32,000 nt of DNA from Nonlabens ponticola. GTDB taxonomy: Bacteria > Bacteroidota > Bacteroidia > Flavobacteriales > Flavobacteriaceae. The notes beneath the pieces were generated by a model that was given only the letters and a program-made list of their open reading frames with translations, had not been told where the DNA came from and ran no database searches. The stretch lies in contig NZ_CP034549.1 in the NCBI RefSeq assembly GCF_003966335.1, positions 1,350,001 through 1,382,000 on the forward strand, in the 5' to 3' direction. Positions within the stretch are counted from its first letter, which is position 1; the number at the start of each line of letters is the position of its first letter. Both the position numbers and the translations under genes were made by a program. Positions 1 through 32,000 of this stretch are shown one piece after another.

Positions 1-73
1 GGGATTTTACTCGCTATTTGACAAGTAAGGAAAGATTTAAATAAACTATAAACCGAAGCCGTCCTGCGACGGC

Positions 74-847
74 TTGACACATAAAACTAATATTTTGACT
101 GCACCATACGTAAAAACAACTACAGAAAATCAAATACAAACCATAGAATTCTTCCATCCAGCGCACAACTCGCTGCCAGGAGATATTCTGGCGCAACTTG
201 CACAAGCCATAACAGATGCTGGTAATGACGATGCCACCAAAGTCATCATCCTAAAATCTGGTGGCGAGCGCACCTTTTGTGCTGGAGCCAGTTTTAAGGA
301 ATTGATTGCCATCGATGACGCTCAGACTGGTGAGAAATTTTTTATGGGATTTGCAAATGTGATCAACGCCATGCGCAAATGTCCAAAGTTCATAATCGGG
401 CGTGTACAAGGAAAAACAGTTGGTGGTGGCGTTGGTGTCGCTAGTGCAACAGATTATTGTTTTGCAACCAAATTTGCCAGCATCAAATTGAGCGAACTCA
501 ACATAGGTATTGGACCCTTTGTGGTTGGTCCAGCGGTAGAACGCAAACTAGGATTGAGTGGTATGAGCCAAATTGCGATCAACGCCAATGAATTTTACTC
601 ACCAGAATGGGCGCAACAAAAAGGATTGTTTGCTGAAGTGTATGAATCTACCGAAGCCATGGATGAAGCAGTACAAAAGTTTGCAGAAAATCTATGCAAC
701 TACAATCCAGAAGCCATGAAACACATGAAAGAAATGATGTGGTCTAATTGCAATCATTGGGATACTTTACTTGCGGAGCGAGCCAAGATTTCAGGAAAAT
801 TGGTGTTGAGCGAGTTTACTAAAAAGACCTTGAAGAGATTTAAGTAG
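74..847 (+). CDS. enoyl-CoA hydratase/isomerase (crotonase) family protein
   Basis: 257-aa ORF. It has crotonase-like segments: KVIILKSGGERTFCAGASFKEL, then GRVQGKTVGGGVGVASATDYCFA and ELNIGIGPF. The start is uncertain: the track start is TTG at 74 and there is no upstream ATG. Confidence 0.8.
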   Translation: MTHKTNILTAPYVKTTTENQIQTIEFFHPAHNSLPGDILAQLAQAITDAGNDDATKVIILKSGGERTFCAGASFKELIAIDDAQTGEKFFMGFANVINAMRKCPKFIIGRVQGKTVGGGVGVASATDYCFATKFASIKLSELNIGIGPFVVGPAVERKLGLSGMSQIAINANEFYSPEWAQQKGLFAEVYESTEAMDEAVQKFAENLCNYNPEAMKHMKEMMWSNCNHWDTLLAERAKISGKLVLSEFTKKTLKRFK

Positions 848-955
848 AGCTGTAAGGCACCCATTTCATCGATACAATTATCTGATTCATAGATTTTGTT
901 CTTCGTGACCTGTGTTGCGTGATGATATTGCAGTCATCATTCAAATAAGCAAGTC

Positions 956-2236
956 ATGAAAACTGTCATCATTATCTCAGTTGTATTTTTTATCAGCAAC
1001 TTCACTCGAGTATCTGCATCAGTTGATTGTGATTGTAAGCAAGAGCTTAACTTTTATTATAATTCACTTAAAGAGATTGAATCTTATGAGCAAATCAAAG
1101 GATCAAACGAGCAGGAATTTGATGAGCTATATGCTGACTTGATTCATTCAATCAGTGGTAATGTGACTAGAGTTGAATGTTTTAGAAAGATTTCTCAATT
1201 ATCTGCGCTCATAAAAGATGAGCATGCGCTTCCAATCATGAAAGGTTTTCCTATCGAGAAAGGAGATAGCCTCACTAATCCTACAACGCTAGCACAGCTG
1301 CGATCTAGCGATTACTTTCAAGAATTGCCTAGAGTTTCAATGAATCTTGATTCATTGCAGACAGTACTTGAACCAAGACCTATAGATAAAGTTGAAGGAT
1401 TATATCCTTTAAAAGACATGACATTGGGAATCGTCAAAACTTCCAACAATGAATACATCTCTGTCGTCATAACTTCAGAGTCAGATCTATGGGAGCCTGG
1501 TATGATTCAAGGTTATTATACCCAATTGCCATCAGGTAATTTTCAGGTCACATTTGCGCAGTTATCTCACAAACAATGGTACACTGTGCGCAATGAGAAT
1601 TTTGCAAATGGTCGTTTTTTTATCACCAGACTCAAAAAAGAAAATTTGCCTCAATTCTATGACATTATCGATGAGAACGAGGCCAAATTTAGCTACAAGC
1701 GCATCAATAAGGATGTTGACTACCTAAGAATGGGTAGCTTCTCTCGCATGACTAATAATGTAGCACAATCTAAAGAGTTACTTGCTCAAGTAGAAGGTAA
1801 GCTAAACGGCGACCACTTAATTTTTGATTTGCGCAACAATAGCGGTGGTGCAGCTCGAGTTTCAAAGCCTTACCGCAAGCTGATCAAAAAATTTGCTAAA
1901 AACGGTAAAGTCTGGATTCTATTAAACAAATACTCGGCTAGCCAGGCAGAAATCACTGCATTAAGCTTGAAAGATCTTGACAACGTTAAATTGGTGGGAC
2001 ACAATACCTTTGGTGCATCGTCCTATGGCTCCAACTACGGCAAGGTTTCCGTTTCTCCATCGGGCAATTTTTACCACACGGTCACCGATATGAACGTTTC
2101 AGAAAACCTAGAGTATGAAGAAGTTGGTGTGCCGGTAGACATTGAGTTAGATCTACAAACAGACTGGATTGAGCAAGTTCTCAAATTGACTGCGATGCGA
2201 GATGTCGATAATGAGAGCGCTTTCGCGAAAGCGTAA
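956..2236 (+). CDS. secreted S41-family (tail-specific protease-like) peptidase
   Basis: 426-aa ORF with an N-terminal signal-like hydrophobic segment. S41-like motifs are present: IFDLRNNSGG and a downstream YSASQAEITA serine motif. The last five residues (AFAKA) and the stop codon are supplied by a copy of the iterated palindrome. Confidence 0.65.
   Translation: MKTVIIISVVFFISNFTRVSASVDCDCKQELNFYYNSLKEIESYEQIKGSNEQEFDELYADLIHSISGNVTRVECFRKISQLSALIKDEHALPIMKGFPIEKGDSLTNPTTLAQLRSSDYFQELPRVSMNLDSLQTVLEPRPIDKVEGLYPLKDMTLGIVKTSNNEYISVVITSESDLWEPGMIQGYYTQLPSGNFQVTFAQLSHKQWYTVRNENFANGRFFITRLKKENLPQFYDIIDENEAKFSYKRINKDVDYLRMGSFSRMTNNVAQSKELLAQVEGKLNGDHLIFDLRNNSGGAARVSKPYRKLIKKFAKNGKVWILLNKYSASQAEITALSLKDLDNVKLVGHNTFGASSYGSNYGKVSVSPSGNFYHTVTDMNVSENLEYEEVGVPVDIELDLQTDWIEQVLKLTAMRDVDNESAFAKA
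2218..2233. repeat. iterated palindrome copy 1 (exact CGCTTTCGCGAAAGCG)
   Basis: Read directly. It lies in the last codons of the S41-like CDS as AFAKA and is followed by TAA. Confidence 0.95.
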
Positions 2237-2287
2237 TTCCTGACAAACATTCTCACAAATCATTAAATTGCCGTAAGATTCAATCTT

Positions 2288-2887
2288 ATGGCAATTTATA
2301 GTTTCAAGGGACATATTCCAGTAATCCATGAGTCCAGTTTCGTACATCCACAGGCGAGTGTGATTGGCAATGTGATCATCGGCGAGAATTGTTACGTTGG
2401 GCCTAGTGCGGTAATACGTGGTGATTGGGGCGAGATCATTTTGGAAGATGGTGTCAACGTGCAGGAAAATTGTACCGTACATATGTTTCCAGGTAAAAGT
2501 ATCCGCTTTCGTGAAAGCGCACATATTGGCCACGGTGCCGTGATCCATGGAGCTAATTTGGGCAGAAACTGTTTGATAGGAATGAACAGCGTGATTATGG
2601 ATGATGCTATTATCGGCGATGAGTGCATCGTTGGCGCCATGTCATTTGTAAAAGCTGAGGCTATTTTTGAGCCACGCTCTCTCATTGTGGGCAATCCTGC
2701 CAAAAAAATCAAAGAATTAAGCGATGAAATGATCGCCTGGAAAACTGCTGGAACTAGACTCTATCAGCAACTACCAGCCGATTGCCAAGCTACTATGAAT
2801 GAGGTAGAACCGCTAAGAGAAATACCTGAAAATAGACCTGTTCAAGAAGATTTTTATAAAACGTTGCAGGAGATAAAGAAAAAGTAA
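2288..2887 (+). CDS. gamma-carbonic-anhydrase-like / PaaY-CaiE family hexapeptide-repeat protein
   Basis: 199 aa. It aligns by eye end to end with my recollection of E. coli PaaY: SFVHPQASVIGNVIIGENCYVGP, HIGHGAVIHG, IVGNPAKKIKELS and VEPLREI. It carries left-handed beta-helix hexapeptide periodicity. Confidence 0.8.
   Translation: MAIYSFKGHIPVIHESSFVHPQASVIGNVIIGENCYVGPSAVIRGDWGEIILEDGVNVQENCTVHMFPGKSIRFRESAHIGHGAVIHGANLGRNCLIGMNSVIMDDAIIGDECIVGAMSFVKAEAIFEPRSLIVGNPAKKIKELSDEMIAWKTAGTRLYQQLPADCQATMNEVEPLREIPENRPVQEDFYKTLQEIKKK
2504..2519. repeat. iterated palindrome copy 2 (CGCTTTCGTGAAAGCG, one mismatch)
   Basis: Read directly. It lies inside the PaaY-like CDS and reads RFRES. Confidence 0.85.
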
Positions 2888-3011
2888 TTTTCAGCATGGA
2901 GCATAGACTTCAGACTTTCAAGTGTCAGGCCGAGCCTGTCGAAGCCGAATCAAATTCTCAAATGTCTTGTCGAGCGTAGTCGAGACCTCTTTTCTTAAAA
3001 CAAATGACTTT

Positions 3012-3047
3012 GCTTTCGCGCCTGCCTGCCGGTCAGGCAGGAAAGCG
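3012..3047. repeat. iterated palindrome copy 3, split by the nested palindrome CCTGCCTGCCGGTCAGGCAGG
   Basis: GCTTTCGCG + 21-nt insert + AAAGCG. Intergenic, 55 nt upstream of the E2 ATG. Confidence 0.9.
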
Positions 3048-3089
3048 AATTCCAACACAATCTTCACGACTAACAATTGTTAGTTTTTG

Positions 3090-3097
3090 TAAATTTG
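3090..3097 (+). promoter_or_regulatory. candidate Bacteroidota -7 promoter element (TAnnTTTG)
   Basis: TAAATTTG ends 4 nt before the E2 ATG. Its spacing to the start codon is unusually short, so it may be coincidental. Confidence 0.25.
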
Positions 3098-3101
3098 AGT
3101 C

Positions 3102-4463
3102 ATGGCAACAACGACAGATTTCATACTGCCCAAAATGGGCGAATCCATTACCGAAGGTACCATTCTCAACTGGTTGGTTCAAGAAGGAGAATCCTTTATA
3201 GAAGGCGATATACTTGTAGAAGTAGGTACGGATAAAGTGGACAATGAAGTGCCAGCACCTTTCAATGGAGTGATGGTAAAACATCTAGCCAGCGACGGTG
3301 ATGTAGTTGAAATAGGAAAGCCGGTGGCACAGATTGAGGCCAGTTCAGGAGATGCTGCTCAAAAGGTTGTACCAAACGATGATCATCAAGAGATCAAGAA
3401 GCCAGCAGGATTAGAAGATGTTGCGACGGACAAAGATTCCGATAGCCATCAGCAGATTCCGCATCAAGTGCGGAATGACAAGTCTAGATCTAAATCCTCT
3501 TCCGTTTCAAGTTCCTACGTCAACAAAGACCTATTTGTTAGCCCACTAATTGATAAAATCGCAAGGGAAAATCACATCTCGTATGAAGAACTTGCAAGAA
3601 TTCCAGGTTCAGGAAACGAAGGAAGATTGCGCAAGAGTGATGTTATTCAATATCTTAAAGACGGAAGGCCTCACCAATTTGCCCAACCAGTAAGTGCAGA
3701 GCCAGACCCAACGGCTTACCGTATACCGCAATTAAAACTTGACAAAGGAACTGGCAGGATTGTAGAGATGGACCGCATGCGATCCATGATCGCAGATCAT
3801 ATGGTTTACAGCAAGCATACGAGTCCGCACGTGACGGCATATGTCGAGGCAGACCTTACCGATTTAGTTAAATGGCGCAACGCCAATAAGGCCGCTTTTC
3901 AAGAAAAACACGGCGAGCGATTGACTTTTACACCATTGTTTGTCGATGCAGTAGCAAAGGCAATTAAAGAATATCCAAATATCAATGCCAGTGTTGATGG
4001 CAAGAAAATCATTATCAAAGAAAATATCAATGTAGGGATGGCAACTGCATTGCCTTCAGGAAACTTAATCGTTCCTGTGGTAAAAAATGCAGATCAAAAA
4101 ACCTTGCCACAAATCGCAGCAGATGTCAACCGCATGGCAAATCTCGCTAGAGAAAATAAATTGGGCGGCGATGACATCAAAGGCGGAACTTTTACTATTT
4201 CAAATGTTGGAACCTTCGGTTCGTTAATGGGTACACCAATTATCAATCAGCCTGAGGTTGCCATATTGGCCACTGGAATTATCAAAAAACGCGCTGAAGT
4301 AATCACGAGAGATGGTGAAGACAAAATAGAAATTAGGAGTATGATGATGCTTTCCTTATCGTTTGATCATCGAGTAGTGGATGGATTTTTAGGAGGATCA
4401 TTTTTGAAGCAGGTGGCTGATAATTTGCAGCAAATTCCTGCCTACGCAGGAATCTCAGACTAA
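3102..4463 (+). CDS. 2-oxoacid dehydrogenase E2 component (dihydrolipoamide acyltransferase, probably branched-chain type)
   Basis: 453 aa. N-terminal lipoyl domain (VEVGTDKVDNEVPAP), a long charged linker, and a peripheral subunit-binding domain (SPLIDKIARENHISYEELARIPGSG). The catalytic domain ends with SLSFDHRVVDG. Confidence 0.9.
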   Translation: MATTTDFILPKMGESITEGTILNWLVQEGESFIEGDILVEVGTDKVDNEVPAPFNGVMVKHLASDGDVVEIGKPVAQIEASSGDAAQKVVPNDDHQEIKKPAGLEDVATDKDSDSHQQIPHQVRNDKSRSKSSSVSSSYVNKDLFVSPLIDKIARENHISYEELARIPGSGNEGRLRKSDVIQYLKDGRPHQFAQPVSAEPDPTAYRIPQLKLDKGTGRIVEMDRMRSMIADHMVYSKHTSPHVTAYVEADLTDLVKWRNANKAAFQEKHGERLTFTPLFVDAVAKAIKEYPNINASVDGKKIIIKENINVGMATALPSGNLIVPVVKNADQKTLPQIAADVNRMANLARENKLGGDDIKGGTFTISNVGTFGSLMGTPIINQPEVAILATGIIKKRAEVITRDGEDKIEIRSMMMLSLSFDHRVVDGFLGGSFLKQVADNLQQIPAYAGISD

Positions 4464-4464
4464 A

Positions 4465-4875
4465 ATGTACCAACTCATGGATTCAACACCTACTTTTCAC
4501 GTCTACATTATGACAAATAAAAAAGATGGTGCTCTATATATTGGATATACCAGCGACATTGAGTCACGAGTGATCGAACTTAAAACCAAATTGAATCCAA
4601 AATCCTTCACTGCAAAATACAATTGTGACAAGCTGGTTTATCTTGAAGAGCACCATACTCGAGCCACTGCAGAAAAACGAGAATCTCAGATGAAGAAATG
4701 GAAAAGAGAATGGAAAATAGAATTAATCGAGAAGTTAAATCCTGAATGGATGGATGTCGCGATGAATTGGTCGACTGATAGTCACATCACTTTAAAAAGT
4801 AAACGAATTAAAGCATCTATAGATTACTATAAGGACATTGGTAATCTAGATGTATGGGAAAGCACCGCATTATGA
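4465..4875 (+). CDS. GIY-YIG nuclease family protein (COG2827/UPF0213-like) with a non-conserved C-terminal tail
   Basis: 136 aa. FHVYIMTNKKDGALYIGYTSDIESRV then KLVYLEEHHTRATAEKRESQMKKWKREWKIELIE matches the small GIY-YIG family pattern. The ORF starts 1 nt after the E2 stop, and its TGA overlaps the E1 ATG (ATGA). Confidence 0.8.
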   Translation: MYQLMDSTPTFHVYIMTNKKDGALYIGYTSDIESRVIELKTKLNPKSFTAKYNCDKLVYLEEHHTRATAEKRESQMKKWKREWKIELIEKLNPEWMDVAMNWSTDSHITLKSKRIKASIDYYKDIGNLDVWESTAL

Positions 4876-6968
4876 GCAACAATCAACGAGATTCCCACTT
4901 TCGTGGGAATTTAGGAACAGCATACCGTAATCTAACCACCGCCAAAGCAATGGCCGAACTCTACGAGGAAAACTTTAAGCAGGTTTCCAAGTACGTTCAC
5001 GCCACAAGCCGCGGCCACGAGGTCATTCAGACTGCTGTAGGCATGCAGCTATTGCCACAGGATTATGCGTTTCCTTACTATAGAGACGACGCTATGCTCT
5101 TGGCTATAGGAATGAAGCCGTATGACTTGATGCTGCAATTGCTAGCAAAGAAAGCTGATCCATTTTCTGGCGGTCGTACTTATTACTCACATCCATCATT
5201 AAAGGATGATGACAAGCCTAAAATACCGCATCAATCCAGTGCTACTGGTATGCAGGCTATTCCTGCAACGGGTGTGGCAATGGGAATGTGGTACAAGGAA
5301 AGCCTCAATGAGGAACAGAAAGAGATGCTGAAACAAGTTCAGCATGACAGCAATGACGGTGTTGTCGTCTGTTCCCTAGGCGATGCGTCCGTTACCGAAG
5401 GCGAGATTGCTGAGGCCATGCAAATGGCCGCACTCAAACAGTTGCCTATTCTTTATTTGGTGCAGGATAATGGCTGGGACATTAGTGCCAATGCAGCCGA
5501 AACCAGAGCTCAGAACGCTGCCGAGTATGCGGCAGGTTTTCACGGCATCGAGGCGATTTCTATTGATGGAACTGATTTTGAGCAGAGCTACAACACGATC
5601 AATGAGGTCATAGAAAAAATCCGTAAGGAGCGCAGGCCATTTTTAGTACACGCGACCGTTCCCTTATTGAATCACCATACCAGCGGCGTGCGCATGGAAT
5701 TTTATCGCGATGATTTGGAAGAATCTCGAGAGCGCGATCCATATCCTAAAATGAGGCAATTACTTCTTGACAATGGCTTTACTGTGCAGGAACTTGATGA
5801 TTATGACGCTTTCGCGAAAGCGGAAACACAAAAAGCTCTACAACAAGCGACAGAAATGCCCGATCCAGAGCCAGCGGACTTGTTCACGCACGACTTTGCA
5901 CCAACACCAATAACTGAGGAGCGCGGCGAGCGATCGCCAGCAGGTGCAGAAAAAGTGGTGATGGTAGATTGTGCGCTATTTGCCATAGAAGAATTGATGC
6001 GTAAACACCCAGAATGTTTGCTGTACGGTCAAGACGTTGGTGGTAGATTGGGCGGCGTTTTTAGAGAGGCAGCAACGCTGGCACAGAAATTTGGTGACAA
6101 TAGAGTATTCAACACACCCATCCAGGAAGCATTTATCGTGGGTAGCACGGTAGGAATGAGCGCGGCAGGTTTGAAGCCCATCGTTGAGGTACAGTTTGCC
6201 GACTACATCTGGCCTGGTTTGAACCAATTATTTACTGAGGTTTCCAGGTCATGCTATTTAAGTAACGGTAAGTGGCCTGTATCCATGATATTGCGTGTAC
6301 CGATAGGCGCATATGGATCTGGTGGGCCATATCATTCCAGCTCTGTAGAAAGTGTGATTACCAATATTAGAGGTCTTAAAATCGCCTATCCATCCAACGG
6401 TGCCGACTTGAAAGGCTTGATGAAAGCTGCTTATTATGACCCGAATCCAGTAGTGATCTTTGAACATAAAGGATTGTACTGGTCAAAAGTCAAAGGAACC
6501 AAAGGAGCAACCAGTATCGAACCTAGCGAGGATTATGTATTGCCTTTTGGTAAGGCTTGGGTGTTGCAGGAAATCTGGAAAAAGGAAGAAGAGGAAACCT
6601 TGAGCATTATCACCTATGGAATGGGCGTGCACTGGGCCATGAACGCTACGGCAGAACTTGGTTTACAGGATAGAGTAGAAGTAGTAGACTTGAGAACGCT
6701 GCATCCGCTGGATTATGATACGGTTTTTGCCAGCGTTAAGAAATGCGGTAAATGTCTTGTAGTTACTGAAGAGCCCAGCGATAACGGATTCTCTAGAGGC
6801 CTGCAAGGTCGTATACAGGAAGAATGCTTCAAATATCTGGATGCACCAGTAATGATCATAGGTTCTGAAAATATGCCTGCTATACCACTTAATTCAGTTC
6901 TTGAAGAAACGATGATACCTAGTACTGAGAAAGTGAAAGTGAAGATTCAAGAGGTGTTGAACTATTAA
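4872..6968 (+). CDS. fused E1 alpha/beta subunit of a 2-oxoacid (branched-chain-type) dehydrogenase, thiamine-diphosphate dependent
   Basis: The ORF is open from 4854. ATG at 4872 is preferred because it overlaps the upstream stop as ATGA. The N-terminal half is E1-alpha-like (SLGDASVTEGE, YLVQDNGWDIS). The C-terminal half is transketolase-pyrimidine/E1-beta-like (NTPIQEAFIVG, VEVQFADYIWP). Confidence 0.9.
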   Translation: MSNNQRDSHFRGNLGTAYRNLTTAKAMAELYEENFKQVSKYVHATSRGHEVIQTAVGMQLLPQDYAFPYYRDDAMLLAIGMKPYDLMLQLLAKKADPFSGGRTYYSHPSLKDDDKPKIPHQSSATGMQAIPATGVAMGMWYKESLNEEQKEMLKQVQHDSNDGVVVCSLGDASVTEGEIAEAMQMAALKQLPILYLVQDNGWDISANAAETRAQNAAEYAAGFHGIEAISIDGTDFEQSYNTINEVIEKIRKERRPFLVHATVPLLNHHTSGVRMEFYRDDLEESRERDPYPKMRQLLLDNGFTVQELDDYDAFAKAETQKALQQATEMPDPEPADLFTHDFAPTPITEERGERSPAGAEKVVMVDCALFAIEELMRKHPECLLYGQDVGGRLGGVFREAATLAQKFGDNRVFNTPIQEAFIVGSTVGMSAAGLKPIVEVQFADYIWPGLNQLFTEVSRSCYLSNGKWPVSMILRVPIGAYGSGGPYHSSSVESVITNIRGLKIAYPSNGADLKGLMKAAYYDPNPVVIFEHKGLYWSKVKGTKGATSIEPSEDYVLPFGKAWVLQEIWKKEEEETLSIITYGMGVHWAMNATAELGLQDRVEVVDLRTLHPLDYDTVFASVKKCGKCLVVTEEPSDNGFSRGLQGRIQEECFKYLDAPVMIIGSENMPAIPLNSVLEETMIPSTEKVKVKIQEVLNY
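4891..4910. repeat. 8-bp-stem hairpin ATTCCCAC-TTTC-GTGGGAAT just downstream of the GIY-YIG stop
   Basis: A perfect inverted repeat, read directly. It lies in codons 7-13 of the E1 gene (DSHFRGN). There is a single copy in this window. Confidence 0.7.
5807..5822. repeat. iterated palindrome copy 4 (exact 16-mer)
   Basis: Inside the E1 alpha/beta CDS. Reads DAFAKAE. Confidence 0.95.
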
Positions 6969-6983
6969 TATATCTTACAAATC

Positions 6984-7019
6984 AAAAAGCGCTCAAATCA
7001 CAAGATTTGAGCGCTTTTT
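6984..7019. terminator. bidirectional intrinsic terminator between convergent genes
   Basis: AAAAAGCGCTCAAATC-ACAA-GATTTGAGCGCTTTTT: a 16-bp perfect stem (11 bp excluding the A/T tracts) with A/T tracts on both sides. It sits between the E1 stop (6968) and the META lipoprotein stop (7037). Confidence 0.85.
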
Positions 7020-7036
7020 GTATAGACGGACAACTT

Positions 7037-7462
7037 TTATTCAGTCTGGGCATTTGCTACAATTACCACATTGCTTTCTGCATCTGTAAGCGTCAATGTA
7101 TTATCAGTTTTTGAATAGCGCGTGACTTTTTTGAGAGCCGCTAGAAACTGATTTTCAATATCCAGATTAGGACAACTTTTTCTTGTGACAGCGATCTCGC
7201 CAATAGATAGTTGCAAATTGTTTACTGTAAAATCTGCATTGTAATTGTTACAACCTGCAAAACCATTCACACTGCGAGACAATCCATTAAAATTAATCGT
7301 CTGGTTATTGCCACGCATGTTCTCGCCATCAACAAGGGTTACATCATACGCGCCGTTGAGCTCTATACGGCTTCCTGTATCCAGCGCCCTGCGTGTTTCT
7401 TCACAGCTATAGGATATTAAAGCGAGAAAAAGAATTGGAACTATTACTTTGAGAATTTTCAT
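7037..7462 (-). CDS. META-domain (HslJ-like) lipoprotein
   Basis: The ORF is open to 7495. The internal Met (MKILKVIVPILFLALISYSC) gives a lipoprotein signal. META-like motifs: NGFAGCNNYNADF and AVTRKSCP, followed by ENQFLAAL. Confidence 0.7.
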   Translation of the reverse strand: MKILKVIVPILFLALISYSCEETRRALDTGSRIELNGAYDVTLVDGENMRGNNQTINFNGLSRSVNGFAGCNNYNADFTVNNLQLSIGEIAVTRKSCPNLDIENQFLAALKKVTRYSKTDNTLTLTDAESNVVIVANAQTE

Positions 7463-7517
7463 CGTTTTTATTTTAAAAATAGGAATTGCGCTCATCTCGT
7501 TTGCTTAACAAAGCCAT

Positions 7518-7548
7518 AAAAAAAGTGTCATCCATAAGATGACACTTT
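7518..7548 (-). terminator. intrinsic terminator after the DUF4136 gene
   Basis: On the minus strand, AAAGTGTCATC-TTATG-GATGACACTTT is followed by TTTTT. Confidence 0.7.
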
Positions 7549-7568
7549 AATTCTATCTGGTAATTTGC

Positions 7569-8099
7569 TTATTTGTTAGGTGGGAATTGCATCAGGATTT
7601 CCCTTACAATTTCGTTGGTTCTTTCCACTTTTTCGCGAGGTTCTGTCTTGAGAGGCGCTTGACCTATTCCTTGCCATATCAACTCCTTATCGTTTGCATC
7701 AATAAGGTCGATATAAAGAACACCTTCGGTAGTGCGAGAAACATTGTTACCAAATGGCCCGCCAAAACCAAAGCCGCCCCAACCCCAACCATAGCCAAAG
7801 TTCCAACCCCAATTATTGTAAACGTCAACACGTTCCTGCGTATCTGTAAATATGCTTACGAGTAAATCTGGATTTTCAGATTTGGTGAAGCCTTTAGCGC
7901 CCATTTCTGCATCAATAGCGCGCAGAATGCGTTTTTTGTCTAGTTCTGAAATGTTTGCCTCGTCCACACCTTGCTTGAAGTAAGCATAGGTTTTGTACTG
8001 ATTAAAGTCTGTGCCTATCGCATAATCTTGCGATACACGTACGGTCTGGCAGCTCACCATAGCAGTAATGATTGCCATTAGAAGTAATGTCTTTTTCAT
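7569..8099 (-). CDS. DUF4136-like lipoprotein
   Basis: 176 aa. Lipoprotein signal MKKTLLLMAIITAMVSC. The overall pattern (FNQYKTYAY, LYIDLIDANDKELIWQG) matches my recollection of the DUF4136 family. It has a Gly/Trp-rich insert, GWNFGYGWGWGGFGFGGPFG. Confidence 0.6.
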   Translation of the reverse strand: MKKTLLLMAIITAMVSCQTVRVSQDYAIGTDFNQYKTYAYFKQGVDEANISELDKKRILRAIDAEMGAKGFTKSENPDLLVSIFTDTQERVDVYNNWGWNFGYGWGWGGFGFGGPFGNNVSRTTEGVLYIDLIDANDKELIWQGIGQAPLKTEPREKVERTNEIVREILMQFPPNK

Positions 8100-8122
8100 G
8101 TCAATAGTTTTTTAGATTATTA

Positions 8123-8137
8123 CGCTTTCGCGAAAGC
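8123..8137. repeat. iterated palindrome copy 5 (CGCTTTCGCGAAAGC, left flank TTA)
   Basis: Intergenic, between the DUF5522-like stop and the DUF4136 start. Confidence 0.95.
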
Positions 8138-8200
8138 AAAAACATGATCCATCAAATAAACATCAAAATCAATGCCGTATTGTAGCCCGCGATCATGGAA

Positions 8201-8353
8201 TTAGTCGCGATCCTTATCATAGCCATACGGACAATGGCGACAGCCGCTCTTGCAACAATAGCCGCGTTTAAGATGATATTGTTCTGTAAAGCAGCGGTAA
8301 CCTTCTGGAGTGAGGTAGTAATCGCCATCTTCCACAGGAATGATCTTTTTCAT
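8201..8353 (-). CDS. small cysteine-rich protein, DUF5522-like
   Basis: Hand-translated 50-aa ORF, below the track cutoff: MKKIIPVEDGDYYLTPEGYRCFTEQYHLKRGYCCKSGCRHCPYGYDKDRD. The RGYCCxxGCRHCPY signature matches my recollection of DUF5522. It starts 18 nt downstream of the stop of the preceding minus-strand gene. Confidence 0.6.
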   Translation of the reverse strand: MKKIIPVEDGDYYLTPEGYRCFTEQYHLKRGYCCKSGCRHCPYGYDKDRD

Positions 8354-8370
8354 CCTGTAAAGGTAGTGGG

Positions 8371-10287
8371 TTATTTTACTTTGGTAATGGTAAAGTTTGC
8401 TGCACCTATGGAACGTATAACGACTGGCTCAGTACTTGTGGTTTCTCCTGAAACTAATATGGAAACATCATCGCCAGCCTGAAGCTCAACAGTTTCATTG
8501 ATTATTATAGTACTCGCATCATGTGACTCTTGACGTCGTATGTAGCTATTTGAAGATGTTGCCCCAGTAATAATATCAACGCCACCTCTAGTGACCTCAA
8601 TTTCTGCGTCAATATTTGTTCTATTGGTACCAGAGGTACGAATAATTGGAATATTTACCTTAATCTCATAACGTCCGTCTTCACCTATGATAAGGTCATT
8701 ACCATTGGCAGACAATTCCACAGGTGCAAAGAGCGCATTATCATCATTCCATACCTGAAAACCAAATAGAGGCACCTCGTCGGCAGGATTGACATTTAGG
8801 TTGATTGTATTATTATTGCTTGTAAATCTTGCAGATCTGCTTTCGGGAGTTTGAGGCACCCAACGTGTGCCATTCCAGTAATAAAAGCCAGGCCGCACAT
8901 CATTATTATAACCAGCAGGTGTGAAATTAGTTGCTGTATTGAATACCAATAATCCAGTCGCTGGATTTGCTATTGGGCCTTGTTGAGACGCGTCAGTCAA
9001 AGCAACTCGATTTATCAACAAGCCCTGATTTGTTGATCCCATATCTATCGCCGCACTTGCATTAGGTGTGGCATTGTCGATGCCTACAGATCCTGTCGCT
9101 TTAATATTAATGTTGTCTACAACTGTTAATGCAGTGTTACCATCGTTTTCAATACCAATACTGAGTAATGCATTCTCAGGACTAGTACCAACATTATTAT
9201 TGTCATCAAATTGTATGTAGGCATAATCACTGCCTTTGTTTTCGGCACTAGGAAAGATTATGGACGATGAACCGCCTGCATCATTGTGTTCTATTATTAG
9301 TGAGCCTTGAGTTGGACTGGACTCAGTACCTACTTCCTCAACTATATGCAATTTACCTGCTGGGTCAGTAGTTCCTATACCAATATCACTGTTAGAATTT
9401 ATGGCAAAAGTATCATTGTCATCGATTTTAAAATCGATGCTATTATTTGTAGCAAAGATGAACGGTGCATTGAGATCAGTAGGATCTGCAGGAATGATGT
9501 TCAAGTTGCGGTTTGCACTATTTTCAATTCTCAACAAATTGTCATTAGTTTGAATTGTACGATCACCTGTTAGTGTCCCATTCGTATTATAAATATTACC
9601 AGAGTATGCGCCTGTGTCTTGACGTACTACATCACCATTTGCATCAACGCCCAAAATGCCTGTGGCTGTTCCATTAAGGGTCGCATCAGCATATTCTGGT
9701 AGTGTAATGCTACCATTCTCATTAAGTTCCAGAGTGGATTCTACCAGACTAGGGTCAGGATTGTTGCCTTGTGTGGCAAAAACCAATTTACCTTGCGTAG
9801 CTGTATTCAAATAAATAGCAGCATCATAACTATTACCGCTATTGCGAAAGGCTATACCTAGAGAATCCGCGTTGCTGGTGCGTCTTAAAGTCAAGGCATT
9901 TTCTCCTAATGAGCTGTTGATTTGCAATCTATTATTAGCGGCGTTAATTTCTCTATCACCGCTTAAGTTTCCATCCGTATTGTAAACAGAGGTATCCTCA
10001 TCTGCCTCAGCCAGTCGTTCCCAGGTGTTGCCATCCCAAAAATAAAAACCTTCACCAGTTGTAGTATTAGTATTATAAACCATGGTACCAACTGGAGTGC
10101 CGGTAGGTAAAGGTGTTACCGTGCCTAGATTTGCTATACTCGCCTTAGTGATAAGCAATCCTTCTGTACCATCACCTTCTAGGTGCAGCAGCGTACCATC
10201 TGCTGGGGTAGCCGTACCTATACCGACCTGTGCCTGTACAGTAATTGTTAATACAAATAAAAATAAACAGAGTAACCTTAAAATCAT
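8371..10287 (-). CDS. secreted repetitive surface protein, tail-fibre-like with a C-terminal C1q/BclA-like jelly-roll (function unknown)
   Basis: The ORF is open to 10317 (TTG). ATG at 10287 gives the signal peptide MILRLLCLFLFVLTITVQAQ. Modules are duplicated: VGIGTATP/IGIGTTDP/GSVGIDNATP, YNTDGNLSGDREI/YNTNGTLTGDRTI, and GFYFWDGNTW/GFYYWNGTRW. The last ~140 aa have a beta-sandwich-like pattern (GRYEIKVNI then LQAGDDVSILV). Confidence 0.6.
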   Translation of the reverse strand: MILRLLCLFLFVLTITVQAQVGIGTATPADGTLLHLEGDGTEGLLITKASIANLGTVTPLPTGTPVGTMVYNTNTTTGEGFYFWDGNTWERLAEADEDTSVYNTDGNLSGDREINAANNRLQINSSLGENALTLRRTSNADSLGIAFRNSGNSYDAAIYLNTATQGKLVFATQGNNPDPSLVESTLELNENGSITLPEYADATLNGTATGILGVDANGDVVRQDTGAYSGNIYNTNGTLTGDRTIQTNDNLLRIENSANRNLNIIPADPTDLNAPFIFATNNSIDFKIDDNDTFAINSNSDIGIGTTDPAGKLHIVEEVGTESSPTQGSLIIEHNDAGGSSSIIFPSAENKGSDYAYIQFDDNNNVGTSPENALLSIGIENDGNTALTVVDNINIKATGSVGIDNATPNASAAIDMGSTNQGLLINRVALTDASQQGPIANPATGLLVFNTATNFTPAGYNNDVRPGFYYWNGTRWVPQTPESRSARFTSNNNTINLNVNPADEVPLFGFQVWNDDNALFAPVELSANGNDLIIGEDGRYEIKVNIPIIRTSGTNRTNIDAEIEVTRGGVDIITGATSSNSYIRRQESHDASTIIINETVELQAGDDVSILVSGETTSTEPVVIRSIGAANFTITKVK

Positions 10288-10532
10288 AATTTGATCGACT
10301 TTTTTAATTCGGCGCAAAGATAAACTGCGTATTTTCAGCGATATAGCGGTTTTATGCTAATTGATCGTTAAGCTTATGACCTTTAAATCTTAATATTTTA
10401 TCTATTGTTAACTCAAAGCCGATAATTTTTCTGTTAATCGATACATTTAACATTTGGTAATTTAGAGAGTTACGTATAAATAATCGTTTGAAGTGACAAT
10501 AGTTATTATATTGGCTTTTCAAATTAATCTAG

Positions 10533-10868
10533 GTGATTATCATACTCAAGCAATTGAAGCTTCTCAATATTGATGGTATCACCCTATATCCATTTGTCCT
10601 CCTGCGTGAACGTGAAATGTCACATGATAAACAATTGATAAATCATGAGTACATTCATTTGAGACAACAATTAGAGTTGCTCATCATTCCTTTTTATCTA
10701 TGGTATATATTGGAGTATTTAGCTTTGAGATTGAAATACAGTCATCGTACTGCATACCGTAATATTGTTTTTGAGAAAGAGGCATATTCAATGGATACTA
10801 ATCAAGAGTACCTAGAATCTAGATCTATCTGGGCGTTTGTGAAATTCTATAATGCAAGAACAAAATGA
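10533..10868 (+). CDS. small membrane-associated HExxH protein (putative metallohydrolase, family unknown)
   Basis: 111 aa. HEYIH motif followed by a hydrophobic segment, LELLIIPFYLWYILEYL. The GTG start is from the track. Its stop overlaps the next gene's start (ATGA at 10865-10868). Confidence 0.45.
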   Translation: MIIILKQLKLLNIDGITLYPFVLLREREMSHDKQLINHEYIHLRQQLELLIIPFYLWYILEYLALRLKYSHRTAYRNIVFEKEAYSMDTNQEYLESRSIWAFVKFYNARTK

Positions 10869-11815
10869 CTTGGAATCTAATATTTGAACCTCAAGACTCC
10901 ATCAATCAATTATTTAAAGATATTGGTGACACTCGCATCAATATAAAACGTGATGATTTATTACACCCTAGTGTATCGGGCAATAAACTGCGCAAGCTCA
11001 AATACAACCTAAGGGATTTCTTAAATTCGGATAAGAGCGCCGTGTTAACTTATGGCGGTGCGCATTCAAATCATATTGCAGCAACCGCTGCGGCAGGTCA
11101 ACTATTAGGAATACAAACAATCGGTGTTATACGAGGAGAAGAATTAGCTCATGACATCGAGAAAACCTTACAACATAATAGCACTCTCAGGCTTGCCCAT
11201 GACAAGGGTATGAAGTTGCATTTTATGGATCGTGAATCCTATAAACACAAGAATGCTCAAATAGTGCAAAACAGATTAGTAGAAGAGCATGGTAACTACT
11301 ACGACATTCCCGAAGGCGGCACAAACGATCTAGCCATAAAAGGAACCGCCCAGATCTTAACTGAAAATGATAAAAACACCTACCAAATAATTGCCGTGGC
11401 GGCTGGTACCGGTGGTACCGCAGCTGGAATTATCGAATCTAGCAGTTCTAATCAATTTGTGTTCGTTTTTAGCGCTTTGAAGGGCGATTTTCTCAAGAAG
11501 GAGATTTCAAAATATACTAGGCGCACCAATTTTGAGGTAGTGAGTGAGAATACATTTGGTGGTTATGCACGATCTAATGATGTGTTGATTAGTTATATGA
11601 ACGTTAGCTTTCGCGAAAGCGGAATTCCTCTCGATCCTATCTACACGGCAAAGATGATGTACGGTCTAGAACTGCTGATTCAGCAAGGTGTCATTAGCAG
11701 TAAAACTCGTATTTTAGCGATTCATACGGGCGGTTTACAAGGCATCAAAGATTACAATGCCATGCTGCTTAAAAAAGGTCGCATCACGATTGATTATGCA
11801 AGTGAGATTCTATAA
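10865..11815 (+). CDS. PLP-dependent 1-aminocyclopropane-1-carboxylate deaminase / D-cysteine desulfhydrase family protein
   Basis: 316 aa. GNKLRKLKYNL (candidate PLP lysine), YGGAHSNHIAATAAAG and AAGTGGTAAG are typical of this fold-type II family. Confidence 0.8.
   Translation: MTWNLIFEPQDSINQLFKDIGDTRINIKRDDLLHPSVSGNKLRKLKYNLRDFLNSDKSAVLTYGGAHSNHIAATAAAGQLLGIQTIGVIRGEELAHDIEKTLQHNSTLRLAHDKGMKLHFMDRESYKHKNAQIVQNRLVEEHGNYYDIPEGGTNDLAIKGTAQILTENDKNTYQIIAVAAGTGGTAAGIIESSSSNQFVFVFSALKGDFLKKEISKYTRRTNFEVVSENTFGGYARSNDVLISYMNVSFRESGIPLDPIYTAKMMYGLELLIQQGVISSKTRILAIHTGGLQGIKDYNAMLLKKGRITIDYASEIL
11607..11621. repeat. iterated palindrome copy 6 (GCTTTCGCGAAAGCG)
   Basis: Inside the ACC-deaminase-family CDS. 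Reads SFRES. Confidence 0.95.
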
Positions 11816-12614
11816 ATACGGTTGCTTTTTTTTACTACTCATCATCTTGACCAGTTGTGGATCTAAAAAGATTCCCACAACACGAGAAGATCAACGTACC
11901 ACTAGACCACAACCGCGAGTGGTAAAGGAAACCGAAGAAAAAGTTACTCAAGAAATCAAGCCTGTTTTCAAGGATCAAGTATCTGCTTACATTGACGAGT
12001 TTGCACAAGATGCGATGGAAGAAATGGCACTCTATAAAATTCCTGCAAGCATTACACTGGCTCAAGGAATTCTAGAAAGTGGATCGGGAAAAGGTCGACT
12101 TGCCGTTGAGGCAAATAACCATTTTGGCGTTAAGTGCCATAAAGGCTGGACTGGCGGTAGGATTTATCACGATGACGATGCTGCGCAAGAATGTTTTAGA
12201 AAATACAAGGATGCTAGTTACAGTTATAGAGATCACTCCTTATTCTTGACGCAGCGCAAGCAGTATAGTAAATTGTTTGAATTAGATCTAGACGATTACA
12301 AAGCATGGGCTCGTGGATTGCGTGCTGCAGGTTATGCCACGGATATAAGGTATCCACAAAAACTCATCAGCCTTATCGAGCGTTACCAACTAGATCGATA
12401 TGACGATGAAGTGTTGGGCAATACTAATGTACGCACTCAACCAGCAGCGATGGTTGCCGATCAGTTAAATTATACTATTAAGGCAGGCGACACGCTATAC
12501 GGTCTTTCTAAAAAATTCAATACCAGCGTTAATCGCATTAAGATCATTAATGGACTCAAGAGTAATGAGATCGCCGTAGGCGCGACCATACTTATCGAGC
12601 CAGATTCAAAATAA
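11796..12614 (+). CDS. lipoprotein with N-acetylglucosaminidase (FlgJ-type) domain and C-terminal LysM domain
   Basis: The internal ATG at 11796 gives the lipobox LLLIILTSCGS. Glucosaminidase motifs: LAQGILESGSGKG, NNHFGVKCH and GYATDIRYPQKLI. LysM: YTIKAGDTLYGLSKKFNTSVNRIKIINGL. Confidence 0.8.
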   Translation: MQVRFYKYGCFFLLLIILTSCGSKKIPTTREDQRTTRPQPRVVKETEEKVTQEIKPVFKDQVSAYIDEFAQDAMEEMALYKIPASITLAQGILESGSGKGRLAVEANNHFGVKCHKGWTGGRIYHDDDAAQECFRKYKDASYSYRDHSLFLTQRKQYSKLFELDLDDYKAWARGLRAAGYATDIRYPQKLISLIERYQLDRYDDEVLGNTNVRTQPAAMVADQLNYTIKAGDTLYGLSKKFNTSVNRIKIINGLKSNEIAVGATILIEPDSK

Positions 12615-12620
12615 TATTTC

Positions 12621-13913
12621 ATGTCTTTTACCTATCAACGTAGTAGCGCTCTATTTAAAGAGGCTCAACAATATATTCCTGGTGGTGTCAATTCTCCAGT
12701 ACGCGCCTTTAACGCTGTAGGCGGCGATCCTGTTTATGTAGAAAAGGCCAAAGGTGCCTACCTACACACCGCAGATGGCAACCAGCTTATTGATTACATA
12801 GCTTCTTGGGGTCCCATGATTTTGGGACATGCATTTGAACCAGTGGTTGAGGCTGTGGTAAAAGCCACTAAGAATGGTACTTCTTATGGAATGCCCACCG
12901 AAATTGAGACTCAAATCGCAAAGCTCGTAGTGAGCATGGCACCTAATATTGATCAGGTGCGAATGGTAAATTCAGGAACCGAGGCGTGCATGAGTGCCGT
13001 GCGACTGGCTCGCGGTTTCACTGGTCGAGACAAGATCATCAAATTTGCTGGTTGTTATCACGGTCACAGCGATTCTTTCCTGATTCAAGCGGGTAGCGGT
13101 GCAGTAACCTTTGGTAGTCCCAATAGTCCTGGCGTTACCGCTGGTACCGCAAAAGATACTTTGCTAGCACCTTACAATAATCTGGATGCGGTGAAAGAAA
13201 TCTTTGAGAAAAATATAGAACAGATTGCTTGTGTAATCATAGAGCCTATTGCTGGAAATATGGGCTGTATCATTCCGCAGGACGGTTTTCTAGAAGGTAT
13301 TAGAGAATTGTGCGATGCACATGGCTCTTTGTTTGTGTTTGATGAGGTGATGACAGGCTTCCGCCTTGCGCCAGGTGGTGCCCAGGAAACAACAGGAGTC
13401 AAGGCAGACATTGTGACTTATGGTAAAGTAATAGGTGGTGGATTGCCGGTAGGTGCTTTTGCGGCACGTCAAGAAATTATGAACCATCTGGCGCCCATTG
13501 GTCCAGTGTATCAGGCAGGAACCTTGAGTGGTAATCCGTTAGCGATGAGTGCTGGTCTTGCCATGTTACATCATCTTAACTCCAATAAAGAAGTATTTAC
13601 CAGTCTAGCAAAGAAAACAGAATACCTTCATAAAGGCATTGATGAAGCGTTGTCAAGCAAAGGAATCGATTACCAGATCAATAGATATGGCAGCATGATG
13701 TCGGTGCACTTTACAGACAAGCCAGTAGTTGATTTTCAAAGTGCTGCAACTGGAAATAACGATTGGTTTAAAAAATACTTTCATGGCTTGCTAGAACACG
13801 GTATTTATTTACCGCCTAGTGCTTTTGAAAGTTACTTTTTAAATGACGCGTTGAGTTATGCAGATCTAGATAAAACGATTCACGCCACTAGCGATGTTGT
13901 TGGTAGCTGGTAA
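12621..13913 (+). CDS. hemL: glutamate-1-semialdehyde 2,1-aminomutase
   Basis: 430 aa. [35 protein letters not shown] and [14 protein letters not shown] (PLP lysine context) are classic HemL signatures. Confidence 0.93.
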
Positions 13914-13946
13914 GCGCCTAAGGTGTCTGAATATTAATTATATTTC

Positions 13947-14423
13947 TTAGCGTAAAAAACTCTTGCGATAGATAGCATAATTTTCTTCTCCTAAAAACTC
14001 GCGTAGTGCGGTAGGAAATCTTTTATTAGGTGTGGTAGATTCCTCACCAATTTTAGCTTTTACCGTGGTGTTTTCATTTGCTGGAACATTTTTATAGTTC
14101 TCTAGAAACGCTTGCAATTCAATTCTTCTACCTTCTAGTAATTGAGCAGCTTGCATGATACTTTGAACACTGGGTAGCTGGTTTACTGCTTGAATAGTTT
14201 TAAATGCTACTGGCTTTGCAACTATTTTTACGTCCATTGACTCAGCTTTTATGGGCGTACTGTTAGTTATGACTTGAAAAGGCTGGCGATTTTCAGCTGC
14301 GGTTGCTTTGGGAGTTGTTTCCTGGCTGGGTTTTAGGACATTAATTTTCTCAAATTTAACGGGAGCCTGTTGCGCACTAACGCCTAAACCACACAATAGA
14401 ATTACTAAAACTAAATATCTCAT
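13947..14423 (-). CDS. hypothetical secreted protein
   Basis: 158-aa ORF with signal peptide MRYLVLVILLCGLGVSAQQ. I recognise no family. Confidence 0.45.
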   Translation of the reverse strand: MRYLVLVILLCGLGVSAQQAPVKFEKINVLKPSQETTPKATAAENRQPFQVITNSTPIKAESMDVKIVAKPVAFKTIQAVNQLPSVQSIMQAAQLLEGRRIELQAFLENYKNVPANENTTVKAKIGEESTTPNKRFPTALREFLGEENYAIYRKSFLR

Positions 14424-14587
14424 GACACATATTTAAAAGAAATATATGCAATAGAAATCTTTTTCACCGATAAAGGAAGTGAAAAACCGACTAAGAACAC
14501 CAATGTCTTTAAATCTGATCGGTGAATAACACTATTATCATATTTCTATCAGACGGCAGATTGTATTGATAAAGTACCGCATGGCAA

Positions 14588-14622
14588 GAAAAAAGCCTGA
14601 AAGCAATTACTGCAATCAGGCT
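14588..14622 (-). terminator. possible intrinsic terminator after the LTxxQ protein gene
   Basis: On the minus strand, AGCCTGA, then a 15-nt loop, then TCAGGCT, followed by TTTTTT. The stem is short and the loop long. Confidence 0.4.
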
Positions 14623-14644
14623 CACATCATCAACCAAATAAAAA

Positions 14645-15076
14645 TTATTTACCTCGTCTTGGACGATCTTCTCTGCGATCAGACATTCTTTTGCGAGCTT
14701 GCATTTTCTTACGAGCCATTTGCTTTTCAAATTTTTCGTATTGCTCTTCGTTCAAGATGTCTTTCATAGCGCGCTTCATTTCGATTTGCTTGGCAAGTCT
14801 TTCTTCTTGTAGCTCAAGCTTTTGCTCTGCGGTGAGTTTTTGACGTTCCTCGCGAGTCATTTTGTTTTCCTGACGATCCATTTGCTTTTCAAGAATTAAT
14901 TGTTTGACTTGATTTTGCTGTTTATCAGATAAATCTAACGCCAATGTCATTTTTTGCGCCTGGATGGTTGCTGTCTGTTCAGGATTTGCATTTTTGGCTA
15001 GCATTCTAGGATTGCGTTGTGCATTGGCACCTATCATAGCAAAAATCATCACAAGTGGTAAAAGGAAATTTTTCAT
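14645..15076 (-). CDS. periplasmic LTxxQ-motif protein (Spy/CpxP-like), highly charged
   Basis: 143 aa with signal peptide MKNFLLPLVMIFAMIGANAQ. It repeats LxxxQ-type motifs (LSDKQQNQV, LTAEQKLEL, LNEEQYEKF) and has a basic tail. Confidence 0.5.
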   Translation of the reverse strand: MKNFLLPLVMIFAMIGANAQRNPRMLAKNANPEQTATIQAQKMTLALDLSDKQQNQVKQLILEKQMDRQENKMTREERQKLTAEQKLELQEERLAKQIEMKRAMKDILNEEQYEKFEKQMARKKMQARKRMSDRREDRPRRGK

Positions 15077-15186
15077 AGTGTATGTATTTGTTTGTTACAC
15101 ACTTATGACGCAGCTTTTCTGGTTAGGTTTAATGGTATGAAAGATTTCAGTCATATTTATTCAGGAAAATACAGACTTAGCTCAAC

Positions 15187-15216
15187 AAAAAAGCCGCTGT
15201 TTGTACAGCGGCTTTT
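15187..15216 (-). terminator. intrinsic terminator after lysS
   Basis: AAAAGCCGCTGT-TTGT-ACAGCGGCTTTT. On the minus strand the hairpin is followed by TTTTTT. Confidence 0.8.
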
Positions 15217-15236
15217 ACTATAATTAAATATCGGGC

Positions 15237-16928
15237 TTATAACACCTCAATAAACAAACCGTCATCGGTTTTACTGACCTTGGCGACTTTCTTGCTTGTT
15301 AGTCCTTTTACAGCCTTATCCCATTTTTTATTGGATAATCCTGATTCTGCTTTTAGGTCATTCAGGTCAGCTTTTTGATGTTTTTTGAGTCTTTCAAATA
15401 CTACTTTTTCATCCTCATTGAGCTCCACGCCAGCTTTTTTCTCTGGTCGCATTTGTGGGAAGAACAACACTTCTTGAATCGACGGATTATTGGTTAGGAA
15501 CATAATCAAGCGATCCATACCTATTCCTAGTCCTGAAGTTGGTGGCATACCATATTCCAGCGCTCTCAAGAAATCCTGATCAATAAACATAGCCTCGTCA
15601 TCACCACGATCTGCTAGTGCAGCCTGCGCTTCAAAACGCTCACGTTGATCGATAGGGTCATTCAACTCAGTATAGGCATTAGCGATTTCCTTACCGCAAA
15701 CCATGAGTTCAAAACGCTCTGTCAAATTAGGATCGTCCCTATGTGATTTACACAACGGGCTCATTTCTTTGGGATAATCTGTAATGAAAGTCGGTTGGAT
15801 AAAGTTGCCTTCGCATTTCTCACCAAAGATCTCGTCAATCAACTTGCCTTTCCCCATGGTTTCATCTACGTCGATTTGTTGCGCTTTCGCGAAAGCGTAC
15901 AACTCTTGCTCACTTTTACCCGTAATGTCAAAACCAGTGTATTTGATGATCGCATCAGTCATGGTCACACGTGGGTACGGTGCTTTCCACTCAATCTCAT
16001 GCTCACCAAAAGTACTTGTCGTCTTACCATTCACCTTTACCGCACAGTGCTCCAGCAGGTTCTCGGTAAACTCCATCATCCAGTTGTAATCCTTGTAGGC
16101 TACATAGATTTCCATCGCGGTAAATTCTGGATTGTGCGTGCGGTCCATACCTTCATTCCTGAAGTTCTTGCTGAATTCATACACACCATCAAAACCGCCC
16201 ACGATCAAACGCTTCAGGTACAACTCATTGGCAATACGCATATATAGCGGTATGTCTAGCGAGTTGTGGTGCGTGATAAAAGGTTTGGCCGCGGCGCCAC
16301 CTGGAATGGGTTGTAGGATAGGAGTTTCAACCTCAAAATACTCACGATTGTTGAAGAATGAACGCATGGCGTTGAAAAGCTTGGTGCGCTTGACAAAAAC
16401 TTCCTTCACATCTGGATTGACCACAAGATCTGCATAGCGCTGGCGATAGCGCATTTCTGGATCATTAAACTCGTCGTATGTATTTCCATCAGCATCTGTT
16501 TTAGGTAATGGCAGTGGTTTTAATGCCTTGCTCAACAACTCAAAGTTCTTGACCATGATAGTTTGCTCGCCTACCTGCGTGGTAAAAAGCTCGCCTTCAA
16601 TACCTATAAAATCACCTATGTCTAGTAATTTTTTATAGACCTCATTATATAATGTTTTATCATCATCAGGACATATCTCGTCACGATTAAAATAGACCTG
16701 GATTCTACCGGTGCTGTCCTGCAACTCTGCAAACGATGCCTTTCCTTGAATACGTCTCGACATCAATCGTCCAGCTACAATTACCTTTTTTTCTTCTTGA
16801 AAATCAGCTTTGATGGACGCCGCAGTCGCATCTACATGATATTGCGCCGCTGGATATGGATTGATTCCCATCTCACGCAATTTGTCTAGTTTATCTCTTC
16901 TTACGATTTCCTGTTCAGAAAGTGGCAT
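15237..16928 (-). CDS. lysS: lysine--tRNA ligase (class II) with Bacteroidota-type C-terminal extension
   Basis: The ORF is open to 16967. ATG at 16928 (MPLSEQEIVRRDKL) fits the LysRS N-terminus. Class II motifs: FRNEGMDRTHNPEFT, ELMVCGKEIANAYTELNDP and GLGIGMDRLIMFLT. Confidence 0.93.
   Translation of the reverse strand: MPLSEQEIVRRDKLDKLREMGINPYPAAQYHVDATAASIKADFQEEKKVIVAGRLMSRRIQGKASFAELQDSTGRIQVYFNRDEICPDDDKTLYNEVYKKLLDIGDFIGIEGELFTTQVGEQTIMVKNFELLSKALKPLPLPKTDADGNTYDEFNDPEMRYRQRYADLVVNPDVKEVFVKRTKLFNAMRSFFNNREYFEVETPILQPIPGGAAAKPFITHHNSLDIPLYMRIANELYLKRLIVGGFDGVYEFSKNFRNEGMDRTHNPEFTAMEIYVAYKDYNWMMEFTENLLEHCAVKVNGKTTSTFGEHEIEWKAPYPRVTMTDAIIKYTGFDITGKSEQELYAFAKAQQIDVDETMGKGKLIDEIFGEKCEGNFIQPTFITDYPKEMSPLCKSHRDDPNLTERFELMVCGKEIANAYTELNDPIDQRERFEAQAALADRGDDEAMFIDQDFLRALEYGMPPTSGLGIGMDRLIMFLTNNPSIQEVLFFPQMRPEKKAGVELNEDEKVVFERLKKHQKADLNDLKAESGLSNKKWDKAVKGLTSKKVAKVSKTDDGLFIEVL
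15882..15897. repeat. iterated palindrome copy 7 (exact 16-mer, right flank TA)
   Basis: Inside lysS (minus strand). Reads YAFAKA. Confidence 0.95.
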
Positions 16929-17022
16929 AGTTACATCTTCTTTAAGCGGGCAAAGATAACCTTGCACATTGGTGTGACAAAGAGTATTAGCACGAGACTA
17001 ACAAGGAGGATTTTAAAGTTTC

Positions 17023-17037
17023 CGCTTTCGCGAAAGC
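17023..17037. repeat. iterated palindrome copy 8 (CGCTTTCGCGAAAGC)
   Basis: Intergenic, about 95 nt upstream of the lysS start. Confidence 0.95.
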
Positions 17038-17127
17038 TGAATAACCACAATCTCACTGCAGCATTTATAATATCGTTTTAAATCATAGATTTGAAGTTAT
17101 CTATTGATAGCATAAAAACTAAGACCT

Positions 17128-17286
17128 ATGTCCATATGGAGAGTAATATTAGCGATCATTATGCCACCGCTAGCTGTGCTGGATAAAGGCTGTGGTTCTA
17201 TTCTTATCGTTTTTATACTCACGCTGTTAGGATGGATTCCTGGTGTGATCGCGGCGTTGATTATTTTGAATAATCCAGATAGGTAA
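17128..17286 (+). CDS. YqaE/Pmp3 (UPF0057) family small membrane protein
   Basis: Hand-translated 52-aa ORF, below the track cutoff: MSIWRVILAIIMPPLAVLDKGCGSILIVFILTLLGWIPGVIAALIILNNPDR. PPLAV and LGWIPGVI are family hallmarks. Confidence 0.7.
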   Translation: MSIWRVILAIIMPPLAVLDKGCGSILIVFILTLLGWIPGVIAALIILNNPDR

Positions 17287-17330
17287 AGAGGTCTTTGATT
17301 AATCCCTATGGCAGCGCTATGTATATTTAT

Positions 17331-17359
17331 ACGTGTGGGTTCAAGTCCCATCCTAGGCA
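17331..17359 (+). other. isolated tRNA 3'-end-like fragment (T-arm plus acceptor 3' strand), not an intact tRNA
   Basis: GTGGG-TTCAAGT-CCCAT forms a T stem-loop and is followed by CCTAGGC-A. The antisense ORF reads GLEPT, the usual tRNA ghost. I could not fold any D arm or anticodon arm upstream, and the 5' acceptor match is only partial (AGATAGG at 17277-17283). Confidence 0.4.
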
Positions 17360-17396
17360 CTGTGATCAATCCTAAAGCTATTCCTACCTTTACATC

Positions 17397-18110
17397 ATGA
17401 ATAAAAAAGTCATTTTTCAGGATTTAGGTCGTAAGGATTACAAGGAAACTTGGGATTTGCAGGAGCAGCTTTTTAAAGATGTTCTGGATACCAAAATCAA
17501 GAATAGGAGAGAAGACGCTGGACTGGAAACTAGAAATCATCTGCTATTTGTAGAACATGATCATGTGTACACGTTAGGTAAAAGTGGTGATGAGCAAAAC
17601 TTGCTGGCCAATAAGGAATTACTTGAAAAAATAGGTGCAACCTATTACAAGATCAATCGAGGTGGTGATATTACCTACCATGGGCCAGGACAGATTACAG
17701 GCTATCCTATTCTGGATCTAGAAAACTTCTTTACTGATATTCATAAGTACCTGCGGTTTCTAGAAGAAATGTTTATTAATATTCTAGCTGACTATAATTT
17801 GAAAGGCGAGCGTAGTCCTGGTGAGACTGGCGTATGGCTAGATGTTGGTACTCCATTTGCACGCAAGATATGTGCATTAGGCGTGCGTGCTAGTCGCTGG
17901 GTAACCATGCACGGTTTTGCATTCAACGTCAATACTGATTTAGGTTACTTTGATCACATCATACCATGTGGCATTGAGGACAAGTCTGTCACTTCGCTCG
18001 CAGCAGAACTAAAACGAGATATTGATACTGATGAGATCAAGGAGAAAATAAAGCAGCAGTTTTCTCAACTTTTTGAGGCGCAGCTGATTGACGAGACAAC
18101 AATATCATAA
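17397..18110 (+). CDS. lipB: lipoyl(octanoyl) transferase
   Basis: 237 aa. LLFVEHDHVYTLGKSG, RGGDITYHGPGQITGYPI and KICALGVRASRWVTMHGFAFNV (catalytic Cys and Lys contexts) are LipB signatures. Confidence 0.9.
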   Translation: MNKKVIFQDLGRKDYKETWDLQEQLFKDVLDTKIKNRREDAGLETRNHLLFVEHDHVYTLGKSGDEQNLLANKELLEKIGATYYKINRGGDITYHGPGQITGYPILDLENFFTDIHKYLRFLEEMFINILADYNLKGERSPGETGVWLDVGTPFARKICALGVRASRWVTMHGFAFNVNTDLGYFDHIIPCGIEDKSVTSLAAELKRDIDTDEIKEKIKQQFSQLFEAQLIDETTIS

Positions 18111-18170
18111 AAACTGCCAATTGGGTTTTCGTTAGGTTGCCATAAGTAGTCATCGTCCTACTTTAGTCAC

Positions 18171-19259
18171 ATGACATTGACACCAGAACAAATACGCGAG
18201 GCACTGACCCAGCCTGAAATGGCCGCACACCTAGCAGATCTGGTGTACATTCAAGATGAGCACCTGAGCATTCATCGCAAGAAACACGGTCGTGGTTTCA
18301 CCTATCTTATCAACAATACAGAGAGAGTTAAGGATAAAGAAGAACTCAAGCGTATCAAGTCGCTGGTAATACCGCCAGCGTGGCAAGATGTGCGTATCTC
18401 CAGTGTGGCAAACGGTCACTTGCAATCTGTAGGTCGTGATGACAAAGGCCGCAAGGTGTATAGATATCATGATTTGTGGAGTCTTCTAAGAAACCAGACA
18501 AAGTTTTTTAAGATGTCCGCTTTCGCGAAAGCGTTACCCAAAATAAGAAAGCGATTAGAAAGTGACCTAGCATTAAAAGGAATGCCTCGTGAAAAGTGTC
18601 TAGCGCTGGTAGTGACTGTTATGGATCTAACACACATACGTGTTGGCAATCAATATTATGCGCGCAAAAACAAAACTTATGGACTCTCTACCCTACGCAC
18701 TAAGCATGTAGAAGATGATGGTGACGGCGTGACCTTTAATTTTAAGGGTAAAAAGGGCGTGCAGCAATCACACACCATTACTGATGAAGAAATCGTAGAG
18801 CTAATACACCAGTGCGAGGAAATTCCGGGTTGGGAATTGTTTCAATATATCGATAAAGATGGATCGCATCATGGTATCGATAGCGGTATGATCAATGATT
18901 ATATTCATGAGGTTGCTGGTGATATTTTTAGCGCCAAGGATTTTAGAACTTGGGGCGCGACCACTACTTTTTTTGAGAAGATGCTGGAATTGCCAGTGCC
19001 AGAAACAAAGAAACAACGCGATAAAAATATGCTAGAAGGATATGATGCTGCTGCAGAAGAATTAGGAAACACACGCAATGTGTGTCGTCAATATTATGTG
19101 CATCCTGAGATTCCCAATGTGTACGAAGAGGAAGATAAATTTGAGCAGTACCGTAAAAAGGTAAAAGATTATAACGACTACAAACGCTTCACGGCAGCCG
19201 AGCGTTGCGTGCAGGAAATCATTGAGAACTTTGAGATCGAGTTCAAGCTGGAAGATTAA
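18171..19259 (+). CDS. bacterial type IB DNA topoisomerase (poxvirus-like)
   Basis: 362 aa. IPPAWQDVRIS, GRDDKGRKVYRYH, IRVGNQYYARKNKTYGLSTLR, KDFRTWGAT and the C-terminal VCRQYYVHP (catalytic Tyr context). Confidence 0.85.
   Translation: MTLTPEQIREALTQPEMAAHLADLVYIQDEHLSIHRKKHGRGFTYLINNTERVKDKEELKRIKSLVIPPAWQDVRISSVANGHLQSVGRDDKGRKVYRYHDLWSLLRNQTKFFKMSAFAKALPKIRKRLESDLALKGMPREKCLALVVTVMDLTHIRVGNQYYARKNKTYGLSTLRTKHVEDDGDGVTFNFKGKKGVQQSHTITDEEIVELIHQCEEIPGWELFQYIDKDGSHHGIDSGMINDYIHEVAGDIFSAKDFRTWGATTTFFEKMLELPVPETKKQRDKNMLEGYDAAAEELGNTRNVCRQYYVHPEIPNVYEEEDKFEQYRKKVKDYNDYKRFTAAERCVQEIIENFEIEFKLED
18518..18533. repeat. iterated palindrome copy 9 (exact 16-mer)
   Basis: Inside the topoisomerase IB CDS. 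Reads SAFAKAL. Confidence 0.95.
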
Positions 19260-21701
19260 TTACCAACTATAAATCAACACTTCATTACCATCAACGGTCG
19301 CAATAAAGCGGCTGTTTAAACCACCTATTGTTGTCATTGCCTTACCGTAAACGGGTAAAAAAGGTACCATTTCACCTTTACTGTCAAAAATGTATACTTT
19401 GTTCTCACCAGTGTCGACCGTGTAAATAAAGTCTTTACCATTTATTGATTGGATTCTTGCTGGCGTGTAAGTACCGTATGGTAATTCAATGGAATTGTCG
19501 TTGATCTGCAGCTCGTTTTTTGACTGGCGAACTTGAGTGCGACTGGACATTTCAATGTAGTCGTCATTATTCAAGACTGTTTTAGTTGTGGTGATTTTAC
19601 CAGTGGTTGGGTTGATTTTGATCAATTCTCTGTTCTTGTTCAAGGTTTGAATCAAATTGTCCTTGAAGTATAATTCGCTTGTATTATCAATGGTTTGACC
19701 AATTTCTGTTCTTACATCTCCAGTCCTACTCAATAACTTCAATTTATTAGAGCTGGTGGTAAAGGCAATGTAATCTTTGGAACCTTTTCTAAAATGCTGT
19801 GGTGATTCTGCAATCTCGCCGTCACTTGTGTATTTAAAGCCGTTGACTTTATTACCGCTACTGTTATACATGATTAATTCATCATCTAGGGTAAGTAGAA
19901 TGCGGTAATTTTTATTGTTGTCATAGTCAAATAGACTCAACGGTTGTGTGATGTCATTACGGGTTTTTATCGGGAAACCATCCACATCATTGCCATTGCG
20001 ATCTAATAGATATACTTGATTTTGTGTATTAAATAATAATTGACGACGTCCATTTTTATAAGTATCTACAGATTGAATGTCACCCATGATCTGGTTGTCC
20101 AGCTGTTTACTCCAGTAGGCCGTACCGTCAGGTGCGATAAGGGTAAGATTATATTCTACATCTTGAATAGCGATATCATAACTACCGTTGGTATGATTGG
20201 GAAATATAAATGGTCCAGCTACAATATCATTTGATGATTTGTAGGTTCCTACTTGAGCAACAAGCGGCGCGAGTTGTTGCTGATTGTTAATAGGAACAAC
20301 CATGCGATAAGTTGCGAACTGGTTTTCATGAACATATTGATGAATGATTGCGGGAAAATCCTGCGCCTCAATTTTATCTAAAAGTTCGCGATCGTTCTTA
20401 CTCAAGTTTTCTTCTGTGTCCTTATAAAATTGAGTGCTTATTACTTCAAGCAAGGAGCTGCTGGTTGCGAGCTCCTTTGATTGCTCTTGCCACCATGCTA
20501 GGCTAGATAGGGTAGAGCCATTCTGGTAATTGGCAATGATAAATTCCAGCGTTTCCACACTAGCTGTCCATACCATAAATTCATCGAGAACGATGACATG
20601 TTTATAGCTCCTATTGTCAATGAGTGGTAGCAGATTATTTGTTTTCCATGGCTCGCTCATCGTATAGATGACTTGATCGCGATAGGTGGTTTTGTCACTG
20701 CTCAAACTATCCAGATTGAGGAAAAGTTCCTCGTAGGGTTTTAAGTGCATCGCTATTGCGTTGCCCTTTTCTAATTCTAATTGCATGAGCTCATTGCTGT
20801 TTTCAAGAATAGCCGTTGTACGACCATCTTTCCCAGCAGCCTTGTTGTGGTAGGTCTTTAAATTAGTAATCAACTCTGCCTTGTCACCGTAGGTAATAGA
20901 CCTGGCTTTGATAAAAGACACTGGTAGCAATTGAGCTACCTTATTCTCTTGTGCTTCTAGATTATTGTAAAGCGATTGCTTTTGTTTGATACTGTCCTTG
21001 TAGATCACAAGACCGTCAAGTTGCATCTTTGAATCGGTAGCATCTACTTCAGTTTGATACCAGTTTTTACTGTTGTTAGTTAGTTCAACAGTCTGATTAG
21101 TCATGAAATCCCAAAACCAAGATTTATTCTGCGATCTTATATAAAAGGATAGATCGTTACCATGAGTGCGATCGTATAAATCTTTGAACATACCGTCAAA
21201 AACAAAATCTCCTAGATTTCTTCTCAGGATACTTTCCATCACGATTTGTGAGGAACTAGTAATAGTCAGTCCATCTTTTATGGCTTGATAGTATGTATTG
21301 TCGTCAACCTCGCGGACATTAATTTTAATGTCATTGTACGTAATGGTTTTGGTAGTGGATAAGCTGTCAGGTACCTGTGATTTTTCAGCATAAGTAATCA
21401 TGGTGATTACGGGCTGGTTCTTGCCTTCCATGCTCAAGGCTATGAGCGCTTCATCTTTTACAGGTGTGTTGAATAGAAATGAACCAACCGTTGCTAGATC
21501 TTGAAACCTGTCCAACTGATTCACAGCATTGATGATAGGGTTATTTGATAAAAACTCATTGAGTTGTGCCATGTCTGTTAGCGAGACTACGGCGATGGAT
21601 TCAGATGGTAAGTAAGCGACTAGATCATCGCTAACGCTGTCTTCATCCTTGCAAGAATTGAAGATCACTAGCAAAACCAATAAATACCATACTCTTTTCA
21701 T
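19260..21701 (-). CDS. large hypothetical lipoprotein with C-terminal beta-propeller-like repeats
   Basis: 813 aa. Lipobox LVIFNSC followed by KDEDS, an acidic patch like a lipoprotein export signal. The C-terminal third repeats motifs such as NGNDVDGFPI, SGNKVNGFKY and SKGEMVPFLPVYG. I recognise no family. Confidence 0.55.
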   Translation of the reverse strand: MKRVWYLLVLLVIFNSCKDEDSVSDDLVAYLPSESIAVVSLTDMAQLNEFLSNNPIINAVNQLDRFQDLATVGSFLFNTPVKDEALIALSMEGKNQPVITMITYAEKSQVPDSLSTTKTITYNDIKINVREVDDNTYYQAIKDGLTITSSSQIVMESILRRNLGDFVFDGMFKDLYDRTHGNDLSFYIRSQNKSWFWDFMTNQTVELTNNSKNWYQTEVDATDSKMQLDGLVIYKDSIKQKQSLYNNLEAQENKVAQLLPVSFIKARSITYGDKAELITNLKTYHNKAAGKDGRTTAILENSNELMQLELEKGNAIAMHLKPYEELFLNLDSLSSDKTTYRDQVIYTMSEPWKTNNLLPLIDNRSYKHVIVLDEFMVWTASVETLEFIIANYQNGSTLSSLAWWQEQSKELATSSSLLEVISTQFYKDTEENLSKNDRELLDKIEAQDFPAIIHQYVHENQFATYRMVVPINNQQQLAPLVAQVGTYKSSNDIVAGPFIFPNHTNGSYDIAIQDVEYNLTLIAPDGTAYWSKQLDNQIMGDIQSVDTYKNGRRQLLFNTQNQVYLLDRNGNDVDGFPIKTRNDITQPLSLFDYDNNKNYRILLTLDDELIMYNSSGNKVNGFKYTSDGEIAESPQHFRKGSKDYIAFTTSSNKLKLLSRTGDVRTEIGQTIDNTSELYFKDNLIQTLNKNRELIKINPTTGKITTTKTVLNNDDYIEMSSRTQVRQSKNELQINDNSIELPYGTYTPARIQSINGKDFIYTVDTGENKVYIFDSKGEMVPFLPVYGKAMTTIGGLNSRFIATVDGNEVLIYSW

Positions 21702-21761
21702 TCCCTATACTTTATCGCAAAAGTAAAATGATTACTCAAACTCAGCACTCGTTTAAGAAAC

Positions 21762-22367
21762 TTATAATGGCAGTTCAAGTTGTTCTGGTAGTAATTTAAA
21801 GGTCATGCGGTGATAATCTGTCGTACCGTGATCGCGTATCGCTTGTCTATGTCGCATGGTTGGGTAACCCTGATTATTACACCAGTCATATTGTGGAAAT
21901 TCCTGATCTAGCTGTTGCATGAGCGCATCGCGATGTGTCTTGGCTAGTATGGATGCCGCGGCAATATGCAAATACTTACCATCGCCCTTTATGACAGTAG
22001 TATGATTGATGCCAGGATATGCTTTGAATCTGTTACCATCAACTGCAATATGTTGAGGTTCAATTTTTAATCCTTTGACGGCTTCATGCATGGCTTGAAT
22101 ACTCGCATTGAGGATATTTATTTGTTCAATCACCCGCATGTCCACATGAGCCACATGGTAGGCAATGGCCTCTTTCTCTATAATAGTTCTTAGTTGGTTT
22201 CTACGCTTTCGCGAAAGCTTCTTACTATCATTCAACGCTGCACATTTAAAATCTTGTGGTAGAATCACGGCTGCCGCAGTCACAGGGCCAGCGAGGCAAC
22301 CACGTCCAGCCTCGTCAGTACCGCACTCAATAATATCAGGATATATTTGTGGTAGGAGCATATTCAA
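21762..22367 (-). CDS. rnhB: ribonuclease HII
   Basis: 201 aa. GTDEAGRGCLAGPVTAAAVIL, LNDSKKLSRKRR, ILNASIQAMHEAV, VDGN and ASILAKTHRD match RNase HII throughout. Confidence 0.92.
   Translation of the reverse strand: MNMLLPQIYPDIIECGTDEAGRGCLAGPVTAAAVILPQDFKCAALNDSKKLSRKRRNQLRTIIEKEAIAYHVAHVDMRVIEQINILNASIQAMHEAVKGLKIEPQHIAVDGNRFKAYPGINHTTVIKGDGKYLHIAAASILAKTHRDALMQQLDQEFPQYDWCNNQGYPTMRHRQAIRDHGTTDYHRMTFKLLPEQLELPL
22204..22218. repeat. iterated palindrome copy 10 (CGCTTTCGCGAAAGC)
   Basis: Inside rnhB (minus strand). Reads KLSRKRR within the conserved DSKKLSxKRR segment. Confidence 0.95.
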
Positions 22368-22479
22368 AATTAGGAATTTGGGATGGTAAAGTTGACTGCA
22401 ACCGCAAGAGGCTTTTTAATATAGTATTATAATGTGGTCGTGCTCATAATATTTCATGAGTATATGCGCTATTTATAAG

Positions 22480-22487
22480 TATTTTTG
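22480..22487 (+). promoter_or_regulatory. candidate Bacteroidota -7 promoter element (TAnnTTTG)
   Basis: TATTTTTG lies 7 nt before the porin-like ATG, in the divergent rnhB/porin intergenic region. Confidence 0.25.
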
Positions 22488-22494
22488 ACCGCTC

Positions 22495-24444
22495 ATGAGA
22501 TATTGTTTTTTCTTCATTGTCCTATTTTCTTTGCCATGGTGCGTGAGTGCACAGCGCAGCGGTGGACTTACTCCTATAGGTCAGGATCAAGATGATAGAC
22601 CTATAAGTAACAAGGAACTTACGGTAGATGGCGAGAAGCCGCCTATTACAGATTACCTAATAATTTCTCAGTCTCGTGACACAACATATGTTGACACGAC
22701 ACTATCGATTCAAAAAGACTACAAGTTCAATTACTTGAGAAGTGATGACTTTGAGCTCATGCCTTTTCAAAACATAGGGCAGCCCTATAATAAATTGGGC
22801 AAGCAAGTCCACATGCAACAAATCATGCCGGGTATGGGCGCTAATGCTAGACACGATAATTACTATGAGATTGACGATGTCTATGATTACTACGTTCCAA
22901 CACCGTTAACAGAGTTGTATTTTAAAACTGCCGTAAACCAAGGTCAGCAACTCGATGCGTTTTTTACCAGTAACTTATCACCGCAGTTTAATTTCTCTAT
23001 CAGTTATAAAGGAATGCGCAGCGCCGGTGAGTATGTCAATACACTTACTAGTACAGGAAACTTTAAATTTACTTCTAACTACTTTACCAAGGATAAAAAA
23101 TACCGATTGCGATTACATACCACCTTTCAAGATTTGACTAATCAAGAGAGTGGTGGGCTTACAGTAGAATCACTTCAGGGATTTATAGATGAAGATGAAG
23201 ATCTTGACGATCGTGGTAGGCTAGAGCCTAATTTGAACGATGCAGAAAGCTTATTGGAAGGTCGCAGATTTTACATCGATCACGATTATGAGTTGCTAGG
23301 GCAAAAAGACAGCACATCTTATTATAGCGCTAGGATTTATAACACCGCTTATTTTGAAGATAAATTCTACAGGTTTTCAGAGCCTACACCAACACCAGGA
23401 TTTCTAGGCGAGTCTTATGTTTCTAGCGGTATTGAAGGTAAAACCAACTATGAGCATAGTCTGGTGGAGGCTGGCTTGACTTATGACCACTATATATTAG
23501 GATATTTCAAGGCTGGATTGGCACGTCGAGATTATAATTACGGCTATGATCGTATTGTAAACACGTCAAACGGCGTGGTGGATGATCGACTTATAGGTGA
23601 GGTGTATCAATTTAAAGCCGCTTTTGCTAAGCGATTGGGCGTTTTTGACTTTAAGGCAGATGGCGCGATCAATTTTGCAGGTGATCTAGATGGTCAGTAT
23701 TTACGAGCCGCTGCTGGTCTGCAGTTAAAAGATGTATTGCTTACCGCCAGCGCGAGTGTAAACAGCGTCGCACCAGATTTCAATTTGCAACTTCACCAAA
23801 GTGATTACATCGCTTATAACTGGCAAAATAATTTTGAGAATATCAAGAAACAGCAATTCACTTTTAAGATTGACAGCGATAAATATCTAGATGCTCAAGT
23901 TGACTTTACCACAATGCAAGACCATGCATATTTCAATTATGAGAATGTCGGTGTACTATTTACACCGCAACCGGTGCAGACTGATCAGGATATTACCTAC
24001 TTAAAAGTAAAGGTTCATAGAGGTTTTAGATTCTTAAATCATTTTGGTAGTGATCACACGTTGATGTATCAAAGTGTCACCCAGCAAGACAATATCTTCA
24101 ATGTTCCAGAATTTGTAGCTCGCAATACCATTTACTACGAAGGAGAGTTTTTCAAAAAGGCTCTTAAGTTACAAACAGGCGTGACGCTCAAATACTTCAG
24201 TTCTTATTTCATGGATGCCTATGATCCTGTGCTGGGAGAATTCTACACACAAGATCGAGTAGAGTTGGGTGATTATCCACTTGTGGATATTTTCCTCAAT
24301 GCCAAAATTCAGCAGACAAGGATTTTCTTTAAGTTAGAACATGCAAATTCACCATTTGCAGACCCTGATTACTTCAGTGCACCGTTGCATCCCTATCGAG
24401 ATTTGACCTTGAGATTCGGGCTCGTTTGGAACTTTTTCTTGTAA
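22495..24444 (+). CDS. large outer-membrane beta-barrel protein (Bacteroidota 'putative porin' type)
   Basis: 649 aa with signal peptide MRYCFFFIVLFSLPWCVSAQ. The sequence has an alternating aromatic/beta pattern and a C-terminal aromatic end, GLVWNFFL. The family call is from memory only. Confidence 0.5.
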   Translation: MRYCFFFIVLFSLPWCVSAQRSGGLTPIGQDQDDRPISNKELTVDGEKPPITDYLIISQSRDTTYVDTTLSIQKDYKFNYLRSDDFELMPFQNIGQPYNKLGKQVHMQQIMPGMGANARHDNYYEIDDVYDYYVPTPLTELYFKTAVNQGQQLDAFFTSNLSPQFNFSISYKGMRSAGEYVNTLTSTGNFKFTSNYFTKDKKYRLRLHTTFQDLTNQESGGLTVESLQGFIDEDEDLDDRGRLEPNLNDAESLLEGRRFYIDHDYELLGQKDSTSYYSARIYNTAYFEDKFYRFSEPTPTPGFLGESYVSSGIEGKTNYEHSLVEAGLTYDHYILGYFKAGLARRDYNYGYDRIVNTSNGVVDDRLIGEVYQFKAAFAKRLGVFDFKADGAINFAGDLDGQYLRAAAGLQLKDVLLTASASVNSVAPDFNLQLHQSDYIAYNWQNNFENIKKQQFTFKIDSDKYLDAQVDFTTMQDHAYFNYENVGVLFTPQPVQTDQDITYLKVKVHRGFRFLNHFGSDHTLMYQSVTQQDNIFNVPEFVARNTIYYEGEFFKKALKLQTGVTLKYFSSYFMDAYDPVLGEFYTQDRVELGDYPLVDIFLNAKIQQTRIFFKLEHANSPFADPDYFSAPLHPYRDLTLRFGLVWNFFL

Positions 24445-24467
24445 TTCCTATCGTTTTTATGGAGCAT

Positions 24468-24492
24468 ATCGGTGATCAACCGATTATTTTTT
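24468..24492 (+). terminator. weak possible terminator after the porin-like gene
   Basis: ATCGGT-GATCA-ACCGAT followed by TATTTTTT. The stem is only 6 bp. Confidence 0.35.
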
Positions 24493-24543
24493 CTTTAGAA
24501 TGTTAAAGTAAATAAGGTCTAATAACCATCATATGTTGAATTT

Positions 24544-24565
24544 AGGGTTGACAAATGTTAACCCT
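24544..24565. promoter_or_regulatory. candidate operator: 22-bp imperfect palindrome AGGGTTGACA-AA-TGTTAACCCT
   Basis: The half-sites match at 9 of 10 positions. It lies about 85 nt upstream of the first gene of the poly-Asp lipoprotein/receptor cluster. Confidence 0.3.
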
Positions 24566-24648
24566 TGCAAATCTGTTAGTGTTTTATTAGCAACTGCAAT
24601 GACTTATCGCACGTAGTTTTACTCAAAGAAAAATAATTTATTTACACT

Positions 24649-25728
24649 ATGAAAATTAACAAATTAACAATTGCCTTATTGGCAACCGCAGTAATCGGCT
24701 TTACCTCATGTGACGATGATGATGACCTAGAGGAAGGAAGATTTGACAGAGCAGAATTATATGTAACAAGTGTCGCAAATGGTGATGTGACTGTTTATGA
24801 TTTTGAAGATCGTGATGATGTTGATGTTACTACATTGACCAACAATTCAGACTCAAATGAAGGTATCATTTATGATGCAAGTAGAAACGAGCTTTTTGTA
24901 GCATCAAGAAGTAATCAAACTTTAAGTGCATATACAGGAATCGAGGATTTAATCGACGGTGGTGTATCAGGCGTTTCAGGAGTAGAGTCAGATGACGATC
25001 TAGAAAGCCCACGTGCCATTGCACGCAATGGTAGATTTATCGTTGTAGCAGATAACGATGGTGATGGCGATAATAGCGATGATTTAAGTGATGATGACGA
25101 CGATAATGATGATGACGATGGTAATGAATTGTTTGTTTATGAAAGAACATCAAATGGTCTTGAATTAAGAGATCGTTTTGAAGTAGATTTTGCTCTATGG
25201 GGTATTGAATTTATAGGTGATGATCTTTATGCAGTAGTTGACCAGACTAATCAAATTGCTGTATTTGAAGACTTTCTAAACAACACTGAGGATGATGACG
25301 ACGATGACGACGATGATCTTGATGCAGACAAAGTGGTGTCGATTGAAAACCTTACAAGAACTCACGGTATCGCATATGATAACACTGATGACGTGATGAT
25401 ATTGACTGATATAGGTGCAGCTAGTAGTGATAACGATGGTGGTCTTATCTTGATCCAAAACTTTCAAGATATATTTGACGCAACACCAGAAGGTGGAACG
25501 ATCGCAACAGGCGCCCAAACAAGAGTGTATGGATCAAACACATTCTTGGGTAACCCAATTGATGTAGATTATGATACTGAAACAAACTCAGTATTAGTCG
25601 CAGAGGTTGCCAACGGTGGTGGTCGTGTATTAGGATTTAATAATATTGGTAACGGTGGTAACATTGCTCCAACTATTAATAATCTCTTGCCAGGTGCAAG
25701 TTCAGTAGACTTCTACCTAGAAGACTAA
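24649..25728 (+). CDS. acidic lipoprotein, probable 6-bladed beta-propeller with poly-Asp loop inserts
   Basis: 359 aa. Lipobox GFTSC followed by DDDDD. Six strand motifs recur: ELYVTSVANGDVTVYD, NELFVASRSNQTLSAY, RFIVVADNDG, DDLYAVVDQTNQIAVFE, DVMILTDIG and NSVLVAEVANGGGRVLGF. Asp-rich inserts lie at 25051-25125 and 25291-25317. Confidence 0.6.
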   Translation: MKINKLTIALLATAVIGFTSCDDDDDLEEGRFDRAELYVTSVANGDVTVYDFEDRDDVDVTTLTNNSDSNEGIIYDASRNELFVASRSNQTLSAYTGIEDLIDGGVSGVSGVESDDDLESPRAIARNGRFIVVADNDGDGDNSDDLSDDDDDNDDDDGNELFVYERTSNGLELRDRFEVDFALWGIEFIGDDLYAVVDQTNQIAVFEDFLNNTEDDDDDDDDDLDADKVVSIENLTRTHGIAYDNTDDVMILTDIGAASSDNDGGLILIQNFQDIFDATPEGGTIATGAQTRVYGSNTFLGNPIDVDYDTETNSVLVAEVANGGGRVLGFNNIGNGGNIAPTINNLLPGASSVDFYLED

Positions 25729-25747
25729 TTAGAATTTTAAAATTTAA

Positions 25748-25778
25748 GAAAGCCAACTCACTAGAGTTGGCTTTTTTT
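25748..25778 (+). terminator. intrinsic terminator after the propeller lipoprotein gene
   Basis: AGCCAACTC-ACTA-GAGTTGGCT followed by TTTTTT. Confidence 0.8.
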
Positions 25779-25812
25779 GTTGGTAATAATTTTACATTTT
25801 ATATATTTGAAC

Positions 25813-26103
25813 GTGTCTATCATCAAAAAATACGCTTCATTAGTATTACTGCTGCTCTTTCTAGGAGTGCAGGCAACTTCTTTGCACGGTTTTTCTCATG
25901 AGGATGATGACACTTCATGTGAGCTATGTCTTGTAGTTCAAAATTTTCAGGAAGAAGAGTTTACGGGTCAAGATGCGATTATAATAGCACCACCAGTAAT
26001 GATTCTTGTAAGTGTTGAGGTTGGTGATCATTACGCTTTCGCGAAAGCGGAATCCCAACCAACTTTCTACCCATCACGGCCACCGCCGTTTACCCATAGT
26101 TAG
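25813..26103 (+). CDS. small membrane/secreted protein with HxxSHEDDDxxCxxC motif
   Basis: The track ORF starts at TTG 25777, inside the upstream terminator's T-tract. In-frame GTG at 25813 gives (M)SIIKKYASLVLLLLFLGVQATS, then LHGFSHEDDDTSCELC. The start is uncertain. It contains an iterated-palindrome copy, read YAFAKA. Confidence 0.45.
   Translation: MSIIKKYASLVLLLLFLGVQATSLHGFSHEDDDTSCELCLVVQNFQEEEFTGQDAIIIAPPVMILVSVEVGDHYAFAKAESQPTFYPSRPPPFTHS
26034..26049. repeat. iterated palindrome copy 11 (exact 16-mer, left flank TTA)
   Basis: Inside the small His/Cys protein ORF. Reads YAFAKA. Confidence 0.95.
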
Positions 26104-26153
26104 AATAACACGATCGCATCGGGCGATTGTACTACCTATGAAGTAAATACCCT

Positions 26154-28610
26154 ATGTTTTTAAAAAATATCGTGGTAATTGTCCTTTTATCGGCAATTAC
26201 CGCAACGGCTCAGGACTGTCGCATACAGTTAAAAGGTGTCGTTACTGATTTTCATGACGCAGCGCCACTAGAACTCGCTCAAGTTTACATTAAGGAAGCA
26301 GGAAAAACCGGCACCACTAATGAACTAGGTGAGTACCAGATCAAGAACCTGTGTGCAGGTGATTACACGGTTGTAGTGACCCATTTTTCTTGTGAGACAA
26401 AGACGTTGAATCTTAGTTTGAGACGTGATATGACTTATAACGTCAAGCTAGAACATCATATCAATGACTTAGAGCAAGTAGATATTCTAGCAGATGTTCA
26501 CGATAATCATGACCAGACGCAGTCTAGTACACGTGTAGATCAGGAGACCATTAATAAATATAGTGGTGCAACATTAGGCGACGCGCTCGCGACTGTGCAA
26601 GGTGTATCAGCGCTCAAGACAGGCAATAGTGTGGTAAAGCCAGTTATTCATGGTGTTTACGGTAGTAGAGTAACTATAGTAAATAATGGTTTAAGGCAAC
26701 AGGATCAGGAATGGGGTCTAGAGCATTCACCTAATATTGATGTGAACACCGCAGCAAATATTGAAGTTGTAAAAGGTGCAACGGCCTTGAGGTATGGTGG
26801 CGATGCCATTGGTGGAACGATTATTATTGAACCAGAGCGTTTCCTGGCTATGGACACCTTGAAAGGCAAACTCATAAGCCAACTGCAATCAAATGGTCGT
26901 GGTGGTAGCCTCACAGGAACTATTGGGAACTATAATAATAGTGGCTGGTACCAGCGTGTAACATTGACCGGTAAGCGATTGGGTGATTATGAAGCACCAG
27001 ATTATGTCTTGAGTAATACAGGTGAGCAAACCTTCTCAGGTAACCTCGCGGTAGGGTACCAGCAATTTGAGTACGGTGGTAGCATCAATTACTCCTATTA
27101 TAATACAGAGTTGGGAATCCTGCGTGCATCGCATATAGGTAATAGTACCAACCTTGTAAGATCTATAAACTCTGGTCAGCCTAATATTGTACGGGATTTC
27201 ACCTATGATATCGATCCACCTAAACAGCAGGTAGAACATCATGGATTACAGCTTAAAGGCTTCAAGCGTTTTGCAAATCTGGGAAAACTCGAGGTAGATT
27301 ATGCGTTTCAATTTAACAATAGGCTAGAATTTGACATACGTCGTGGTGCTAACGCTGGTCGTGCATCGCTGGATCTTGACTTGACGACACACACGCTGGC
27401 GGCATACTTACTGGTAGATTCGTTAGAAGATATAGAGTTGGAACTAGGTGTGGACGGTTTGCATCAAATCAACGAGCCTAATCCAGCTACTGGCATACGT
27501 CGATTGATACCAGATTATGATAGCCAGAAGATAGGTGGTTTTATCAGTGCCAATAAAAGATTCCATTCTAAGTGGCTTGTAGATGCTGGTGTGAGATATG
27601 ATTTATATCGTATCGCTGCACAAAAGTTTTATCAGTTATCGCGCTGGGAAGACTTGGGCTATGACGAGCAATTCCCACAATTCGAGGTGCGAGAAACAAG
27701 TACTCAGATATTGACAAATCCTGAGTTTGATTACAGCCTACTGGCTTTCAGTGCAGGTGTCAAATACTTTGTGGATGACCATTATGACTTTGCGATTAAT
27801 TTGAGTAGTGCCAGTCGAGCGCCTAATCCTAGTGAACTCTTCAGTGATGGGTTGCACCACGCACTGGCGACTATAGAATTGGGCCAGCTCGATTTAAGAA
27901 AAGAACGATCGTATAAGCTGAACTTGACGGCCCATGCTGGTAAAGGTGGTTTTAACGCCGTTGATATCGAGGTCAACCCTTATTTAAGTTTAGTAAAAGA
28001 CTACATACAATTAGTACCGATTGGGTTGGAAACGACTACAAGAGGTGCATTTCCAGTGTATCAATATGAGCAGGTAGATGCTTTGCTAGCTGGTGTCGAT
28101 GTAGGTGCCTCATGGGACATCGTTTATACTGAGCTTGTGGATCCTGAAGATCCAGATGGTAACCCAGAGCTTTTTGAATCCTTGAGACTCAACTCAAGAT
28201 TTTCTTACATCTATGGCGAGAATACAACAGACGATGAACCGCTCATACTCATACCGCCTACACAATTTTACAATGAATTGGTCTGGAGCAATGGAATTAT
28301 CGATAATCTAAGTTTTACACTGGCTAATCAATCAGTACTTACACAGACTCGATTTCCTGATGATGATTACGAAGTCAATATACCGGATGATCAGGGAAAT
28401 TTTCAAACGGTTACTGTGGAAATAAGTGAAGCACCTAGTGGTTTTTCCTTGTGGAATGCTGGTGTCAGTTACGCTTTCGCGAAAGCGCAATTAAACCTGC
28501 GCGTAAACAACTTATTGAATACCAATTATAGAAACTATCTCAACAGGCAACGCTTTTATGCAGATGACATAGGGCGTGATTTTCAATTACAATTCATCTA
28601 TAACTTTTAA
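26154..28610 (+). CDS. TonB-dependent outer-membrane receptor with N-terminal carboxypeptidase-regulatory-like domain
   Basis: 818 aa with a signal peptide. CarbopepD_reg-like segment: LKGVVTDFHDAAPLELAQVYIKE then GEYQIKNLCAGDY. Plug motifs: ATLGDALATVQGV, VIHGVYGSRV and IEVVKGATALRYGGDAIGGTI. The barrel ends with FQLQFIYNF. Confidence 0.9.
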   Translation: MFLKNIVVIVLLSAITATAQDCRIQLKGVVTDFHDAAPLELAQVYIKEAGKTGTTNELGEYQIKNLCAGDYTVVVTHFSCETKTLNLSLRRDMTYNVKLEHHINDLEQVDILADVHDNHDQTQSSTRVDQETINKYSGATLGDALATVQGVSALKTGNSVVKPVIHGVYGSRVTIVNNGLRQQDQEWGLEHSPNIDVNTAANIEVVKGATALRYGGDAIGGTIIIEPERFLAMDTLKGKLISQLQSNGRGGSLTGTIGNYNNSGWYQRVTLTGKRLGDYEAPDYVLSNTGEQTFSGNLAVGYQQFEYGGSINYSYYNTELGILRASHIGNSTNLVRSINSGQPNIVRDFTYDIDPPKQQVEHHGLQLKGFKRFANLGKLEVDYAFQFNNRLEFDIRRGANAGRASLDLDLTTHTLAAYLLVDSLEDIELELGVDGLHQINEPNPATGIRRLIPDYDSQKIGGFISANKRFHSKWLVDAGVRYDLYRIAAQKFYQLSRWEDLGYDEQFPQFEVRETSTQILTNPEFDYSLLAFSAGVKYFVDDHYDFAINLSSASRAPNPSELFSDGLHHALATIELGQLDLRKERSYKLNLTAHAGKGGFNAVDIEVNPYLSLVKDYIQLVPIGLETTTRGAFPVYQYEQVDALLAGVDVGASWDIVYTELVDPEDPDGNPELFESLRLNSRFSYIYGENTTDDEPLILIPPTQFYNELVWSNGIIDNLSFTLANQSVLTQTRFPDDDYEVNIPDDQGNFQTVTVEISEAPSGFSLWNAGVSYAFAKAQLNLRVNNLLNTNYRNYLNRQRFYADDIGRDFQLQFIYNF
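28472..28487. repeat. iterated palindrome copy 12 (exact 16-mer, left flank TTA)
   Basis: Inside the C-terminal barrel strands of the TonB-dependent receptor. Reads YAFAKA. Confidence 0.95.
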
Positions 28611-28666
28611 ACTCTCGAGCTATGAGAAACAACAATTTTAATTTTAACCCAGTAAACTTTACAACT

Positions 28667-29254
28667 ATGAAAAAGCCAATTTTTAGATATGCACTAGCTG
28701 CATTACTAGTAACATCATTTGTTGCATGTGACGACGATGACGACTCACCAGAAGAGATCAACCCAGAAGAATTAATCACTACGGTTGAGTACACACTAAC
28801 CAAAACTGACGACGATGACGATGATGATGACAACGACGATGATGTGATTGTTTTAAAAGCGGTAGATAATGATGGTGATGGCCCTGATGCACCAGTGATT
28901 ACCGTTAGCGATAATCTTGATACAAATTCTACCTATTCAGGAAACATAAGATTCTTAAATGAGAGCGATCCCGGTGATGTTGAGAATATAACAGAAGAGG
29001 TACAGGATGAATCAAATGATCATGAGGTGTTTTATGCATCACCGATCAGCGGTTTGCAGATCACAAAAGATGATACAGACAATAATGGTAATCCACTCGG
29101 TTTGAGAACAACTGTAACTACAGGTGCAGCTGGTACGGGCAACTTGACTGTAACACTGCTTCATGAACCTAATAAGCCTAATAATGGTACGGTATCAAAT
29201 GCAGGCGGTGAGCCGGATGCAGAGGTAGTGTTCCCTATCACTATAGAGGACTAG
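28667..29254 (+). CDS. acidic lipoprotein partner of the TonB-dependent receptor (family not recognised)
   Basis: The ORF is open from 28622. ATG at 28667 gives MKKPIFRYALAALLVTSFVAC followed by DDDDD. A second tract, DDDDDDDDNDDD, lies at 28808-28843. The EELITTVEYTL, DNDGDG, FLNE, HEVFY and LLHEPNKP pattern recurs next to such receptors, as far as I recall. Confidence 0.6.
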   Translation: MKKPIFRYALAALLVTSFVACDDDDDSPEEINPEELITTVEYTLTKTDDDDDDDDNDDDVIVLKAVDNDGDGPDAPVITVSDNLDTNSTYSGNIRFLNESDPGDVENITEEVQDESNDHEVFYASPISGLQITKDDTDNNGNPLGLRTTVTTGAAGTGNLTVTLLHEPNKPNNGTVSNAGGEPDAEVVFPITIED

Positions 29255-29280
29255 TTATACTTTAGGGGTATAATGAATGG

Positions 29281-29312
29281 CCGTCTGGACTGCAGAATCC
29301 AGGCGGTTTTTT
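29281..29312 (+). terminator. intrinsic terminator after the receptor-lipoprotein operon
   Basis: CCGTCTGGA-CTGCAGAA-TCCAGGCGG (one G-T pair) followed by TTTTTT. Confidence 0.8.
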
Positions 29313-29371
29313 ATGCTTTATATTTCGAGAATTTGCATTTATATTGATACCACTTTATACATAAAGCGCAT

Positions 29372-29406
29372 AAAAAAAGCCTTTTCAAATTTTTGAAAAG
29401 GCTTTT
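29372..29406. terminator. bidirectional terminator serving the small minus-strand genes
   Basis: AAAAGCCTTTTCAAA-TT-TTTGAAAAGGCTTTT with an A-tract on the left and a T-tract on the right. Confidence 0.7.
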
Positions 29407-29427
29407 ATATTTGATATGATAGATTGA

Positions 29428-29571
29428 TTAATCTTCCATCTCGTCTTCTATGTCGTCTCCTGCATCTTCTATAGCATCGCCAACTTTTTCTCCAGTTGAC
29501 TCTTCTCTACAGCTAGAAATACCTACTGTAAACATAGCTACCATTGCAAGTAATAATATTTTTTTGATCAT
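29428..29571 (-). CDS. small acidic lipoprotein (hypothetical)
   Basis: Hand-translated 47-aa ORF: MIKKILLLAMVAMFTVGISSCREESTGEKVGDAIEDAGDDIEDEMED. It has a lipobox (GISSC) and is followed on the minus strand by a strong terminator. Confidence 0.4.
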   Translation of the reverse strand: MIKKILLLAMVAMFTVGISSCREESTGEKVGDAIEDAGDDIEDEMED

Positions 29572-29597
29572 AATTCTATAGTTTTAAAATTAAAATT

Positions 29598-29777
<180 letters not shown>

Positions 29778-29891
29778 TCATGAACAATTTAGACACTTGG
29801 TTTAAAGCAGTCTGTTAACAAACCATCAATTTTGCAAAATTTGTGATTTTAAAATGTAAGGTTTCTACAAAAGCAATTAGAAACTTATGAA

Positions 29892-31442
29892 TCAATAATT
29901 CTGCGGATTCTCAATCACGTCTTGTGCGCGTTTTTTATGTGCCTTTAATTTATCGCTATCCATTTTCTTGAGATTTGACATGATCATGTTCATACGTTGG
30001 TTGTTCTCAAAATGAGATTTTTTCTCGTCTAGGAAATTCCAATACAGCGAATTGAAAGGACACGCGCCGTCCTCGCCACCTTTTTTGCTCACGCTATACT
30101 CGCAGTTCTTGCAGTAGTTGCTCATTTTATTGATGTAGCTACCGCTAGATACATAGGGCTTGGTAGCGATGATACCGCCGTCTGCAAATTGAGACATGCC
30201 GCGCACGTTGGTAATCTCTACCCATTCTACAGCATCGATATAAACACCTAGATACCACTCGTCTACATAACTAGGTTCCGTCATCGTTAGTAGTGCATAA
30301 TTTCCTGTGATCATTAATCGCTGTATGTGGTGCGCATAGGCATTATCCAGTGAATTATTGATCGACTCGCTCAGGCATTTCATTTTGGTCTCGCCAGTCC
30401 AATAGAAATCTGGCAAGTCGTTCTTGTTATCCAGCTCGTTTTTAGATTGATAATCTGGCATTTCCTTCCAGTAGATACCACGCATGAATTCACGCCAGCC
30501 TAGAATTTGTCTTACAAAACCTTCAACCTGTGAGATCTCTATATCCTTACTATCACGATAAGCCTCGATGACTTTCTCAATCACTTCTTTTGGGCTTAGA
30601 AGCTTGCTGTTCATGGTAAAACTTAAACGTGAGTGGTACAGATATTCTTCCTCAGTATGCATGGCATCTTGATAGTCGCCAAAATGCACCAGCAAATTCT
30701 CACAGAAATAATTGAGTACATCAAGCGCGTCGCTGCGCGTTACTGGCCAGTTGAAATTCTTTTCGTCAATACGGCCAAAAGTCTTCACACCTTCATCTTC
30801 TAGCAACTTTACAATGTCACTCACATCCTTCCGGAACCCTTTCTCATGAGGGATTTCTGTATCATGTTCCCACTTTTGCCTGTTGCTCTTGTCATAGTTC
30901 CAGTCGCCACCTTCAGGTTCTTTGTCGCCTTCTATAAGTATATCGTGCTTCTTGCGCATATCACGGTAGAAATATTCCATCGTCATGCGCTTCTTGCCTT
31001 CAAAAAATTTCTCTACGTCTTTCCTTTTGGTATAAAAATGCTCTGTATCATAGCCTTCCCATTCTATATCGAGCGAGTCGCATATATCCTTGAGCTGTTT
31101 GTCCAGTCGCCACTCATCGGGAGCGAGGTATTCAAACTTTTCTATATCATGTTCTTTGATCAAGTTCTTAATGTTTTTCTCAAGATCTTGCTCATTGTCC
31201 TTATGGTCTAGCTCATAATAAACGGTTTCCCAGCCACGGTCATTCATCCATTCATTGAAACCACGCATGGCAAGAAAAAACGCACAAACCTTTTGAATAT
31301 GGTGCTTGACATAGTCCGTTTCCTGGCGCATCTCTGCCATGTGGTAAATAATGTGCTCTTGATCGCCATTAAACCAGCTGTGTTTGTGGTTGAGTTGATC
31401 ACCCAGTATAAATCGCAGTGTTTTTGGTTTGCTATCGCTCAT
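29892..31442 (-). CDS. cryptochrome/photolyase family protein of the FeS-BCP / (6-4) photolyase (PhrB/CryB, COG3046) type
   Basis: 516 aa. N-terminus KTLRFILGDQL, central GWREFMRGIYW, HIQRLMITGN, and a C-terminal Cys set (YCKNCEY then GACPFNSLYWNFL) consistent with an Fe-S cluster. Confidence 0.8.
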   Translation of the reverse strand: MSDSKPKTLRFILGDQLNHKHSWFNGDQEHIIYHMAEMRQETDYVKHHIQKVCAFFLAMRGFNEWMNDRGWETVYYELDHKDNEQDLEKNIKNLIKEHDIEKFEYLAPDEWRLDKQLKDICDSLDIEWEGYDTEHFYTKRKDVEKFFEGKKRMTMEYFYRDMRKKHDILIEGDKEPEGGDWNYDKSNRQKWEHDTEIPHEKGFRKDVSDIVKLLEDEGVKTFGRIDEKNFNWPVTRSDALDVLNYFCENLLVHFGDYQDAMHTEEEYLYHSRLSFTMNSKLLSPKEVIEKVIEAYRDSKDIEISQVEGFVRQILGWREFMRGIYWKEMPDYQSKNELDNKNDLPDFYWTGETKMKCLSESINNSLDNAYAHHIQRLMITGNYALLTMTEPSYVDEWYLGVYIDAVEWVEITNVRGMSQFADGGIIATKPYVSSGSYINKMSNYCKNCEYSVSKKGGEDGACPFNSLYWNFLDEKKSHFENNQRMNMIMSNLKKMDSDKLKAHKKRAQDVIENPQNY

Positions 31443-31602
31443 AATTTTGGAAAGTAGAGTGTTTTTGGCTTTTTAAAGTCAGTAAATTACTACGTGACTG
31501 TTTTGATTTGCGTTAAGGCTTTCACAGAATTTGTTGAACCACGTGCAGTAAGAAATATGACTATTCCTGCATATTTTATGAGTAAAGTAGTTTTCATGAT
31601 TA

Positions 31603-31637
31603 CGCTTTCCTGCCTGCCGGCAGGCAGGCGCGAAAGC
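31603..31637. repeat. iterated palindrome copy 13, split by the nested perfect palindrome CCTGCCTGCCGGCAGGCAGG
   Basis: CGCTTT + 20-nt insert + CGCGAAAGC. Intergenic, 8 nt downstream of the cry-DASH stop. It is the reverse complement of copy 3 except for one extra T in copy 3. Confidence 0.9.
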
Positions 31638-31644
31638 AAAATTA

Positions 31645-32000
31645 TTACTCACTTAACCACAAGTCACGATATTCATGGTCGCCATCATAGCGATCTGCCT
31701 GCGATTGAATGTTGAAGGTGCGATTTCTAGGATCGTTGCCCACGCCGCTGTTGTACATCCAGTTACCGTAGTTGCTGTGTACGTCATAGTCAATGAGAAT
31801 GTGTTCAAAATAGGCAGCGCCTATACGCCAATCCTGCTCGCGATGCATAGACCAATAGCTGGCTACATTTTGACGGCCACGGTTACTCATGAATCCAGTG
31901 GCGGCGATCTCCTTCATGTTTGCATTGACAAAATTCTCATGCGTCTCGCCTTGCATCCATTTCTTGAGTTCTTTATCGTTAGCCTTCCAATCATAATCTT
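31645..32000 (-). CDS. DASH-type cryptochrome, C-terminal part (gene continues beyond the window)
   Basis: The reading frame is open to the window edge: DYDWKANDKELKKW precedes the track's Met. MKEIAATGFMSNRGRQNVASYW and NYGNWMYNSGVGNDPR are photolyase/cry-DASH FAD-domain motifs. Confidence 0.8.
   Translation of the reverse strand, partial: DYDWKANDKELKKWMQGETHENFVNANMKEIAATGFMSNRGRQNVASYWSMHREQDWRIGAAYFEHILIDYDVHSNYGNWMYNSGVGNDPRNRTFNIQSQADRYDGDHEYRDLWLSE

Follow-up and report, generated by a model that had tools for sequence, protein, structure and literature searches.

A GC-rich 20-nt palindrome nested in an iterated Nonlabens palindrome is probably a very small mobile hairpin

Two copies of a GC-rich palindrome of 20 or 21 nt each interrupt a 14-nt palindrome in the window, i.e. 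the whole 32,000-nt stretch of Nonlabens DNA analyzed here. We suggest that the 20/21-mer is probably an independent, very small, non-autonomous mobile hairpin that was inserted into two pre-existing Nonlabens 14-mers without target duplication, and that it may rank among the smallest known mobile DNA elements. The element is not part of the 14-mer and exists on its own across many phyla; the 35-nt composite of the two palindromes is a nested insertion, not a dispersed unit.

The composites had been noticed in a sequence-only reading, and their layout was confirmed. Positions 3012–3047 (copy 1) read GCTTTCGCG + CCTGCCTGCCGGTCAGGCAGG + AAAGCG, and positions 31603–31637 (copy 2) read CGCTTT + CCTGCCTGCCGGCAGGCAGG + CGCGAAAGC. 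The composites are reverse complements of each other save for an extra T at 3033, the same junction is read at both loci, and deletion of the 20- or 21-nt insert regains the 14-mer, GCTTTCGCGAAAGC, at either one. Their parts are:

3012–3020, plus strand: left part, GCTTTCGCG, of the split 14-mer; the orthologous 14-mer is intact in loci L121, L122 and L123
3021–3041, unstranded: the GC-rich palindrome in a 21-nt form, CCTGCCTGCCGG-T-CAGGCAGG, which is an insertion when compared with three related species
3042–3046, plus strand: right part, AAAGC, of the split 14-mer
31604–31608, plus strand: left part, GCTTT, of the second split 14-mer
31609–31628, unstranded: perfect 20-nt palindrome, CCTGCCTGCCGGCAGGCAGG, identical in at least 120 species genomes
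31629–31637, plus strand: right part, CGCGAAAGC, of the second split 14-mer

The insertion junction is ambiguous by 1 nt (a G), lying after nt 9 or nt 8 of the 14-mer. Copy 2 has the same order as copy 1 (GCTTTCGCG + insert + AAAGC) when read on the minus strand, the coding strand of the cry-DASH-type gene that precedes it. As a single strand, the 14-mer forms a hairpin, and on the locally transcribed strand both inserts are found where its loop (CGCG) meets its 3' arm (AAAGC). The exact 20-mer is present once in the window, against zero expected, with the 21-mer as a second copy, and shuffling controls contained neither the 14-mer nor the 20-mer. Taking 12 14-mer sites with 13 internal junctions each and 32,000 positions, the chance that both inserts fall into 14-mers at equivalent junctions is about 4e-6, calculated as (156/32000)^2 x 2/13.

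The interrupted 14-mer is a genus-wide iterated palindrome of Nonlabens, occurring about once per 3 kb, genes included. Ten exact copies and one with a single mismatch are found in the window, where none is expected, and each of the relatives carries 7–8 copies per 21 kb. Eight of the 11 window copies (counting the one with a mismatch) lie within ORFs, in all three frames. None of the following has a strand assigned:

2219–2232: intact 14-mer, end of the peptidase S41 gene (...AFAKA*)
2505–2518: one-mismatch 14-mer, GCTTTCGTGAAAGC, within a hexapeptide-transferase gene
5808–5821: intact 14-mer, within the E1 gene (AFAKA); orthologous codon in four Nonlabens species
8124–8137: intact 14-mer, intergenic
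11607–11620: intact 14-mer, within an ORF, in the frame reading FRES
15883–15896: intact 14-mer, within a minus-strand ORF (AFAKA)
17024–17037: intact 14-mer, intergenic
18519–18532: intact 14-mer, within an ORF (AFAKA)
22205–22218: intact 14-mer, within the RNase HII gene, part of the conserved DSKxLSRKRR
26035–26048: intact 14-mer, in a short ORF upstream of a TonB-dependent receptor gene
28473–28486: intact 14-mer, within a TonB-dependent receptor gene (YAFAKAQ); orthologous in four species

The 14-mers in the E1, RNase HII and TonB-receptor genes occupy orthologous codons in four Nonlabens species. As the RNase HII copy codes for part of the conserved DSKxLSRKRR, the 14-mer at 22205–22218 is not an insertion. 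Like HIP-type palindromes, the 14-mer is far more frequent than expected by chance, occurs in coding and non-coding DNA and is kept at orthologous sites; it is old and maintained. Its core, TCGCGA, is a known restriction-site sequence; in the case of HIP1, the core is recognized by a cognate methyltransferase.

Comparison of filled with empty sites bears directly on the history of copy 1. N. marinus, N. agnitus and Nonlabens sp. all carry an unsplit 14-mer upstream of E2 (with a single substitution in one of them), followed by sequence, AAAGCGAATTCCAACACAATCTTC..., that is common to the window and all three relatives. Because these species keep the 14-mer intact, the window holds a clean 21-nt insertion upstream of E2, and no target duplication is seen at copy 1 when the filled site is compared with the three empty ones. 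The 14-mer preceded the insert at this site. In addition, the 20-mer is absent from 128 kb of DNA from the Nonlabens relatives. For copy 2, no empty site was found among the three relatives because the spacer has been rearranged in them; their cry-DASH/DPRP spacer is occupied by a 65-aa reverse ORF and lacks the 14-mer.

These data allow a judgment on the two options that the sequence-only reading had offered, namely a 20-mer that targets the 14-mer or a composite that is itself dispersed. The latter found no support: among more than 330 fetched copies, including the metagenome matches listed from a scan built to catch such composites, no further composite with the window junction was detected. 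A related scenario is a single origin of the composite, followed by its spread through the genome as a unit or by short-patch gene conversion of a second 14-mer, such that the shared junction reflects common descent. It would account for the identical junction in the window copies, of which there are only two, and for the agreement of seven of the nine upstream bases (AATGACTTT vs AATAATTTT); moreover, whatever process keeps 14-mers identical genome-wide could copy an insert as well. However, copy 1 lies in an orthologously conserved 14-mer with conserved flanks and was therefore formed in place. The lack of further composites with this junction among the copies listed, the lack of any relation between the flanks of the copies beyond 9 nt and the difference between the inserts (a 21-mer with T vs a 20-mer) also speak against common descent, the T variant of copy 1 being found independently in L039, L229 and L241. 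On balance, we consider this scenario unlikely.

Both composites are intergenic, as the earlier reading had it, with copy 1 located 54 nt before the E2 start codon and copy 2 located 7 nt past the stop codon of the cry-DASH-type gene. The bulged hairpin that it had envisaged is likewise borne out by RNA folding (-24 to -26 kcal/mol, z = -3.4 to -5.4). Spurious ORFs encoding LPAGRQ-type peptides are created by the element. A hairpin of such stability, shortly behind a stop codon in one case and in the likely 5' leader of E2 in the other, could be a functional RNA or DNA signal (a terminator, an mRNA-stabilizing or processing hairpin, or an operator) that is kept by selection, its spread being secondary. 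Yet there is no Rfam match in the window, both sites lack a T-tract and a terminator call, and the hairpin is missing at the same genes in three related species and is therefore not needed there. The presence of the 20-mer in tRNA fragments, in heptamer arrays and in itself (see below) also fits a selfish element better. An intrinsic (Rho-independent) terminator was rejected, given that neither composite has a T-tract; for a functional signal of any kind, we consider the case distinctly unlikely.

Outside the window, at least 120 species genomes from more than 10 phyla contain the exact 20/21-mer, where chance would give about one (about 0.5 copies in the 596 Gb covered). Carriers include Patescibacteria, Bacteroidota (among them cultured isolates), Omnitrophota, Planctomycetota, Gamma- and Deltaproteobacteria, Nitrospirota and Chloroflexi; no cyanobacteria appear among the genome matches listed for the 20-mer. 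The flanks are unrelated and differ almost everywhere, and about one copy of the element was present per 8-kb stretch sampled. Could these matches be due to chance or to a technical artefact such as misassembly or adapter sequence? A few copies are expected in genomes of 65–70% G+C, and homology between coding stretches is all that lies behind several 21-mers in viral contigs of high G+C. However, most carriers have a G+C content of 31–50%, at which far less than one copy is expected, shuffling yielded none, and both cultured isolates and a contig of 2.87 Mb contain the sequence. Moreover, filled and empty sites are seen both between species and within a single contig. For the low-GC copies chance and artefact are already refuted, and as a general explanation they are hardly credible. 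In the viral collection, 65 stretches carried the 20/21-mer, many of them high-GC coding matches, and this collection gave no sign of a phage vector for the element.

If the 20-mer were specific for the 14-mer, as had been proposed, its copies elsewhere should reflect this, but 122 of 123 copies in an unbiased sample from other genomes lie in unrelated contexts. Only two other composites with the 14-mer were found, with differing junctions (after nt 3 in Dokdonia locus L027, after nt 12 in metagenome contig L211). The targeting idea was thus right about the history, with the 14-mer in place first and the same junction used twice in the window, and too narrow about specificity. Its authors had named a predominance of solo 20-mers as grounds for abandoning it; such a predominance is formally what we find elsewhere, although it does not refute a local preference in this genome because those other genomes lack the 14-mer.

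Four contexts of the 20-mer recur: other hairpins, where it usually lies in the loop or next to it; arrays of heptamer repeats (L053, L098, L101, L260); the 20-mer itself (L023, L049, L218); and fragments of tRNA genes. A hairpin loop or loop edge is occupied by 24% of the copies, compared to 11% of random positions. On the other hand, 62% of solo copies lie outside any recognizable hairpin, and structure-directed targeting is therefore a tendency, not a rule. As a general mechanism, hairpin targeting amounts to no more than a twofold enrichment, which is absent from a metagenome set selected for an adjacent GCTTT. The recurring feature is in part the geometry of the site (hairpin loop or edge), not its sequence. 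In one contig (loci L283 and L294), a single hairpin repeat is present in four empty and three filled copies, and each time the insert is located at the junction of loop and 3' stem. Identical heptamers flank several copies of the 20-mer; a 7-bp target duplication was nevertheless dismissed as a rule because these copies sit in pre-existing heptamer arrays and because the window site has no duplication. In DNA with a G+C fraction below 0.5, 16% of 20-mers fall into long ORFs, compared to 78% of random positions, and 53% of 21-mers that are in frame do so. The 21-nt form can insert in frame within genes.

Sequence variants bear on yet another possibility, namely that templated or self-templated repair generates the 20-mer afresh wherever it occurs, with no existing DNA copy as its source; for example, an enzyme with an internal template could add CCTGCCTGCC to the two ends of a break, which would then be joined. 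A perfect palindrome is, after all, two identical 10-nt halves, no target is duplicated, variants with one extra base carry it beside the central CCGG, and the sequence is identical across phyla with no recurrent transposase nearby. However, among unselected extra copies in the same loci, three are exact and seven have one mismatch, and such one-mismatch copies recur within contigs (CCTGCCTACC.. twice in L105). Together with at least one compensated variant (CCTGCCTACCGGTAGGCAGG in L313), they look like descent with modification. As no candidate polymerase or template was found either, de novo synthesis seems very unlikely to us, and we retain a mobile hairpin as the preferred explanation.

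When 5,409 ORFs located up to 1.5 kb from the copies were clustered, no recurrent transposase, HUH or RAYT gene emerged; apart from lineage-specific unknowns, the clusters contained only structural genes of phages, which came from related viral contigs of high G+C. A different kind of gene stands out at tRNA genes. The fetched loci contain 11 small GIY-YIG ORFs, four of which are no more than 65 nt away from a 20-mer, and in a fifth candidate case (L119) the start of the ORF is cut off by the end of the locus. The arrangement, seen in L044, L160, L301, L314–L320 and L326, is that of a cassette: a partial tRNA copy split by the 20-mer is followed by a GIY-YIG ORF of 80–90 aa and then by the intact tRNA. 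The 20-mer ends 18–50 nt ahead of the nuclease start codon, a spacing that would suit autoregulation if the hairpin were a functional signal. In the tRNA fragments of L019, L044, L104, L119, L301, L314 and L326, the insert is located at most 2 nt from the point where the D-loop meets the 3' strand of the D-stem. tRNA-like sequences split by the element are missed or miscalled by tRNA finders.

The 20-mer thus belongs regularly to the cassette of these small nuclease genes, which was borne out in a small test from the protein side: of five cassettes inspected, two contained the exact 20-mer and three related hairpins (CCTG..CAGG). The exact 20-mer was located in a duplicated 5' fragment of tRNA-Asn in P0339 and of tRNA-Arg in P0359 (Dokdonia). 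Profiles of the cassette proteins match UPF0213 proteins (1zg2, 1ywl) and then the structure-specific endonuclease SLX1. More than 7,000 proteins matched this small GIY-YIG family in one search, and a protein-side scan of viral contigs returned two loci only. The window copies are solo copies that do not show the tRNA-linked architecture. The window has no tRNA gene and no GIY-YIG gene of the tRNA-linked subfamily, its sole GIY-YIG ORF belonging to another subfamily and lying 1.4 kb away; Nonlabens relatives have GIY-YIG genes yet no 20-mer. Moreover, we know of no GIY-YIG nuclease that inserts DNA at non-homologous sites.

We infer that the element is mobilized in trans by a structure-specific GIY-YIG nuclease of the Slx1/UPF0213 type, the family whose tRNA-linked cassettes contain this 20-mer. 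It would break single-stranded or cruciform DNA at a loop/stem junction, and repair of the break would leave a copy of the hairpin. We propose that the sequence may be identical across phyla because it is recognized by a conserved protein. As a tentative and bolder reading, the 20-mer could be the cognate DNA hairpin of minimal (80–90 aa) Slx1/UPF0213-type GIY-YIG nucleases, with which it would form a selfish, tRNA-targeting cassette in many phyla; the hundreds of solo 20-mers, including the pair in the window, would then be its non-autonomous derivatives, delivered in trans to loop/stem junctions of hairpins with no duplication of the target. If so, no mobile DNA with an identifiable protein partner would be smaller, and the element would serve as a probe for which genomic palindromes, such as the 14-mer, extrude as hairpins in vivo. 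A real nuclease link would make it testable how 20-nt elements move, why a very common, uncharacterized family of small GIY-YIG proteins exists and whether HIP1 or the 14-mer forms hairpins in the cell. To our knowledge, there is essentially one earlier description of mobile repeats as small as about 20 nt, from a single cyanobacterial family, and no enzyme is known for them. New here are a flavobacterial element that nests in a hyper-abundant palindrome, in itself and in heptamer arrays, and an element identical across more than 10 phyla that is physically tied to a tiny nuclease gene of the structure-specific type at tRNA genes.

The full-length 14-mer and 20-mer sequences were not found in the literature searched, but several known systems resemble parts of what we observe. 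REP, BIME and REPIN sequences are likewise short, GC-rich, extragenic, hairpin-forming palindromes that are dispersed and presumably mobilized in trans. REPs are imperfect palindromes that number hundreds per genome and are restricted to one species or genus. In contrast, the 20-mer is a perfect palindrome that starts with CCTG, is identical across phyla, has no recurrent HUH or RAYT gene near its copies and lacks a GTAG or CGTC tag, by which REPs are marked according to PMC3733652. Unlike MITEs, which have terminal inverted repeats and depend on DDE transposases, it leaves no target-site duplication when filled and empty sites are compared. The mobile GC clusters of mitochondria share with the 20-mer that they are short GC-rich palindromes scattered in AT-rich genomes, and they can be lodged within genes or within one another. 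They differ in being organellar, longer or more variable and lineage-specific, and in having no nuclease cassette with the same palindrome; PMC7218506 and PMC4524435 deal with such repeats, which are found in fungal and algal mitochondrial genomes.

As to the cassette, its closest likeness is to genes of the SegB type, which are likewise small GIY-YIG genes situated at tRNA genes. SegB of phage T4 is a free-standing GIY-YIG homing endonuclease encoded in a tRNA gene cluster. Compared to Seg proteins and Slx1, however, the cassette proteins have only 80–90 aa and consist of nothing but the catalytic domain. In addition, part of the tRNA gene is duplicated in the cassette, a fixed 20-nt palindrome lies inside the partial copy, and solo copies of this palindrome are dispersed elsewhere. 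We know of no description, for Seg proteins or Slx1, of a small protein reduced to the catalytic domain, a partial tRNA duplication with a palindrome, or solo copies.

The closest known parallel to the window composites is SDR5 inside HIP1 in Nostocaceae. Like the SDRs, the 20/21-mer is a very small, sharply conserved repeat in a hyper-abundant short palindrome, and it is dispersed, highly conserved and within their size range of about 20–27 nt. In 2008, Elhai et al. (Genome Res 18:1484) reportedly described SDRs of 21–27 nt as nested in their own copies, embedded in tandem heptamer repeats and folding into hairpins; the 20-mer displays all three features. SDRs, for which we know of no protein partner, differ from the 20-mer in sequence and hosts; the 20-mer is identical across more than 10 phyla, and its non-cyanobacterial hosts make strict membership in the SDRs unlikely; PMC5861425 reports SDRs as confined to Nostocaceae. 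According to PMC4390886 and PMC5861425, SDR5 is placed between nt 3 and 4 of HIP1. This is a fixed point; the 20/21-mer uses one point in both window copies and different ones in L027 and L211. The host palindrome is not HIP1 but the 14-mer of one flavobacterial genus, and for the 20-mer, in contrast to the SDRs, a protein partner is indicated by the GIY-YIG cassette.

The two composites, in each of which a 14-mer palindrome is split by a GC-rich palindrome of 20 or 21 nt (the 20/21-mer), were both read directly in the window, with the sequences and coordinates claimed in the sequence-only reading:

Composites in the window
3012–3047, upstream of E2: GCTTTCGCG + CCTGCCTGCCGGTCAGGCAGG + AAAGCG
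31603–31637, near the cry-DASH gene: CGCTTT + CCTGCCTGCCGGCAGGCAGG + CGCGAAAGC

As had also been proposed, the copies are reverse complements of each other, differing solely in the T at 3033, removal of the insert regains GCTTTCGCGAAAGC at both sites, both composites are intergenic, and each folds as a bulged hairpin. Because a G is common to insert and 14-mer, the junction is ambiguous by 1 nt (after nucleotide 9 or nucleotide 8 of the 14-mer). The 32-kb window contains ten exact 14-mers, one with a single mismatch, and one exact 20-mer, with none of either in shuffled sequences. Sites of the 14-mer occupy about 0.5% of the window, and by our own arithmetic the chance of both inserts hitting 14-mers at equivalent junctions is about 4e-6. 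The locally transcribed strand is the plus strand upstream of E2 and the minus strand between the two photolyase-family genes; read in that sense, each insert occupies the loop/3′-arm junction, a shared placement that may be coincidental, as there are only two cases.

Synteny with N. marinus (L121; the nearest named relative by E2 protein, 84% amino-acid identity), Nonlabens sp. (L122) and N. agnitus (L123) extends across the spacer that separates the hexapeptide-transferase gene from E2, and the suggested comparison with relatives yielded three empty sites for copy 1. The 14-mer is unbroken in all three species (one substitution in L122), and downstream of it relatives and window agree (AAAGCGAATTCCAACACAATCTTC...). 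Relative to them, the window has 21 additional nt and no duplicated target bases; the 20/21-mer entered an older palindrome without target duplication. With the 14-mer intact in three relatives and 21 nt added in the window, the order of events is clear: the 14-mer came first, and the GC-rich palindrome was inserted after the split from these species. The same spacer (window 2888–3010; L121 9708–9930; L122 9751–9930) holds further short modules common to the species, GTCAGGCYGAGCCTGTCGAAGCCGA and GTCGAGCGTAGTCGAGAC, and in L122 a tandem heptamer array, (GAGTTCA)x7, of which the window's counterpart is only CTTCAGACTTTCAAG. No empty site for copy 2 was found in L124–L126, relatives whose spacer differs and lacks the 14-mer. 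That cry-DASH-type/DPRP spacer (L124 9638–9835, L125 9546–9746, L126 9640–9837) carries a reverse-strand ORF of 65–66 aa, apparently for a membrane protein; the window (31443–31644) has no such ORF and instead a shorter, unrelated spacer bearing the composite.

In Nonlabens, the 14-mer behaves as a highly iterated palindrome at the level of the genus.

Starts of 14-mer copies in the window
Exact GCTTTCGCGAAAGC: 2219, 5808, 8124, 11607, 15883, 17024, 18519, 22205, 26035, 28473
One mismatch: 2505

This density of about one per 3 kb is accompanied by 7–8 exact copies per locus in three other Nonlabens genomes (six loci of 21 kb); the exact 14-mer is absent from all 120 unrelated genome stretches fetched for the 20-mer. 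Eight of the 11 window copies lie within ORFs, using all three frames (AFAKA, FRES, LSRK), and those of the E1, RNase HII and TonB-receptor genes occupy orthologous codons in all four Nonlabens species. The RNase HII copy codes for part of a conserved stretch; the copies at orthologous codons are therefore maintained sequence, not insertions. The flanks of 14-mer copies often lengthen the palindrome towards ATTACGCTTTCGCGAAAGCGGAAT, and each strand contains GCGAAAGC, a sequence known for forming an unusually stable DNA mini-hairpin.

The insert also exists independently of the 14-mer. Scanning one genome per species, with one extra base allowed beside the central CCGG, located the 20/21-mer in at least 120 genome stretches, whereas 596 Gb should contain a random 20-mer about 0.5 times. 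Carriers among the matches listed include Patescibacteria, Omnitrophota, Planctomycetota, Nitrospirota, Chloroflexi, Elusimicrobia, uncultured Gamma- and Deltaproteobacteria, and many Bacteroidota, cultured isolates among them (Winogradskyella, Flagellimonas, Flavivirga, Longitalea, Aquiflexum, Agriterribacter, Aestuariivivens). As most carriers have a G+C content of 31–50%, a chance origin is ruled out. Unselected extra copies in the same loci (three exact, seven with one mismatch) indicate that the family decays like ordinary DNA around its consensus.

A metagenome scan aimed at 20/21-mers lying no more than 9 nt from GCTTT gave, among the matches listed, mostly chance neighbours of GCTTT and one more true composite (L211, junction GCTTTCGCGAAA^GC, where ^ marks the insert); a Dokdonia composite (L027) has the junction GCT^TTCGCGAAAGC. 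Together, these two show that the 14-mer is a repeated host of the 20/21-mer in Flavobacteriaceae, with a junction that varies between taxa. Of the two explanations first offered, targeting of the 14-mer by the 20-mer holds in so far as the insert entered a pre-existing 14-mer and L027 and L211 have a 14-mer as host again; its site specificity does not, given that the junctions differ there and that flanks elsewhere are unrelated. The other, that the 35-nt composite is itself a dispersed unit, we reject, since among more than 330 copies, the listed metagenome matches included, the window's junction does not recur in any other composite.

While flanks are unrelated between copies, certain contexts recur, tRNA gene fragments being one and the following others:

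Recurring contexts of the 20-mer
Other hairpins: L097 (cccggtttc^gaaaccggg), L079 (atccccgtatacg^cggggat), L024, L012, L030
Nested in itself: L023, L049
Tandem heptamers: L053 (ttcgtca^ttcgtca), L098, L101, L260

Besides being self-nested, the 20/21-mer is enriched in hairpin loops: in an unbiased genome set, 24% of copies lay in or at the edge of a loop (stem of at least 5 bp) versus 11% of random positions, and 62% versus 77% lay outside any such hairpin. A tRNA gene was found within 300 nt of 8.9% of copies and 2.8% of random positions. Reading frames are avoided by the 20-nt form and much less by the 21-nt form, as expected if in-frame gene insertions are tolerated; at a GC below 0.5, long ORFs held 16% of 20-mers (13/81) and 53% of in-frame 21-mers (9/17; L001–L120) versus 78% of random positions. 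On a single contig (L283 and L294), one hairpin repeat, CCCCATCCTTGCGGTTTTTG^CAAGGGTGGG, occurs in four empty and three filled copies, all three with the insert at the loop/3′-stem junction, a geometry matching the window's GCTTT-CGCG^AAAGC.

Two larger arrangements also contain the 20-mer. A metagenome contig (L245 427–3993; L138) bears a one-strand array of unrelated small genes with a 218-nt repeat between them, resembling an integron cassette array; the exact 20-mer sits at an identical point in three of five repeat copies and a mutated version in one. In one uncultured lineage (G+C 0.34–0.43; L129, L143, L145, L146, L171, L173 with two copies, and about ten more metagenome contigs), the 20-mer is embedded in a longer conserved element (50 nt or more), GTCTTGAGTGCAGGAGCA[20-mer]AAAGCAAAAAGTGTGACAAACAACT, which is repeated within contigs and adjoins ORFs without a Pfam match.

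The 20-mer is regularly associated with tRNA-linked GIY-YIG cassettes, whose recurring order is a partial tRNA split by the 20-mer, a same-strand GIY-YIG ORF of 80–90 aa, and that tRNA again in intact form.

tRNA-linked GIY-YIG cassettes and related loci
L044, curated complete WWE3 genome: tRNA-Lys
L301: viral contig
L160: tRNA-Gln, insert in the anticodon loop
L119: incomplete at the locus end
P0339 (seven places shown, ten contigs): TTCCGCGATAGCTCAACGGTA + exact 20-mer + GAGCAGC..., ORF, intact tRNA-Asn
P0359 (Dokdonia): GGCCTCGTAGTTCAACTGGATA + exact 20-mer + GAATATCAGA, ORF, intact tRNA-Arg
L313: tRNA 3′ part, three variant hairpins beside the GIY-YIG gene, including the compensated CCTGCCTACCGGTAGGCAGG
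L327: intact tRNA-Arg, ORF, related CCTG..CAGG hairpin, duplicated tRNA 3′ end
P0301 loci: tRNA-Arg, mirror arrangement as in L327

The fetched loci contain 11 small GIY-YIG ORFs in all, four of them no more than 65 nt from a 20-mer, with the truncated L119 as a fifth case; uniform placement would give about 0.016 per ORF and, by our own arithmetic, about 3e-5 for four of 11. Because the loci with the first cassettes had been chosen via the 20-mer, we retested the link starting from the protein, using a profile of the subfamily, which has over 7,000 matching proteins (Patescibacteria, Omnitrophota, Bacteroidota, WOR-3), and fetching contigs for proteins from outside the earlier loci. The exact 20-mer accompanied two of five independent protein-chosen genes (P0339, P0359), and a hairpin of the 20-mer type lay inside or beside a partial tRNA copy in all five. 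In seven tRNA fragments, the insert is at the junction of D-loop and D-stem 3′ strand, or 2 nt inside. Searched as a profile, the cassette protein hits UPF0213 proteins (1zg2, 1ywl) first and SLX1, a structure-specific endonuclease, next; no NCBIfam model covers the subfamily.

In L301 (820–990), the second, "intact" tRNA after the GIY-YIG ORF is itself broken directly after GGTTGGCT, in the anticodon arm; no tRNA is called there by ARAGORN, and the structured-looking insert is possibly a group I intron. The same program reports over-long tRNAs (92–94 nt) with the 20-mer as an apparent insert at L287 2239–2330 (variable loop/T-stem junction) and L179 1357–1450.

We suggest that a small GIY-YIG nuclease may recognise the palindrome or its extruded hairpin, which would account for its identity across phyla. 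The enzyme might also nick other hairpins at the loop/3′-stem junction, and repair of the nick could copy in the 20-mer; the cassette architecture is compatible with small-circle integration, with a crossover within tRNA nt 1–22, or with homing. Four points weaken this model: most solo 20-mers lie outside clear hairpins, so that structure targeting is a tendency rather than a rule; relatives carry GIY-YIG genes but no 20-mer; no member of the tRNA-linked subfamily lies near either window copy; and insertion of DNA is not a known activity of GIY-YIG enzymes.

A 136-aa GIY-YIG ORF of another subfamily is present between E2 and E1 (window 4465–4875). The E2/E1 gap of three related species is only a spacer of about 40 nt with a GCCGC...GCGGC hairpin, which marks the window's ORF as a cassette insertion. 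A hairpin stands on either side of the ORF, ATTCCTGCctacGCAGGAAT and ATTCCCACtttcGTGGGAAT (flanks 4436–4457 and 4893–4912); the former changes the E2 C-terminus to ...IPAYAGISD*.

Among known systems, REP/RAYT does not fit a perfect palindrome without a GTAG or CGTC tag and with no RAYT gene nearby, a MITE does not fit without target duplication, nor an intrinsic terminator without a T-tract. The closest parallel is provided by Elhai's small dispersed repeats (SDRs), whose behaviour the 20/21-mer resembles; SDR5 is described as sitting between nucleotides 3 and 4 of HIP1 (PMC4390886). Unlike SDRs, which are reported from Nostocaceae alone (PMC5861425), the 20/21-mer is, among the matches listed, not a cyanobacterial sequence, is spread across phyla and has a candidate protein partner. 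A tiny repeat nested in a palindrome is of a kind already known, though very seldom documented, and the present case opens onto a much wider, apparently undescribed phenomenon.

Follow-up and report, generated by a model that had tools for sequence, protein, structure and literature searches.

Detailed knowledge of highly iterated palindromes is limited to cyanobacteria, and 30 years of work on one of them, HIP1 (GCGATCGC), have not settled its purpose. HIP1 spreads by nucleotide substitution rather than by insertion (Robinson et al. 1997, cited in PMC4390886), and its sites are conserved within and between ORFs and are periodically spaced (PMC5861425). The uptake words USS and DUS are biased in reading frame and do not occur in recently acquired genes (PMC2817400). 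Riemerella columbina, which belongs to the same order as Nonlabens, prefers its own DNA in natural transformation (PMC7965970). A further class of palindromic site is parS, whose consensus is the 16-bp TGTTNCACGTGAAACA and which is present in tens of copies near the origin.

We analysed a 32-kb stretch of Nonlabens ponticola DNA (hereafter the window) and found in it ten exact copies of a 14-base palindrome, GCTTTCGCGAAAGC, as well as one one-mismatch copy (at 2505) and two split intergenic copies. With up to two mismatches allowed, 11 matches were observed against a chance expectation of 0.17, and none of 100 shuffled windows reached this number. The core of the word is 14-16 bp long. The palindrome extends weakly past 14 bp, position -1/+1 being C/G in most copies, and weak symmetric T/A-rich flanks reach about 10 bp on each side; the intergenic copies approach AATTC-GCTTTCGCGAAAGC-GAATT. 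Eight of the ten exact copies are inside ORFs. The sites are listed below by position in the window.

2219..2232, exact copy in the S41 peptidase gene (956-2236, + strand), final five codons, AFAKA-stop
2505..2518, GCTTTCGTGAAAGC, with one mismatch, in the PaaY/CaiE-like hexapeptide gene, translated RFRES
3012..3046, composite intergenic copy, GCTTTCGCG + CCTGCCTGCCGGTCAGGCAGG + AAAGC, between the hexapeptide and E2 genes
5808..5821, fused E1 dehydrogenase gene, exact, AFAKA frame
8124..8137, intergenic, exact, 25 nt before the start of a DUF4136 gene on the minus strand
11607..11620, PLP-dependent enzyme gene, exact, SFRES frame
15883..15896, LysRS gene, exact, minus strand, AFAKA frame
17024..17037, intergenic, exact, upstream of LysRS
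18519..18532, topoisomerase IB gene, exact, AFAKA frame
22205..22218, exact copy in rnhB, minus strand, K-LSRK-R frame, the site flagged in the preliminary description discussed below
26035..26048, exact copy in a poorly conserved 108-aa ORF, AFAKA frame
28473..28486, TonB-dependent receptor gene, exact, AFAKA frame, at a turn of variable length that precedes the last strand
31604..31637, intergenic, composite, mirror orientation, GCTTT + CCTGCCTGCCGGCAGGCAGG + CGCGAAAGC

The RNase HII gene (rnhB) spans 21762-22361, and its copy reads AAG CTT TCG CGA AAG CGT AGA on the minus strand, which is translated K-L-S-R-K-R-R. The real start of rnhB is an ATG two codons downstream of the TTG. No Rfam family matched anywhere in the window, and an NCBIfam search with the GIY-YIG protein and five unannotated ORFs matched no family. 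In the literature searched, neither the 14-mer GCTTTCGCGAAAGC nor its 12-mers appeared, and no link between Nonlabens or flavobacteria and abundant palindromes was found.

A preliminary description of the window, made from sequence alone, had counted the translation AFAKA six times, (R/S)FRES twice and LSRKR once. This tally was correct, with AFAKA at 2219, 5808, 15883, 18519, 26035 and 28473. It did not mention that, of the (R/S)FRES pair, the copy at 11607 is exact and that at 2505 is the one-mismatch form. The naming of five host proteins (RNase HII, the PaaY/CaiE-like hexapeptide protein, topoisomerase IB, LysRS and the TonB-dependent receptor) also held. The S41 peptidase, the fused E1 dehydrogenase, the PLP enzyme and the 108-aa ORF are further hosts, and the two exact (8124 and 17024) and two split intergenic copies were absent from that description.

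The word was present in every Nonlabens genome sampled, with 4-9 copies per 20 kb in N. agnitus, YIK11, N. marinus, N. spongiae, N. ulvanivorans and one MAG, and its rate across Nonlabens loci was about 1 per 3 kb. Counts over 788 kb of Nonlabens-type DNA gave 206 exact, 20 one-off and 22 two-off copies, so that exact copies outnumber one-off copies 10:1. Near-matches with three mismatches in this DNA stay at the same background level as in outgroups. Some of the one-off variants are CpG transitions. Zero copies of GCTTTCGCGAAAGC were detected in 1.46 Mb from 80 other Flavobacteriales loci, and no other hyper-abundant palindrome was found in these loci. No exact copy turned up in the sister genus Gangjinia (13.8 kb), nor any copy or near-copy in the 35.7 kb of the virulent Nonlabens phage P12024S. 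Siphovirus-like viral contigs carry the word at 1 per 5-13 kb, including inside a head-protease gene.

Avoidance of the core as a restriction site was also considered. It was rejected because TCGCGA and CGCG outside GCTTTCGCGAAAGC were not depleted (TCGCGA was seen 32 times versus 18 expected).

The copies repel one another within about 1.5 kb and rarely lie closer than 1 kb. The intervals between copies in the window had a CV of 0.36 (P = 0.002), and the P value for N. spongiae was 0.009. In 42 metagenome loci, 9% of the intervals were shorter than 1 kb versus 29% expected (P < 2e-4). The spacing and conservation statistics were based on about 135 kb of genome loci and 674 kb of metagenome loci, not on whole genomes, and these metagenome loci were chosen for carrying the 16-mer. 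About 68% of the distinct sites are in ORFs of at least 100 codons and about 32% are outside, the word being enriched in intergenic DNA.

The origin of the coding copies was examined in codon alignments with outgroups, which were relatives outside the genus; a contig search with LysRS supplied good outgroups (at most 80% identity, none of them Nonlabens). Our results showed that, at all testable sites, the word was built up within genes by successive point substitutions in ordinary codons. The rnhB alignment (27 informative outgroup genes, LSEKKR changed to LSRKRR) had no gap at the word, nor did those of LysRS (80 outgroups, xAAKx or DFAKS changed to AFAKA) and the PLP enzyme (18 outgroups). 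The same was observed among 120 homologues of topoisomerase IB (about 77 of them outgroups, AFGKV changed to AFAKA) and for the E1 dehydrogenase, whose sole outgroup aligns gap-free at the word. A within-genus gain or loss in the DPRP gene (SRFRES versus EAYRDS) involved no indel in the word. The word-bearing alleles of the TonB receptor are the shortest, with a turn 4-8 residues shorter than in motif-free homologues, which is the opposite of what insertion would give. The lack of indels in rnhB, LysRS, the PLP enzyme and topoisomerase IB, together with the short receptor alleles, therefore supports substitution and leaves an insertion origin of the coding copies with almost no room. The comparison of thiolases (L084 versus L205) was left out because the genes look paralogous.

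Each coding copy cost 2-4 amino-acid changes, plus synonymous changes, and left the length unchanged. The orthologous outgroup positions differ from the word by a median of 7 of 14 bases in LysRS, 8 in rnhB and 10 in the PLP enzyme. Transversions are among these differences.

Each of the tested sites goes back to a single origin close to the base of the genus and has been kept since. The rnhB copy is at identical codons in 8 of 8 Nonlabens sources (7 genomes and 1 metagenome scaffold), and the LSRK signature, mostly as LSRKRR, is found in about 80 of the 86 nearest RNase HII homologues and in 1 of the next 34. The LysRS copy is at identical codons in four other Nonlabens (agnitus, YIK11, marinus and ulvanivorans), and N. 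ulvanivorans shares the PLP-enzyme site at 11607, where it is translated RFRES.

The preliminary description had claimed that the word was written into conserved codons by substitution and not inserted, with no obvious extra residues, and had judged this to fit recurrent conversion or selection of near-matching sites. Substitution held at every testable site, and the outcome that it had named beforehand as refuting, clean insertions of 5-6 codons at the motif sites, was not seen in the alignments. The claim of no extra residues held for rnhB, LysRS and topoisomerase IB; at the receptor the turn is variable, with the word alleles shortest. "Conserved codons" was right for rnhB and topoisomerase IB only, and the LysRS, PLP-enzyme, E1 and receptor sites are in variable stretches, contrary to this wording. 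"Near-matching sites" also held in part, the outgroup positions being a median of 7-10 of 14 bases off. "Recurrent conversion" was not borne out, since a single origin near the genus base was followed by retention. Its argument against insertion in the manner of Rickettsia palindromic elements (RPEs) held for the coding copies; insertion does occur inside intergenic copies.

Once formed, the copies were held letter-perfect at the DNA level throughout the history of the genus. Among degenerate codons whose amino acid is invariant, 24 of 25 inside the word were identical in all species, compared with 338 of 1200 (28%) for the same class of codon elsewhere in those genes. The word occupies identical codons even where the synonymous sites of the species compared are scrambled, with positional conservation in 6 genes. 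The topoisomerase IB of N. ulvanivorans lacks the word and encodes AFAKV as GCT TTT GCA AAG GTG; the N. ulvanivorans group also has no copy in the receptor. At the site equivalent to 2505, N. marinus has RFKES, encoded CGC TTT AAA GAG AGC, and lacks the word there. In the protein of the 108-aa ORF, no stretch is better conserved across species than YAFAKA.

The bias to the AFAKA frame, which had been noted in the window from only nine copies, is real and needs no special explanation. Of 126 distinct coding sites, 68 used the AFAKA frame, 33 the (R/S)FRES frame and 25 the LSRKR-type frame. Flavobacteriales genes without the word have near-matches split among these frames as 61-64%, 22-24% and 12-17%, which gives a null of about 62/22/16. 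The AFAKA bias thus equals the frame distribution of near-matches, and no selection at the peptide level is needed; the coding copies are mostly in the frame whose codon structure already resembles the word. A peptide-level account of the bias was rejected, because the amino-acid-composition null (21/29/50) is opposite to what was observed.

The two composite intergenic copies (3012-3046 and 31604-31637) are interrupted by a 20-21-nt GC-rich palindrome, which is inserted at a fixed position within the word. Simple and composite forms are polymorphic in two orthologous pairs, the 17024 copy and L082:20094 with their counterparts. The counterpart of 17024 is simple in N. marinus and composite in N. 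agnitus and YIK11. A third pair, the 3012 copy and the simple N. marinus copy L084:2174, rests on gene order only, the flanks being unalignable. No composite copy was found in the metagenome loci, where the search pattern gave only trivial overlaps with simple copies. As single-stranded DNA, the composite hairpins fold at -12.9 kcal/mol (3012) and -14.2 kcal/mol (31604), and the simple copy folds at -2.9 kcal/mol (z = -0.6 versus shuffles). Hairpin stability as the selected property was rejected, the simple copy being no more stable than shuffles. This weak folding favours recognition of sequence over recognition of structure.

The Nonlabens word resembles HIP1 in being an exact palindrome in orders-of-magnitude excess, in both coding and non-coding DNA, whose copies arise by nucleotide substitution as seen in codon alignments. 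Both also show site conservation between genomes beyond protein constraint, non-random spacing and an unresolved function. The Nonlabens word is not HIP1 proper, since the phylum (Bacteroidota, Flavobacteriaceae) and the word itself are different. HIP1 is 8 bp long, occurs up to once per gene and has a 10-90 kb periodicity, whereas the Nonlabens word is 14-16 bp long, occurs about once per 3 kb and shows short-range repulsion. In addition, no cognate methyltransferase has been identified for the Nonlabens word, and its intergenic copies can hold a 20-nt palindromic insert.

With DUS and USS it shares the character of a dense, lineage-specific word that has a frame bias, alters peptides and arises within genes by point mutation, as well as an AT-rich flank around an invariant core, even spacing and enrichment between genes. 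As for rarity in acquired DNA, the Nonlabens word is absent from phage P12024S and present in the siphovirus-like contigs. DUS and USS are asymmetric and 9-12 bp long, in contrast to the palindromic 14-16 bp of the Nonlabens word, and they are defined by biased uptake, a role that can be suggested for the Nonlabens word only by analogy. USS tend to sit at residues of low conservation; in rnhB and topoisomerase IB, by contrast, the Nonlabens word replaced conserved ones.

Like RPEs and MITE-like elements, the word is a palindromic repeat inside protein-coding genes that does not destroy them. RPEs, however, are insertions of 100-150 bp that add residues, and the Nonlabens word takes 14-24 bp and adds none at the tested sites; the size criterion for an RPE or MITE (about 100 bp or more, with terminal inverted repeats) is not met. 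The composite copies, as 34-35-nt GC-rich imperfect palindromes in short intergenic spacers, are similar to REP/BIME sequences. REPs are intergenic only and RAYT-associated, whereas about two thirds of the Nonlabens copies are intragenic and the simple copy is a weak hairpin. The criterion for parS was not met either, GCTTTCGCGAAAGC having 3 of 7 bases per half-site identical to the consensus, and the density of about 1 copy per 3 kb, seen in all loci examined, greatly exceeds that of parS or Noc-type sites.

Taken as a whole, GCTTTCGCGAAAGC is likely a highly iterated palindrome with the origin and retention described above; this rating does not cover the identity of the recognising factor. 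We infer that the reader of the word would be a sequence-specific factor that is symmetric, probably a homodimer, and recognises duplex DNA, although no protein has been identified, and that a strong directional force per site would maintain it. A signal for recognition of self-DNA is the most likely reading of its role, which we put forward with the chances against it. As with Neisseria DUS or Pasteurellaceae USS, DNA bearing the word would be preferentially taken up or recombined, and the word would thereby spread and be repaired by biased replacement. Against an uptake signal, no competence system was identified in a sample that did not extend to whole genomes, competence in Nonlabens is unknown, and known uptake sequences are non-palindromic and shorter (9-12 bp). 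A dimer site with fixed spacing is difficult to reconcile with the composite copies, which split the half-sites by 20 bp, yet the hairpin survives. A slow drive on resident chromosomal DNA does not obviously predict the word in siphovirus-like contigs.

The alternative of a site for a protein that organises or segregates the chromosome, as parS/ParB, Noc or SlmA do, in which selection would act through chromosome architecture and not uptake, is possible but less likely. The perfect palindrome with a symmetric extended footprint, the regular spacing and the between-species conservation, which is shared with HIP1 where a nucleoid role was proposed (PMC5861425), are in its favour. However, known sites of this kind number tens per genome and not about a thousand, the word is unlike the parS consensus, the selection per site would need to override a conserved Glu in RNase HII, and the composite copies put 20 bp between half-sites. 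A neutral bias of mutation or repair, of the very-short-patch type and linked to a methyltransferase, could turn near-matches into an exact word without function. It is consistent with the 10:1 ratio of exact to one-off copies, with a frame distribution the same as that of near-matches, with the CpG-rich CGCG/TCGCGA core typical of a methylation target, and with the CpG transitions among one-off variants. We consider it unlikely, as a purely local repair bias does not predict the repulsion within about 1.5 kb, the 6-10 outgroup mismatches including transversions are beyond patch repair at one methylated base, the virulent Nonlabens phage has no copy or near-copy, and three-mismatch near-matches are at the outgroup background level. 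A methylation-linked word, as proposed for HIP1, is also improbable.

A small mobile palindromic element inserting in-frame, like the Rickettsia RPEs or MITEs, could account for the polymorphic 20-nt palindromic insert at a fixed position in intergenic copies and for the receptor site in a length-variable turn. For coding copies it is practically ruled out by the alignments of rnhB, LysRS, the PLP enzyme, topoisomerase IB, E1 and DPRP, which are gap-free at the word, by word-bearing receptor alleles that are shorter rather than longer, and by a size of only 14-24 bp without terminal repeats or target duplications. Selection could otherwise act on the AFAKA peptide or on an RNA hairpin in the transcript. 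AFAKA is the commonest translation, the palindrome yields the same RNA from either strand, and the composite intergenic copies fold stably (-13 to -14 kcal/mol). But all three frames are used, about one third of the copies are non-coding, the conserved feature is the synonymous third positions, and N. ulvanivorans, at a site without the word, encodes AFAKV with different codons. As a hairpin the simple copy is weak (z = -0.6), the sequence is invariant without compensating pair changes, and Rfam gave no match in the window. Selection on peptide or RNA is thus very unlikely, and an element based on the hairpin itself is unlikely.

A bolder form of the self-recognition reading is possible. The word may be the signal of an undescribed self-DNA system of Bacteroidota that overwrites conserved catalytic-domain residues, accompanied by a second activity that would open the intergenic word at a single phosphodiester bond and place a defined 20-nt palindrome there. 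It could then be the first palindromic uptake or recombination signal outside Proteobacteria, or part of a new chromosome-marking system.

The Nonlabens word provides an independent case of a highly iterated palindrome in a different phylum. It is cleaner than HIP1, because its length of 14-16 bp makes chance copies negligible and because the boundary between Nonlabens and the other sampled Flavobacteriales is sharp. This boundary means that a comparison of gene presence and absence can be used to seek the recognising factor. The word also illustrates that housekeeping enzymes can come to carry 2-4 fixed amino-acid replacements because of a signal at the DNA level; in RNase HII, for example, Glu has become Arg within the conserved DSKxLSEKxR segment. 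Annotators could take the spurious "conserved peptide" that results for a protein motif. If the uptake or self-recognition reading is true, this signal would be the first in Bacteroidota and would be useful for the genetic manipulation of marine flavobacteria.

The 14-base palindromic word GCTTTCGCGAAAGC occurs in the window as 10 exact copies and 1 one-mismatch copy. By chance, 0.17 matches would be expected when ≤2 mismatches are allowed, and none of 100 dinucleotide-preserving shuffles of the window reached 11 matches. The copies start at the following positions.

2219, 5808, 15883, 18519, 26035, 28473: coding copies, AFAKA frame
11607: coding copy, (S/R)FRES frame
2505: coding copy, (S/R)FRES frame, the one-mismatch copy
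22205: coding copy, LSRK frame
8124, 17024: exact intergenic copies

The host genes encode an S41 peptidase, a PaaY/CaiE-like hexapeptide protein, a fused E1 dehydrogenase, a PLP enzyme, LysRS, topoisomerase IB, RNase HII, a 108-aa ORF and a TonB-dependent receptor. The copy at 22205-22218 falls, on the minus strand, within AAG CTT TCG CGA AAG CGT AGA (K-L-S-R-K-R-R), and the product of the surrounding gene, rnhB, matches Pfam RNase_HII (E = 8e-43) and has 100% identity to the N. ponticola RNase HII.

The word is maintained at the DNA level. It is found at the same codons of rnhB in 8/8 Nonlabens sources (7 genomes and one metagenome scaffold), of LysRS in 5/5 genomes, of topoisomerase IB in 5/6, of the receptor in 4/5, of the small ORF in 4/4 alignable genomes and of the PLP enzyme in 2/2. 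The 78-aa counterpart of the small ORF in N. ulvanivorans also contains a copy, but no alignment was obtained. Between species, the host proteins share only 40-91% identity. Degenerate codons for invariant amino acids were scored, with identity required in all species. Inside the word 24/25 of these codons were identical, versus 338/1200 (28%) outside, and the lone exception was the final rnhB codon, which contributes just its first base to the word. Compared with the window, nucleotide identity was 1.00 over the word and dropped to 0.5-0.8 only a few codons away. Nonlabens-type DNA totalling 788 kb contained 206 exact copies, along with 20 one-off, 22 two-off and 37 three-off ones; the three-off count is about the background level of the outgroups (Flavobacteriales other than Nonlabens). 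Selection of the metagenome loci for presence of the word inflates the exact count.

The small ORF (window 25777-26103, plus strand) shows only 40-44% identity across species. The palindrome itself encodes its best-conserved stretch, YAFAKA(E/D), a case of a DNA signal mimicking a conserved peptide motif.

Among the lineages sampled, the word is restricted to Nonlabens. Syntenic loci of N. agnitus, strain YIK11, N. marinus, a MAG, N. spongiae and N. ulvanivorans carry 4-9 exact copies per 20 kb. The word was absent from 80 LysRS loci of other Flavobacteriales (1.46 Mb), and no other hyper-abundant palindrome was found in these loci. No exact copy was observed in 13.8 kb of the sister genus Gangjinia. 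At the rnhB site, the LSRK peptide occurs in ~80 of the 86 nearest RNase HII clusters, those with a name being Nonlabens, and in 1/34 of the next-closest clusters, the others having LSEKKR, LTEKQR and similar. This distribution indicates that the rnhB copy is as old as approximately the base of the genus.

A lone one-off copy, far above chance, was observed in a coding frame of Gangjinia marincola (L204:12820-12833, TAC GCTTTCGCGGAAGC GCT). The same variant recurs in strain YIK11 (L083:18979).

The coding copies arose by substitution. The preliminary description had claimed substitution rather than insertion, and this held at the tested sites when orthologues were aligned. In codon alignments, no gap was found at the word in rnhB (27 informative outgroup genes) or in the PLP enzyme (18 outgroups). 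LysRS was also gapless at the word against 80 outgroups, with xAAKx or DFAKS changed to AFAKA, as was topoisomerase IB among 120 homologues, where the outgroups have (A/S)FGK(V/M) and Nonlabens has AFAKA. The E1 dehydrogenase aligned without gaps to its one outgroup, and the within-genus difference in the DPRP gene, SRFRES in N. agnitus versus EAYRDS in the window, involves no indel in the word. In rnhB, a G CTT TCA GAA AAA AAA-type sequence became G CTT TCG CGA AAG CGN. The E. coli RNase HII segment is DSKKLSEKRR, in agreement with the earlier comparison; the decisive test comes from the flavobacterial outgroups. Every coding copy required 2-4 amino-acid replacements, including in rnhB a Glu to Arg change within the otherwise conserved DSKxLSEKxR segment.

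The TonB receptor is the sole site with length variation, and its word lies in the turn preceding the last strand. Alleles with the word read YAFAKA, and N. ulvanivorans has YSFFSKKNPKVKRS, 8 residues longer. The outgroups are mostly 4 residues longer, and one outgroup without the word has the same length as the word-bearing alleles. The word-bearing alleles are thus shorter than most others, the reverse of what insertion gives.

The idea that near-matching sites were converted held only in part. At the orthologous 14 bases, the median outgroup mismatch was 7 for LysRS, 8 for rnhB and 10 for the PLP enzyme, and the frame-matched background mean was 10.3-10.9. The LysRS and rnhB sites are among the nearest 7% of positions, but the PLP site is ordinary. 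These medians mean that a sustained directional force is required. Topoisomerase IB of N. ulvanivorans lacks the word and encodes AFAKV as GCT TTT GCA AAG GTG (4 mismatches), showing that the codons are not fixed by the peptide alone.

The frame distribution equals mutational opportunity. The preliminary tally for the window (AFAKA 6, (R/S)FRES 2, LSRKR 1) was confirmed by recount, and the AFAKA bias held in a tabulation over pooled genome and metagenome loci rather than whole genomes. The pooled genome loci gave 9/3/3 distinct coding sites (AFAKA/xFRES/LSRK). Metagenome contigs scanned for the 16-mer yielded 120 loci, and the 104 at 31-46% G+C contained 171 copies of the 14-mer in 674 kb. After clustering of orthologous sites, 126 distinct coding sites remained, of which 68 were AFAKA, 33 xFRES and 25 LSRK (chi-square ~25 against 1/3 each, by our own arithmetic); without each locus's index copy, the split was 36/16/19. 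A near-match null, drawn from 380,799 codons in long ORFs of 80 motif-free loci (positions within 3-5 mismatches of the word), predicted 61-64%, 22-24% and 12-17%. The bias is therefore expected from point substitution on ordinary coding sequence; it supports the substitution model and does not need peptide-level selection. GCN, TTC, GCG, AAA, GCN fits the usual purine-first codon pattern. An amino-acid-composition null was rejected, as it predicts 21/29/50, unlike the observed split.

Copies of the word repel one another at short range. In the window, intervals were 1.1-4.3 kb with a CV of 0.36 (P = 0.002 for so low a CV under random placement), and low-CV P values were 0.011 in N. agnitus, 0.038 in N. 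marinus and 0.009 in N. spongiae, although these four loci partly share sites. The independent sample comprised 67 intervals from 42 metagenome loci. Intervals of <500 bp made up 1.5% (15% expected), those of <1 kb 9% (29% expected) and those of <1.5 kb 13% (40% expected), and 0/5000 simulations were as extreme, from which the repulsion follows. Approximately 32% of distinct sites lie outside ORFs of ≥100 codons, a rough figure inflated by contig ends; by our own estimate, this is roughly 3 times the intergenic share expected in such genomes. The flanks are symmetric in every frame, being T-rich on the 5' side, A-rich on the 3' side and C-depleted to ~10 bp. Position -1 is 92% C, inflated by its inclusion in the search pattern for most loci.

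Within 5 intergenic copies, the word is split by a 20-21-nt GC-rich palindrome, CCTGCCTGCCGGCAGGCAGG or close variants. These composite copies are as follows.

3012-3046 and 31604-31637: window
L082:16880-16914 and L082:20094-20127: N. agnitus
L083:~15770: strain YIK11

The insert always enters at G9^A10 (GCTTTCGCG^AAAGC) or the mirror bond (GCTTT^CGCGAAAGC). The simple copies at window 17024 and N. marinus 15292 have aligned composite counterparts in N. agnitus and YIK11. The N. agnitus copy at 20094 is composite, and the YIK11 sequence that aligns with it (~95% identical) has a one-off simple GCTTTCGCGGAAGC. A third pair, composite at window 3012 and simple at N. marinus 2174, is flanked in both genomes by the hexapeptide and E2 genes; it was matched by gene order only since the flanks are unalignable across the site. 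The insert CCTGCCTGCCGGCAGGCAGG was not found outside the word in these Nonlabens loci or in the 104 metagenome loci. The composite copies fold at -13 to -14 kcal/mol. More than any other observation, they hint that the word is not a simple dimer site of fixed spacing, and the insert remains unexplained.

A photolyase FAD-binding fragment (31645-31956, minus strand) reaches the window edge and adjoins the photolyase-related DPRP gene (29892-31442, minus strand); a composite palindrome lies 8 nt past the stop codon of the FAD-binding fragment. A 136-aa GIY-YIG domain protein (4465-4875, plus strand) is encoded between E2 and E1, with a 22-nt overlap at the start of E1. It matched no NCBIfam family, and N. 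marinus has a GIY-YIG remnant elsewhere (L084:4294-4488). Its gene is possibly a mobile nuclease gene, judged from sequence alone.

The virulent Nonlabens (Persicivirga) phage P12024S (JQ823122, 35.7 kb) lacks the word at ≤2 mismatches, and ~10 copies would be expected at host density. Matches in IMG/VR were single and chance-like in 109/118 loci (median G+C 55%). A few low-GC siphovirus-like contigs (L138, L174, L199, L202, L107) carry 2-3 copies per 11-15 kb together with portal, capsid, terminase and tape-measure genes, and one copy is inside a head-protease gene; their hosts are unknown.

TTCGAA is ~7-fold depleted in Nonlabens (6 seen versus 44.6 expected in 135 kb from the window and loci L082, L084, L085, L205 and L327; outgroups 360 versus 497). 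A genus-wide TTCGAA-specific restriction system is a possible inference from the sequence. The word core TTCGCGAA equals a filled-in TTCGAA site, perhaps by coincidence.

The word behaves as a highly iterated palindrome of the HIP1 kind. Like HIP1 (PMC4390886, PMC5861425), it is an exact palindrome, spread by substitution, conserved within and between ORFs and non-randomly spaced. It differs from HIP1 in word, length and phylum, and HIP1 itself was excluded. It also has most genomic hallmarks of DNA uptake sequences (PMC2817400), namely a lineage-specific word, frame bias and altered peptides, and may like them accumulate only in resident DNA, on which the phage evidence is mixed. Membership of that family cannot be claimed because its defining property, biased uptake, is untested for the word. 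Riemerella columbina, of the same order as Nonlabens, shows a preference for self DNA when naturally transformed (PMC7965970). Membership tests rejected RPE-like, REP-like and parS-like elements for the word, and no Rfam family matched in the window.

We infer, without binding data, a symmetric sequence-specific reader of the word, and likewise infer a per-site force able to fix non-synonymous changes. A neutral repair bias is unlikely because of the spacing of copies, the distance of ancestral sites from the word and the empty virulent phage. A hairpin-based element is the least credible of four ranked readings and very unlikely. As single-stranded DNA a simple copy folds at -2.9 kcal/mol (z = -0.6), no better than shuffles, and the conserved property is sequence recognition, not hairpin stability. 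A methylation-linked word ranks third and is also unlikely. A nucleoid-binding site ranks second; it remains possible, with no binding data.

A self-DNA or uptake-type signal is ranked first. Under this reading, word-bearing alleles would be preferentially taken up or recombined, and such a biased-replacement drive would supply the per-site force without a fitness benefit at each site. A second copy near the first would add nothing, which would account for the repulsion. The ranking rests on these two points, that the drive needs no per-site benefit and that it accounts for the repulsion. No functional step has been directly observed, and we consider this reading more likely to be wrong than right. 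The literature searched held no paper with the word or with an abundant palindrome in Nonlabens or flavobacteria. In conclusion, the class of phenomenon is already known; what is new is the phylum, the length of the word, the overwriting of conserved residues and the internal 20-nt insert.

Follow-up and report, generated by a model that had tools for sequence, protein, structure and literature searches.

A window of 32,000 nucleotides from Nonlabens ponticola, to which all coordinates below refer and on whose plus strand all features lie, contains a conserved unit of three genes: a small leader ORF, a TonB-dependent receptor gene and the gene for a 195-residue lipoprotein. The unit extends from 25813 to 29254 and is found in Flavobacteriaceae and in some other Bacteroidota. 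In our view, with a probability of roughly 0.6, this operon encodes a transition-metal uptake system that is regulated by translation arrest and comprises the leader, the receptor and a surface lipoprotein; copper and zinc appear about equally likely as the imported metal. The only arrest leaders for which copper sensing has been demonstrated are CruR and CutF, from two Proteobacteria, and their Bacteroidota counterparts are entries in bioinformatic surveys. The present locus is a concrete and very widespread Bacteroidota candidate for such a system, with an invariant His/Cys sensor motif, a fixed spacer and a putative RGPP, RPPP or RAPP stall site.

The conservation of the unit is apparent from its neighborhoods. 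The receptor gene adjoins a homolog of the 195-residue lipoprotein gene in 82 of the 84 related loci that hold such a homolog, and in 74 of 79 assessable loci, the receptor/lipoprotein pair follows an intact small ORF with R(G/P/A)PP at its end. This locus type accounts for at least 561 matched stretches in a species-representative genome set. The intergenic region between the small ORF and the next gene has a median length of 42 nt across loci and measures 50 nt in the window. A Bacteroidota-type -7 box, TATATTTG (25802..25809), lies 3 nt upstream of the leader's GTG start codon and probably belongs to the promoter of the operon; in related loci, both from Nonlabens and of the Maribacter type, equivalent TAnnTTTG boxes precede the start by 3–5 nt. 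At the other end, the hairpin scan yielded an intrinsic-terminator-like hairpin with a T-run (29279..29308). By 6-mer enrichment and inspection, we also found, in 21 of 71 loci, a TTAAC(A)-containing element that precedes the start by 21–90 nt (mostly about 39–44 nt) and occasionally takes the form of a TTAAC-N5-GTTAA palindrome. We dropped it as a Zur/Fur box, as it is not general, is not clear in the window and could not be linked to a known regulator. Among the other neighbors considered for functional clues, those encoding GTP cyclohydrolase I, DUF2400, DUF5916, an ABC ATPase, a Mo-oxidoreductase and MsrA seem to reflect background synteny. DUF6146/DUF6787 genes lie upstream of the unit in about 37 loci, and TerC does so in one lineage; a literature search on DUF6146/DUF6787, on the NCBI name of the lipoprotein and on copper limitation in flavobacteria returned nothing useful.

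A sequence-only reading of this DNA had described a four-gene cluster, which in addition included a 359-residue lipoprotein gene (24649..25728) upstream of the leader; the start given for that cluster, 24544, is 105 nt upstream of this first gene. All four same-strand ORFs are present as described, and the leader, the receptor and the 195-residue lipoprotein are indeed conserved together, but the 359-residue lipoprotein does not belong to the unit. Its gene adjoins the unit in only 4 of the 84 related loci, all four from Nonlabens, and is solitary and in unrelated contexts in Dokdonia, Zobellia and Echinicola. Terminator-like hairpins lie on both sides of it, as well as after the 195-residue lipoprotein gene. 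The hairpin that sets it apart from the operon (25749..25780; GCCAACTC-ACTA-GAGTTGGC followed by a run of seven T) was read directly from the sequence, and the same stem was returned by the hairpin scan. We conclude that the 359-residue lipoprotein is a neighbor and a separate transcription unit. Its AlphaFold2 model (pLDDT 86.5) is a β-propeller of the six-bladed type, predicted to be surface-exposed. BtuG-like proteins are seven-bladed propellers that are encoded beside BtuB-type receptors and cap them. While BtuG is the top Foldseek match of the model (TM 0.49), generic six-bladed YWTD propellers fit better (up to 0.60). We therefore rejected a BtuG-like receptor-capping role, given the TM of 0.49 and the fact that in most genera the gene adjoins no receptor.

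In the four-gene reading, the poly-aspartate tracts of the two lipoproteins were taken for 'cation sponges' that capture metal at the surface and feed it to the receptor. The tracts are real: each of those named earlier was found in the translations, namely DDDDDNDDDD (25090-25119) and EDDDDDDDDD (25288-25317) in the propeller gene and DDDDDDDDNDDD (28808-28843) in the 195-residue lipoprotein gene. A six-frame search of the whole 32 kb places every stretch of at least four Asp in these two adjacent genes, and since GAT and GAC codons are mixed, the runs are not pure triplet repeats. Their placement as loop inserts agrees with the AlphaFold2 models, where they lie in loops of low to moderate confidence (pLDDT below 50 for propeller residues 140–155; a block mean near 70, without secondary structure, for residues ~48–59 of the 195-residue protein). 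Yet in all sampled relatives of both families, including those with about 60% identity, the long internal runs are absent or short while the module is kept, an absence without effect on the module, which the earlier reading had itself named as refuting its Asp-tract part. The long runs are thus low-complexity loop expansions specific to N. ponticola and dispensable for the module; they might add non-specific cation binding, but such conspicuous tracts should not be taken for a conserved functional feature.

The N-termini of these proteins are a different matter. Both carry a 21-residue signal with a terminal Cys, immediately followed by five aspartates (MKINKLTIALLATAVIGFTSC and MKKPIFRYALAALLVTSFVAC, each followed by DDDDD, in the 359- and the 195-residue protein, respectively). 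The acidic residues at positions +2 to +5 relative to the lipobox Cys fit the published export signals of Bacteroidota surface lipoproteins (SDDDD, SDDFE and K-(D/E)2), and a C-[SNTDE]-DDD-like motif is the commonest N-terminal pattern across both lipoprotein families, which supports the earlier prediction of surface exposure for both proteins. These export-signal-like N-termini and the long Asp runs shared by the two adjacent proteins remain the arguments for a four-gene capture system. Given the scattered occurrence and transcriptional isolation of the propeller gene, the species-specific nature of the runs and their location in low-confidence loops, we consider such a system very improbable and, by sequence comparison, largely refuted. 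As a whole, the earlier interpretation is partly supported.

The leader ORF (25813..26103) encodes 96 residues from a GTG start codon; the mechanically called ORF begins at a TTG at 25777. By inspection, residues 1–21 resemble a signal peptide, with two lysines, a hydrophobic stretch and a cleavage site between VQA and TS. Beyond it lies the putative sensor motif H25-x3-H29-x6-C36-x2-C39 (25885-25929), in which the Cys pair reads C36ELC39; the LHGFSHEDDDTSCELC stretch pointed out earlier is present. Near the C-terminus stands the candidate arrest motif R89-P90-P91-P92 (26077-26088), followed by just four residues, FTHS, before the stop codon. A homolog search with this protein returned the query only, and we therefore built its family from neighboring ORFs of related loci by iterated HMM searches. 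The resulting 69 distinct sequences have a mean column identity of just 21%, and only H25, C36, P91 and P92 are invariant, with R89 conserved in more than 90%. The His/Cys motif, which had drawn attention to this protein in the first place, is hence its sole conserved part besides the C-terminal arrest motif. An N-terminal hydrophobic segment, again judged by inspection, is common to the 69 relatives. The second Cys is more variable: CxxC is found in 41 of 70 relatives and a lone Cys followed by D/E in the other 29.

The C-terminal motif occurs as RGPP (37 sequences), RPPP (24), RAPP (8) and KPPP (1), and the distance from RxPP to the C-terminus is 2–6 residues in all but one protein, most often 3. 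Its Arg and Pro codons vary synonymously between loci. Furthermore, the motif stands at a nearly fixed distance from the sensor: the spacer from CxxC to Arg is 43–45 residues in RAPP and RGPP types and mostly 49–50 in RPPP types, and in proteins that lack the second Cys, the remaining one usually lies 47 residues upstream. In the window leader, the spacer is 49 residues long, compared with the published 45. Experiments have shown strong arrest by RAPP and RGPP, and small ORFs with these motifs are overrepresented upstream of genes for TonB-dependent receptors; the RPPP variant is not discussed in the arrest-peptide literature on RAPP and RGPP that we examined. The window leader has no match to the DUF2946 profile PF11162, even at E ≤ 10, but three of the 69 relatives have sub-threshold matches (18.9, 14.4 and 11.5 bits versus a gathering score of 23.7), all of them co-linear and reaching the end of the profile. 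Judged by its sequence and by analogy, the small ORF is most likely a CruR/CutF-like (DUF2946-like) regulatory leader that senses metal and stalls the ribosome, and probably not a structural metal-handling component of the system, as had been assumed. One survey found uORFs upstream of copper-related factor genes to be lacking in Bacteroidota, which weakens the assignment of copper by analogy. A ZAS anti-sigma motif was also considered for this protein and rejected, since the spacing is wrong and so is the topology, with the hydrophobic segment of the small protein coming first.

The region between the leader and the receptor gene is consistent with such a regulatory role. An RNA hairpin of about -15 kcal/mol (26089..26147), present in both the MFE and the centroid structure, begins directly 3' of the last Pro codon. 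Its 5' arm spans the last four codons and the stop codon of the leader, and its 3' arm stops 6 nt before the receptor ATG. For the window alone, the fold has a z-score of only -1.75. Its position recurs, however: in an unbiased window of ~120 nt, 34 of 65 loci (52%) have their top-ranked, i.e. most stable, local hairpin starting -1 to +7 nt past the last Pro codon, as opposed to 9.7% in shuffles and 7.4% among 299 same-strand junctions that served as controls (Fisher p = 1e-15). In about half of the loci, the hairpin is accordingly not the top-ranked local structure. We do not rely on two earlier positional designs, one of which suffered from fold-boundary bias and the other from confounding by long-range closing pairs; in the boundary-biased design, with folds starting from the last Pro codon, the next start codon mostly lies 5–16 nt beyond the end of the 3' arm. 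Alignment-based covariation gave nothing, because the intergenic hairpins are unalignable between genera. The hairpin is placed exactly where a stalled ribosome would melt the structure.

These features also bear on whether the small protein could instead act as a stable metal acceptor or chaperone, periplasmic or anchored in the inner membrane, that is fed by the receptor. Its N-terminal hydrophobic signal or anchor, its 2His-2Cys motif and its co-inheritance with the receptor would suit this role. Yet conservation is confined to a few His/Cys residues and RxPP, and the role explains neither why an arrest-type motif should keep a fixed distance to the sensor nor why a hairpin should start exactly after that motif. 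Moreover, CruR and CutF, the characterized relatives, function as nascent chains and can hardly be detected as proteins (PMC9426467; PMC9973294). We therefore regard a chaperone as quite improbable.

The receptor (26154..28610; 818 residues) consists of a CarbopepD_reg-like domain, a plug and a TonB barrel. Its closest solved sequences are the zinc receptor ZnuD (E = 7e-11) and the copper receptor OprC (E = 3e-9), in line with the metal link proposed earlier. Among 81 family members, an acidic-His pair in the apical loop of the plug (E/D190-H191) and H568 in the 'RAPNPSELFSDGLHH' box are invariant, and these positions align with D99-H100 and H499 of ZnuD; Glu340 of ZnuD falls outside the alignment. 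In the plug region aligned with OprC, a conserved CxxxM copper site was sought and not found, and the (D/E)-His pair stands there instead. Likewise, no His-rich cluster is visible in the translation of residues 226–330. All NCBIfam scores of the receptor fall far short of the curated cut-offs, including those of the ZnuD model NF038289 (80.3 bits versus 950) and the OprC/NosA model TIGR01778 (58.8 versus 472.45).

Its best partial matches are heme and hemoglobin receptor models, namely TonB-hemin and the hemoglobin/transferrin/lactoferrin family (TIGR01785, 124.7 versus 316.85 bits; TIGR01786, 121.5 versus 323.75 bits). The earlier statement that no heme marker is present thus holds insofar as all scores are sub-threshold, but needs to be qualified, as heme/hemoglobin and ZnuD receptor models are the nearest ones. 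This raises the question of whether the operon imports heme, another metal complex or a metallophore, with the lipoprotein as a hemophore-like binder comparable to HmuY of the HmuY/HmuR system. A His in the plug loop and a second one in an FRAP/NPNL-like box would also fit the heme-clamping arrangement of HasR-type receptors, and the two invariant histidines of the lipoprotein, H119 and H166, might serve such a binder. Apart from the low scores, however, the lipoprotein has neither a match to the HmuY Pfam family nor a fold match to solved proteins, the plug His is invariably preceded by an acidic residue, like the His of the ZnuD Asp-His pair, and the leader class has so far been tied to metal ions. 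On balance, we consider uptake of heme or of such complexes unlikely.

The 195-residue lipoprotein (28667..29254, starting with MKKPIF) is a β-sandwich in its AlphaFold2 model and a predicted surface partner of the receptor. It has no match in Pfam or NCBIfam and none when its profile is searched against the sequences of the PDB. In a Foldseek search against the PDB, no fold match exceeds a query-normalized TM of 0.33; the weak matches to YcnI and AmoB cupredoxin-like domains (TM ≤ 0.3) were dismissed as noise. The name given to it by NCBI, 'type 1 periplasmic binding fold', is not supported by the predicted fold. The family is large: clustering at 50% identity gives about 2,200 representatives, some of them with 2–4 tandem copies. 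It shares an invariant DxDGDGP motif as well as invariant E111, E115, H119, D138, N142, H166 and D184.

From these observations, we propose the following mechanism. The nascent chain of the leader would be exported via its signal peptide; it carries the putative 2His-2Cys sensor (H25, H29, C36 and C39) and, 49 residues further on and four residues before the stop codon, the RPPP motif. A ribosome stalled there, with Pro codons in its P and A sites, would cover the 5' arm of the hairpin at 26089-26147, and the receptor initiation region would therefore stay open. Without a stalled ribosome, the hairpin could form, ending 6 nt short of the receptor ATG, so that the initiation region would close once the stall is released. 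Binding of metal to the emerging sensor motif would shift the balance between stalling and release. By analogy with CruR, and given the presumed role in uptake, metal would relieve the stall and turn the operon off; in the alternative polarity, as in CutF, stalling would occur when metal is present. The receptor, with its ZnuD-like ligand positions, would then import a transition-metal cation, and the β-sandwich lipoprotein, with its two invariant His and several invariant acidic residues, may sit on it as a substrate-capturing partner, a role modeled on other Bacteroidota surface lipoproteins.

It is possible, if rather doubtful, that the flavobacterial leaders form a distinct, non-copper branch of arrest sensors (e.g. 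for zinc) and that the 195-residue protein founds a new family of receptor partners. In that case, a Cys2His2 site in the nascent chain might read the metal status upon leaving the ribosome or the translocon, a Shine-Dalgarno-independent initiation region might be gated by a hairpin abutting the RPPP/RGPP stall site, and the 195-residue family might consist of surface metal-binding or metallophore-binding receptor partners. If true, such a branch and partner family would define how marine Flavobacteriaceae scavenge trace metals. Under the arrest-regulated uptake system that we favor, the locus is of interest for two further reasons. Bacteroidota mostly do without Shine-Dalgarno-led initiation, so that how a stalled ribosome opens the next gene becomes a useful mechanistic question. 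Moreover, the operon pairs a ZnuD-like receptor with an uncharacterized surface-lipoprotein family, through which abundant marine heterotrophs may capture trace metals.

Of the known systems, CruR of Bordetella pertussis (Bp2923, DUF2946) resembles the window leader in its setting. It heads the operon of the TonB-dependent transporter BfrG and carries a CXXC motif, followed after 45 residues by RAPP three residues before its end, both of which are needed for copper control (PMC9426467). Likewise, the unit described here begins with a small ORF, exported by its sequence, that has a Cys-based metal motif and an Arg-x-Pro-Pro motif a few residues before the C-terminus, and its next gene encodes a TonB-dependent receptor of a metal clade. 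The fixed sensor-to-arrest spacing is shared as well, with 43–45 residues in the RAPP/RGPP flavobacterial subtypes. By contrast, the window leader has RPPP and a 49-residue spacer, the flavobacterial sensor adds invariant histidines, and PF11162 does not match the window protein. The intergenic region also differs: it spans 162 nt and involves Rho-dependent termination in the case of CruR, whereas the 50 nt in the window are almost filled by the hairpin. The third gene encodes a surface lipoprotein here and a PepSY_TM protein in the CruR operon, and the phylum Bacteroidota is absent from Table S1 of PMC9426467.

In its intergenic architecture, the unit resembles that of CutF, the leader of the cutFOG operon of Rhodobacter capsulatus (PMC9973294), where the initiation region of the downstream gene is masked by a short stem-loop that the stalled ribosome melts (PMC9973294; bioRxiv 2025.02.05.636593); here, too, a short intergenic stem-loop precedes the start of the downstream gene. 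In the CutF-like collection, Bacteroidota make up 19% of the raw entries, and TonB-like genes are common downstream neighbors (PMC9973294; bioRxiv 2025.02.05.636593). [quoted passage not shown]

The high-affinity zinc site of Neisseria meningitidis ZnuD (PDB 4RDR) is formed by Asp99, His100, Glu340 and His499 (PMC4557270). In the flavobacterial family, the acidic-His pair in the apical plug loop and the loop His in an RxPxxxEL(F/Y)xxGxH box align with D99, H100 and H499 and are invariant. The window receptor differs from ZnuD in that it shows no His/Asp-rich clusters in loop 3 and has both an additional N-terminal CarbopepD_reg domain and a lipoprotein partner. CruR-type leaders often precede OprC-type receptors, and the OprC/NosA copper transporters (PMC8610252) provide the second-closest solved sequence to our receptor; their sulfur-rich CxxxM-HxM site was not found in it (OprC chain 99–261 versus query 142–303). 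Lastly, while the partner lipoprotein is a small β-sandwich that matches none of SusD, BtuG and HmuY, the arrangement itself, a receptor gene adjoining the gene of a lipoprotein with an acidic signal after its lipidated Cys, is the one seen in SusCD, BtuB-BtuG and HmuR-HmuY.

The sequence-only reading had described a four-gene metal-capture cluster whose poly-Asp surface lipoproteins would act as a 'cation sponge'. Its sequence-level observations on this part of the Nonlabens ponticola (Flavobacteriaceae) chromosome are correct: the four plus-strand ORFs, the two lipoprotein signals and the internal Asp runs are all present. ORF calling and domain searches give a 359-aa propeller lipoprotein (24649–25728, +), a small ORF of 96 aa from a GTG start (25813–26103, +; likewise 96 aa in the NCBI record), an 818-aa TonB-dependent receptor with CarbopepD_reg, Plug and TonB barrel domains (26154–28610, +) and a predicted surface lipoprotein of 195 aa (28667–29254, +). 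Sequence reading and a hairpin scan place terminator-like hairpins on both sides of the propeller gene, at 24468–24484, after Porin_10, and at 25749–25780 (GCCAACTC-ACTA-GAGTTGGC followed by T7); the scan finds a third downstream of the 195-aa lipoprotein gene (29279–29308).

We compared this arrangement with 84 related loci, of which 80 were fetched from species-representative genomes with alignment A1 of 195-aa lipoprotein homologs (at least 561 matching stretches exist in such genomes) and four came from exact-protein look-ups. The receptor gene adjoins the 195-aa lipoprotein gene in 82 of the 84. Iterated HMM searches with clustering located a small ORF directly upstream of this pair in 71 loci, and a motif search found five more in loci that had appeared to be without one; an intact small ORF is present in 74 of 79 assessable loci, five loci cut at a contig end being left out. 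The propeller gene adjoins the module in four of the 84 loci, all from Nonlabens. Elsewhere in this genus, Porin_10 is followed directly by the small ORF, and the propeller gene stands alone amid unrelated genes in Dokdonia, Zobellia and Echinicola. Because of these locus counts, the solitary propeller genes and the terminator-like hairpins, we regard the small ORF, the receptor and the lipoprotein as the conserved unit and the propeller gene as a separate, lineage-specific neighbor; the proposed four-gene system thus does not hold. The propeller itself is confidently modeled by AlphaFold2. Its top Foldseek matches are the B12-binding surface lipoproteins BtuG1/2 (TM ~0.49), and generic propellers, among them six-bladed YWTD ones, match equally well or better (TM up to 0.60). 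Since it is unlinked to receptors in most genera, we exclude it from the system without assigning it a function.

Other genes are found around the module. Genes for a DUF6146 lipoprotein and a DUF6787 membrane protein abut the small ORF on the same strand in one related locus (L001, 6215–7159), where the DUF6787 stop codon lies 2 nt ahead of the small-ORF start, and in about 37 further loci from many genera; they may be co-transcribed with the module. In Nonlabens they are absent from this position, which is occupied by Porin_10. Downstream of the operon, on the opposite strand, the window encodes a photolyase-related protein of the DPRP family (29892–31442, −) and the FAD-binding part of a photolyase/cryptochrome (31645–31956, −), which form a cluster for light response or DNA repair that has no connection with this module. 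The window also holds a bacterial type IB topoisomerase with Topoisom_I and Top1B_N_bact domains (18171–19259, +), an enzyme type uncommon in bacteria, and two large ORFs without a Pfam match at E ≤ 1e-5 (19260–21701, −, 813 aa; 8371–10317, −, 648 aa).

The relatives of the small ORF are extremely divergent, with a mean column identity of 21% among 69 distinct sequences, in which H25, C36, P91 and P92 are the only invariant residues and R89 is retained in more than 90%. All begin with a hydrophobic signal (in the window, KK precedes a hydrophobic stretch that leads to VQA|TS), carry a His/Cys motif, which reads H25-x3-H29-x6-C36-x2-C39 in the window, and end in R(G/P/A)PP 2–6, most commonly 3, residues ahead of the stop; across the family, RGPP occurs 37 times, RPPP 24 times, RAPP eight times and KPPP once. 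The spacing is tightly constrained: the CxxC motif precedes the Arg by 43–45 residues in the RAPP/RGPP types and mostly by 49–50 in the RPPP types (49 in the window), and in relatives that lack the second Cys, the remaining one usually lies 47 residues upstream of the Arg. The Arg and Pro codons of RxPP vary synonymously between loci, so selection acts on the peptide.

The start codon of this leader ORF is often GTG or TTG, in the window as in many relatives. A Bacteroidota −7 promoter box (TAnnTTTG) lies 3–5 nt upstream of the start in the window (25802–25815) and in loci L005–L013 and L028–L053, and its proximity would imply a leaderless or nearly leaderless transcript. In 21 of 71 loci (e.g. 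L028, L030, L032, L037, L043, L053 and L080), an (A/G)TTA(A/G)G-N-TTT-ATTTAACA element recurs 21–90 nt, mostly ~39–44 nt, before the small-ORF start; in some cases (L009, L044) it takes the form of a TTAAC-N5-GTTAA palindrome. The element, which is not evident in the window, may bind a regulator or serve as a non-canonical −33 element.

The architecture of the small ORF is that of CruR (Bp2923, DUF2946) from Bordetella pertussis, an exported regulatory arrest peptide encoded first in the operon of the TonB-dependent transporter BfrG, whose control by copper requires both of its motifs (PMC9426467). When CruR arrests, its two Pro codons occupy the P and A sites. In Rhodobacter, the related CutF combines a signal peptide, a CxxxC motif and a proline-rich stall site, and its stalling melts a stem-loop that masks the ribosome-binding site of the next gene (PMC9973294; bioRxiv 2025.02.05.636593). 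The strongest arrest cores shown are RAPP and RGPP, the latter being the most avoided tetrapeptide in bacterial proteomes, and in Gram-negative phyla small ORFs with these cores are enriched ahead of genes for TonB-dependent receptors. Bacteroidota are absent from the CruR catalog based on Pfam profile PF11162; in a jackhmmer survey they account for 19% (raw) or 40% (normalized) of CutF-like proteins, whose commonest downstream neighbors include TonB-like genes and not all of which are copper-specific (PMC9973294; bioRxiv 2025.02.05.636593). The window protein has no match to PF11162 even at E ≤ 10. Three RAPP/RGPP-type relatives score 18.9, 14.4 and 11.5 bits, below the gathering score of 23.7, in co-linear, near-full-length matches that reach the last profile position and can be read as remote homology or tight convergence; SecM models are touched by one or two relatives. 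Judged by the Pfam profile, the small ORF falls outside the CruR/CutF class; judged by its architecture, it belongs there.

The leader would be coupled to the receptor through a hairpin at 26089–26147 (about −15 kcal/mol), which is present in both the MFE and the centroid structure of its 140-nt context (z = −1.75). The 5′ arm follows the last Pro codon without a gap, and 6 nt separate the end of the 3′ arm from the receptor ATG at 26154. Across loci, we energy-ranked individual local hairpins in a segment that runs from 45 nt before the last Pro codon to 30 nt inside the next gene. In 34 of 65 loci (52%), the top-ranked hairpin begins −1 to +7 nt from this codon, compared with 9.7% in shuffled sequences and 7.4% at 299 control junctions between other same-strand gene pairs of the same loci (Fisher p = 1e-15). 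The 3′ arms mostly end 5–16 nt ahead of the next start codon, in a biased design with folding set to begin at the last Pro codon. Alignment-based covariation was not obtainable for the hairpin. The 5′ arm would be covered by a ribosome halted on RxPP, as expected if stalling opens the receptor initiation region in the manner of CutF, SecM and similar systems; arrest, its metal dependence and its polarity are inferred. Three Saprospiraceae MAG loci (L050, L065 and L076) have the order small ORF, lipoprotein, receptor, and a gap of ~280–330 nt after their RGPP ORF, compared with the 23–77 nt typical of Flavobacteriaceae. This long gap suggests a different coupling mechanism, for instance a Rho-dependent one as in CruR.

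The receptor scores below threshold with all curated models, at 124.7 bits for TonB-hemin, 121.5 for hemoglobin/transferrin/lactoferrin, 80.3 for ZnuD and 58.8 for copper receptors; its closest solved sequences are the zinc receptor ZnuD (E = 7e-11) and the copper receptor OprC (E = 3e-9). The zinc ligands of ZnuD are Asp99 and His100 in the apical loop of the plug, Glu340, and His499 in loop 6 (PMC4557270). In HMMER alignments, E190-H191 of our receptor aligns with this Asp-His pair and H568, in 'RAPNPSELFSDGLHH', with the His of ZnuD 'GKH', which is His499 once a 14-residue chain offset is corrected. All of 81 family members carry Glu or Asp at position 190 and retain both H191 and H568. The sulfur-rich CxxxM-HxM site of OprC was not found in the receptor. 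A plug His and a loop His also clamp heme in heme receptors, so that heme is a possible ligand when judged by these positions alone. In the first part of the receptor (26154–26460; residues 22–102), the N-terminal CarbopepD_reg-like domain carries C22, C67, H77 and C80, each kept in 95% or more of the 81 members, and an equally conserved HH pair (H101-H102) lies in the linker to the plug; these residues could form a second, periplasm-facing metal site or disulfides.

For the 195-aa lipoprotein, AlphaFold2 predicts a β-sandwich with good confidence, with no meaningful match among solved structures (query-normalized TM ≤ 0.33) or in PDB sequences, Pfam or NCBIfam. The name that NCBI and UniRef give the product of 28667–29254, 'type 1 periplasmic binding fold superfamily protein', does not agree with the predicted β-sandwich and is supported by no profile; it looks like a propagated mis-annotation. 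The family comprises 2,173 representatives at 50% identity (E ≤ 1e-3), has no Pfam model and shows, in alignment A1, an invariant DxDGDGP motif resembling a Ca site along with E111, E115, H119, D138, N142, H166 (in RHEP) and D184. Six homologs of 339–804 aa (P0242–P0245, P0249 and P0327) carry the domain in 2–4 tandem copies. Given the gene pairing and other receptor–lipoprotein pairs in Bacteroidota, the lipoprotein is a candidate for the receptor's surface substrate-binding partner.

In both window lipoproteins, a 21-residue signal with a terminal Cys is followed by DDDDD. Both families conserve a short acidic stretch immediately behind the lipidated Cys, and it fits published Bacteroidota export signals (SDDDD, SDDFE, K-(D/E)2), so the prediction of surface lipoproteins stands. 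The three long internal Asp runs have mixed GAT/GAC codons, and runs of at least four Asp are confined, in all frames of the 32-kb window, to the two lipoprotein genes. In the AlphaFold2 models (each pLDDT 86.5), the tracts fall within loops modeled with low or moderate confidence, as anticipated for loop inserts. The DDDDDDDDNDDD insert lengthens a short loop by seven residues in the alignment and occurs in none of the sampled 195-aa homologs, including those 55–63% identical. Both propeller tracts lie in variable loops, one replacing or extending a DVDGD-type loop that is deleted in many Nonlabens; long Asp runs occur in none of the sampled propeller relatives, a few of which have short acidic patches at this place (DDNNDE, NDNDDND). 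A conserved cation sponge is thus not borne out, and what survives of the original proposal is the link to metal and the surface lipoproteins. In one relative (P0069), the usual acidic linker that follows the lipidated Cys is replaced by DDHDHDHDHE, and in its lineage (L088, 2809–7284) the leader ORF is directly preceded by a gene for a TerC-family membrane protein; together these hint at metal handling.

The substrate would be a transition-metal cation, most likely copper or zinc. The leader class is best known for copper, and its published clusters include His-only members linked to Ni and Co; a survey found uORFs upstream of copper-related factor genes to be lacking in Bacteroidota. Zinc would fit at least as well as copper, given the 2His-2Cys leader motif, its second Cys that is often Asp or Glu, the O/N-donor positions of the receptor and the His-Asp tail of one lipoprotein; none of the neighboring genes settles which metal it is. 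Overall, we consider it fairly probable (about 60%) that the operon is controlled by a CruR/CutF-like arrest peptide and encodes a ZnuD-like receptor with an uncharacterized surface lipoprotein. From the known class, this leader differs in its RPPP core, its spacer of 49–50 residues and its His-containing sensor, and the operon in the hairpin that abuts the stall site and in the lipoprotein partner.
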